Both the position numbers and the translations under genes were made by a program. From Somniosus microcephalus (taxonomy: Eukaryota), in assembly GCA_052327205.1 (NCBI GenBank), contig CM126206.1, positions 210,242,001 to 210,306,000 on the forward strand: DNA of 64,000 bases. Reading direction: 5' to 3'. The notes beneath the pieces were generated by a model. That model did no database searches and was not told where the DNA came from. It was given only the letters and a program-made list of their open reading frames with translations. This document shows, piece by piece, positions 1-64,000 of the stretch (its first letter is position 1; every line of letters starts with the position of its first letter).

Positions 1-3000
1 TACATATTTAGCCCCAAGGTATGGTCTGTCTCCTTCTCCTAGGACTAATCTCAATTTTGACAGATCATCCAATTCCTTGAAATCTGGGGTTGTTTGGCTT
101 AGCTTGTTGAATAATATGTTTCTTGATGTGTTGAATTTTTCACATTTTAGGAGGAAATGCATTTCTGTTTCAACCTCGCCAGCCAGACATTGATCGCATA
201 TTCTATTCTCTCTAGGCTGCCAGGATTTCTTGTATCTGCCTTTTTCAATTTCCAGTTGGTGGTCGCTTAGTCTGTACCTGGTGAGGGTCTGTCTCTGTTT
301 TGTGTCTCTGATGGTCGTGAGGTAGTCTGCCAGTTTATATTCTCTTTTTAGGGCCCGGTAACATTCTAATCTGCTTTGGCTTTCGGTTATTTTGTTCCAA
401 TGTTCCAGGTAGGTTTCTTTGCATTTTTTAATGATTTGGTTCACTCGGATTGGTGTTTGGACGGCTGTGTTGGTCTGGGGCTGGTCAGGGTCCGGCTGAG
501 TACTTAGTTTCAGTAGCAGCTGACTCAGGGGACTCTTTTCTGGGTTTAGCTCTTGGGTCTGAAAGGCTTTGAAATGAAGGGTGTCTGGGGAGCTAGATTT
601 GAGGTGATTTAGGAAGTTTAGTGCTCGTTTTTGGATGTTTATTATCAGTGGGTATCTGCCTAGTTCGGCTCTGCATGCATTTGTTGGCGTTTTTCTTTGG
701 GTGCGAAGGATGCTTCGGCAGAATTCTGCATGTAGGGCTTCTATTGTGTGTTTTTCCCATTTAGTGTAGCTTTGGTGATTTAGCGGGCCCCATACTTCAC
801 TACCGTACAGTGCAATGGGCAGGATTATGCTGTCAAAAATTTTGAGCCAGATTTTGATTGGGATTTGGATGTTGTAGAATTTTCTTTTTATTGCATATAG
901 GGCTCTTCGGGCTTTTTCTTTTAGTGCATTCACTGCTATGCTGAAGCTCCCTGATGCTGTAATAGTTAGACCAAGGTAGGTGTAGCTCATAGTGTGTCCT
1001 ATAGTGGTATCACTGAGGGTAAACTGGTATTTGTTTTCCTGACATCTGGGTCTTTTCTGAAAAATCATGATGTTGGTTTTCTTTAGATTTACTGTTAGAG
1101 CCCAATTTTGGCAGTATTTGTCGAGTAGGTCTAGTTGTTGCTGTAATCCCTGTTCTGTGGGAGACAGCAGAACCAGGTCGTCCGCATAGAACAGGGACTT
1201 CACTTCTCCATCCAGGAGACGGAGACCTGGTGACTCGCTTTGCTCCAGCATGTCTGCTAATTCATTTATGTATATGTTGAACAGGGTCGGGCTCAAATTG
1301 CAGCCCTGCCGGACGCCTCTTCTCTGGGTGAAGAAATCGGTGCGTTTGTCTCCAATTTTGACCCCGCATTTGTTTTTCAGATACATTGATTTAATAAGGT
1401 CATAGACTTTGCCCCCTATTCCACACTGAAGAAGTTTATAATAGAGCCCTTCGTGCCATATAGAGTCAAAGGCTTTCTTGAAGTCGATGAAACAGGCGAA
1501 TATTTTCCCATTTTTTGTTTGGTGTTTATGTTTTTCGATGAGGGTGTGAAGGGTATAGATATGGTCGGCGGTGCGGTGTTTTGGAAGAAAGCCTATTTGG
1601 TTTTTTCTGAGGATATTATGTTTGTTAAGAAAATCAAGTAATCTACTATTTAGAATACTGCAGAATAACTTCCCTAGACAACTGTTGACACAGATGCCGC
1701 GGTAGTTATTTGGGTCTGATTTGTTTCCACTTTTATATATGGGGGAGATTAGTCCTTGGCACCAGATATCGGGAAAACAGCCTGAGCGTAATATGATGTT
1801 GAATAGTTTGAGTATCGCACCCTGCATCTCCATATTACTGAACTTTAGCATTTCATTTTTGATGTTGTCTGGGCCACAGGCTTTCTTTAGGTGGAGAGAT
1901 TTTGTTTTTGTGGCCAGTTCTTTCCATGTGATTGGGGAGTCTAGAGGGTTTTGGTTGTCTTTAATTGTTGCTTCTAATGTGTGGAGTTTTTCTGTGACCT
2001 GATGTTGACTTGGGTTTGTTTTGTTTTTTGGGATGTCTTTGTAGAGGTTTTCAAAATGTGTTCTCCAGATGTCGCCATCTTGGATTGGTAATGCTTGCAA
2101 TTGTGTTGTACTCAGGTTATTCCACATTTCCCAGAATTGTTTTGGATTGGTGGAGTTTTCAATTTCTTCGAGTATTTTGTGGGTATAGTTTTGTGTTTTG
2201 TTCCTAATGGTGTGTTTATATCTTTTGAGGGTTTCATTGTATCTAGTACGTAGGTCCGGATTGTTTGGTTGCCGATGCTTTTGGTTTGATATTTTTCTCA
2301 GGTCTTTTCTGGCATTTTTGCATTCGTGGTCAAACCATTTCATATTTTTATTTTGTCTTTTTTGATGCTTCCTCTTCTGTTTCACGAGGTCGGCTTTTAC
2401 AGCTGCCTCATGGAAGATCATGTTTATATCCTCTATGGCCGTGTTTACACCATCTCTGGTGATCTCATATAGATTTTCTTTAAATTTTGAAATTTTACTT
2501 GTGAGATCAGGTGAATTTAGTGCTGTGATGAATTTATCTCCACTGTCCGGGGCCCATCTGTATGTCTGGTTTATTTTATGTAGCTTACTGTGTTCCTTTT
2601 TTGTGTCTGTAGTTTGGGCAGAAAGTTTAAGGTACACATTTATTTGGTTATGGTCTGAGAGGGGGGATTGTTGTCTGACAGTGAATGCGTTGATATCGCA
2701 GGGGTCCAGGTCAGTGATTGTATAGTCCACCACACTAGACCCAAGAGTTGAGGAGTATGTGAGTCTCCCTAGGGAGTCCCCTCTGAACCTACCATTAACT
2801 ATGTACAGGCCTAAGGCTCGGCAGAGTTGCACTACCTCCCTACCGCTTTTATTTATTTCACGATCAAGGTTGTTCCGATTTGCGATGGCTGGTGTGACAT
2901 CTAAAGGGGTCTGGCCAAACACATGGTTGTTTCCCTGTGGGTCTATGAAGTCAGGTTCACAACCGGTCCTTGCATTTAGGTCCCCACATATTATCACCTT

Positions 3001-3450
3001 TCCTTGGGCCTGGAAATGGCTGATTTCCATGTGGAGAGTATCAAATAACTCCTCTTCGAAATATGGCGAATCTATTGGAGGTATGTAGATCGCACATAAG
3101 TAAACATCTTTTTTTGCTATTCCTATATTTTTATCTAGTTTTAGCCATACGTGTGATTTCCCCTGTTTTACCGGTGAGATGTGTTTGTCCAGTTCTCCCT
3201 TATACCACACCAATATTCCCCCGGAGGTTCTGCCCTTGCGTGTTTTAGTGTTCTTTACTGAGGGCACAATGATTTCATGGTACATTGGAGGACAGTGGGT
3301 CGGCATGTCCTTTTGGCACCATGTTTCTGTTAACACAATTATATCAATGTCTTTTATAGCTTTTAGGAATTCAGGGTCTGTACTCTTCATCCCAAAAGTT
3401 GAGGAGCGGAGGCCCTGGATATTCCAGCAGCTTATGTGGAAAGAACGCAT
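1..3450 (-). mobile_element. Non-LTR retrotransposon (LINE, CR1/L2-group-like) ORF2: APE endonuclease + reverse transcriptase + C-terminal Cys/His motif; runs off the window at position 1
   Basis: Minus-strand ATG at 3450 reads MRSFHISCWNIQGLR. APE motifs follow: VLTETW, CGDLNAR, VVDY, LSDHNQ. RT motifs follow: FIDFKKAFDS, GVRQGCNLSP, LFYADD (about 1177-1194). The C-terminus has RLSDHQLEIEKGRY and CDQC..ETEMHFLLKC. The ATG, YADD and Cys motif were checked to be in one frame. The ORF track lists no stop-terminated minus ORF here, consistent with about 1150 open codons leaving the window. Confidence 0.93.
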
Positions 3451-6400
3451 TTATATAGTACTCTCTCCCCCAGTCTCTCTCTCTCTCTCCCCGTCTCTCT
3501 CCCCCGTCTCTCTCTCTCTCTCTCCCTCAGTCTCTCTCTCTCTCTCTCTATCGCCCCATTCTCTCTCTCTCTCCCCAGTCTCTCTCCTCTCTCTCCCCTC
3601 AGTCTCTCTACTCGCTCTCTCTCCCGTCTCTCTCTCTCTCCCTCAGTCGCTCTCTCTACCCCTCAGTCACTCTCTCTCCCCCCTCAGTCTCTCTCTCCCC
3701 CCTCAGTCTCTCTCTCTCTATCTCCCCAGTCTCTCTCTCTCCCCCAGTCTCTCCCTCTCTCTCTCCCCCCAATCTCTCTCTCTCTCCCCCTCAGTCTCTC
3801 TCTCTCTGTCTCCCAGTCTCTCTATCTCTTCCCCCAGTCTCTCTCTCTCTCTCTCCCCCAGTTTCTCTCTCTCCCCGTCTCTCTCTCTCTCCCCCTCAGT
3901 CTCTCTCTCTCTATCTCCCAGTCTCTCTCTCTACCCCAGTCTCCCAGTCTCTCTCTCTCCTCCAGACTCTCCCTCCCAGTCTCTCTCTCTCTCTCCTCCA
4001 GTCTCTCCCTCCTCCAGTCTCTCCCTCCTCCAGTCTCTCTCTCTCTCCCCCAATCTCTCTCTCGCTCTCCGTCTCTTCTCTCTATCTCCCAGTCGCTCTA
4101 TCTCTCCCCAGTCTCTCTCTCTCTTCCCCCGTCTCTCTCTCTCTCTCTCTCCCCCCAGTCTCTCTCTCTCTCTCTCCCCTGTCTCTCTCGTCTCTCTCCC
4201 CCCAGTCTCTCTACTCTCTCTCTCCCGTCTCGCTATCTCTCCCCCAGTCTCTCTCTCTCCCCCTGGGTCGCTCTCTCTCTCCCCCCTCAGTCTCTCTCTC
4301 TCTATCTCGCCAGTCTCTCTCTCTCTCTCTCTCCCTGTCTCTCTCTCTCCCCCCTCAGTCGCTCTCTCTCTCCCCCCAGTTTCTCTCTCTCTCTCCCCGT
4401 CTCTCTCTCTCCCCCCCATCTCTCTCTCTCCCAGTCTCTCTCTCCCCCCTCAGTCTCTCTCTCTCTCTCTCTATCTCCCAGTCTCTCTCTCTCCCCACCA
4501 GTCTCCCAGCCTCTCTCTCTCCTCCAGACTCTCCCGCCCAGTCCCTCGCTCTCTCCGTCTCTCTCTCTCCTCCAGTCACTCCCTCCTCCAGTCTCTCCCT
4601 CCTTGAGTCTCTCTCTCTCTCCCCCAATCTCTCTCTCGCTCTCCGTCTTTCTATCTCTCTCTGTCTCCCAGCCTCTCTATCTCTCCCCAGTCTCTCTCTC
4701 TCTTCCCCCGTCTCTCTCTCTCTCTCCCCCCAGTCTCTCTTTCTCTCTCTCCCCTGTCTCTCTCGTCTCTCCCCCCAGTCTCTCTACTCTCTCTCTCCCG
4801 TCTCGCTATCTCTCCCCCAGTCTCTCTTTCTCCCCCTGGGTCGCTCTCTCTCTCCCCCCTCAGTCTCTCTCTCTCTATCTCGCCAGTCTCTCTCTCTCTC
4901 TCTCTCCCTGTCTCTCTCTCTCCCCCCTCAGTCGCTCTCTCTCTCCCCCCGTTTCTCTCTCTCTCTCCCCGTCTCTCTCTCTCCCCCCATCTCTCTCTCT
5001 CTCCCCCCAGTCTCTCTCTCTCTCTCCCTCCAGTCTCTCTCTCCCCCCAGTCTCTCTCTCCCCCCAGTCTCTCTCTCTCTGCCCTCCAGTCTCTCTCTCC
5101 CCCAGTCTCTCTCTCCCCCCGTCTCTCTCTCTCTCTCTCTCTCCCCATCTCTCTCTCTCTCCCCTCAGTCTCTCTCTCTCTCTCCCCCCCAACCCCCCGG
5201 TCTCTCTCTCTCTCCCCCCCCCAGTCTCTCTCTCGCTCTCTCTCTATCTCCCCAGTCTCTCTCTCTCTCTCCCCAGTCTCTCTCTCCCTTCCCCATCTCT
5301 CTCTCTCTCTCCCCCGACTCTCTCTCTCTCTCCCCATCTCTCTCCCCCAGTCTCTCTCTCCCTCTCCCCCTCAGTCTCTCTCTCTCTCTTTCTCTCTATC
5401 TCCCCATTCTCTCTCTCTCTCCCCAGTCTCTCTCCTCTCTCTCCCCCCAGTCTCTCTACTCTCTCTCTCTCTCTCTCCCCAGTCTCTCACTCTCCCCCTC
5501 AGTCGCTCTCTCTCTCCCCCCTCAGTCTCTCTCTCTCCCTCTCTCTCTCTCCCCGTCTCTCTCTCTCTCTCCCCCCTCAGTCGCTCTCTCCCCCCTCAGT
5601 CTCTCTCTCTCTCTATCTCCCCATTCTCTCTCTCTCTCCCCAGTCTCTCTCCTCTCTCTCCCCCCAGTCCCTCTACTCTCTCTCTCCCCGTCTCTCTCTC
5701 TCCCCCTCAGTCGCTCTCTCTCTCCCCCTCAGTCGCTCTCTCTCTCCCCCTCAGTCTCTCTCTCTCTCCCCCTCAGTCTCTCTCTCTCCCCCTCAGTCTC
5801 TCTCTCTCTCCCCCTCAGTCTCTCTCTCTCTCCCCCTCAGTCTCTCTCTCTCTCCCCCTCAGTCTCTCTCTCTCTCCCCCTCAGTCTCTCTCTCTCTCCC
5901 CCTCAGTCTCTCTCTCTCTATCTCCCCAGTCTCTCTCTCTCTCTCTCCCCCAGTCTCTCCCTCTCTCTCTCTCCCTGTCTCTCTCTCTCTCTCTCCCCCC
6001 CCCCCCCTCAGTCACGCTCTCTCTCCCCCAGTCTCTCTCTCTCTCTCTCTCCCCTGGTCTCTCTGTCTCTCTCCCCCAGTCTCTCTCTCCCCAGTCTCTC
6101 TCCTCTCTCTCCCCCCAGTCTCTACTCTCTCTATCTCTCCCCAGTCTCTCTCTCTCTTCCCCCGTCTCTCTCTCTCTCTCTCTCCCCCCAGTCTCTCTCT
6201 CTCTCTCTCTCTCTCCCCTGTCTCTCTCGTCTCTCTCCCCCCAGTCTCTCTACTCTCTCTCTCCCGTCTTGCTATCTCTCCCCCAGTCTCTCTCTCTCCC
6301 CCTGGGTCGCTCTCTCTCTCCCCCCTCAGTCTCTCTCTCTCTATCTCGCCAGTCTCTCTCTCTCTCTCTCTCTCTCCCTGTCTCTCTCTCTCCCCCCTCA

Positions 6401-6702
6401 GTCGCTCTCTCTCTCCCCCCAGTTTCTCTCTCTCTCTCCCCGTCTCTCTCTCTCCCCCGTCTCTCTCTCTCCCCCCCAGTCTCTCTCTCTCTCCCTCCAG
6501 TCTCTCTCTCCCCCAGTCTCTCTCTCCCCCAGTCTCTCTCTCTCTCCCCTCCAGTCTCTCTCTCCCCCAGTCTCTCTCTCCCCCCGTCTCTCTCACTCTC
6601 TCTCCCCATCTCTCTCTCTCTCCCCCCCAACCCCCCGGTCTCTCTCTCTCTCCCCCCAGTCTCTTTCTTGCTCTCTCTATCTCCACAGTCTCTCTCTCTC
6701 TC

Positions 6703-6848
6703 NNNNNNNNNNNNNNNNNNNNNNNNNNNNNNNNNNNNNNNNNNNNNNNNNNNNNNNNNNNNNNNNNNNNNNNNNNNNNNNNNNNNNNNNNNNNNNNNNN
6801 NNNNNNNNNNNNNNNNNNNNNNNNNNNNNNNNNNNNNNNNNNNNNNNN
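6703..6848. other. Assembly gap (N run)
   Basis: 146 N inside the CT array. Confidence 1.
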
Positions 6849-7573
6849 CTCTCCCCAGTCTCTCTCCTCTCTCTCCCCCCAGTCTCTCTACTCTCTCTCT
6901 CTCTCTCCCCAGTCTCTCTCTCTCCCCCTCAGTCGCTCTCTCTCTCCCCCTCAGTCTCTCTCTCTCTCTATCTCCCCATTCTCTCTCTCCCTCCCCAGTC
7001 TCTCCCCTCTCTCTCCCCCAGTCTCTCGACTCTCTCTCTCCCCATCTCTCTCTCTCCCCCTCAGTCGCTCTCTCTCTCCCCCTCAGTCGCTCTCTCTCCC
7101 CCTCAGTCGCTCTCTCTCTCCCCCTCAGTCGCTCTCTTTCTCCCCCTCAGTCGCTCTCTCTCCCCCTCAGTCGCTCTCTCTCTCCCCCTCAGTCTCTCTC
7201 TCTCTCCCGCTCAGTCTCTCTCTCTCTCCCCCTCAGTCTCTCTCTCTCTCCCCCTCAGTCTCTCTCTCTCTCCCCCTCAGTCTCTCTCTCTCTCCCCCTC
7301 AGTCTCTCTCTCTATCTCCCCAGTCTCTCTCTCTCTCCCCCAGTCTCTCCCTCTCTCTCTCTCCCCATCTCTCTCTCTCTCTCTCTCCCCCCTCAGTCGC
7401 GCTCTCTCTCCCCCAGTCTCTCTCCTCTCTCTCCCCCCAGTCTCTCTACTCTCTCTCTCCCCTGTCTCTCTCTCTCTACCCCAGTCTCTCTCTCTCCCCC
7501 TCAGTCGCTCTCTCTCTCCCCCCTCAGTCTCTCTCTATCTCCCCGTCTCTCTCTCTCTTCCTCTCTCCCCCCA

Positions 7574-7779
7574 NNNNNNNNNNNNNNNNNNNNNNNNNNN
7601 NNNNNNNNNNNNNNNNNNNNNNNNNNNNNNNNNNNNNNNNNNNNNNNNNNNNNNNNNNNNNNNNNNNNNNNNNNNNNNNNNNNNNNNNNNNNNNNNNNNN
7701 NNNNNNNNNNNNNNNNNNNNNNNNNNNNNNNNNNNNNNNNNNNNNNNNNNNNNNNNNNNNNNNNNNNNNNNNNNNNNNN
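7574..7779. other. Assembly gap (N run)
   Basis: 206 N inside the CT array. Confidence 1.
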
Positions 7780-8285
7780 TACCGAATTTCTAGACCTCTC
7801 CCTCTTTCTCCCCTCAATCTCTCTCTCCCCATCTCTTTATCTCTCTCTCTATCTCCCAGTCTCTCTCCCCCAGTCTCCCAGTCTCTCTCTCTCTCCTCCA
7901 GACTCTCCCTCCTCCAGTCTCTCTCTCCCAGTCTCTCTCTCTCTCCCCGTCTCTCTCTCTCTCCCCTCTCAGTCTCTCTCTCTCTATCTATCTATCTCCC
8001 AGTCTCTCTCCCCCAGTCTCCCAGTCTCTCTCTCCCTCCTCCAGTCTCTCTCTCCCAGTCTCTCTCTCTCTCTCCGTCTCTCTCCTCCAGTCTCTCCCTC
8101 CTCCAGTCTCTCTCTCTCCCCCAATCTCTCTCTTGCTCTCTCTCTCTATCTCCCCAGTCTCTCTCTCCCTTCCCCCATCTCTTTCTCTCTCTCCCCGTCT
8201 CTCTCTCTTTCCACGTCTCTCTCCCCCAGTCTCTCTCTCGCTCCCCCTCAGTCTCTCTCTCTCTCTCTCCCCCCATTCTCTCTCT

Positions 8286-8636
8286 CAATTCAATTCAAAT
8301 CGCTTTATTGGCATGATAAGGTACATCTTATGTTGCCAAAGCATCAAAATTGATTTATGGTTGAACACATAAATGCAGTTCTATTCATACAGTGTATAAA
8401 CAGGTATATCCCTGAGTGTATAAATATACATTCGCATTGTTTATATATACTCTTTTCTTAGTTTACTGGTTGTCCCTCTGTTCATGGCAAGCTGTAACAT
8501 AGTGTGTCGCCAGTGTTACACAGCTTCTCTCCTCCCCCAGTAGGAATGGGAGTTTTTGGTTGTCATTCAGATTTCTGAATTCAGGGCATATTTGTGAGAA
8601 TTTTTGGTAGAAATTCTCCCTGATGCCCTTATATTT
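8286..8636 (-). mobile_element. 5'-truncated LINE 3' end (ORF2 C-terminus, 3' UTR, AATAAA, (TTGAA)n tail), related to the element at 1-3450
   Basis: The minus strand reads ...FYQKFSQICPEFRNLNDNQKLPFLLGEERSCVTLATHYVTACHEQRDNQ* (TAA at 8463-8465). This resembles the C-terminus at 1-120 (FNKLSQTTPDFKELDDLSKLRLVLGEGD..LGAKYV). AATAAA lies at 8309-8304, then TTTGAATTGAATTG runs into (GA)n. Confidence 0.8.
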
Positions 8637-8752
8637 TCTCTCTCTCCCCGTCTCTCTCTCTTTCCACGTCTCTCTCCCCCAGTCTCTCTCTCTCTCCCCC
8701 CAGTCTCTCTACTCTCTCTCTCTCGCCCGCGTCTCTCTCTCTCTCCCCCTCA
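8637..8752. repeat. CT-rich microsatellite, continuation of the array beyond the LINE fragment
   Basis: Same units as 3460-8285. Its start resembles 8182-8240 (tctctctccccgtctctctctctttccacgtctctc). Confidence 0.9.
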
Positions 8753-11729
8753 GAGTTGGGGTCACTCGGGCCGGGCCTCACAACCGCTTGGCCCGAGACA
8801 CAGAGCGGGGGAGTGGCAGCGGCCGGCCGTAAACCACACGGCCCTGTAAACTGCCGATTTACAAAAAAGCCTTGGCAACACCGGGCCCCCCAGCTAGTAT
8901 ATATATATATAGCCATTTATATATTATATATAACATCACTTTGCACATTGCGCATTACAACAAAACAAATAGCACGTGAACACAGGAATAATAAAATTAC
9001 ATTTGACCGTAACAAATTCTTGTTATAATATTCTCTATATTAAATTGCAATGATGTGTGGGGCATTGAATTCCCCTTAAAATAATCCTGAAAGGGAGACT
9101 TAAAAGGTAATGTTTATACAATTACGCAAAGAGTTCCGAGGTTAAATAACATGAACATGCTGCGGCAGAATTACGAGCGAGGCAGGCACACATCAGCCCT
9201 TGCTTGCCTGTGTCGTTTTAGAAAGACTGCAAAAGCTCGCTGCACTTCTGTGCTTCATGGCCCACAGAGCCTCCCTCCGAGCCCCGATTGTCACCCGCTG
9301 TCTTCGTGCTCCCCCTACTGTTGATCCGCATTACTGCACAATAATGGAAATGAACCCCAATTTACGTGTCCCGTATTACACATTTTCCTCATACCAATTA
9401 AACTGTTCTTAACAGAGGCGTTTCCTCTTTTCGTCACCAAAATTAATTATACTGATTTGTTTGGAGTTGTTGCACGTCATTATGGTTGAAACGAACAATT
9501 AAAGCTTGCCGACTTTTTGTTTAATTAATTTTACATTAGTGTTGATAGACCGCATCACTCCTGTTAGACGGCAAGAGCAATGGGAATGTACATGACATTG
9601 ACACAATCCCATTTGTTTCTTTTCCAAAAGTGAAAAACGATTAAGATAATTCAGGTAATATATTAGGCAAACGTAGACCACAACGTACAAAGCGGGATTC
9701 GGGTATTTTCTTTAGGAACCAACGGAATAGCATAGAGGCCATTTAAATTAACTTATAGGAAAATCGATTAGAATTTCAGGAGACTGCGAGCAATCGAAAA
9801 GGTGGGTTGTGATTTGATTGTCGACCATTTTGAGACGCGGTCCAATTTAATAGGTGTCGAAGGAAAAATACGGGTTTCCTTAAAAAAAATACTGTATTAT
9901 TATATTTGCCAGACACAATGCGCGAGTGAATTATTCAAGAACAAAAAGTTGTCTATAATTGTGAAACAGACCAGATTTTTTTTATTGGTTTTCATCTCCG
10001 TCTAAACTAATTAAGGCATGCGTATTTATCCAAGTTCGCTTGCCTCGTAAAATCTACACGTTAGATAGTTGCATTGTAAAAATGGAAGTTTAAGAACAAA
10101 CCATAACTTATCTATCAGAAAACCCTGTACTTGTTACTGGAGAATCTTGCACTTCACACGGTAGCATTTTCACAAATGCATTAAGTCGTTAGTTCATAAC
10201 ATAAAGAAGATGCGTTCGTCTGAGTTACGTCTAACAATATTTAACATTGTCATTTCTAACCAGTGGAAATATATTTTTTCTGCTTGGTACAAGTGTAACT
10301 TACACAAGATTGCCACAGGACACAGAAGGAAATCAATAGGATACGGCCATTTATCGCTTTTTAATCTGTAGAATTTAACATTAACACATCCACAATGATC
10401 AAATGCTAGGCTGAAATAGTCCCGTTTCATTTACACTATATGCTGACATTAATCGCTGTAATAATTCATAGCTTTTAGTGCGTTTTTATAGCCTGTAATG
10501 GTAACACAGTCACTCAAGAAATGTTTGACTTCCTGGGGTGCATGGCAGTGTGGAAGTAACCACGCGTTTGAACTCCAAATTCCATTCGTTAAAAGAATTT
10601 ACGAGCGTAACATGAAATGATGGAATTGGTAAATTCTCGAAAATGTGAACACAACATATAGCCAATTAAAATAAATATTTTAAAATAATAATTCTGTAAG
10701 CAGCACATATTAATGTGTTGCAATTAATTTGTGAGCACAGAAAAACACTAGCGAATTGGGTTGGGCGGAGCAGAAACCCATCAAATATCGGTAGGTTGTG
10801 GGAGTTTTCTGCCCCACTGTTGCCGATAAGAAATATCACTGACGATGAAAGATCAATAATCTCAGCATCGTGCTCTTTGCTCTTGACTGCTCATAACACT
10901 GTTAGTGGCAATAAAACACTTTACTGAGATAGTCGAATGCTTTTCAGCCAATCAGCTGCGAGTTCGTTTGCCCTTCCACCCATGTTTCAACCGATATGTT
11001 TCGGGTATCTGCGAAGCTGCGCACTCCCCGCTGTCTAACAAAAACGGGAGGAGCGGGGAATTTTGCATAAAGTTGTCAGATGCAATCAGAAAGAAACGAC
11101 AGCAAAATCTAATCTACCCAGTCGATGCACTTATACTTTGGTGTAGGTTGTTCTCCGACCTCCCACTCCGCACACGCCATTAGATATCGGCCAAAACCGC
11201 TTAACTTGTTACGAGTTCTTATAATGGATTCATTGAATCAGAAAAAAATGTAGACACTAAACAATTCAATGAATTAGCTTCAAGGCATTATATAGATTTC
11301 AATAATAGAGGCTTTCAATTTGTCTCGGAATGTCCAAAACATGTGCAAGTGCAGCGGTACGAAATATGAATTATTTTCTACGTTTGATCTTTTAGAAGTT
11401 CAGGAATGATTTATTTAACTAAAATTAATTAAACGAAGCCTAAAGCCTAAATTGAATAACACTGTAGCCACATACAGTGGGCGATGGCTGCGGTTAAAGA
11501 CTGCAGTTAAAACGGAAATAAATCGGAAAGCCAAGTTACTAATTTCGGTCGAAAATAGGCCAAGCTCCACGTTACCATATAAACGTGGTACCATATAAAC
11601 AGACAATGTTAACTAAAAAGTACAGGAAGAGCAGGGAATAACTGCTTTAGCGAGTTTTAAATAGGCTAGGGCACCAAGGACACTCGATTTGTTCGACACC
11701 AAGCATTTTATTACTTAGAGACTAAATAT

Positions 11730-12580
11730 TTGTTCAAAAATCTAATGTCGGTGCCTTTGAAGAAAGCCTAGGTGCATTGCCAGATGTAATGACCAATAAA
11801 TCTCAAACCTCCCATGTCCCTGTGCTAAATTAGCTGGACCAGAGCCATTTGTCCAACCATATTTCACATACTCAGCTCCAACACAGACGGCCCTACCCAC
11901 GTTTATGTAAAGTGCACAATTCTCCAAAAATAAATGTGCTTCTGGACTTCGATGCAAATAACACTTTTGATCTCGGATCACACTGCGGTTACCGCCTCAG
12001 TGTCCTTGACACGAACAGATTGAAGTTTAACCAGAGGCGTGTTTACGGTTTTACTTTGCTATTTAAACAGATACATTCCAATAAAATGAGCCATTTGCAT
12101 AGGTGCAGGATTTATCCTGTTTCAAGAATGATTACTTTCTGGAGCATGGTAAAAGATTGGGTTCAGCAGATAGGTGCTTTTTACCTAAGTGCAGCCGAAT
12201 ACAGTACCAAGATCACTCAGTGACTGCAATCTTTGGAGGTAAGACTCATAAAACAAGAAAGAATAACATTCTTGAAAGTCTTCCATTAACTCTGCAGACA
12301 TCTAGTGGGAAAGCTGTGTCACTACAAGGGCATATACTGGAATGATCTCGCCTGGAAATCTGGAATATATGTACATCGTTGTTGCTCCTTCTCACAGAGT
12401 GCCAGACATTATCCTTGCCCGCCGGTCGTTTCAAGTTTTGCAGTGATTCCCTCCGTTATGAGCGAGTTTTCTGCAGTCTTGTCATTGGGGAGTCTCTGCC
12501 ACTCGCAGTATCAGAGTGGTTGTGAGTTACAGTTAGTCCCGAAAGCTACTTATCCGACCTGAGCCTGAGCTGAACATGTA
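11730..12580 (+). pseudogene. Hoxa14: Probable degraded exon 1 of the HoxA14 pseudogene (boundaries approximate)
   Basis: Broken + frames give motifs in the same order as posterior Hox13-type N-termini: YGF..KMSH (cf. Hoxa13 YGYF..RMSH), CSFSQ (cf. FAFYQ), PVV, and LSLGS....SGCELQL (cf. LPMES....NGWNGQV). They are interrupted by stops and frame changes and lie 2.2 kb upstream of the clear homeobox remnant. Confidence 0.45.
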
Positions 12581-14796
12581 GGGGTCAGCCATGCTTATCA
12601 GGGAGCTATAGAGTTCCCACGACCCTCTAATCTCACTGGTCAAATTAAGACGGATACTAATGAACCAGACCTGAGCATAACCCATTACCATCACTCGCCC
12701 TTTACTCCTAGCGAAGAAGTAATTAATTACCCTCCTTTCCTTGCGTCTGTTGGAGCTTGCTAAGAGAACGAGTTAAAGTGACTGGGATCAATTTCTGATC
12801 CATTTTATAACATTTGCAATCAAAATATTCTAATGCTAAGATTAATATAGGAAGATTCGATAAACATAATTAACTAAAACGTCAAAAATAAAATCACTGG
12901 TGTGATATATACAGACCAGTTTTTTAACTAAAATAATTCAACATCCATTATGGAGCCGGAAAAAACTACAATTAGTTCGCGCCTTCTAGCAGCCTTATTT
13001 CTCCTTTGCATAATATCAGATATAATGTAAGTTGAGCTTTTTATGTACTGTACTGCTTGATGCAAGCTATCTCGTGTATAAATTAAGTTAATTTTGGGTG
13101 TGGAACACTTTATTTTAAATGTCTGTTGAATATTGCAGTCTCACTCTGCTTGCGTGAAGCAACGGAAAACCTCATTCACGATTAAGATCGTGTGTGGTAT
13201 AATGTTCATAGTGTGTTGCATTTGAGCTTCATAAATTGACAAGAAGAAACGTTTCGGTCTAAAAGCGATAGTAAAACTTTATGTTGATACTATCCTCCAC
13301 TCAAGTGCCCAAAACAATATTAACAGATTATCATTTTACGATGACATAATTTTTAAACAGTTCACTGGGAGGGTGACGAGATGTTTGTTACTGCCTAGGA
13401 AGCATTTTTTTTACAGACTGGAGAAAGAGAAAATAAACCGATCATCCTTTCATGCTACCTTTATCGCCGAAACTTATAAAAGTCATCGAAGACTTTCAGG
13501 GGCAGTTGTGAACGAAGATGTGCAGATGTTTGTTTCGATATGTTTATACAGATAGCTGAAGCCAGTCCCAGCGGAGATAGTTTGTTTAAATATTCAGTGT
13601 CATAATGTAAATCCTACAAGCACCGGTGAATTGATTTTACAAGAATAATATTGGTTTATAAATACATTTTGCTGCTGCGTGTTGAAGTGCACCTTAAATA
13701 ATAAAATAGCCCATTCATTGAATATATACAATATGACGTTTCCCCAAGGTTACTGATTTATTAAGGTGGAGAGTACACTTTAATTAAAATACATTCATAG
13801 TAACAAAATAGAAAATTGTTCAGGAAATATATGCACCTGTATTTCCTGTAATACCTTTTAGCAAATTCTTTGTTTTCACATATATGTATGAAAATAACCA
13901 AATTAGGGATGACAATTCAAAGCAATAAACGGTAAGTAGCATCAAGATACGTTGATTTGTAGCACTTACGTCTAGCTTATCATTATAGTCTGTAAGAAAC
14001 CCCGACAGAAAACAATCTTTGTAAAACATACAGTCATCGACAACATTAAATATATCACTTATTATTTGGTATGTAACACGTATATGTAATGGAGTTACAG
14101 ATTGTAACAGAAAATAATGCCAATGCAAAAGATGTGTCGTTAAAGGAGAACAATAAATGATATGTGTCTATTCACGTCTCACAATTGCAAACATATGCAA
14201 TGCCTTATATTAAACTAACTTTGGTGTTTAGCTTTGACATTGTACTTGTTAAATGTATGAAAGATTGATTTCATATAGTGTGGACACCAGTTACATCACA
14301 AATTTGCAACAATCTCGTTTTCTAGTCTGTATTGATTCGTATGTCTTTAAATCTAATTGTATTTTATACCTACAAACTATGGGCTTTGGCATTTTGTCGT
14401 TTATAAAGGAATGCATATAAAACTTAGTATAATATTTGCATCTTGTGTGCGTTTATGAGTAGTGCAGACTTGAAGAGATACTTGTCTTTTATACATTTAA
14501 AACCTCATATAGAGCTTTAGGTAGCAGTTGTTTACCGAATTTTCATGATTTGAGATCATAGATTCAAATTACCTCAAAGCTGTCATCTGCACATTTATAG
14601 GTGTATTCGAAAAATGTATTTGCACTCATTGTACATATTTAACGCCTTTGAGGTTTTATCATAAAGTATCACTATGGAACTTTATATGCATTTAGTTAAA
14701 GCGATGAACGTTTTCTTCAGATATTAATAAAGTTGTACATAATATTAAATACAATGGAAATAATTGAATCGAATAATGGGGTATTCTCGTTTACAG

Positions 14797-14986
14797 CTCC
14801 GAGTGCTCATTCACCCTGGTCTGCCCACCCACGAGCTCAGTACAGACAGAGGAAGAAAAAAATCCAACATAGCAAACCCCAGACTGCAGAACTCGACCGC
14901 GCTTTCGAGGAAACCTGCTTTCTGACGCCTGAAATATGACAACAATGACAATAGCTGTTGCAAAACTGGGACTGTCAGAACAGCAG
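14797..14986 (+). pseudogene. Hoxa14: HoxA14 pseudogene exon 2 (homeodomain residues 1-44)
   Basis: Acceptor tttacag|14797 (phase 1). Translates to ..RQRKKKIQHSKPQTAELDRAFEETCFLTPEI*, with TGA at 14937-14939 falling at homeodomain position 31. An 8-nt excess then shifts the frame to KLGLSEQQ, ending at donor CAG|GTAAAT (14987). Confidence 0.88.
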
Positions 14987-15090
14987 GTAAATACGAGAAG
15001 ATTCCAAAGGAGAAATATTCCAGGCGGGCTCCAATATGTAATGAGCCTTATTTGACGGGAGTCCACTACAATAACATTTTCTCTTGATCG

Positions 15091-15160
15091 GTAAAAATCT
15101 GGTTTGAAAATCAGCATCAGAACAAGACTCATTCGCCGTCAGCAAACTGGAACAAATAAT
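15091..15160 (+). pseudogene. Hoxa14: HoxA14 pseudogene exon 3 (helix 3, VKIWFENQHQ...)
   Basis: Follows a 104-nt intron whose pyrimidine tract ends in a dead acceptor (ttttctcttgatCG). GTA AAA ATC TGG TTT GAA AAT CAG CAT CAG reads VKIWFENQHQ. An intron between homeodomain codons 44 and 45 is the hallmark of vertebrate Hox14. Confidence 0.88.
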
Positions 15161-18100
15161 TTAGTTGTGGGGTGCAGAGCTGAAACCGGACCTTTACAAA
15201 TAAATTATCTTTTTATGTAAATATTTTTGATAAATATTTACAAATGGCACCAAAAACGAGGAAGTGACGATGTAGTTTGGTTTAAAGCATGAAATAGGTC
15301 AATATTATTTTGAAGCAAATGTATTGCTATCGACTTGTTCTAAATAATTCAAATTAGAGGTAAATTTAGAATATAATAGAAAATATGCAAGGCTTTAAGT
15401 GTATTATTATATATTTCCGTTTTCTTTTATTTTGAATAAAAGGGTCAGTTGAATTTTGTTAGAATATATTTGTTAAAAGGTGTGTTTTTTTAACCTTTTA
15501 CAAAAATACCTCTTCTCACTAATGGTCTCATTATCTTTTAATAATGTCGGTGATAAGTATATTGCAACAGTTTCGTGAACAGTTATGGAAATACATTTGA
15601 ATTACTTTTTAACATGCAATTTTATTTTGCAATTATACCGTAAAAAATATACGCACTTATTGTGCATAATAAAGGTGATACAATCGAAAGCGTAAGGTGC
15701 CCTCACCAGTGTGAGAAGCCGAGTCAGATATGCACTCACAATTCAATGATGTCACTTACTCCAATTCAAGTACAGTATACTGTATTCTTAAATTGTAATT
15801 GATAATAAAAATAAACAACATTTTATATCGAATGATGGACTAACATTAGTAAATGTGAAAAACGAAGTCTGTTACTCTTTTAACCCATTGTCTGTGGACG
15901 TGTGGCATTGATCAATGGCAGCCAACACAAATACATATATGCAAAATATTTGTATATTGTTGTATTCTGAAACGGCTTGATAATTGAAATTATACAAACA
16001 CGCATGATATCTAGAGATGCCAAACCCAGTTCTCGTAAGTAACAAGTTGTTCTCCAAGGACATATACATCTACAGGGTCTGTCTCAGGCAGTTGGTCACT
16101 GGTACGGGTCATGAGGCAGCATTCACAATTATGATTGAATATACTCGAGATGTTTTATAATTATGAGATAGAAGGAGGAGAACCACTTCCTATCTGTAGT
16201 GTGGATATCTTTATTGATATGTATGTTATGATATTGTAAATTAAGCAATTCATGGACAGCGACATTGGTTAATCATTTTGATGGATCTCAGTCGGGCTCC
16301 AGGATAGTATTTCGAAATGTTTCAGGAAAGCAGCATGGAATGATTGACAGGATATGTTGGTTTGTGGAGTTGCCGGTTTTCATCTAATAACTGCACAAAT
16401 ATTCCAAATACGATTCGTAAGACCCATATGGTGAACAGGCTGTAATTTAACTGTTGTAGGAAAATGAGCATTGCAATAATACCTTATTGTGATTAATTGG
16501 CTAAGGTCTAGAAATAATTCTAACATAAGTAATAGATACATAATAGAGCAACACAAGAATAAAGAGTTTCTTTGTTGGTTTTGTCTAAGTCATTGCTTTG
16601 CGTTTTTTAACCTGCAGTGCTCGAAATTTGAAATACTGGTAGTTGCAGTGAATGAAGGACAGCTGATATTGGAATATGAGTGATGTAACTTATATGGCCT
16701 ATGTGGTAGAAAATCGGAAATCAAAACGACACCCACTAAATTAGCTATTTATCTTAATTATTAAATCGTTAAATATTATTAGTAAATATTCATCAACAAC
16801 TGAAGGGAACAAATAATAAAAATGTAAAATGTATGATAACATGATCGGTTTAAACACAGTTCCTGGAGTATGTGAATGTTATTTCCTTTTAAAGCGTATT
16901 AGGCTGGCAATCATGCAAAAGAGAAACTAAATAGCAACTTTGAGAACATATGCCATATAGGACCTTAAAATTGCCACAAAAGGGTTCTAGAAATGTTTCG
17001 AATGTAAAAATAACAAATGCACTCAAGTCAGCTTAGTTCTTTGACATGATAATTGGATTGTACACGAGGCACAATCTATGCTATAGTCTAAACGTATTTC
17101 ATAACATCCGCAAATAAAATGAACACAAAAATATTTTAAGTCTATGATACTCTTGGACGACGGCTTAAAATGTAGGGGCAAAGATCCAGTTTTAACAGCT
17201 TTACGGTTAATACATCCTTTCCATATTATTTGATGGCATATTTATGTTGAAAAATACTTTTTTTAAGCCGTATTGCGCCGAGGAATCACGACTGATAAAA
17301 TATTCAGAGACATTTGACTGGACCAACATGGAGATCTTCATTCAGAATGAAGAATTTGCGGATTAAAATACACAAGTTTCCTGGACCACGTAAATACTTT
17401 CATTAGGTGAAAATGGCAAATCATGATCTCGGTGATCCCCAAAAGCTTGTACACTTTAACCCTATGTTGATGCAATAAAACGAATCAAAATACGAATTCT
17501 CTTATTGGAGAACAACGCTTGGACATGTTTTAGGCCACATCAAATTATGAACCAATATGTACAACCGTGTATGTTCTCACTCAACTTGTTTGTAGTTTTA
17601 CCCCAGCGACCGTTTTGATTTCGGGCACACATAATGCGCACCTATGTAGTATTTATTCGCAATTTCAGCCCGGTAGAACAAAAAACTAGGTTGGTAACAT
17701 ACAGCAAATTAGGACGTCAAGTGCTTTAGCATGGATGTTCTGTAACACGTTTGAAAGTAAATATATTGATCTTATTAAACGAAATAGCAGACCATAATTA
17801 TAAAAGAGTTTATTTTATATTATAATTCTAAATATGGCTTTATAACGATTCGTGAGCATATCCGGAATGGCGGCGTACAGTACCTCTCTGGACAGTTACT
17901 TCTAAGGCGTGCATTTTTGCTCGTTGCCACAATGTAAGCTTCTCATTGGTGATGTACTAATCTGTAAATTGTTTGAAACCATATCTTGGCGATCACACCT
18001 GAGACCACAGTACGACCCTCAATACTTTGGCGTATTATTCATTAAGACAGTTGCCTTATCTTCTACAGAATGCCCCGACCTTTTCAAATAACATTGACGT

Positions 18101-18344
18101 GCCTCTAGTGCAGTCAGTTCAAAACAAGAAGTTTTGTAAACACTGCATTTAAACCGGATGCAATGCTATACAATTTGCAATGTATCTTAAAGCGACTGCA
18201 TCCATTTCACATCCTTTTGCCAACCATGCAGAAACAGCCTGGAAGTGAAGACGGTATGGTCAGTGGAATCTTTTTTTTATTTGGAGGGTTGTGAGTGGAA
18301 AACAAAAGAAAACAAACAAAACGGCAATGAAAAAGTCAATTCTC

Positions 18345-18520
18345 ACGGCTTGCCTTTATAAGAATTCAGACAGGGTCGTCAACGCGTGAATGACAGCACT
18401 CACATTGGCTAGACTGCAACTTTCAACTTGACCTTGGCCTTTAGCCGTGTCTAACCCGTATGTAAAAGAGCTGTCCATTTGGTTGCTGCCATTTTGTAGC
18501 ATAACCTACAATGTGGCCGT
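18345..18520. promoter_or_regulatory. Candidate conserved non-coding element upstream of Hoxa13 with CCAAT box and DR0-type nuclear receptor repeat
   Basis: ATTGG followed by TCAACT-TGACCT-TGGCCT (18423-18440) and a GCCATTTT YY1-like motif. Conservation is inferred, not tested. Confidence 0.5.
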
Positions 18521-19639
18521 TTGAATATGTAACAGTTTGCACTTATAACGCACACATCCCATAGCACAAGACTCTTTTAAAGTGGAAGGCACTCGAGGTT
18601 CTACCTATCACTTAAGTATGCAGCCGAATGTTTGCTTCAATTTAACATGTACTTTGTTGGGGGAGGGGCAGCGGTCTCTTAACTCAAGAATGGAGAATTA
18701 AATACGACGCCGTGTAAAGCAGTTGCTCAAATGCCTTTCAAGTTAAAACGTAATCCAAAACGACGCAGCCGTTGCCCATTTTTTCGTGTTTAATCTGATA
18801 ACTGGATATTTAAATGGAAAAACGTACACAATGAAATGTAGCGCATCTTCCGTGTATATTTTGAGTTAACGCTGCGGACACGGCTTTATTAACGATTAAC
18901 ATGGGAGAACTACGTGACAAAATGCTCTCCTTCAAAATATTCAACAACCAAAACTAAATCTAATAAGACCCTTTGTTTATAATGCACGGGGAAAGCAAGA
19001 TACACCAACTATATTAAATTCAAACTAAGGAGTTGAACCAACTAATAATCATGGGAGGAAGGCGAAGCATTGCCAGCCAGTGACAGATGTACTCGAGTAC
19101 CATTCATCTTATCAAATAATCATCACTGCAGTATAAACTGCACGAGAACCCATCGAATAGGTTGGTCATGGAACTGAAAGTGTAATCATTTAAGATCTAT
19201 TGAGAAAGTTTAATAAAATCCTGATTTGGCTTGTCATAATTTCGCTGCAGCGTTGTATGCTTTGAAATGATCGCAATATATTTGCACAATTATTATCCAG
19301 AAAACGGTGAACACTTTCAGTTGGTTTCCGAACGGGAGGATAACGTAGAAAATGTCTAGATACGGTGGAGAGGAGTTTTTAATCTTGCTATTTCATGGCA
19401 TGGTAGTCGACGGAGAATGTTTATATTCAACATAATTGGAATTGCAGCGTCTCTGTTTAAATGACGGTGGCCAGCAGCAGTGTTCCCAAATCACCGAGGT
19501 TCCGATCACTTCCAGTCCACATGTAAAGGAACGGCATGTAGCTGTTTCTCAAGCGATTATGATCTCAGTATTAGAATAGTGTGAGAAATACAGAAAAAAG
19601 AGAGCAAGAAAATAAAGGAAGAGAAAGTAAAAGAAAACA

Positions 19640-19692
19640 AGATAGAGAGAGAGATAGAGAGAGAGATAACGAGAGAGAGAAAGAGAGAGAGG
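19640..19692. repeat. Imperfect (GA)n microsatellite
   Basis: gatagagagagagatagagagagagataacgagagagagaaagagagaga. Confidence 0.9.
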
Positions 19693-21384
19693 AATTATAA
19701 AGAACAAAAAGGAGCATTTTAATAGAAAAATGATTGCTCTTAGCAGCTGCATCACTGCAGGAATTAGGTCCTGTGCCAGGAAAACAGGACAAACAAATTA
19801 CTGAAGCAAGCTTGACGCCTGATACGATATGGTTTCGATTCCACTTATCACAATATCTGATATATAATTAAGTGACTGAAATTGAATTAAAAGTCACCCT
19901 TTGTGACGACCCATGTCAACCAAATAGTATTGGCTACATTTTGCTCTCTTTATGCATTTTTACCAGCCACCCTTCCTCATTATGTGATATATGATTATAG
20001 TAGGACGGTATACCCCATGCTTTCCGCCTATTGCAGCAAGTTCATTCCAAATACATTTGTAATATAGTTGATATTTATCTATCAAATAACACTTTTAACA
20101 ATGTGCTAGATATTATAAAATAAATCGTCTTGATGGATTTTAGTACATTTAACAATGTGGTAGATATTATTAAATAATTCACATGTTATCCCTTTTCCAT
20201 GTATTTAAGTGCGCCAGATACTCATAAAACACATGTACTGATATTTCAATATGAAATCCAGTTATGTAAATACTATTCCTGCTCAAGGAATACACATTTT
20301 GTAGCAAGTTAACACGAATCGGCTGCATTAGCGGGGGGAGTAAGAAGGCTGACATTTATTTAAATACTTTTGTATCACGGCTGGCAAACGGCAAATAAAG
20401 AATTAGTGAATATCATTATCTGTCTTATAAATGTCCTTTGATCTCGATATATCTTTACTTGTGGCTGGCTAGAAATGTCGCGATTATTATAACAGGTAAA
20501 CACTTTAATTGGTCACTGCGAATGGAAATTCAAACTGACTTCATTACTCTATAAGATGAGTTCGAAAATGTAAAATGATTGATTTTACTGAGCTCTCCTC
20601 TAGTGTTTATTTTAGTTACAAATATTATATCCAGAGTGAAAAGATGCGTTTGCTCAAATATTTATCACATCTTATCAAATCTCGGCTGTGGAATAATTTT
20701 GGACTGTCCTTCGGCATTATTACTATTTGGTTTAACGAGTTATGTCATGAAGCAATACAAAGGTCAGACAGATGTTTCCTTTTCACCATCAAAATGCTGC
20801 TGCTACTTATTTCTTTAAATGTTATTTTCTTATTGGTTAAAAACACCTTGAGATTTTATGTATGTAGTGCAATTCAAAGAAGGCATAGCTCTAGCCCATC
20901 CTGATGCCAGGTTTTGCTCAATCGGTCACTGTTTTGACAGAAAGTACATTTTCATTGAGAAGAGATACAGATTATAAAAAGATGAATTGTAAAAACATCT
21001 CTGCAAAGGTAACTTCAACCGCGGCACAATAATCAAATGCACAAATATACAGCCACCGACATTTCAAATATTTTATGTCGTACAGCCTATAATTATGTGA
21101 ATTATTTATTTCGTTAAATGCAAAAGCCAACCGTTTTAGCTTTGTCTTGTTTTGTGTATGTGCAAAATATCGCCTTTTCCAGTCTGGTCATGCGTTTTCA
21201 TTTGCACCCACCTATGTGATGCCCATACATAACTGGTTTACTTTGTGCACCGCTGGTATTTTGTTATTTTGATAAATTTATTTTATTCCAATCACTCGTT
21301 CACGTAAATACCCAAACGTTGCTTTATTAGACTAATGGAGTATCTACCTTTTTATTCTTCAGATGTTTATCATCCACTTTGCAT

Positions 21385-21500
21385 ATCACGTGGTCAGCTC
21401 GCAGCCAATGAGGAGGCAACTTTCCGCGACATTGGCGCGTCGATGCTGCTAAGTCTGAGAGATTCAGTATCTCTTTTCAGTCTTGGGGGCTTTTAAAACG
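21385..21500 (+). promoter_or_regulatory. Hoxa13 proximal promoter: E-box plus CCAAT boxes
   Basis: CACGTG at 21387-21392, CCAAT at 21405-21409 and ATTGG at 21431-21435, all within 145 bp of the ATG. Confidence 0.65.
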
Positions 21501-21527
21501 GCCACTAGTCTCAATGTTGGACGTGAT

Positions 21528-22176
21528 ATGACAGCGTCAGTGATACTTCATCCCCGCTGGATCGACACGGTGATGTTCGTCTACGACAATAGTTTGGATG
21601 AAATTAATAAAAACATGGATGGATTTTCAGGAGGGAACTTCACAGCAAATCAATGCAGGAATTTGATGGCCCATCCAGCATCCCTAGCCCCCAGCTCTGC
21701 CTACTCGTCGAGTGAAGTGCCAGCCTCTGGCATTGCTGAACCTGTCAAACAGTGTAGTCCTTGTCCTGCTGTTCAAACTTCGTCCAGTGCTTCCCTTCCT
21801 TATGGATACTTTGGGAGCAGTTACTATCCCTGCCGAATGAGCCACCATAGCAGCATCAAGTCCTGTGCTCAGCCCTCCACCTTGTCTGGCTATCCTGCCG
21901 ACAAATATATGGACACGTCCGCCGGCGAGGAATTCACCTCCAGAGCCAAGGAGTTCGCTTTTTACCAAGGTTACGCGGGGCCATACCAGCCGATGCCCAG
22001 CTATTTGGACGTACCTGTGGTTCCCACCATCAGCGCTCCGGGAGAACCGAGACACGAAACATTATTACCCATGGAGAGCTACCAGCCCTGGGCAATTACC
22101 AATGGGTGGAACGGTCAAGTCTGCTGTTCAAAAGAGCAGCCCCAAGCTACGCACCTCTGGAAATCGAGCCTGCCAG
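21528..22176 (+). CDS. Hoxa13: Homeobox protein Hox-A13, exon 1
   Basis: [21 protein letters not shown]...QCRNLMAHP...KEFAFYQGY...[12 protein letters not shown]; donor G|GTAAGT at 22177 (phase 1). No polyalanine tracts. Confidence 0.97.
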
Positions 22177-22599
22177 GTAAGTATAGATAAAAAGCAACGC
22201 GCTTTCAATTATCTTGAGAAACGAGTTTAATGAAGGGAACAAAGCATTCTGATGTGTAAATACGTACGGGCACCTGGATAATATATAAAATAGATTAGAA
22301 TTAAGAAATTATATTCGTAATTCTCCAATACAAGTAATACTATATTATCATATGCTTTAATGTTTAGTGTATTGCCTAAATATTATTTTGCATGATTTTT
22401 CACAATTAACTCACAATTCTCACGCATTTTTCAAAATTATATTTTCTGCTATATAATTTATTGCAAAAGGTACAGTCTATATAACGTCTCCCGGGTGTGA
22501 TCTTGAACTTGACTCCGGCGACAGTGTCCGTTTTTAAACTTTTATTTGGTGGCAAGTGCTAAATGCCATGGATGGTAAGGTATGTTTTTCTCTTCACAG

Positions 22600-22844
22600 A
22601 CGTCGTTTCGCATCCTTCGGATGCGAGCTCTTTTCGGCGTGGAAGAAAGAAAAGAGTGCCTTATACCAAAGTGCAGTTGAAAGAACTTGAGCGGGAATAT
22701 GCTACCAATAAATTCATTACCAAGGACAAACGAAGGAGGATATCGGCATCAACGAACCTCTCTGAGAGACAAGTCACTATTTGGTTTCAAAACAGACGAG
22801 TCAAAGAAAAGAAAGTTCTTACCAAACTGAAAAGTAACAGCTAG
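22600..22844 (+). CDS. Hoxa13: Hox-A13 exon 2 (homeodomain)
   Basis: Acceptor tcttcacag|; [72 protein letters not shown]; stop TAG ends at 22844. The spliced product is 297 aa. Confidence 0.98.
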
Positions 22845-24371
22845 TGCGACAATTCCAGAAACGTTCGGACTTCTTTTGAAAATGTAAAAAAGAACTGATC
22901 TCAGCCTGGAGAAAAAAAATACCACCTCAGCTCATTTCTTGATGCTAGATTTTTTTTTCTTTCTGCCTGCACATTGCTTTAAAAAGAACAGAAACACACA
23001 AGTAAATATCTAAGAGAGAGATTGTATAAAAATGTTGTTAAAGCAAACTAATTATTCACCAAACGTAAATCAAACCCATTAATCAAGAATCTAGAGGGTT
23101 GCTATTTTTAAATGTAGTAAACATGCGGGGTAAATTGTTTAGTGCATATAAAATATATCACTTAAAAAGAATAAATGTACCAATTTGATTTATACAGTAC
23201 CTTCGCATAAACGTCATCAAAGCACCTGAAGAAAATGTGTATTGCTGAAAAAGGTTCTGGTTAATAAAGAAAACTAGAGTGCATGCTATTTTTTCCTCAG
23301 GTAAACCATGGGATATATCGTGAAATGTATAATAAAATGTATGTTTACGCACTACATTTTCTTTGGAAGGGATGCGCTATCTCTAAAGATATTAATGTAC
23401 AGGTAGAAGGAAGAATATATTCTAAACAGCAATGTATATGGGAAAGTAAATACGTACTATTCTAGGACTCTACATTTTGTCTTATGTATATATTTAGGAG
23501 CACCCACGCCTTTCGCAATTAAACAGCAAAGTAGATTGCCATTTTCTACAAACGGAGTAAAGATCTGTCTGCAAACATGGAAACCCCCCTCCCGTGTAAA
23601 TTAACTAAATATTAAGTCTTTTTTGTCTGCTTGTTATATTACCCACCTCACATAGGATTAGACTCCACGCAGACTTAAGGCGCATAGCTTCCTTCCTAAA
23701 GATGACAACATCTGTGTGCAATTGTATTTTTTTAAATACCGCATTGTATATCTGCTTGCACCTCTCCTGCTTAGTTAATATATACCAATTATAGTTACAA
23801 AATTAAATCACGAATGATAATCATGAAATTAAGATATGTCTTGCATTGCTATTATGCAGCTGTTTAATCTGTATACCCTATTCTCTTTATTCATCTAGTG
23901 AATTACTTGCATTAAAACAAATTATTTCACGAATAAAAAGGTCTTTATAAACAATAGCGTCGCATTTTTTGTTAAGAAACATGACGCCAGCTAAGAGATT
24001 TTAAAACGAAAATGTAGAGAATATGGGCCAAGTAGATTTGTTCTTGATGTCAGCTAGGCCATTTGTTTAAAATGCCTTGAAAACATGCTATCGTACTAAA
24101 GTTCTTAGAAATAATCAAGAAATTTGCTAAGAATAAAAGGTATCCGTGAATATTCCCTGCTGTTTTTAATTGAAAACATTACTACCAGGAAAAGTATCAC
24201 GATTATTACGATATAAACACTTTTTGGAAGTGGAATCCCTAAGTTTGTATATGAAAATATGCTGAAAGTTTAAAAGCATTAAGCATTAGAGTCTCCATAT
24301 TCTGATTGGAAATATACGCTCTGCTTTTGGTTTGTATATGGGGGCAGGGCGTTAGGAGAGGGGCTTAAACC

Positions 24372-24410
24372 TTGACCTTGACGAAAACAGATAGTCTTTG
24401 ACCTTGACGA
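24372..24410. promoter_or_regulatory. Paired TTGACCTTGACGA direct repeat (two TCAAGGTCA extended nuclear-receptor half sites)
   Basis: Identical 13-mers at 24372-24384 and 24398-24410. Confidence 0.6.
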
Positions 24411-24452
24411 TTAACAGCCTATGAATAGTCATGAAGTGTATTGGTAGAGCAA

Positions 24453-24470
24453 GTGCGCCATCTACTGTCA
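24453..24470 (-). promoter_or_regulatory. CTCF motif between Hoxa13 and Hoxa11
   Basis: Minus strand TGACAGTAGATGGCGCAC versus consensus CCASYAGRKGGCRSY (1 mismatch). Confidence 0.7.
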
Positions 24471-27400
24471 CATCTGCGGGTATTCATTTATACGGGCTTT
24501 GAGCAAGCGAGCAACCAACCTAACATATTTGTTTCAACAATAAACAAGCAGTGGGTGAACTGTGGCCGTCAAATGTAGGTCATTAACACTAACAACGAAT
24601 TATGCATTGTCCAAATTGTGTGAAAGCTCAGAGAAATAATTTTAAAAGTTCGAATTTCGACGACTTGCCAGGAATGATTTACTACATATATATATAATAA
24701 TATGTAAACAATAAAACCGGCAAAAACAATCACCAAGCTTTTGGTGTTGTACTAAAAATCACAAGTGGGAAAGTGTAGAATCAATATAAAGAAAGAGCTA
24801 TGGTAACATATTTTGTAAATTAATTTCCACGGATAATTTAGATTTCAGCCGCTGTAAAATAACTAAAGAAAAGGTAGCCAAACTGATCATGCAAAGATTA
24901 TCACTATCACATTTGTGAAATGCATAGTTTTATTTTAATGATGTTTAAAAATATATATTTGCTCAGTCAGTCTATAGCGTGTCTGTCTATGTATCCATCC
25001 TTCCATCACTCTATCTATCTGCATCTTTTCCTATTTGCTTCTGCCAGTATTATCAATTCAATTCCATACTCATGCACACCATATCTGATAAAATAGTTGT
25101 ACATTTTAGTAGCTAATTTCACAAAACTAAAGCAATCACTTAGCTGTTTTTTCCCCTGTAAATGGTATTATGGAATTTAGTTAGAAACAACTCAAGATTT
25201 TAAGAATTGTGTCTATATATTTATAAAGCATGCAGTCTATATTAATTTCAAATAGAAACTGTGGAAAATTGTATGTGAAATTCCATAATCTGTTTTTTTT
25301 GTAGGAAGTAGAAGTGTAAAACTATCATTTAATCTGCCTTTGTACCTTTGCATCAACCAAAAATTGAAGCTATTTAACACAATTTTTCATTTTTTTTAAT
25401 ACAGAGTTACAGATAAATTCAATAGACATGCAAACAGTATTCCGTTTTTATCGCAGGCGTTGTAGAATTGCGCTCTTTGCAATTATTAATTGTGACCAAG
25501 CTAAGCAGGCTCGCTTATGTAACCAATGAATTTTTGTAACATTTATTTCCAATCAATGTTAAATGGGTAATGTCCAGCCCAGCTTGTGTCCTTTCTTAAT
25601 ACAGCCCAAACCGCAATCCAGGTGTTGCCTATTGCAAAATGAAAGCTGATTTGTCAAAATGTTGTGGGATTATAAAATTCTACACTCATCACATGACGCA
25701 TTCGAACCAATCACGGCATCCTCTTATAAAGTCCGACTAAATATTTGTTGGAAAACACTTGAAAAGAACCACCCACATTCTCTCTGATCAAGGCAGGTCT
25801 AATGATCAGCTTATAGTTGTTTACTAGATGCACTGAGTTTAGAAATATCGCAAGATTTCTATTTACACGGAAGAGGAATAAATAGTTAATTGGTATTTTA
25901 TTAGTTATGATTAACCATTGTTGATTGGTGCGATCAAAACAGATCATTAGTATAGATGTAACTGACAATTATCAGTGCTTTCCAAAGAAATCAATCCAGT
26001 GCAAACATTTATTTCGGGCTGTTTTTTGCCGATCTTGGGCTTTAAGTAAAATATACTAAAGGGAAAAGGCTATACGTAGCCATTGAGCAGTGACTGGGAC
26101 ATTTCAGATTATTCGATTCATTTCTTGTTATTCATTTATTGCAAGATAAAGGAGCAAGTAAAGTTAACCATATAGTCAATGTTACCCCGTGATATAAGCA
26201 CAGCAAAGCAGAAAATGCAATCAGTTGAAACAGGAATTCTAGAATATATTCATTTAGCCTTCGGTTCTTCCAATCGTTCTGCGTCAATGGATTCATCTTG
26301 AACTGTGAATCTCCATTTACAGTAAATAAACGTACCTTTTATGAGTACAGTGGCGATCACGAGCGATTAACCTAATTTATTGTAAAAACGATAATGCATT
26401 TTGGATCATTGAATTTGTGTTGCGAAATAACCCCAGTAAGGGTCTCCTGTGCAGTCCTCGCGGAGAAGCTCGCACATGTTACTTTAGAATGCCATAAAAG
26501 ACTTGTAATTTCGATAGAAATACACGAAACAAAACATTATTAATCGAACTTAAAGGAATCCATGCGCTGTATCGGCTATAATTATAACAGCGCATATCAT
26601 TCTATCATATATTAGCGCACATTAGAAACAAAGCAGCATTTGACGAGAACTGAAGGCGTATTGAGGCCTGGAAATGTCTTCAATGCAGTTTTAGATTTCA
26701 TTTCGCTTCTCTTATCGCCACCTTTTTAAAATATACAAACGTTCACATCATTGTATCTATATCCAAATTAAATTAACTTGGAGTGATTGTTCTATTCGCA
26801 GCCCGTGTGTTTATTTATATCTTGATAAAATGGTATATTTGATTTATTTTGTTTCTTTCCTTTCACTCGGCTGTAGACAAACTATCAATTCTAAGGCTAT
26901 ACATAATTCATTATATGAGGTATATATATATACTACAAAACGCGTTTTAATTTTTTGCGTTTATTGCTAAGCAGAACGTCTTATCATACAGTTAAATGTA
27001 TCCAAAAATTAATATTCTTAATAATAAGAACCAAATAAATAAATATTTAACGTCTAGTGTGAATCATTACAAAATAATATTTAATGAATTCAACGAAGAA
27101 CCTCGGGCTGCTTAAAGTGGAGTTTTAATTAAACGTACTATCCCCCAATGAACAGTATGCACAGCTATTTGAAAGGGCTACCTATATTTTTAAACAAAAT
27201 TACATCAAACTGACTTTAAAATTGTTGAATTTACTTTAAAATTTATAACCAAATATTATCAAGCCAATTCGATCCAAAAATTAACTTGTTTTTATAAATG
27301 AAAAATAAAGCGGAGCCTTAGTACTGTAATATGTCTGGTTCTAGTTAACTCAAAGGTGCTTGGTTGTACACGTTGACTCGTTATTTTACTTTAATTTAGA

Positions 27401-27703
27401 ATAGAATATACCCACAGTGCAAAAATAGTGCCTACTAGATAAGACATTTTTGACAACATGGATCCGGAAAAGTATAACCCTTTAGAAATGGGATATGTCG
27501 GAAACACTCGCGGTATCGGAGACCTACTTTAGTCGTTTATGTATCCAATATATTGCACAAATAATAAACTGCATTTTATAAAATGAAAATATATAGTACA
27601 CAAAAAAGGCCATTTATGCAACCTCAAACATTGAATTTACAGACTACCTGCCACAGTATAATCTTTGCGAATATCAATTTTGTGTGCGCATATTAATGGA
27701 TGC

Positions 27704-27773
27704 ATATCAACATGAAATATATCCGTTTATTTGATATATCTATATACTAAACGGATATATTTCATGTTGATAT
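27704..27773. repeat. Perfect 26-bp inverted repeat with 18-nt spacer
   Basis: ATATCAACATGAAATATATCCGTTTA (27704-27729) and its exact reverse complement (27748-27773). Confidence 0.95.
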
Positions 27774-30700
27774 ACACATAATAATTAAATAATTAAATAC
27801 TTTGTTAAGTCTAAAAAGGTTTGTTAAAAATAAAATCTACACTATTTAGTTAAAGCTCAAAGTCTTTCCAGGAATCTGAACAGATCTTAATATAGGAAGT
27901 CACATAAAAACATAGTGCAGGCTGTGTTTTTTAATACACATAAAAAATCTGTACACACACATATTTGGGGCAGGTTATGCTGCAGGATATTTCGGGTGTG
28001 TAATGTTACACTTTTAACTGACTAATGGGTTTTAAGTTTGCAAACTAACTTGAGGAATAATTAAAGAATTATATGTCTAATATATTCTAGTGCATTTTGT
28101 TGGGAAATATATTTCAGATCGCGGAAATCTTTTTTTAATACTGCTATTGATAAAAATTAAATTTGAGTATTTGCAAACGCTCTTAAGTATTTTCTAATTA
28201 ACTGTGCGATGATGTCAGTATAATTCCACTTAACAATATAAAATCACAAATCAAAAAAATAGCTTTAATATACCGTAATACATTTAGCATGATGTATAAT
28301 TCGAGACTTCCTTAAAATTACAAGTCCAACTGTTCCATTTAGGGGATATTCTATGTTGGACATAAAATGATTCATTACGTCTTAATTGTATTATTATTTT
28401 TGCATCTCCAAATGCAAGCCTGAGATTAAAGTAATGACTATATGTCACGAAAAACAAAAAAAACCTTGATTTTTTAATCTTTATTTTCATTCTTTAATAG
28501 AGTAAATGTAATTTCTGTGACGGTTTATGAAATATTGAATCGCTTTGAATTATTTTTTGCGCGTGGTCTTACAGCTCAGTTTCCAGTAGTGTAGTGATGC
28601 TCTTTAATGGTTTGCCGAAATAATACAGTCCGAAATGTTCTTCAGTATAATCAACGTCGAAGATTTGTCCAGCTCCAACTATTATTCTGAGGTGTTATTT
28701 ATGTATCGTATTTGGAATGTGATATGGTTCTCATTTCTTTGTTAATGTGATTTGTTTTCAAATAGTTAATGAATTAGCAGTAAAACTTTAGCTTTGTATC
28801 TCTACATGGACGGATGTAAACAGATAAAATAAAAGTTCCAATGGTAAATTCGTTCACAGTTGTGTGAAAGCATACTCTTGAAAAACTGAAGCAGCATATT
28901 GTGATATGAACTTTGCCCATTGAGCTCAAAGCATTTATTACGTTCTACATTCAGAAAAATATATAACGGCATTCAGAGCCACTGTCATCCAAAGTAATTT
29001 ACATAACTCATTACTAAAGCATCAGAATGAGTGCTCATGCAATTCGTTAATTGTAGCTTTCATTAAAACACAGTTCACTCCGTCTCTTCTCAGATGCACA
29101 CAGTCGCGGTCAGTCTTGTTGACATTTAACACAATTTCAGTATGTCAATGTAATTCCATATGTTCTTTCAGTTGAAAGGGATTCAGTCATTTTTCACATT
29201 CAAAGTTTAGTGAGCACACATTCGACGTGTGTGTGTTCTGAATGTTCATCTAGGAGACAACTGCATCACACCACGGCTTGGGATATGCTAACCTGCCGAA
29301 GATTAGATGCAATTAGAAGACTGCCGCTGCTGTGTTCATATGGGTACGCCAACTTGGCACTGAACAGATATAAGGCTTCAGGAAATGTTCCGAACCCACC
29401 GCACCTGCGCATTCTGAAGTACCGGCTACTTATTGAAAGACTGAGGATTAGAAACTGGAAGAATCCATCCGAAATATGCAGGAAAATAGTTCATATACTC
29501 ATGTCACAGTTTTTGCTACATGTTGAGGTGAGTAGAGCGCCTTTTAATGAAGAGAATCCTGAAATTCCAAGCTGTGTTCCTCTAGCCAAGTTCAAAGTAA
29601 GGAGCTTTCAAGTTCAAACCCGGCCAGTTCAGGTGAAACTCTGCATTCCTTCTAGCTATTTCAATGCTCATGACTGCTTGGCCCAGCTTTTATATTGCAA
29701 TAGAGGAGAGGCGCCAGTTAACACAAATGTTTTCGTGAAGGATAATACTGCCTAAAATTACCACTGAACTATTATTGGGTTTATTTAACATATTTATTTT
29801 TATATTTCATATGAGTCCCGCTTTCAAGCACTAAACCTATAGCTGAAATGTTGCTTTGTCGGCAACGGGCATATCTCCAAATTATTTTTTGTCGTGCATG
29901 CCAAGTTCAAACCATTAGATGAACTACTCACCCTCCTCAAATTGGTATTTCATATAAAAGTGATAATGAATGTTTGGTTCAAAATAAAATCGCACGTGTA
30001 AGACTGAAAAATGCTCAGAGTTGAAACATTGTTCGCGTGTATTTGTAAATAAAACACCAATGTTACGACGATTAAGCCCAAATTATTCAAAAGGGAAGTT
30101 CCAGTATTAATTAATATCTAATTTATTTAGCCATGCAGTGTTAAAAAAGCACCGGCTGAGCGTTTTCTTCATGACTTATTCGGCAGCTTGACATATTTGG
30201 ATTCCAAATTGTGGAATGTATTGAAATAATTGCATAAAGTATCATATTAAAATACGTGAAAGAGTTTTAATAATTTTATTGGGCAACTATACAGACGTTA
30301 AAAAGAATTCGGAATCAAAGTAGTACATATTTACCATAACAAGATTGATACATTGCGAATTGCCAATATTATAGATACACGCATTCCTTTTCATAGTATA
30401 GTGCATGATGACAGAGAAAATAAGAAACCTCCGCGCAAATAAGTAAAAAGTGTAAAATGCTCACTTATAATTTGTAAACCGTGTTGGCGTCAGGTTTCAC
30501 TGCCAATCCTTACTAAATACGCGCGATCCTGCGAGGGTATTACTGTGCTGTCCTGGTTTTGATCGGGCACCAAAAGAATATTAGAAAAATCAAGTTTAAA
30601 ATATTTATTTTGCTTAGTTGTGGGTCACAGAATTCTATGTAGAATGTCTTATTTCACAGTAATTTTAATAAATCTACTGTGGTTCAACAAAATTACAATG

Positions 30701-33700
30701 AAACAAAACGATACAACTTTGGCTTAGTTTTCATCTTCAAGTATAATCTGCTCGGAGGCTATGCCCTATTATTGCTCTACTCGGGCTGTTTTTTTAATCT
30801 TAAAAAAATCATATTATATCAATTCAACTCATCTTTCTAATAAAGTGCTCCTTTCTTGAAGTATTTAAATGAACTTTCTGCAGAATTTCCGAGACGCTAG
30901 GCATAAAAATGGCCGCCCGTCACCGTTGTCTTGTCATTGCCAGTGTCACTGAACAAGGGGGCAAAACAACCACTCACACAAAAACAACATGGATTTTCGT
31001 TAAAAGAGACGTAACCTTCTGAGGCCAATCATTTGCAGTTTAGATTTTGAAATTCATGACATTCATTTTTTGGTAATCAGAGAAAAATAAAGTCATTGTA
31101 GACCCCCTCCACCAAGAAAGGATTTTATTTTTCAGTTTATTTGATTTCACACCATTGACTTAGAATGCTATTGGCTCGAAAATATATGAACGGATATATA
31201 CGGGCGCAGTTTGCCGGGACAATTTCGATGTCAGCTTATTTTTGAACTAATAACTGCGATGAAGTATTACAATAATGTGAAGGAATTCCGTTAAAAGGCG
31301 ACAGTTACTGTCTGACAATAGCTCCAGTTGAAGATGTCATTATATGTAGGGGGCTAAATGAGGAAATATCCACTTCCACTTATCCATGAAGATACTCTTC
31401 TCATTTGCAACGTTTTTCCCGTCTAAAAAAAGGAGACAGATAATGCAGTAATGAGTTAAACCATTCCACGTTAGAAAATTAGCTTGGGGTGTAGTATAGC
31501 AAAGTGCTTTTGCGGTTGCACGCAATTAAGACATATGTTACTTTATTTCCACAGTGATAAGTAAGGTGCAATGTAATTCGTGGGAACAAGTGAATAACTA
31601 ATATGAATACAATATCCTGCAAAACCAGTAAAGGCTGGTTGTTTGCATACCGCATTGAATAGCTTGAGGGTAACAACAAAAGTGTGCTCACCGCAAAAAT
31701 AGCTATTAATTTTTACCCCGTGGATAGTGATACTTTAAAGTTAATGAATCCATGCACGACTAATTATATTTTTATTCACTGCCCCATTACATTACAATTA
31801 ATGACAAGATCAACTTTACAAATGTCGGCAGTGCTCGCCCAAATATTTATCTTTTCTTCAAGAGGAACATTGGAATTAAGCCATTTTCATTATGATTCAT
31901 TTTAATTTCGGATAGTATAACTCTCATCTTGAAAAGTACCTTTTTTTTACTTGTGCAGCATTTTCCAAAGTTGAAGTTCAATGTTAAGCAGGCTGTGCAC
32001 CCTTAAACTGCAAAGTCGTCAAATAGCTCAAGTAAAGACTTTGTCTTACCACAATCTTGCTTCTGTGCTTGTTTTTATGTTCAAACTTCAGCACTAGTGT
32101 TTTTAATCCGATTTTGTTTCTGACAATAACTGCGACGAAGCTGCAAAGTATACATCAGTGTGAAGAAATTCAGCTTCATCCGGGTCCCATCTCTCCCGTT
32201 GAGTTGGACTCCTGCAGGAAAATAGTCTACGCCGCAATAATTCACTGATCCCCTTAAACTTCGGCATTTACATTACATTTCATTCACATCAAATATCAAC
32301 CGAATGTCCGCAGTGTGTGCCTGATATGACAACAACAAGGTGGGTATATTTAATTTTTGGAACCACCTCTTTAGCTTTACGTGACTATATTCTTGGAAAT
32401 GACTACGACTAAAGACTAAAAATGACGACACGAGTTAATTTGATGTAGAATCTGTAATTACAAGTCAACTGTAAAAGGGCGATACTTACTGCAATACAAG
32501 TGTGATAACTGGGAAATGGATTGAAAATGGCGCAGCCTATAAGGTGGATCTTTGCTCGTTTTTCGGCTTTTATTTAATCGAAAACGCAATCGCCAGCTTC
32601 CCTTTTTCGTTTGGAAGATTATTAAACAGCTGCAACTTTGCTTCTGTTATTCTCTTTGAAGTATTACAGGCAAACGGCGTTAAAACACATAGCAACATAC
32701 CTACGTAGAATCCATCCTTCTCGCAGAGAAAGAAAGGGGCAAGGAACTAGATTTTGATCAACACGTAGCAAAGACGCGCAATGTACAGTACTCTTTAAAA
32801 CTCAGCCGGACTTTTATCAGACAAAGGCCGCGTCCTTGTCTCTTTTTGGGGACGCCTGAATGCTCACGTTAACTGGGGATGTCAAGGATTCCATGTAGGT
32901 GGCGTCTTTAGCTCACCCCTGGTCAGCTATAATGCCTATTCGGGCATCTGGCGAAGCTGGTTGTCAAAGCTGCTATTAAAACAGCAAGTCAAACTAAACC
33001 GCTTTCGGTTTTCATAGGCGCCTTGTTTTTAATTATATTATGAGAAACACTGTACATATGTCGGAATTTGCCCATTCTTACAGCGACAGATCGTACCACT
33101 GTCCTATCGGATTTCCTTTATTTTTAAAAATCGTAAAACTTCAAATTCTACATCATACTTAAGTAATTTTGAATACGGAGGTTACTAAATATACCCGATT
33201 GCGAGTCAATCCTATTTAGTTTTAAAACCATTCTATGCTATTTGATTCATATCTTATTTTTAAACTGTCAAATTTGCAGCCACTCGCACATTATGACTCC
33301 CCTGTATCATTCCGTTTCATACAAATCATTTTTTCTAACAAGACTTTAAATAAAAATGTAGAAGTGTTGGGTAAGTGTAATGAGCAACGGTTGAACTGCA
33401 CACATAGACTTTATATTCAATATTATCAAGCTTTATTATAAAATATGGCGTTTATATATAATTATATTAATATTCTCTGTGTTTTCAGTATCCAAAATTA
33501 CTGTTTTATATGCTGGCCTTATTTTATAGCGATTGAATTATCCGATTACGGCAGGCCAGAAAATGAATAAAATCTGTGATGCAAGCATTTGCAGAATTTT
33601 CATATCGTTGTTGAGCATTTATCATAACGAAACAATTAGAAAAACAAGATTAAATTGTCATCTTGTAGCTAGAATGGTTTCTAGTAAAGATATTTTTAGA

Positions 33701-35149
33701 GCATGGAATTTAATTTAAATATAAGGTCTTTCTGGCAAATGTTTATGGCAAAGGTCCTTTTTCCCAGAAAACCTGTTTGTTTTGGCACTGCGCAGTTGTT
33801 TTTGGAACAGCAATAAGCTAATTTGTGACAAATTCGAAGGCAAAGTTTAACTTCAACTCTTTTCTATAGTCCCATTCTTTTCAACAACACCAGGGTTCAT
33901 TGCGTGGCTTTCAAACTCTTAGGCGTGTATTTAAATCAGAGATTGTTACACGGTGATAGTGTACCTAAATAAAGTGTATTTTATTGGACGTTTTTTAATG
34001 AATATATCCCTCGCTAAACTAAATTATTTTTAAAAAATCTCAATTTGCACTAAATCTGAGTCGATTACGTATTCAGTTGTCCTTGTTGACATTTTATAGA
34101 ATTATGAAAAAAATGTGGCCACGGCCAATGTCAAATAGAACAACATTCCCTTTAGCCGCTTTTGTTCACGTCTGTTTGTTTCATCCTAAACTTATTTTCA
34201 ATGACGGCAAGTGTTCTTGAATAACACATGCACAAAAACTCTGTCTGAAATGTGAAACTGTGCTGCACATTGGATTTTTTTTAACGCTAATATTTCTCGA
34301 AATCCACCTAAACGGATACCTGCTTTATCTATTTTGCTGATAGGGCGAGGATTTTGTATGTGGTGGAGTTGAACGTGACCATGCCCGCTTGCCCACAAGC
34401 CAGAAGCAGCATAACAATTCTAAGAAAAATATTCTGTTCACCTCCCACATTTGGCAGATTTGTACGGATTCATTTTTATGGGAGAAATAACCTTATATCG
34501 ATTTGGATACATTCACAAAAACACAGAGAAGCCTACGCCCATGTCGAACTTGTGGACGGTCTAACTTATCTGCCCTACGTCTCTGTGGGGTCTATCGATG
34601 ATTGTGCGCCCTTATGGGTTTTTTAAGGGAAGATAGGAGAGATTATTATACATAAAACACGATTTAGCCATTTAAAGATTGTCCTCTCAGCATTATGTAC
34701 TTCGGTCAGGTTTCTTATAGAGTTTTGATCATTATTTATCCCTAATTTCACAAATTCCGTACAGGCGAAATAGGTATGTTGCACAGTTTTCTCTCATTAA
34801 AATGCTAAGAGAAAGCAAAGGGAATTATTTGACAATAAAAATGCAGAATATTCCCACAATATTCCAGCAGAACAAATATGTAAGAGATAGGTCGAAAATC
34901 GTTCTTTCTAGAAAATAAACAGTTTTTGATATATTTCCACTGCGGAAATCGTTAGCAGTTATTTCCACGTCCACCCTCGTTTCAAGCCAGCTTATTGGAG
35001 CGACGTGAAGTAAATGTGCCAAATGCGTCTCTGGTGTGAAGGTTGAACACCTTCACAGTATTATTCGAGCTTTCCTTTCCCCCTTTAGAAATGTGCAGAG
35101 CTCAGATGTAAGGAGCTTTGCGCTCCTGGTGCGAGGGGGGAATCCAAAG

Positions 35150-35290
35150 TGATGCATGTCAATTTCTCCAGGCATCAGGTCACATGACTGGCTTGTCCCT
35201 GCGATGTATGGAGATACATTTCCACGTCAGCTTACGTTTCCAAATTTTTACTCCGCGGATCAGCTTCAAAGAGGCAGCAGCATCTAAGGA
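35150..35290 (+). promoter_or_regulatory. Hoxa11 promoter / 5' leader element
   Basis: GGTCACATGAC E-box-like site and TTTCCACGTCAGCTTACG..CTTCAAAGAGGCAGC. These are recalled as conserved upstream of vertebrate Hoxa11. Confidence 0.65.
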
Positions 35291-35347
35291 CCATGTTTAG
35301 CTGTGCGAATGCAAGCTATTCTTGCGCTAGGGGACCCCAAGAAAGCG

Positions 35348-35957
35348 ATGATGGATTTTGATGAGCGGGTTTCTTGTGGCTCTAATCTTTATTTGCCTAG
35401 CTGCACCTATTATGTCTCGGGTCCGGATTTCTCCAGCCTGCCTTCCTTTTTACCCCAAACACCGGCTACTCGCCCCATGACATACTCTTACTCGTCTAAT
35501 ATCCCCCAGGTTCAACCTGTGCGAGAAGTTACCTTCAGAGACTATGCCATCGATCCTTCCAATAAGTGGCATCACAGGGGCAATCTGCCCCATTGCTATT
35601 CCGCAGAGGAGCTGATGCACAGAGAATGTCTGCCTGCCAGCACCATGGGCGAGATGTTAATGAAAAATAGCGCCAGCGTTTACCACCCCAGCTCCAACGC
35701 GTCTTCCAGCTTCTACAATCCGGTGGGTAGGAACGGTGTCCTGCCGCAAGGATTTGATCAGTTCTTCGAGACTGCCTACGGTTCCAGTGAGAATCAGCAG
35801 TCGGAGTATTGCGGGGAGAAGAGCCCAGATAAAGTGCCGTCTGCGGCAACTTCAAGTTCGGAGACTTCGAGGGTGTCCGTGGAGAAAGAGACGAGCCCCG
35901 GGAGCAGCAGCCCGGAGTCTTCTTCCGGCAACAATGAGGAAAAAGGCAGCAACTCCA
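35348..35957 (+). CDS. Hoxa11: Homeobox protein Hox-A11, exon 1
   Basis: [39 protein letters not shown]...[12 protein letters not shown]...[20 protein letters not shown]; donor A|GTAGGT at 35958 (phase 1). Confidence 0.97.
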
Positions 35958-37151
35958 GTAGGTAGAATCAGTGCCCACTTATGAGAGAAAGTTTTGCGAT
36001 GTCGCGCGCTGCTGTTAAATTTTTTATGTGCTGTTTTATAAGCATATAAGGGGGTTTATGGATGGCCTGTAGATTTCCCAACAAAACTTTTTTATATAAA
36101 TGACAGGATCACGTGTTCAGCTCTGAAATTGGCCGTGAAATAACTCCAGCCAATCGCTGCATTAAAATACTTCCACTAGCACCTCAAAAAGTGAGATTGG
36201 GGTTAAAAATCTGATCATTTAAATTATTAGGTGTAAATTCATGAAACATTTGCATTTCGCTATTGTGATCTTTGCGTGTATTCACACAGCTCAGCAATTC
36301 TATAAAACACACGTGTTGACACAGAAACTCTATTTATAGCTTGTATTCAATTCCATAAGTAACCGCTTTAAAACATAATATGGTAACATTACATTTTTAA
36401 CAGCTGCATAAATACTGGAATACCTTTAGCATGGAGCTTTCCACCATAAAAAACTTATTTCAGGACCGGGTGGCCGTATTTTATTTAATAATCACATTTT
36501 ATAGCTGGACATCCGATCGGCGCAGTCTTAACGCTGTAATATTACTTCTGAAGGCTGCTCCATGTCGAGTTTTTCAACACTGAATGGCTACATAATAAAG
36601 TCCCCTCCCCACGGAAGCTATTTCGTGTTTCCTAGTATATTTTAAAATGATAACTCAAGTGTCCCATTCCCCAACCCCTTTTCGTTTTAACACTTCAGAT
36701 AAAATAAAACTTTGTACTTCTTGCATTTCATCCATTTTCTGTCTTTAATGCACTAATACTGGAACGATTCTCCTTTCAAAAATATTTCTCTTCTAAAAGT
36801 TGTAGCTAGTCCCTGGTTACGGGAAGCTCGTTTGTAATGTTCATGTATATCGTTGGAAGGAGTACTACAGCTTCAACCTGAGAATTCCACAACCATTAGA
36901 ATCAATGCAGAGCGAGGCAGCCATCTTTTATTCCAAGGACCATTCAAAATATGAAAAAAACGCGTTAATGCTGTAGCGAACAATTCTGTACTTCGGGTAC
37001 TGCTGACAAAGATCGGCGTGTGAAAATCAGGAGCCATGGAGCATTTTCCTGTGAATGTGTTCACAGTAAAGCATATACTAACGCACGGAAAAATGATGGT
37101 TCCTCTCATTTCCAACTCTCAAGGTTTTAACGCCCTGTTTACCTGTTACAG

Positions 37152-37384
37152 GTGGCCAGCGTACACGCAAAAAGAGGTGTCCTTACACCAAGTACCAGAT
37201 CAGGGAGCTGGAGAGAGAATTTTTTTTCAGTGTCTATATCAACAAAGAGAAGAGGCTGCAACTTTCCCGGATGCTCAACTTAACCGACCGGCAAGTTAAA
37301 ATCTGGTTTCAGAACAGGAGGATGAAGGAAAAGAAGTTAAACAGGGACCGCCTTCAATATTACACTACGAATCCATTGCTCTGA
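37152..37384 (+). CDS. Hoxa11: Hox-A11 exon 2 (homeodomain)
   Basis: Acceptor ctgttacag|; [77 protein letters not shown]. Confidence 0.98.
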
Positions 37385-37604
37385 GATTAGACTGAGATTA
37401 CAAAGAAGCAGTTCTCCTTCTTAACTTCTCCTTCCACGAAGAATCCGGCCAGGGCAGAATGCAGAGGTAAAAAAAAACTCAAGTTCGAGTTTGGGAGCAG
37501 ACACTTTAGTACAGCTCTAACGGGCCGGACAACTTTGCAAAACTAATTGGGACGTCTAGTTTCAACTTTAAAAAGTAACTGGAATGAATGCTCATCCTTG
37601 ATTT

Positions 37605-37638
37605 CACACACACACACATACACACATACACACACACT
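37605..37638. repeat. Imperfect (CA)n in the Hoxa11 3' UTR
   Basis: cacacacacacacatacacacatacacacacac. Confidence 0.9.
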
Positions 37639-40600
37639 TATATTCTCACTTGTGTTGTCTATATGCTTTGTACAAAGGGTGTCTCTAGAGATTAACGTTG
37701 AGATGCCAAGGTGAATGCTTGGATTTAGTTCAGCGAAACAGATTTTTTTAATTCGAAGAAGAATGCAGCTTCTATACGAATACGGACCTGTGTATTGGAG
37801 CCCGAGGAGAAAGAGTTGACTGTTGTGGACCAGCTGCAATATAAAAATATTTTTAAAAATAAACTAATAAAATGTGCGCATGCTTTAGATTAGGAAGCTT
37901 TCAGTGACTCTCACTCCCAATCACAACTATTGGATATATATTTTTTATCTTCAGTTACACGGAGGCAACCAGCCTCGTTCTTTTGTAACTGAACCTTCCG
38001 TAAGGAGGTAAATTAGCTCGACAATTCTCTAAACAATGCCTGCTCATCGCTGCTTAGAATACTGAAACTTGTGTATATGAAAGGCGGATTAAAACCTACA
38101 AAATACAAAAAAAAACACTTTTGTTTCTATAAATAACAATGAGTAGTGCCCCCACTACCCCAAACGGAGAGCATGCGTGTAAATATCCAGCCTGGAATTC
38201 ATAGTAAAAAAGCGGCTGCTAATGGGAATCGAAGGCGTTTTTGTGTCAAATTTATATTCGCCACCAAAATACGCAAGTGTAATTAAATTCTGGTTAAAAT
38301 GTAAAGTTCTGTACCTTTTTAGCTGTGGGGCTCTATATAGAAATACTTTACCGTTTAGCTTGGAGTAATAAGATTTTCAAAAACAGGCTATCCTATGCTT
38401 GCTGAAGCAATCCGTTGTTTATTTGTACTTGACACATTGTGCGTCGTAATTTGCCAATGCAGTTTTTACTTTTTACTTTTCAAAGGGAAGAGATGCTACC
38501 CGTGATGGCATACTTGAGCACAAAGTATTGTAAATATATCGCTCTTTTGGTACAATATGAATGTGTATTGACAGTTTTAAATAGGAATAGGGTTTAAAAA
38601 CTGCTGCTCATGCATCTATTATTTTCACGGATTCCTCCAAAAGATGACAAGTCTGCAGTATTTACAATATTGAAGCCATCTTTATCCGTGTGAACCAAAG
38701 ACAGAAAATTATTTTCATTAAACACATACGTGTTTTATTGCACAATGGTAACATTTCCTGTACATTCACCGTATAAGCTTTTTATAGGCCGATATACCCA
38801 TAGGCCGTATTGTACAAATATCGCCTACACGTTACCTGATAACATATACCAGCCTTTAAAAACAGTTTTGTTTATTATACCAATTTAATTTAAAGTTTCG
38901 TTGTGGTCTGTATCATTGCCATCATTAAAGTAGATGATTTTATTGTACTTTCTCATAAAACGACAGATGACAGTGGTCGAGTATTCGCCGTTACTTTCTT
39001 TGGTTATTCTAGTTTAATTTGCAAAACACTGAAATGTATTAAAAGGCTGGAATATGCACCACAGAACGTGGTGTTTTTTTTACATTAAGCATTTAGATTT
39101 TGGAAAGAAATGCAAGTTCTTTTAAGCGCAAGTCTTAATCAAATGCTGTTAAATTAAATGTGATATCAACATTTGCTTAACATTTGTATATAATTTCTAT
39201 TTATCGAGTTGACTAAAGGGTGTAAGATTTGCATGTACACGTTCAGAGAGCGTACAATGGGATTCAAGGTCGAAAAAGTAACTAAAAGTGCTTTTTCTTG
39301 ATGGCGATCAATGGAGGCTTCTTGAACTTTGTCGGGTATTCAAGACGAAAACTAAAACACCTGCAAAGTACTGTATTATTGTGCGTTTCATGTACGTAAT
39401 AAACAATCATTAAAGCTGGATAACATTCCACATCATCCTACATACATTAGTATGTTTTTCTTTGGTTTGTTTTCTGGAAACCTATAAATTGAAATCAAAT
39501 TTTGGACAATGCAACTTCAATTAGCTTTCTCATGGCACAAATCAAAGTCATACCACACAACTTGTCGTGTTGCTCACATAGATAAAATCGGTTGAAATGC
39601 CGGAATTCGAATTAGTTTAAACATAGTGTATTTAGTATAAACAAAAACTGACTCTGTAATTTGGATAATATTGCCAATCTAAACTTTCCGATTGGCAAAC
39701 ATTCAAGTGCGATTGATTGGATTTTTAGGGACCTACTTTAGAAGTGATTGCAATACCTTTCATTTGTATTACAATATTTTTAATGCCGGTTTGCATGCTT
39801 TTTTCTTGCTTGTTTCCTGGCTTTGAACTTCTGTTGCGCCATGGACGTCACCTCTAACCTTGGGGATGAAGGGATAATCAGCCCTGAAGCTTCCATACAC
39901 TGGTTAGACTCCCGCCGGAGGTGACGGGAGCCCGCTACAAATTATAAGAGATTGATCAAGAGGACTGCAGAGTTCCTAGCGAGTTATGATCTAGTATCAC
40001 GGAAGTTTAATGTTGCGTGTGAGGTTGTTTTAATAATGAATGATACTAGCTGTGATTAAAGATATGAGCGTAGCTTTTAGCTCTACGGAAGAGGGAGTTG
40101 AGACCAGCGTTGTACCAGATTAAGGGGCTGTGGCATTCAAGGCAAATGACAAGGGATCGTCTCTGTTGCTGTGGTTACTAACAGCAGGACAAGTCATAAA
40201 GCCTATTTAATGTGGCTATCTGCATATTTCCAAGATTACCGCAATAGATTTAGAATTGCAAATGCGGGGAACGTAATCAAATAACTCGATTTTAGCTGTT
40301 CTCACATTCTAGATATCTTTTTGCGTTCGTTCTAGGTTTTTGTGCTGCCGCAGCTGTGACAGTGAATTCTTTCAATAGGACGTTCAGCCCACATGGTGGC
40401 GCAATTTAGATCAATGTCAAAGCCGCTGTAGGGCAGCAAAAACCTATAAGGAAAAATACTTTGTCCATCGCCATTCCAAAGCAAGACTTCCAAAAGAATT
40501 ATGTTCGTTACTTAAAGTCGAATTGAATGCTGCAGAACTTCGAGAGATAAATTAAATCCAATACGTTCGGAATGTTCCAAAAGAGCTTCAAAATAACTGT

Positions 40601-42492
40601 TTTGCTAACAAAAGGTAGGTGATCAGACTCCATGTAGATACGACATGGACGTTTTATTCGACAAAATCCATATAATAGTTTACAGACTCTTCAACCCGCT
40701 TAACAAATGCTACTACACCATTAGCAACGAAAAATCACAGATTTTATGTTACAGTTAATGTAAGAATTAAAGACGGGAAGGCTGAAAGTTCCTTTTCAAA
40801 TTGCTTTTACTTCGTCCGAAAAAAACTCTGCAAAAGGGGAAGTGCGCGTTTTTCATTTCAAACACAGCAGACTTTAATTGAATTTTGAAAACAGGATAGA
40901 CAATACTGTAAACTTGATGATTACATAAATCACTTACGATAAAACATTTTGCAACAGTAACAATATAACACGTACACTGTCAGATTTGCTGGTTAGGAAG
41001 GAAAGGTTTAATTCTGGAATTAGGCTTTTCCGTTATCTTTCTTTTAATTCTTTTATTTATTTCTGTTGTTGCATGATGTTGCATGATTGCTCTTTTATAA
41101 AGTATCAACATAATACTATCAAAAAACACCAACAGTTATTTCCTTATAATTTGATCTGCAATGTTAAATTTGATTTGTTTCTCAACAACCGGGACATTTT
41201 GTATTTTTAGAATTCTAACCGCTAAATGACCATTTGTATTATTCAAAGCCACAGACAAAGTTCAAATGTGCTCTGCCGCTGATCTTGGGTTTTGCGTTCA
41301 AGATACAGCACATTTCTGTAACTTGTGTACTGCCTGGTCCTGTGTGATTCCCATTCATACAAAGGAAGGAATATTTTTTTCTCCTTTAAAAATATTCAAC
41401 TGTTCATTTACTTGAAATAATCCATTCTCACTGTTTTATCTGTTCTTACATATTGATTGAAAATTAAAACTTCAACCGAATCTTGCCTTGATTTACTAAT
41501 TTGACAGTTTTGTCATTTATATGCCTTAGCCGGGTAGTATTGTTTCTCTACAGTTAATAGGTAACTTTTACATTTCAAAGAAACATTGTACTTTGTTGTA
41601 ATGTTACGCTTTTTATTCCAATGGATATCAATTTATTTCTATTTCCCGCACTATACAATTTTAAACGGTTAAGGCAGAAATGAATGCGATCAATATTTCC
41701 AGAGTATTTGCCTACATATTTTGCCATCCACTAAACATGTTGTGATTTTTAATATAGACAGCTAATTTTAAAAGGCATTAAAATAAAAAGTCAGCAGTAA
41801 AGCAACTGGATACAAAGTAATTTAACATTTAATAAAACTTAATTTCAATTCAGAATTTATTCACTAAACTAAAATTAATCGCACGATTTTTGTGGCATTT
41901 TGAACTAAATTTCATATGAACACTATACTTGCTGATCTTAAGTTGTACCAGCGGGGAAACAGAGATCAAATTTGTCTTGTACTACATTTCTTTCGGTAAC
42001 GATTCCCTATAATAATCGGGCTGACTAAACATTGCATAAACATACTATTTGCGACAACTATTACTGCGTTAAAATTCTTGTGGTATATGGATTCGAAGGA
42101 AATTCGTGGAAAATGTATGCGTGCGTGTATATATGTGTAAGTTTACGTGACTGCTTATCTAGTAAAAGGTTTGATTAAAAAAAATATTATACGTGAATTA
42201 CGGTCTAGTATTAATCCAATGGTTTGGTTTGGCTAAATTGCAAATTACTTAGTTTCCATACCCGAATAATGCTGCTAACCTATATTTGCAATATTATTTC
42301 TCCCTCTCAACGTATTCCTTTGTTTTAGACGGTAGGACAAAAATGACAACTTCCAATTATTATACGTGCTTATTATTTTAATGAAGTGTTACCTAGTGTT
42401 CGATGCATGTCATGAAGTACATTCCTATCACGAATCAGTGCAACTTCAATATTTTATGCATATGAGTTAGAAGCTGAGGCAACGTTAGGCCA

Positions 42493-42510
42493 CAGCGCCC
42501 TCTGGGTCTA
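42493..42510 (-). promoter_or_regulatory. CTCF motif between Hoxa11 and Hoxa10
   Basis: Minus strand TAGACCCAGAGGGCGCTG; the CAGAGGGCGC core is intact. Confidence 0.55.
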
Positions 42511-45500
42511 GGATTAGCACTTGCACAGCAACATACCAGTGATTCATTCTGGATTTTTCTTGCTGTAGAAAGTGTATTCGGGTATTGCAGAACTAAATGG
42601 TTTTAATGATCAGAAGCTAATAAAAACAATTAAAAATAGGGCTCCATTTCTACGGGCAATTATTACCTCCGTGCTTACTGCCACAATAGTCACAAAAAGT
42701 CTGTGGTAGCCTATTTGTTAAATGCTATATAATTAAAAAGAGACATTTTCAGCAATTGCTCTTTGCTCTTGGTGGGCACATGAGATTTGGTATTGCAAAA
42801 AAGCGTATCATATTTTGCAATTACTGAAACGGCAGCCTTTAAAGTGTATGCAAGTATTAAACCTTCGATTAAATAGTTGAGGGTTTGATTAATATATAAC
42901 TGGATAAATCCCCAAATAAACTGTGGAAACTGAAGATTTTCCACGTGAGATTGCCAACACTTTGGAACAGTGAGGGATGAGTAAGAAACAGTACGAGGAA
43001 CTAAAGAACAAACATTAGCACCGACCTGCCGCTGTGAGCTTCAATTTAACTGTTCGGAAAATAGAACCGTCTAGACATTCCGAAGTTTAATTGCACATTC
43101 ATCGATTTTTAAAAAAAGATTAGCTAATTTCTTCTTTCGCTATTTCAGATAAAACACATTGTTCATTCTGTGCAGCTAGGTGTGTCTTATTAACCATTCA
43201 ACTGCATTTTACAGTTATCTCCCAACACGCATTACTTTGCACATAAACTTCCGCTGTGTAGCTACTGAACTCCGATCGCTCAAGCAAGATAATAATGTAC
43301 GTTAAAAATATTTAACTAAAATACAGTTTTGTTTCTACAGCAGTAAATTGCAAAATATGATAGTACTGGTTACAGTATGTTCTTTGTTAGAAAGGGGGAG
43401 ATGTATTAGTGAAAGTTAACGTTTACTTTACTCTGGAACGTTGAAGCTGTACATTAAAAAGAAATGGCACATGCACACTTCATATCTGAAGAAGTTACAC
43501 TGCATTTTGCTCTAAGGCATTTACCATTCCGTTATGTTATTGAACGACTTTAAATTGAACATTAATACCACAAATTTGTCTTTGTTTAGAGGTATCAAAC
43601 TATTGAATGATAGCGTTCCAGTCAGTGTAGTTCTATACAGGAGACTGATGTGAGAAATTTGTTTTAATTGTATATTTTACACCGAGACTATTTTCGACGT
43701 GATGCGTAACATGGACATTCTTTTTACTTCGTGACCTGACCCCCGCTGCGTCACCTTCACCGTGGCCTAAGCGATTGAAATGCCGCTTTTTGGGGGGAAT
43801 AAAGGCAGTGAGCAATTCTCTCAGTGGCAAAAATGTTGTGTAGGCATTTACTTAAAACCATGCTAAATAAAATCAGAATTCGTGCGATTGATTACAAATG
43901 ATAGAAATTAACATAAATTTATTTTTTCAAATAAGAGAAACCCGTCTCCGGATTTCAACAAAATCCAATCAAAATCTCTTTAATTATAAAGCGACATGGA
44001 AGTGTGTTGGCGCATTTCTGTGTTTATGTGCTTGTGTTTTGTATGCGTGGTTTCTGCATAATTTGAAAATTTTCACCTGTATTCTCTGAAGCGAAATTAA
44101 CATCAGAATTATTTTAAGACTTAAAGAAACCGGTATCACCGTATCATCCACAATACTGCACAGGAAACAGTTCACTCTATTCAATCTAGATAATAGATTT
44201 AAAACTTCGACAACACAGTTCCCCACCCTATTTTCATCGGAGCATTTTTTTTTAATTGTTAGATGTTTTAATTGAACAACCTTGATCGACAAAAACTGTT
44301 GCTGAGACATAAAATGATGCGTAAAATACTATAATTTTCACTACGAACACAAATTTCAGAGTTAGATCCTTTACCTTGTGAAATGTTATTCATTGTTCAT
44401 GTTCAAATTCGGATAATTAATTTCAAATCATAATCCAATCGCTATTTCTTAATTTTCATTTGTTGACGGGATTCCTGGCACATCATTCTGAAAAAGTAAA
44501 ATAGCTGAACTGAAATAAGGTTAAAAATAAAACAAATGAATCATAGTTACATATTACTCTAGGCATCTTCACTGAAGTCAATTTAAGCAGACAAGTTTTT
44601 TTTATTTACTGGTATTGATATTGTTATCGTACCGACATGTTAAACAGTCGTGTGCCCATTTTTATTGTTACACTAAATTTTATTCAAACTTGTTGTACAA
44701 CGATAGTAGTCTTCTTTTTGTGTTCTAACTCTATTCCTCGTTTCTTTTGCATTGAAATGCATGTGTAAAATATTGTTTAACCTGCTTTCTTTGGTTCTCT
44801 CTGTTCTAACACTTTTTTTACGCTGAACAGTAAGTTACCCCAAAACACGTAACGCTTTTCCTGCAGTAGAATGCTGTGGCAACAATTAACCAAGTTAGTT
44901 AGAATTGTAGATTTAGTGAAAAGTAAGCTTGAATGAATTCAACAAGGACATGTTATAGACTGCTTTGTTTTTAATTTCTTGATTGCGGTCTGTGTCCCTT
45001 AGTTTGTGTTTTATGTGCAACGTCTGTATAAAGTTCTCGTTGAGTAACTTTTTAAAATTCCGGAATGGTGTTTCTGTTTTAATGTATTCGATGTTTTAAA
45101 CATCAAATGTAAAGAAGTGAAGCACTTTAGAACCGCGGGGTTGCCAGTCTTCGGTGTTTTCTTATCCATATAACTTGCACGTTTACATGAAGTGTATTAA
45201 AAAAACATCTATTTGTAAACACATTCTGATGGGCAAACTGTACAGGGATCTCAGGATGGCTGCCTATAAAACCGTTTAATACATAGGCAGTTAAAGGGCG
45301 CCATTGTTTTCAGATTTATCTCTAAGACACAAAGCAATTATCTCTCTTCGACCTCGCCAGCTATCTTAGCGAATCACAGATAATTATATATTTAAAAAAA
45401 AGACGATATATGTTAAATCAGAGTTCGCGAATGGCAAATATTTGCTCTAGTTGGTAGACTGAAAAGAATTCACTGCGCACATACAATGGACGGTACACTT

Positions 45501-48459
45501 GAAGGGTGAGGCGTCTTTTTAAGACTTCACAAAGTGTTGCATAGATTTTGTTGATACAAATCAGAGGTAAATAATTGCAAGTAATCTTACTCAGTGCTGC
45601 AAGTGGTGGATATATGAATCTTCCCCTCGAATCTTTATTTAAGAAACAGAGTGAAAGATTCATTCTGTCTGGCTTTCAGTCTTAAGTTCACGATCTAGGC
45701 TAAGAACGAGGCGAGCTATGAGTGCGGTCAGCCTGCTCTGCCCAGGCTTTGAAATCACTTATTTACTAGAGAACCACCACTCGCTCCACTGCTTTCTATG
45801 TTCGCTCTTTTACCACTGACTGGACAACGTATCGTTTACCTCGTTTGATGCAATGTTTGGAGACGTGTGTTTATTGATGGCGCCTTGACGGAGAAATGGA
45901 GGAATCTTGCAATACTCACGATCGATACAGCTCGGCGGAAATAAAACTGTCTTCGTTATTCTTTCTTATGTCAAGGGGAACGCGTTAAACGTTACAAAAA
46001 GTTTTGTATAACTTATACGGGGTTAGGCGATTTCTGTAGCTATTTCTTGTACTTATTTTTTTCTAGTCATGTACACTATAAAACCATTTCATTTGCCCCA
46101 ACCTCCTTCTCGGCAGAGTTAACCATATTTCTTAACTGTTAACAATGTCGTAATTAACAGTTACGACCACCTTAGAAACTAGGAAAGAAACTGTTTCCCG
46201 CAAGTCCTTGGTGCTTCAATTACTTCCCAGTGTGTGTGTGTTTTAATGTACACAGGAGCCACACTGCCCTCGCCCCACTCCTACCCATAAAGTTGAGAAA
46301 GGACTGCAGTGTCCTTAGAAACTGCAGAAACCAATCCACTATCCACATTACAGTTTTACTGTGAAACTGGGTTATACACATTTAAACCCATTATCTTTCC
46401 AAAAATACGCCAATAAAATTATCCAAATATGGTATCAATTTATTAAGCAATGAAATATTTACCAAGAGAACCAGACAAATATCCGCCTTCAACACATAAA
46501 CGCGCTGCTAGTTAGCATTGTTGTACAGTAGCTTGAGCCTTTATATCTGAGACGCTGGTATAGAAGGCAATTGTTATTTTCCCCCCATTAAATCTTTGTC
46601 TGCTCCCATGATCATACGTGTCATGGGCACAGTGGGACTGCAAAAGGGAAATTTTTCAATTTTTTTGATAAAGCACATTTAAGTTTTTATGGGTTTTCTG
46701 GACGACCGTGATAATTCTAAGCAGTCGTTTGTGTTAAAAAAAACTAGCAAGAATAAGGAATCCTCTGAGACGGCCCCTTAGCAAACACGATGTGTGTACA
46801 GCCGGCCTTCATATCCCGCTGACTTTAACACAAACGATATTTTAAATAACCTGCTTTAGATTAGCAACATTTTCTGAGCTTTAATCCAGCGCCAGAAGTT
46901 AAAATAACAGTTATTGGAATAATAGCGCAGAGATGGGGGGTGGCGGCGTTGGTGCTGGGGGGCGGGTGGGGGGGGGGGGGGGGCGCACAATTCGAGCACG
47001 GCTTAAAATTGACTCGTAGTGAAACGCAGCAATACCAGAGACTGAAGATTAAATCCTTTGTCATTGTGAAATCACAATGTTTACGCCGATCCCAAACTAA
47101 AGTCTACATTTGCGAGCGTCTTTGCTGGTTGCACTTGATTACAGAGGTGGCCGAACAAAATACACATAACATGATTTAAGCACAGCACTGTCTCCTATTC
47201 GGAGCCGCATTGATACATGTCACATTGTACAGATATGCCACAAAATCAACAATTCGAAGGTAAAGACCGCGCACACACTACTAAACGCGCACATTTCCTT
47301 AGACTAAAAAGGTGTTTCTTTTTTTTTTGGGGGGGGGGGTAATTTTTAATTGTTAATTACTTAATTTCTACCGACACTAATATTAAGGATAATTGCTTCA
47401 TTTAGTGTACAACTGTCCTTGAACGTCACCTCATTCCGAAAGAAAAGTTCACAAACCGTAGCTCCCACTCCTCCTGGAACAGAGACAGGGGCATTTGCAG
47501 TTTCTGTCTGATTTCATTTCTAAAAGTTACCTTTGGATGAGGTGGAGAGAGAGACTCCGGACGAAGCTTCTGTTCCGCGCCTTGTTTTAAACTTGACCAG
47601 TTTGTAGTTGAGATGCTTGTAAATTCTGTTTAACAGCCTTGTTTTCTATTTTTAACCCGAAATCATGAGATCGATTTTATAGATGTGGTTAATGCTGTCT
47701 ACTTTAGCCCAGGCAGCCGAAGAACACATGGTTAAAACATTTAGAAACAAATGCTTTCGATTTCTTGAAATGGTAAGTATGAAATATCATAAATGGTCAT
47801 GACTCAATCAACTTCTAATATCCAATGCTGGAGAAATAGAAGGGGAAAGAAAATAAATAGGTTTTGTTGCATTATTAGTTTGTTGTCACTGACCTTTTGC
47901 ACTTAACCTACAGAGCTGCAGCACGTTGCATTAACCTACTAAACTCTAGACTACAAACATCAAGCCAGAAATGCAATGTAGCGGCTGTGTGTTCAGGAGT
48001 TATTCTTGAACACCACGCCTCACAGAATAGTAATAGAAATAACAATCAGAAAAGTCCCAGTGTGGATCAGAATTACAGTGGTCACTGTGAAACTGGAGCA
48101 GCAGCCGGCTGGGTAATCACAGTCAGACCCGTGAAAGTCAAGATTACTTATGTTTTCTCGCGTATACCTGCCAGTGAATCTTAGCGCGTGATTAGACGTG
48201 TATTATAACAGGACTAAAACTTTTCCTTTTTGTCAACTTCATATGTGAATAATTTAATATATTAAAATGATTGCTACTATGAACCAGTAATGCAGCTTTG
48301 CATAATGCTGAAACTTGTGGTGATGCAGCATTACATATTGGAGCAGCGTTTTTATTTAATTTGAAGGACGTGATTCTAATAAAGTAGAACCGAGTAAATA
48401 AAGATGCATTTAGACGCTTTTGCAGTTTACCGAATACATATGGTGACCTTATTGCAGTT

Positions 48460-48580
48460 CTAGTGACGTAGCCCGCCGTGGAGGAGGGGCTTATGTCCAG
48501 CTGTGCCATTTGATTGGCTCGTCCTGCCTGTCGTGCTGCGGAGGTATCTCTAATCATATTCAGCGTGTTTGCACAAGAAA
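48460..48580 (+). promoter_or_regulatory. Hoxa10 proximal promoter
   Basis: TGACGTA CRE-like site, GC/GGAGG box, TGATTGG (reverse CCAAT), and CTAATCATATTCAGC upstream of the ATG. Confidence 0.6.
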
Positions 48581-48630
48581 TGTCAGCCTGAACTGGATAT
48601 CTTCTGCTTTCGCCAAATTACCCCACAACA

Positions 48631-49390
48631 ATGTCATGCTCAGACAGCCCGGCTGCAAACTCCTTTTTAGTAGATTCTCTGATCAGCGTGGGCCGTGGCG
48701 GGGAAGGAACCTATTACCCCAACAGCAGCGTTTACCTGCCGCCTGCCTCTGATCTGTCTTACGGCATCCAGAACTGTGGACTTTTCCCATCTCTGAGCAA
48801 ACGCAGCGAGAACAACTCTCAGAGTATGGTCCTGACTTCTCATCCCTACATGAGCGGGATGGAGGTCTGGTCAGATCCTCCCAGGTCCTGTCGCATGGAG
48901 CAACCTGCAACCCAGCAAGTAGCAGCATGTTCCTTCCCCCAGAATATCAAAGAAGAGAATGCATATTGCTTATATGATTCTGAGAAATGTCCCAAAAGCG
49001 CAGCCGCAACAGATCTTTCCACGTTCCCAAGGCTAACATCAGAATCTTGCTCCAATAGTGACACTACTACTAGCGGCGGGGTTCCTGTCCCCGGCTATTT
49101 CCGTCTGTCCCAAGCCTATCCGACATCCAAACAGACACTTTACAACAACACGGGCCAAGTTGGGGCCTCTCCATTCGTGCCCCAGTCCCAGATCCGTTTC
49201 GGAACACCCCCTTCTTCAGCTTCGACCCCGACTGAGTTGGGGAGAAAAGGAAGTGAAGGGACATCCCCCGGTCATTTAACCTGCGGTTCGGAAAGAGAAG
49301 AAGCAGAAGCTCCGGCTTCTTCAGCGAACGAAGAGTCATCTCCAGTCCCTTCAGAAAGCAGCAAAAACTCTCCTGAGAAACAAACAAAAG
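48631..49390 (+). CDS. Hoxa10: Homeobox protein Hox-A10, exon 1
   Basis: MSCSDSPAANSFLVDSLIS...CSFPQNIKEENAYCLYDSEKCPK...VPVPGYFRLSQAY; donor G|GTAGGT at 49391 (phase 1). Confidence 0.97.
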
Positions 49391-49491
49391 GTAGGTAAAT
49401 AAGAGGCAGAGGGGGATTTATACAACTAGCACTCAGAAACGGGTAGACGTGGCAGGTACAGCCAACAAGCGTAACAAAGGGGGGTTAATTC

Positions 49492-49505
49492 TGACCTTGT
49501 GAACT
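49492..49505 (-). promoter_or_regulatory. Consensus DR2 retinoic-acid response element in the Hoxa10 intron
   Basis: TGACCT-TG-TGAACT reads AGTTCA-ca-AGGTCA on the minus strand. Confidence 0.7.
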
Positions 49506-50980
49506 TTTTATTTTTGGGCGTGAGCTATGCTGTAAAAATTAATGCCTGCTATAGTTTACAGCACGAGCCCACGCTCCCGAGTCCATTGTAGCCACATTCT
49601 AAACTTGTCAGATAAGTTACAAACCACCAATCCTTTCTGCAGTTATTTAAGTGTACCGCATAGAAGGACATATTTGCACACAGAGTCCAAAGTAAACAGA
49701 GGACAGCCAATAAATAATACTCAAAGGAAACCAGTGATGTTTTATGATCTAGCGCGCCTTTCGAGAAAAAATACTTTGAAAAAAAATTAGAAAAGTTTTC
49801 AAAATACTGAAGGATGGCACTGTCATATTTTACTTTAAGATGTTTGATACTATTTGACCAGTGCAGAATTATTACTCATCTGTATTTTTTAAATAGATCA
49901 AATTTGAAGTTATAAATCAGTTTTAGTCGTTAGTTTTTGCTGCGCCTAAAATCCAGGTGACTAACTACATGGAGGTATCACAACAGAAAGATGGACCTGC
50001 TTTGGAAAAGATTAATCTTAACTCTAACGAACTTCCGAAGAAAACATTTGATAAAGTTATTTCAAAACAAGTGAAACAATGAGGTACTGAAAAGGCAACG
50101 ATCTTAAAACATTGCAGCGAAGAGGAGAATATTTCAATCTGTTTCATTCGGATTTGTTTACTTAAACAAAAGCTTTGCTTAATTTCCTCGAACTAATGAA
50201 ATAGATGAACACAGTTTTTGTTTGGTATGAAACCTGGCGAGAAACAGGGCTGGAAACTTAAAAGTTGGAAATGATACCAGAGGGGAAGACACGCCTACTG
50301 GTGTTATGCAAAATATTGAATGTTACCTATAATGGCAGTAAAACTCAGTGGATAACTAACTGCGAGGACATACTAAAATACTAAATACTAAACATACTAA
50401 AAAGGAGAACGAGCAGGATTCTTGTAGAATAAAATGAAACCAAACAGACAGTGCCACCCCAAGTACATAGCAAGCTTAACAATCGTTTAAAAAATATTTA
50501 ACAGTAACAAAATAGAATTTTCAAACTAATTTCGTCTTCAGTTTAAATGCACCTACAACTCACTTTTACACCACGTAGATCTGCATTTCAGAAACCCGTT
50601 TAAGTCATGAAATAATTGAAAATATGTTATTTCTGCGTTCCATGTGGACGTACACATAGCATGCGGACAAGAAGATAAATTGTACAATATTGACTAAAGC
50701 CTAGTGCCATAGGATCAAAACAGAAAATTGAAAATTGGAAGATGTAACATTTTAAGTATTCCATAGCGTACCTATAGTTGTGTTATATGTAGTGACACTG
50801 TACCATGAAGGGTACAAATAAAAACATCCAGCCTGCCACACGTAGGTACCTATTGAAAATTATATGACGAAACATGATAAACTTTCTTCTCTTTCTCTCT
50901 TCCATCTATTATCTCGTCTCTCTCTATTTATCTATCTGTTTTCTTGTTCTCTCGCTCTTTTTCTCCCCTTTACTTACTAG

Positions 50981-51255
50981 GGGAAGTGAAAGCTGAAAAC
51001 GGGGCCAACTGGCTGACTGCAAAGAGTGGCAGAAAAAAACGATGCCCTTACACCAAACATCAGACCCTGGAGCTGGAGAAAGAGTTTCTCTTCAACATGT
51101 ACCTGACTCGAGAGCGTCGCCTAGAGATTAGCCGCAGTGTCCACCTGACTGACAGACAGGTCAAAATCTGGTTTCAAAATCGCAGGATGAAACTCAAGAA
51201 AATGAACCGTGAGAACAGGATTCGGGAGCTCACAGCTAACTTCAGCTTTTCATGA
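50981..51255 (+). CDS. Hoxa10: Hox-A10 exon 2 (homeodomain)
   Basis: Long pyrimidine tract + tag|; [91 protein letters not shown]. Confidence 0.98.
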
Positions 51256-51965
51256 TAAACACAAACACTGGTTTACAGATTTTAACGGGACATCGGGAAG
51301 TTGTGCTAGTGTTACTAAAAGACTAAAAACTTTTCCACTTACCTCTGACTTCGCAGCACTGTGCTGGTTGTAGATATTTACGATTTACGTGTTTTGTTTT
51401 TATTCGTGGCGATAGTCTGTTTCTGTAATTATAATAATAAGTGTTGCCATTGATAAGCAAGGCATGCACAGAAGTTATCGCCATGTTTGATGATTTTTCC
51501 CAACAACTGGGGGGGGGGGGGAAACAACATGTCAACAATATTTTAATTGTACTAATGACCAATTATCAGCTAAGTAAATCAAACTTTATAATGTTTAAAT
51601 ACAGATGATCCATGTTGTTAAAATAGTCCCACAAATAAGCAACTACCGTATGCTGACATGTTGATAGAAGTTAAATGTGAATATGTTGTAAAGTGTGTTG
51701 TTACATAAAGATAATCACAAACCATGAACGGAAGCATCAAAGCACATTTAAATGTGAAAAATTGTTGCAAACATAAAAAAGTAGAATGTCGGACCTTTTA
51801 TTCGCTGCCGTCGATTCACTTTTAGAAGAAAACAAAAAACAAATAGACTTGATTGATTTGGGTTTGAAAAGATGAACTACTCATACCGCAGGACTCCGAT
51901 TATGCTCAGTCCTATTGCTGCTGCACTGTGTACGTTAACAAAAACTTGTGTTTTCATGAAAGATG

Positions 51966-51971
51966 AATAAA
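51966..51971 (+). terminator. Likely Hoxa10 polyadenylation signal
   Basis: AATAAA about 710 nt after the stop, followed by T/GT-rich sequence. Confidence 0.5.
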
Positions 51972-52094
51972 ACGTATTTCGTCGGAGTCCTTTGAGATAG
52001 GTATATATATTGTTTTTACTTCAATTTGTGTTCGAGTTTTTTTCTTACCTTATCTGTTGAGGTCGTTTACAGCAGGAATGGTGGGTTTAAAGAC

Positions 52095-52240
52095 TGGCAA
52101 TTACCGTTGCAATCTATTTAAATATTACCTAGACGGTCGTAATTTGTCTGGGCTATATAGCAATGGTGCTGTAACGTTTGTCGGCTTTTGTTGAGTTTTA
52201 TGACTTGCTAGTATATCTGGGTTGTTGCTGTCTTGGACGA
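52095..52240 (+). promoter_or_regulatory. Candidate promoter of the mir-196 host / distal Hoxa9 transcript
   Basis: TATTTAAATATTACCTAGACGGTCGTAATTTG, a CTATATAG TATA-like box and a TTTTATGAC Hox/Cdx site, about 0.9 kb upstream of mir-196. Confidence 0.5.
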
Positions 52241-53060
52241 GTGGTTTCAGTTGAGCGAACAGCCACGAAGACAGAGGAAGCAGGGCACCGCTCGGATGTA
52301 GGGAATTGATTTTCTGTGAGCACAGTACACTCCAGATCTTTTAATCGGCAAAATTCAGAAGAGTTTGAGGATTTGAAAAATGCCAGCAGATAAAACCTCT
52401 GGAGACATTTACGATGAAGGTGAGGTCTGTAAGAAGAACGAATGTTAAGGCCTATTATCCTATATTTTAAACTAATGGGTAAGAGGTTATTTCTAACAAG
52501 CTTGTATTTTAGTATATTTTAAAATGCAAACAGTGCTGTTAGCAAATAAAAGTTAAAGTTACTGTGTTGTCTATTTTTGGGGGGGGGGAGAGGAGAAAAA
52601 GAAAATACATCTCTATAGACTATGTCATCTGACTAGTTCTTTTCTTCGGACAAACCTTGAACTCGTGATTATTGCAGTGCAGACAAGTTGCTATGGCTTA
52701 TCATTACTGGAATGAATGACATGCATACAGATCGCGTGAAATCCTGCACAGAGATAATGAAGAACCCGCCATATTTAATGGGGAACTAACAATTATTCTC
52801 GTGCTGAATTTGCAATTCAATCTATTCATTTGAATACAAATTCGGCCTGGAATGCAAAACGCTGAATTATTTGGGAAATTATTTCAGGGACCCACAATAT
52901 TGTACGTTAAAAGAGTGCCTTTCGCTTTTGGTAAACTGCATGCGAGGTCCTGACGAGAAGCGTGATGATTGTGCCTTTTTTATTTGAGTAAGTCTGTTGA
53001 ACGTGCATTTAGATTATCCCTTTGTGTGTGCAGTGATAGGAATCTAAAGAACTGAGATAG

Positions 53061-53144
53061 AACTGACGTGTGATTTAGGTAGTTTCATGTTGTTGGGGCT
53101 CAAGTCTATCTCTACAACACGAAACTGCCTGAATTACTGCAGTT
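53061..53144 (+). ncRNA. mir-196: microRNA mir-196 precursor (HoxA locus, positional orthologue of mir-196b)
   Basis: Mature TAGGTAGTTTCATGTTGTTGGG at 53076-53097 pairs with the 3' arm CTACAACACGAAACTGCCTGA, with a basal stem AACTG...CAGTT. It lies between Hox10 and Hox9. Confidence 0.97.
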
Positions 53145-56100
53145 ATCGTCTTCGCCAGTGAGTTCTGTCGCTGGTTTGGAAAGAAACCGCAGTTACTCAA
53201 TAACCACGAATAAGTAAAAGGTTTCGGTTTGATATGGCCAACAGTAAAGTGGCACGTTTTGTGACAGGAATAACAATGTTTTATAAAAATAAATGGCAAC
53301 TGTTTCTTAGACAAGTTTTTTTTCAAAATTAATGCAACTTTGTAAAATAATTTTTAAAGAGCAGAGTGCCTTCTATACTTTGCAAGCTAGCACGGGGCCA
53401 TGCTTTCCTAACGTTGTTGTCAATTGGAATTTCATAAATGTAATGTTTTACATTAGATTTGTTTATTTTTCCTAAGAAGAATCAAGTTCACGTTTAAATT
53501 AAATATAACCAATTTTAGATTTCCTCTCAGTATATATGTGCTGTTGAATTATTACTTGAAAACACTGATGTTGGTCGGCACTATCCTACTGCGGATGACT
53601 GCAATTTCATCTGCACAGCGGCGTAATCGATGCATTGCAGATTTCGTCTTTGTTAGTGATAAATATTTCATCATCATGTTAACATCGCCTAAACGGCACA
53701 TATTTCTTTAGTGCATTCTGCACATAGCTGATCTTATAATTCCCGGTGAAAATCGGAAATAAAAAGGGACTGCGCCAAGTGATTTAGGATACGCGTTTTA
53801 AGCATATGTATTCTACCATGTGCAAGACAAAGAAATTACTTGAAAGGCACAAGGCCTCGGTTATGATCATTACATGGCGCCTGGGCGCGTAAATTTGTTT
53901 TGTTCTTGGAAACAGCGACCTCGGCGGAGTGTAGTGGAAGCGCTGCTCGGTCGGTGGCTCCTGCCTCTGCAGGAAACTAGACTAAACACAGAAAACAGAC
54001 TTGTTCCATTATATTGGCTGTTTGGAGGAGACAAACAGAAGCTTTAATCTAAGCATAGCAAGTAGACAAACACCGTGGCACTTTATTTTGTTGGTCCAGT
54101 TATTCAAATTGGGAGCCCGATTGGAATTAAACCATTTAAATCCAGGACTCAATGAGATTATACAACATAGGCATTGCAACGGGATAGCCTTTATGCTGTC
54201 TTATGAATGAAGAACTAAATTAATTTCATATAACATATATCAAAAATGATAACCTTCCCATGGTAAAATGATCACGGCAGATTAACTAAGAGAATGCAAA
54301 GCAATTTTATTAGTGATTGTACTTACATACAGTTTTCCATATGTTCATATAATCGGTTTTAAATTACCTTTGTAAGTAACCTACAAATATTTGACTCAAA
54401 TAAAATTTATAAAGTCTCATTTACAATATTAAATTCCATCATCCACGTTATTAGGTATATAAATGTACGGCGTGTCGTAGAAGGACATTTTGCGCGAGCT
54501 AGAAACATTTATCTTGATTTTTTTCTTCAGTGAAATACAAAAGAGTATCTTCCGGAAAAATGTGCGCTGTTACACAATCGAAGGGCGATTCTACCTCAAT
54601 CCGATTGTACCACCTGAAAACTATCTTCGGCATGGTTTAAATATCCACAAAGAAAAGGGGCAGTCAAGTTTGTGTTGTTCAAAACATCACTTCTGGTAAC
54701 AGCCAGGCCCTGTTAAAATGCAGCCCTGCTCAGGCTTTTAGCTGATGACCTTTTCTTCAATTTGCTGAGATTTGACATAAAATACTTTGGCAAAAAATCG
54801 GGAATATTTATTTAATTATTACGTTTCTGAGTAAATTGCGCAAAGGATTTTATTTCGGCAATATTATTGAAAGAATAATCTTTCTCAATTCAACTGTGCT
54901 TCGACTATGCGAGGTGCATGCATTTCCTCCTTGTCTTGTTTTGACAAACCTAATGGTAAAAAAAATGCTTCAAAATAATTCGGTTTACACCTCGAATGTC
55001 ATTATTTGTGCGTTGCTCGCAATCTTCTCCCAAGGCTTGTATGATTTATACACGTTAAAAAAAAACAGAAGCCACAATAGTTTTGTAGTTCCCTTCTTTA
55101 ATGTTAAATTATAGGTTGGCTTTTAAAATGCGGAGCATGCGGTCTATCTGCACAGTTTTAAATGGAGCATTAAATTTCGGACTGGTGCGGATAAACTAAA
55201 AAGTGCTTCAATCTTTCGTAAACAAGTAACACCCCAATATAACGTTTGGTGTTTGAGATTATATTCAGTCATTACTTTTCTGAAACGAAGCCTTTGAGTG
55301 CGGTCAGGGAACAGGCGCGGCCAGTTTTGAAGCCTCTCGTGCAGACGTCTCGAGGATTTGGTTAGTCTTATTTTACGTTTTATATATACCTTTTAAATCT
55401 TTGCCAAATTATACAATATATATGGCAATTAGAATCGCAAACGATGAAAGCACTTTGAACACGCTGTCGTCCTTGCACTCTGCATGCCCACAAATTGGCT
55501 TTGCAACTTCACACAGATGCTATCTGAACGGGAATAAAGGCGTCAGCATTTGTAGTTTATTCTAAATGATACAATTAGAAAGCCCAAAATGTCACAGCCC
55601 GAGGGTTTTTTCTGCCTTGAAACTGTTATCACCCAGTTTTATCTCAGTGTTGTAAAATTTCTAAATTTTTATATGTGAAATTTTTTGCCAAGTGTTTCTG
55701 GCTACAAGGTGTATTCAATGAATAACATACTGGCTGGGTAAATTCCGCAAAGTATTAAGCAAGATTTGTGAGTGAATGCGAGTACTGTACTTTTGACGGT
55801 ACACTCAACTGCTGTAAAAGTTGTACGAATTAATAAAATATTTTGTTAGTTATTTGTATCAAACATAATTCCCAAGTTAAAAAAAGACCAACTCAAAACA
55901 GCACACAAAAAGCAGTTTCGCTTTACCCTCGTTCCACTCCCCTTGCCATACAATGAAAACAGGAGAAAATTCCGCTACCCAAATATGCGTCTTAAAATTG
56001 GAATGGGTGCATTATTGTATTTCTGTATGTTGCTGAATCATCGGCACCGATTTTGTATGCTAATAATAATTTCTTTTGAGACCTTTGGTGAATTGCATCC

Positions 56101-58624
56101 ACTCACGTAAAGGATTTTTCTGTTTATTTTTTCATTTCCTAGCCTGAAAGCTGCAACTTGTAAATAACACACCAGCTTCCTGTGTGGAACGTTCAAACAA
56201 AAGTCTAAACTGAAAATGTAAACCGGACAAGTCACCAAAATTCGTAACTGTCCTTTTTGGGGGAAAACGTGTTCCATTTGACATTGAGAATTCAGTATGT
56301 TATTTGTAACGAATTCAACTATATCATTTAAAATCAAGCATTTCGTACGAAACTATAAATCATTAAGTATCACAGCAAGACGCGACACATTCCAAGGTTG
56401 TAGTTAAATTCTTCCAGGCTTTTTAATGGTTGTTTGTTTTTATATATTTTCTTGGCAAAACAAAACCTGAATTTCAATTAGACGAACGGCTCTTTTAAGC
56501 GAAGTGCAGTTTCAGAGCACCGTGGCTTCACTTTGTAAATATAGAATCAACATTTGAATCCTAATTTCAGGCCATCTGCACAGGAAACACAAAACGTTTT
56601 TTTGCTAAGGCTCAACACTGGACTTGAATGGTTCTCGATTCTGCTCTAGACCTCAGCACTCCGCCAGTGTCGCTGTAACACTCCGCTGACCAGATACTCA
56701 ATGCTGGCGCGCAGGCGACAGGCTGAAGCAACCTCCCCCCACCCCCCGCCCCCCCCCCCCCCCGCCCCCGCCTCCAAAAAACCAATGGGGAATGCACAGA
56801 CCTATAAAGAAAGATTCGGGTAAAGAGAACCCAAACACCGAAAAAAGGAAGTTGCATTTCAGTTATCTGTAAGGTTTTAAACTGGGCTTATATAGGCAGC
56901 GGATGTTGGGGGGAAGCAAGCGATTCAACGCGACGGCGACAGCACGTTGGTTTAATGTGGGATCTGTTAATTGTCTTTGTTTAATGGTTATTTCTCTGTT
57001 ATTTGATCCACGCAACAGCTCAAGTACTCTACGATAATTTTGGAGATAGGCGTTTCAATTATAGGCTGTTGCTAATGTCGAGATACACCGAAGGTTTTTT
57101 TCTGTAGCAGAAATAAACAAAATACCTCCATATATCGATTATTAAAAAAACACAAAGAAATATAAATTGGCATTAAAACAACACGGCTCAGTTGCAAACC
57201 TAGATGCAAACCAGCTGCCAAATCATATTATTGCTTGCTTTTAAAGTTCCAAACGTTTTATAAACTGGGGTAAGTTTCATTTGATTAGAATGACCATTGT
57301 CAATTCTCTTTCAGATTTTGAGATACTGCATACATCAAATATGTTTTAAAAGAGTAGCCCAATGAAACATAGCACAATGCAACATTATTGCAACATTGTT
57401 GCTCTGTGAAACCTGTGCACTGGATCTATATAAACAAACGCACTGACGTCTGAACCTTACACGTATAATAAAACATTACATGTTAAAATAGCAATGAGAA
57501 ATTATTCTAAGAGAAAAATGGCAACAATTAGAAAAATCACTGACGGACATTATGGATTGTTTCTGGGGTTTTATTTATTTTACTAAAAAGGTATTGCAAG
57601 TTCATTTACTTTAAAACGAGATCAAACCGGGATACTCGCCTTCTGACTTACATTCTATTTGTTGATTTTAATGTAACTAAGCCAAACCGTTCATCGCTAT
57701 ACACATATATTAACATCGACACTGTGTGTGAGAGAGGGGGAGATAGAGGCCTACTAAGTTTTTGAGGCACAGTATTTAGTTGCACATACAATGTTTAATA
57801 TGCCGATAACACTGTGATAAGGGCACCCTCTAACCTTATAGAAATACGACTCATGTTTTATATCTGTTTATATATCTAATCGTTTGCTTTTATTTGCTAT
57901 TGAAAGGAACGCATCTTAACCATATAACAGATTTGGTTTCCGAATACCGTCTGTGCGGGGAAGCTTTCCGATTTAGTCTCCACAGATTCCGCCACTGACT
58001 GAATGAAACAAAAAGTCCACGAATCTGAAGATTCCCGAAGAAATTCATTTTATCCGTATTTCTGCATCTGTAAACCAAACTAGCACGTTGAATGCGGAAG
58101 TTGTAATTAATTATGGTTTATTGTAGGTAAAGAGCTTTTTTGGAATGGCTATAGTTTGCTAACATGTAGTTTTATTGCTCAAACTGTTGTAAAACGGAGA
58201 TTATCACAGTGTGTTTTATGTGCGCCTCATTTTAAAAATAAAAGATTTTTAGCAACTGCAGGTACACACGCCACTTCTCAGAGGTACCCTTTAAAACTTC
58301 GTTAACGATTTTTATTTGTTAACAATGCGCTTATAATTTTAGTTTTACTAAGCATGAATAATAAATACCTGTCCAATCGCTTTCTTCGTTGATTCTTTCT
58401 GCAGTTTATAGTTTCACTCTTTCCATAATCTTTTATGTGAAGGTTAACGATTATAAGGTGTTCGTTAAAAAAAACGAGCATCTGATGGGAAGATTGATTA
58501 TGATATAAAATAGTCCCCGAAAAAAAAGAACGGCAACGGAATATTTTTTCACATCTCAGCTGACAACAAAGAAATCAGCTTCCATATATAGAGGTGATTA
58601 TATCCTTTTGCCTAAAAAACATAT

Positions 58625-58745
58625 GGAGTTGCTATATAAAATAATGACTATAAAAGATTGACCCTGTTACAAGCTGCGGATTGATTTATATTTTATTGTT
58701 GTTTTTGAATCACGTGAGTAAATTATCCAATGGCGTGCAAGTGCG
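58625..58745 (+). promoter_or_regulatory. Hoxa9 proximal promoter: PBX-HOX site, E-box, CCAAT
   Basis: TGATTTAT at 58682-58689, CACGTG at 58711-58716 and CCAAT at 58727-58731. Confidence 0.65.
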
Positions 58746-58847
58746 TCTGCACCATATTAGCAGACTGTACTTGTCCCGGCGATAAGTTGTTACATTGAAA
58801 TCAGCTCTTTCATATTTTCAGGGGCGCTTGCTGTGTCATTGCCGAGA

Positions 58848-59388
58848 ATGTCGACATCAGGGACTATCAGCAATTATTATGTCGACTCCCTTATAATGCA
58901 CGAGAACGAGGATCTGCTGTCGTCTAGATATGCGTCGGGTCCACTGGCTCAGTCTTCCAGGCAGGCAGCCCTCGCTGAGCACCCCGACTTCTCCCCATGC
59001 AACTTCCAGTCTAAAGCCACAGTGTTCAGCACCTCCTGGAGCCCGGTTCATGCTCAGAGCTCTGCCAATATGCCCACTGTTTATCACCCATACATGCACC
59101 AGGCTCCCATTGCCGCAGCGCCTGATGGTAGGTACATGCGCTCCTGGCTAGATCCCATGTCGGGGACCCTGTCCTTCCCCGGGTTACCTTCCAGTAGACA
59201 CTACGGCATCAAACCTGAGCCTGTAGCTGCCCGCAGGAGTGACTGCACCACGTTTGAAACACACACGTTAGCCCTCTCAGAATATACTTGTGGAACTTCT
59301 CCTGGCGACAAACGTATGAACGAGGTTTCCTTTTCTGAAAATAATGGAGAGCTTGAGGCAAACGCAGATAAGCTACACATGGATCCAA
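58848..59388 (+). CDS. Hoxa9: Homeobox protein Hox-A9, exon 1
   Basis: MSTSGTISNYYVDSLI...VYHPY..AAAPDGRYMRSWLDP...RHYGIKPEP; donor A|GTAAGT at 59389 (phase 1). Confidence 0.97.
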
Positions 59389-60053
59389 GTAAGTGTGGAA
59401 ACCCCAAATTTTTATATTACTTTTCTAGCTGAGGATTATAAATTCGAACTATTTTATATTCCCGCCTTTTTCTTCATTACATCGCGAAATAAAAATCCAC
59501 AGATCTGTTTACAGGTTAGCGTTCATTTTATTTATATTACACAGCTAAAAATAGATTTGAGACATTTGTTCAAGGTTTATGCTGTATAATTTGGGCACTG
59601 CTATGGACAAAAATCGTGTATATATTGAACTAATATCCATTCATTATAGAAGAGAAAGGGGGAGATATTGAGTAATTACTGACTCTGTAATTCAAGTGCA
59701 TCAAGCAAACCAGACTACTGGATAAACAAATAAAATGCGCATAATATACAACACAATCAGGCAACATTTTGCTTTGGATTATTAACCTGTCTGATTAACA
59801 GATCTTCACAATATTACAGTTTTCTAACTCGTTTTTGAATTCTATTCATACAGTTTGTTCATTGGGCAAAACGAATCGTATTAGAGTTTAATACACTGTG
59901 CAAACACAGATAAAAGTATCGCAACCAGCCTCTTTAATCCACTGCTCCCTCGCCCTCTTTTATCTGTTAAGGTGTTTTGATTCTGAGAATGTTACAATAT
60001 TAGACTAACATGATAAGGGAAATATATTAAATGTGTTTCCTTTATACTTTCAG

Positions 60054-60295
60054 ATAACCCTTCCGCCAACTGGCTGCATGCAAGGTCTACCAGAAAGAAA
60101 CGCTGCCCTTACACCAAACATCAGACGTTGGAGCTGGAAAAAGAATTCTTGTTTAATATGTACCTCACAAGAGACCGCAGATATGAGGTCGCCAGGGTCC
60201 TTAGCCTTACTGAACGGCAAGTTAAAATCTGGTTTCAGAATAGAAGGATGAAGATGAAAAAAATCAACAAGGAACGACCTAAAGACGACCGGTGA
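60054..60295 (+). CDS. Hoxa9: Hox-A9 exon 2 (homeodomain)
   Basis: Acceptor tactttcag|; [80 protein letters not shown]. Confidence 0.98.
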
Positions 60296-61213
60296 CACGA
60301 AGGAGAATATTTTTGAGGAAAGAAAAGGACTAAATTCACAATTACTATCGAAATACGCCCTGCTTCAGAAAGACTATGTGAACATTTTGTCATGTCATTA
60401 GCACAAAATATTCCTATGCCAGTTCTGGACTACATATGGTGGGAAAAAAAGACTGATACTCTTGTTAGTTGGGAACCAAAGAGGGAGACATTTACGGCAA
60501 GGTTAAGTCTGTGGCTACGGAATCTACCTTACTTTACATGAAAACTACCTTCTCTTAATCCACCGCTACTCTGTGTGGACAGTAATTCAGTAATACTGTA
60601 TTAGTTTAATATTTACTTGTTTTACATGCAGCAAACGAGGCTGCCTATATACTTGAATCGGTGTCTGTTGTGGTGATTATCTCTGTGACTGGGCCTCTGT
60701 GACTGGGCGGTGTCTGAGTAAAGATCGTGTAAACAAACAAAAGAAAAATCTCAATTTAACTCAGGATGTTTAATATAAAGATAACAGGCTGTGTAGTGCA
60801 TATGAAATGTTATTTTCGTGGTGAACTTGGAACATATATTGTATTATTTTCACTGTGAATTAACTTGTAGAAACTCCGGGCTTTATGCTGTCTTTGTGAG
60901 ACTGAGTAACGGCCTTGTCCGGGGTGCATGACGATTGTGTTGTTCTTCAGAAATTGTATGAAACTGAATTGCATAGAATGCTAATATAAGTTTTATTTCA
61001 AAGAGCAGCGCTAAGCATAATGCTACACGATACTCTTGTCTATTGTGATAAAAGCACGAATGAAGTTCTCAGACACTTTGTATTTATCGGTGTTGTGGTG
61101 CAAAGAAAAGTATAAGATTTGGTTTAAAACTACCTATATGTATAACTAGTAACTACCTATGTTTTGTGTGTAAATGTCACCCGTAATATTGTTTTGACGC
61201 ATTTATGCGGTAG

Positions 61214-61243
61214 AATAAATAAGCAAACAATATTGTCAATAAA
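61214..61243 (+). terminator. Likely Hoxa9 polyadenylation signals
   Basis: Two AATAAA hexamers (61214, 61238) just after the last miR-196 seed match. Confidence 0.5.
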
Positions 61244-62823
61244 TGTAATGTGTACAATACAAGGAAAATATCTGGGTGCAATAGAAAGAACATACCACTA
61301 ATGTGTTTTAAATGGGGGTTGTCGTCAGACCTATAGAGTTAACACATTTAAACTTGTGTACACGTTTGAAATGAATACCTCGTGTCATATTGACCAAACT
61401 ATACTGTTTGTAATGAAATGTCATTTTATTTGTTGTCTAATAAAATATATGTTTCACTACATATACAATATACTTTCTCTTTATGGAGCTCTATGTATGC
61501 AAAGATCTCGCCTGGAACTCTGTCCACGATTAGATTTTATTTATTTCACTACCATTTCAGAATTTTCAAAACTCGCCATACCAACTGCAACATTTTCAAA
61601 ATGTAAACTACAATTCCCTTTAGAGATATATAACGTTTCAAATATGCGAATTAAAACGTAAACTTTCAGCCGAACAGCAGCGAGTTAATAAAATAAACGG
61701 ATAAAGTGCATCACTTTCATGAAAATAATCCAATTTTTAACATTTCGTCACTAATATCAATCTTACAGTTTTGCAAAATGTAGCGATTTATTTAACGATA
61801 GCTATTGGATTTTCCCCAAAATTCTGATATTCAAAACGTAGCTTAAAGTTTGGATTTTCCTCAACTAAACATTGCAACGGATGTTATCACTTTAGCTGAT
61901 ATGACTGATATTTAGTGGGTAACTAAAATTAGACTGAGGTTGGGGTTTCTGAAAAAGAGAAGAAAATATAAACTGCGATGTAACAATGTTGTCTTGGCAG
62001 CGGATCTGATGAAAAAGATTCTGAATATATTTGAGTTTAACGCCCAGTTATCACCAACTAACTCGAGAACGTGCAAAACTGTGCACTAACAACTTCTATC
62101 TGTCGCCTGGCCATGCGCCAAGGCCGCTAGTTATTTATGTGATTTGTTGTGGGTTACTTATTCAAGTAATGCAGCACTTCTGCTGAAAGTGGAAATGAAT
62201 GATCTTGAACTGCTTGTCCGTGTAAAGAGCTCCAAAGTTGTTGGGATTTCATCATATTATAAAGAGGTAAATAATTTTTAAATTTCGCACTGGCACCAAT
62301 CCCTGCCGCCATTTCTTTAACTAAGCAACACAAAAGAGTCGGATCCTTCGGAAGCAAAGAAAGTTAAATTAGTATAAGGCGTCTTACCGCTAACAAAAAT
62401 ATATGCACGGCTTGGCACATTATTCTTTTTCAACTGTAAGATCCCTAGTAACTTTTTAAGACCCCGAAGACAGTTTGGATAGATTTAGTGGGATTCAAGT
62501 GATTTGGAAACTAGACAGAGAGGCCGGAGTAGTTGCAAGTCTTGGCAGTGGCTGTCGTTAGTAAAATTCAGAGTGGTGTACCGCAATAAAAGAAAATGAC
62601 TGCTGTAAGCATTTATGGGGTGTAAAACGCTGGAGGTTAAGGGGCGAAGTACATAAACACGACACTGACGATCTTACATTTGTAGTATTCTTCAGTATCT
62701 GGCAGCAAACACTCGAATAGGAGTACAATTATTAAAATAGATTTTTATTATAATATTAAAACAGTTGCTAAATTGAACTACCTTTTTATTTTTTCGTGTT
62801 CAGTCTGGAGGGTTATAATGTTG

Positions 62824-62841
62824 TGACGCCCTCTGTTGTTG
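62824..62841 (-). promoter_or_regulatory. CTCF motif 3' of Hoxa9 (minus orientation)
   Basis: Minus strand ACAACAGAGGGCGTCA; the CAGAGGGCG core is intact. Confidence 0.5.
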
Positions 62842-63257
62842 CAGATGGAACTTCAAAGACTAAACGGGGAGACTTGCAATAAAATGAAGGGTCTGGCAGT
62901 GGCAAGCCGTCTGGAATTCGGGTTTTAATGAGTTTACAACTGTCCAGCTACAATCAGTATTTTTCCAGAGAAGGCCATCCATTTGTTTTGTCTGGATGCC
63001 TAGACAAAAGGGTCTGCGGAAATAACGACCTTTATTAGTCTCGTCTCTAACATGGGCCCCTCAAATATCTCTTTACTAATTTATTGCGTCTAGTGGAAAA
63101 ATAACAGATCTTTAGTTATTTTGAAGCGTAGTTTAACACTGTTTGCAATTAAATTTAGTATGTATAAAAAATACATGGTCAAAAAATAAATATAGGTATT
63201 AGGTTCTGTGCAGTTTAGACAAGGTTTTCTGTGAATTTTCTGACAGCACTTTCCTCG

Positions 63258-63292
63258 TTGCAGTTTTCCTTTATAGCCAGGAGATGGCAGTG
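63258..63292 (+). promoter_or_regulatory. CTCF motif with upstream TGCAG module (plus orientation)
   Basis: TTGCAGTTTTCC-TTTATAG-CCAGGAGATGGCAGT; the core at 63277-63291 has 1 mismatch to consensus. Confidence 0.6.
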
Positions 63293-63714
63293 TTAATCCA
63301 CAGAAGAATTTAAAAAGAGTGCCGCCAAGCTGCCGAAAAGTGCAATAACTGCTATAAACTGGGATTTATTTATACAGTAGGTTGTAAATAGGATGAAAAC
63401 ATCTACCGCAAATGACACTTGTAAAAAAGGACTGAGGTCGATGGAGTATATTCATTTTGAATCCATCAACTCATTTGTGGACAGATTAATTCCACTTGAC
63501 CCGGGGTTTAGAAATCCATTTGTACTTTAGTGTTTTATTTTTAATGTACAATAACACGATTTAAATTGATTATCTTCCACTTTGTTCCTCAGTCTACTGT
63601 GCTGCGTGCAACAAGGGAAAGCCGATTAGAAGTTGTGAGTATCTGAAAGCGAAATGACGTGACCTGTTATATATCCATCCGTACATAAAACAACTATGCA
63701 TATGTAAACTACGT

Positions 63715-63795
63715 GCATGAATACGTACGCACATCCACATACAGACATATAACATACATACATGTATGCAGACATACATACGTGCACTCACATAC
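63715..63795. repeat. Degenerate (CATA)n simple repeat
   Basis: catacagacatataacatacatacatgtatgcagacatacatac. Confidence 0.7.
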
Positions 63796-64000
63796 CTAAA
63801 TAAATGTGGACGTGCATTTGTTTATCCTGAAATTCTCCAGGGATTCCAGTAAGACTCACATGTTAAATGTGACGTATACTTGAGGTAGGAAAAGTAACTT
63901 AATGCAACTAATTCTTCTGTATATTTTATCTCTAGGCTTCATATTGTTGTAATTTAAAAACACGTCTATGGACACAGTAAATAGGATATTTAGAACAGTC

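Follow-up and report, generated by a model that had tools for sequence, protein, structure and literature searches.

A HoxA14 pseudogene with three recognizable exons and mapped lesions in the HoxA cluster of the shark Somniosus microcephalus

A split homeobox interrupted by a stop codon lies 5′ of Hoxa13 in the shark Somniosus microcephalus, raising the questions of which gene it once was, when that gene died, and whether the locus is still in use. The window, defined here as the whole stretch of 64,000 nt that was analyzed (GenBank assembly GCA_052327205.1, contig CM126206.1, positions 210,242,001 to 210,306,000), had been described in a first-pass annotation as holding a fossil HoxA14 at 14797..15160. 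From sequence comparison, we favor the reading that this locus is an inert HoxA14 fossil, apparently decaying at a neutral rate with all three of its exons still recognizable, and assign to it a probability of roughly 85%.

The window covers a shark HoxA cluster, with A13, A11, A10, and A9 in this order on the + strand; a six-frame scan finds four intact homeoboxes (22641, 37163, 51028, and 60089), all on that strand, and Evx1 lies outside the window. Queried with its exon 1, the Hoxa13 gene (Table 1) matches chondrichthyan HoxA13 at 95% and every other listed cluster at 80% or less. The Hoxa13 protein of the window has two differences from that of Heptranchias, and two from that of Carcharodon/Cetorhinus (terminal residue excluded), the smallest differences among the 15 chondrichthyan HoxA13 compared; it is without the batoid S22N, and has S89 as in Heptranchias, batoids, and chimaera, versus seven galeomorph rows. 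The shark is probably a squalomorph. The HoxA14 relic is 5′ of this gene on the identical strand, and the 6368 nt measured from position 15160 to the Hoxa13 ATG agree with the 6.4 kb given earlier. With nhmmer, no HoxA12 or other homeobox relic was found in the Hoxa13-Hoxa11 interval (22840-35300) at E below 7, and with a DNA profile built from the four intact homeoboxes no further relic was identified in the window, the strongest additional match having E 0.27. A TC-rich satellite (3461-8749, with a 22-nt CTCTCTCCCCCAGTCTCTCTCT-like unit), from which spurious long ORFs arise, ends 3.6 kb upstream of the relic and contains N gaps at 6703-6848 and 7574-7779.

Table 1. The HoxA14 relic and its surroundings in the window (positions are counted from the first nucleotide of the window).
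Feature	Position	Strand	Details
Relic exon 1 of HoxA14	12342..12744	+	tblastn, frameshift-aware alignment
Exon 1 lesions	frameshift near 12391; stops 12560, 12566; extra base near 12736	+	
Intron 1, GT..AG, 2052 nt	12745..14796	+	phase-1 GT donor 12745, intact AG acceptor 14795-96
Relic exon 2: linker and homeodomain codons 1-44	14797..14986	+	36/61 aligned residues identical to coelacanth HoxA14
TGA at homeodomain codon 31	14937..14939	+	
Net +8 nt with period-9 repeat ATGACAAC/ATGACAAT	14940..14962	+	
Homeobox intron, codons 44/45, 104 nt, phase 0	14987..15090	+	GT donor intact, acceptor = CG
Relic exon 3: VKIWFENQHQ, -5 shift at 15121-27, LIRRQQTGTNNLV tail	15091..15190	+	
Hoxa13, intact, synteny anchor	21528..22840	+	exon 1 21528-22176, exon 2 from 22600
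mir-196 precursor, usual place between Hoxa10 and Hoxa9	53067-53140	+	

The split homeobox of the first-pass annotation was verified base by base: KLGLSEQQ ends at 14986, a GT donor follows at 14987, and VKIWFENQHQ resumes after the 104-nt intron. Exon 2 begins in phase 1 at a point coinciding with that at which the HoxD14 isoform P0018 diverges from its siblings, and homeodomain residue 1 (QRKKKIQHSKPQTAELDRAFEETCFLTPEI) is at 14847. Another HoxD14 isoform (P0197) diverges immediately after ERQ-V, which fits a read-through at the same 44/45 junction. The stop reported at homeodomain position 31 is present as well; this codon is an invariant Arg in 20/20 Hox14 proteins, and the TGA is likely derived from CGA. 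From this TGA to the donor there are 47 nt versus 39 expected, so the 8-nt excess stands as a net count, but not as a simple ATGACAACA/ATGACAATA duplication, since the repeat has a period of 9 and is by itself insufficient to yield +8. By comparison with the IAVK of lungfish, the excess is likely best parsed as +5 at 14943-50 and +3 at 14960-62. A TGA occurs in both repeat units, which suggests that the stop preceded the duplication. As for the proposed AG-to-CG change of the second acceptor, CG is what is read, and AG is a former state that we infer. Following Q54, 7 nt are found versus 12 expected (-5), and homology picks up in a different frame (LIRRQQTGTNNLV) and reaches about 15190; this bears out the suspected further shift after NQHQ, and carries the coding relic past its earlier limit of 15160. 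In helix 3, WFENQH is read versus the WFQNQR of Hox14, with the diagnostic Q52 kept, and with Q50 and R53 each one base away.

The earlier extent had also missed the first exon, in which the ATG at 12342 is retained and begins MISPGNLEY, versus MIFPGNLGY in HoxA14. In tblastn, this exon matches HoxA14 from coelacanth (E 1.7e-8) and from lungfishes (5.2e-8 and 1.3e-7), and among the matches listed HoxD14 proteins reach E 0.047 or weaker. A frameshift-aware alignment has 43/116 identical residues, starting from residue 1, and scores 108-115 for A14 versus 50-55 for three D14. The 3′ end and donor phase of exon 1 were derived from homology together with the indels of related organisms (described below). 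A broken first donor was considered and dropped: because the relatives are without the extra base at 12736, the GT at 12745 is an in-phase donor. The relic has the three exons and the homeobox split at codons 44/45 of paralog group 14 (PG14), and a disabled frame with introns kept at the ancestral locus, as in a unitary pseudogene; because the introns are kept, it is no retrocopy.

Is this gene HoxA14, rather than another Hox gene? A 46-aa fragment of exon 2, searched among 1.84 billion representatives, has two matches, of which the best is a lungfish Hox14 protein (E 8.9e-8, 60%); the second (P0002, E 7e-5) is a repetitive unrelated protein and was rejected. The lungfish protein is labelled Hox-B9a-like, yet it is 83% identical to the Neoceratodus "HoxA14 homolog" and has WFQNQR. 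Its family comprises three HoxA14, chondrichthyan and sturgeon HoxD14, and three cyclostome Hox14 proteins; the HoxD14 label comes from a source in two rows, and the remaining D14 were assigned by motif and tree. Most of the intact Hox14 proteins (P0001, P0004-P0021) are misnamed (Hox-B9a-like, D12-like, A4-like, hhex-like, php-3-like), and the group is therefore hidden from searches by name. The same fragment had no match in a word-index protein search, and Pfam Homeodomain on the relic reached E 0.064, under the cut-off. Shuffling 8.8-21.4 kb 100 times gave at most 24.3 bits; coelacanth HoxA14 reaches 54.3 bits in exon 2 and 46.2 bits in exon 1, both above the shuffle maximum, and exon 3 alone gives 23.5 bits, which is inside the shuffle range and not significant. 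In a BLAST comparison with 204 proteins, which gave 173 matches, the top 32 belong to PG14 without exception, and exon 1 has a strong match to A14 only.

We placed the relic in a tree of 19 rows, using an X-filled read-through; each D14 cluster was represented by one or two of its members, with P0010, P0013, P0015, P0017, and P0018 omitted. In this tree, the relic is sister to three sarcopterygian (lungfish and coelacanth) HoxA14 at 100/98, on a long branch (0.76), and the AU test rejects its placement in the D14 clade (p=0.0047). No chondrichthyan protein groups with A14 in this tree, whose underlying family search is incomplete, because the caecilian Hoxa14 was not returned. Across 55 homeodomain positions, the relic agrees with coelacanth A14 at 38, with Heptranchias D14 at 35, and with the A13 of the window at 20, and three of the four columns diagnostic for A14 versus D14 are A14-type (the remaining one fits neither). 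A tree from the homeodomain only (60 columns) places the relic in PG14 at 93/94 (not starred).

These comparisons also bear on a different origin, namely that the relic arose as a tandem duplicate of Hoxa13 that later decayed, or by transposition of a HoxD14 copy. With the homeodomain only, the AU test leaves a grouping with Hox13 unrejected (p=0.079), and the best match in the PDB is HoxB13 (E 0.11), with mostly Hox13 and no Hox14 among the 19 listed matches; because of the unrejected grouping, the A14 assignment leans on exon 1 and on exon structure. Hoxa13, however, is without a homeobox intron, its exon 1 as query has no match in 12.3-12.8 kb, where A14 proteins do match, and the D14 placement is rejected as above. 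Exon 1 effectively refutes this origin, to which we would give very little weight. The identification as HoxA14, not HoxD14, is supported by these sequence comparisons and sustains the earlier naming of the fossil; neither of the refuting outcomes set out in the first-pass annotation, a best match to a non-Hox14 homeobox or the lack of a significant alignment across both exons, occurred.

The lesions themselves appear to be real. An intact HoxA14 misread through errors of assembly or sequencing could be envisaged given the N gaps about 4.5 kb upstream, but 0.99 of 319 sampled words are present in two runs of a second sample, the low-depth contigs of another study match the window without a difference over 15038-15188 and 12625-12775, a related organism carries the +8 as well in an alignment with 0 gaps, and missense changes at invariant residues would persist in any case; we regard error as extremely improbable. 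Four pieces of 151-183 nt from run X13 occur in exons and introns alike, without joints; they look like low-depth genomic DNA, and serve as sequence confirmation only.

The relative order of the lesions can be approached through related organisms. Of 19 runs listed, 15 contain the stretch, with shares of 0.99-1.00 for organisms A and B, 0.35-0.36 for C, and 0.22 for D, and small shares otherwise; four of the 19 were aligned to the locus, organism C being run X8 and organism D run X9, and the tables for these relatives list 40 of the 152 substitution rows and 12 of the 25 indel rows. Divergence from the window is 2.6% for organism C and 4.1% for organism D. Over 14786-15062, the contig of organism C aligns with 8 substitutions and without a gap, and C therefore carries the +8. 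Organism D is represented by a single contig across the whole stretch, with flat depth over exons 2-3; its 25 missing letters are all upstream of 14440 (11 inserted letters are without placement), and so no deletion falls in exons 2-3. On these alignments, the +8 is older than the split from organisms C and D. Organism C has no row at the stop at 12560, in a list seemingly complete up to 13861; this stop is probably common to C and the window, and probably predates their split.

Other lesions would be younger. Both relatives carry an additional base at 12391, lack one at 12736, and read TGG at 12566, and their states also bring back A14 matches (K>R, T>P). Since these three lesions are absent from the relatives, they are private to the window lineage, in which the two shifts and the stop at 12566 would have arisen later, and decay is continuing. 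Organism D has a lesion of its own (-2 at 12493). From 15110, the contig of organism C has five letters more and one fewer than the window, at places that are unlisted; the five extra letters would fit a -5 shift private to the window lineage. The contigs of organism C break at 15063-15109; the letters next to 15110 on its upstream side are GATCG, preceded by foreign sequence. This suggests an insertion in intron 2 of organism C, with loss of the neighboring 15091-15109, the site of the VKIWFE core. In organism D, pieces of another long contig match intron 1 at 13105-13128 and 14154-14171 on both strands, possibly as the remnant of a repeat. The first-pass annotation had called the lesions independent, which overstates the case: they are successive changes in one dead gene, and not independent losses.

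With respect to coding capacity, the frame from the ATG closes after 34 codons, and is blocked again by the stops at 12560, 12566, and 14937, by the shifts at 12736, 14940-62, and 15121-27, and by the CG acceptor; with every step blocked, no homeodomain can be produced. Homeodomain residues R5, Q50, and R53 contact DNA, and all three are altered in the relic (R5K, Q50E, and R53H). The 20 Hox14 proteins have 36 invariant homeodomain positions; the deletion has removed 4 of them from the relic, and of the remaining 32 the relic differs at 9, of which 4 are Arg codons that fit CpG deamination. The CpG observed/expected ratio does not separate the relic (0.60-0.69) from four intact exon 1s (0.61-0.70). 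The homeodomain branch of the relic is 0.39, versus 0-0.11 for the end branches of intact Hox14. Differences from organism C amount to 9/403 in exon 1 and 30/1117 in intron 1, with 8/277 in exon 2 plus part of intron 2, and 8 of the 9 in exon 1 change an amino acid; this similarity of exon and intron divergence, with mostly nonsynonymous changes, is the pattern of neutral decay, although the counts are small.

A rough age follows from the invariant codons if these have been neutral since the death of the gene, with 2.25 replacement sites assumed per codon. The 9 changes in 32 then give 0.147 substitutions per site (95% 0.066-0.28), or 0.087 (0.028-0.205) without CpG-type changes, and the window branch since the node with organisms C and D is 0.013-0.015. 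By this rough estimate, the time since HoxA14 died would exceed the age of that node by a factor of about 6-12 (range about 2-20). This fits a single loss on the chondrichthyan stem as well as a later shark-specific loss.

A locus that is dead for protein may nevertheless be active, through a non-coding transcript from the old promoter and exon 1, or as a regulatory element for 5′ HoxA. The ATG, the first donor, the first acceptor, and the second donor are intact, and among the rows listed, organism C has 0 private substitutions in exon 1 but 16 in the 1117 nt of intron 1 (post hoc Fisher p=0.005, in a range of 0.005-0.01), a weak hint of constraint on the exon. A broken gene need not be silent, because the bowfin hoxd14 pseudogene is transcribed and spliced despite its stops, according to the available part of PMC8423624. 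On the window lineage, however, exon 1 has no fewer changes than the intron (9 substitutions and 2 indels in 403 nt versus 14 in 1117), organism D has a private deletion in this exon, and a zero in one of several 400-nt segments is not rare by chance. One RNA run (X16) has 0 reads at the locus in 16.65 million records (24% of the run, without tissue label or control), and no RNA run is present among those of the 19 listed runs that contain the stretch, which is uninformative on expression. We consider an active locus unlikely, and return to the inert HoxA14 fossil as the preferred reading.

Under this reading, two vertebrate genome duplications could have left the Hox14 copies redundant; the chondrichthyans would then have kept HoxD14 and let A14 die, and lungfish and coelacanth would have kept A14. 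HoxD14 is intact in 11/11 chondrichthyan rows of the 19-row tree. That the relic can still be read is likely owed to the slow evolution of shark genomes and to the low tolerance of Hox clusters for large indels. A late death of HoxA14, confined to this shark lineage and not dating from the chondrichthyan stem, is also doubtful, to a similar degree as continued activity; some relatives would then still use the locus, as a spliced non-coding transcript or a regulatory exon 1 (at which the unchanged exon 1 of organism C hints), or as an intact gene next to HoxD14 in an unsampled early-branching shark. If that were true, two working Hox14 paralogs would have been kept far longer than assumed, and lost repeatedly in jawed vertebrates. 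The relic is useful mainly for dating the loss of HoxA14: shared versus private lesions bear on whether cartilaginous fishes lost this gene once or several times, and some lesions predate the split from the two relatives, others being private. Views of Hox function would not change unless expression or an intact copy were found.

HoxA14 pseudogenes are a known class, occurring in cartilaginous fishes, turtles, and crocodilians, to which the present copy contributes a relic that has all three exons and whose lesions are mapped. A horn-shark A14 relic was reportedly described by Powers and Amemiya in 2004. As the first-pass annotation had stated, chondrichthyan HoxA14 pseudogenes are in print: the available text of PMC3707753 gives HoxA14 and HoxB14 as pseudogenes in Callorhinchus milii and describes the Hox14 homeobox intron, and that of PMC3509897 defines PG14 by three exons and by WFQNQR instead of WFQNRR, and reports group-14 pseudogenes in several cartilaginous fishes, calling independent decay likely and leaving it unresolved. 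Skate and horn shark are without a Hoxa14 gene according to the accessible part of PMC2746220; that of PMC1845163 holds no A14 passage. Our literature search returned no description of the lesions of this relic, and, as primary Hox14 papers and supplements were outside its scope, it supports no claim of absence from print.

The HoxA14 pseudogene of Callorhinchus milii resembles the relic, a putative unitary pseudogene, in its place in a chondrichthyan HoxA cluster, and chondrichthyans have kept HoxD14; Callorhinchus milii belongs to a lineage different from that of the shark relic. Shark HoxD14 is expressed in the hindgut (PMC5054437, available part). In the part of PMC11600591 at hand, Hoxa14 is intact in caecilians and present as pseudogenised exons in turtles and crocodilians; the latter are the same gene, with frameshifts and stops, and alignable like the relic, but represent a separate amniote loss. 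The hoxd14 pseudogenes of bowfin and gar resemble the relic in their stops and kept split junction, but lie in the D cluster, and bowfin hoxd14 keeps WFQNQR and is transcribed, whereas the relic has lost both this motif and the acceptor (PMC8423624, available part). The closest counterparts are the HoxA14 genes of coelacanth (P0004) and lungfish (P0001 and P0003; lungfish A14 is covered in the available parts of PMC3038165 and PMC7875771), which share with the relic the three exons, the phase-1 first intron, the split at codons 44/45, the MIxPGN N-terminus, the position 5′ of Hoxa13, and the sister placement in the tree. These genes are intact, whereas in the relic the frame is destroyed and WFQNQR has become WFENQH.
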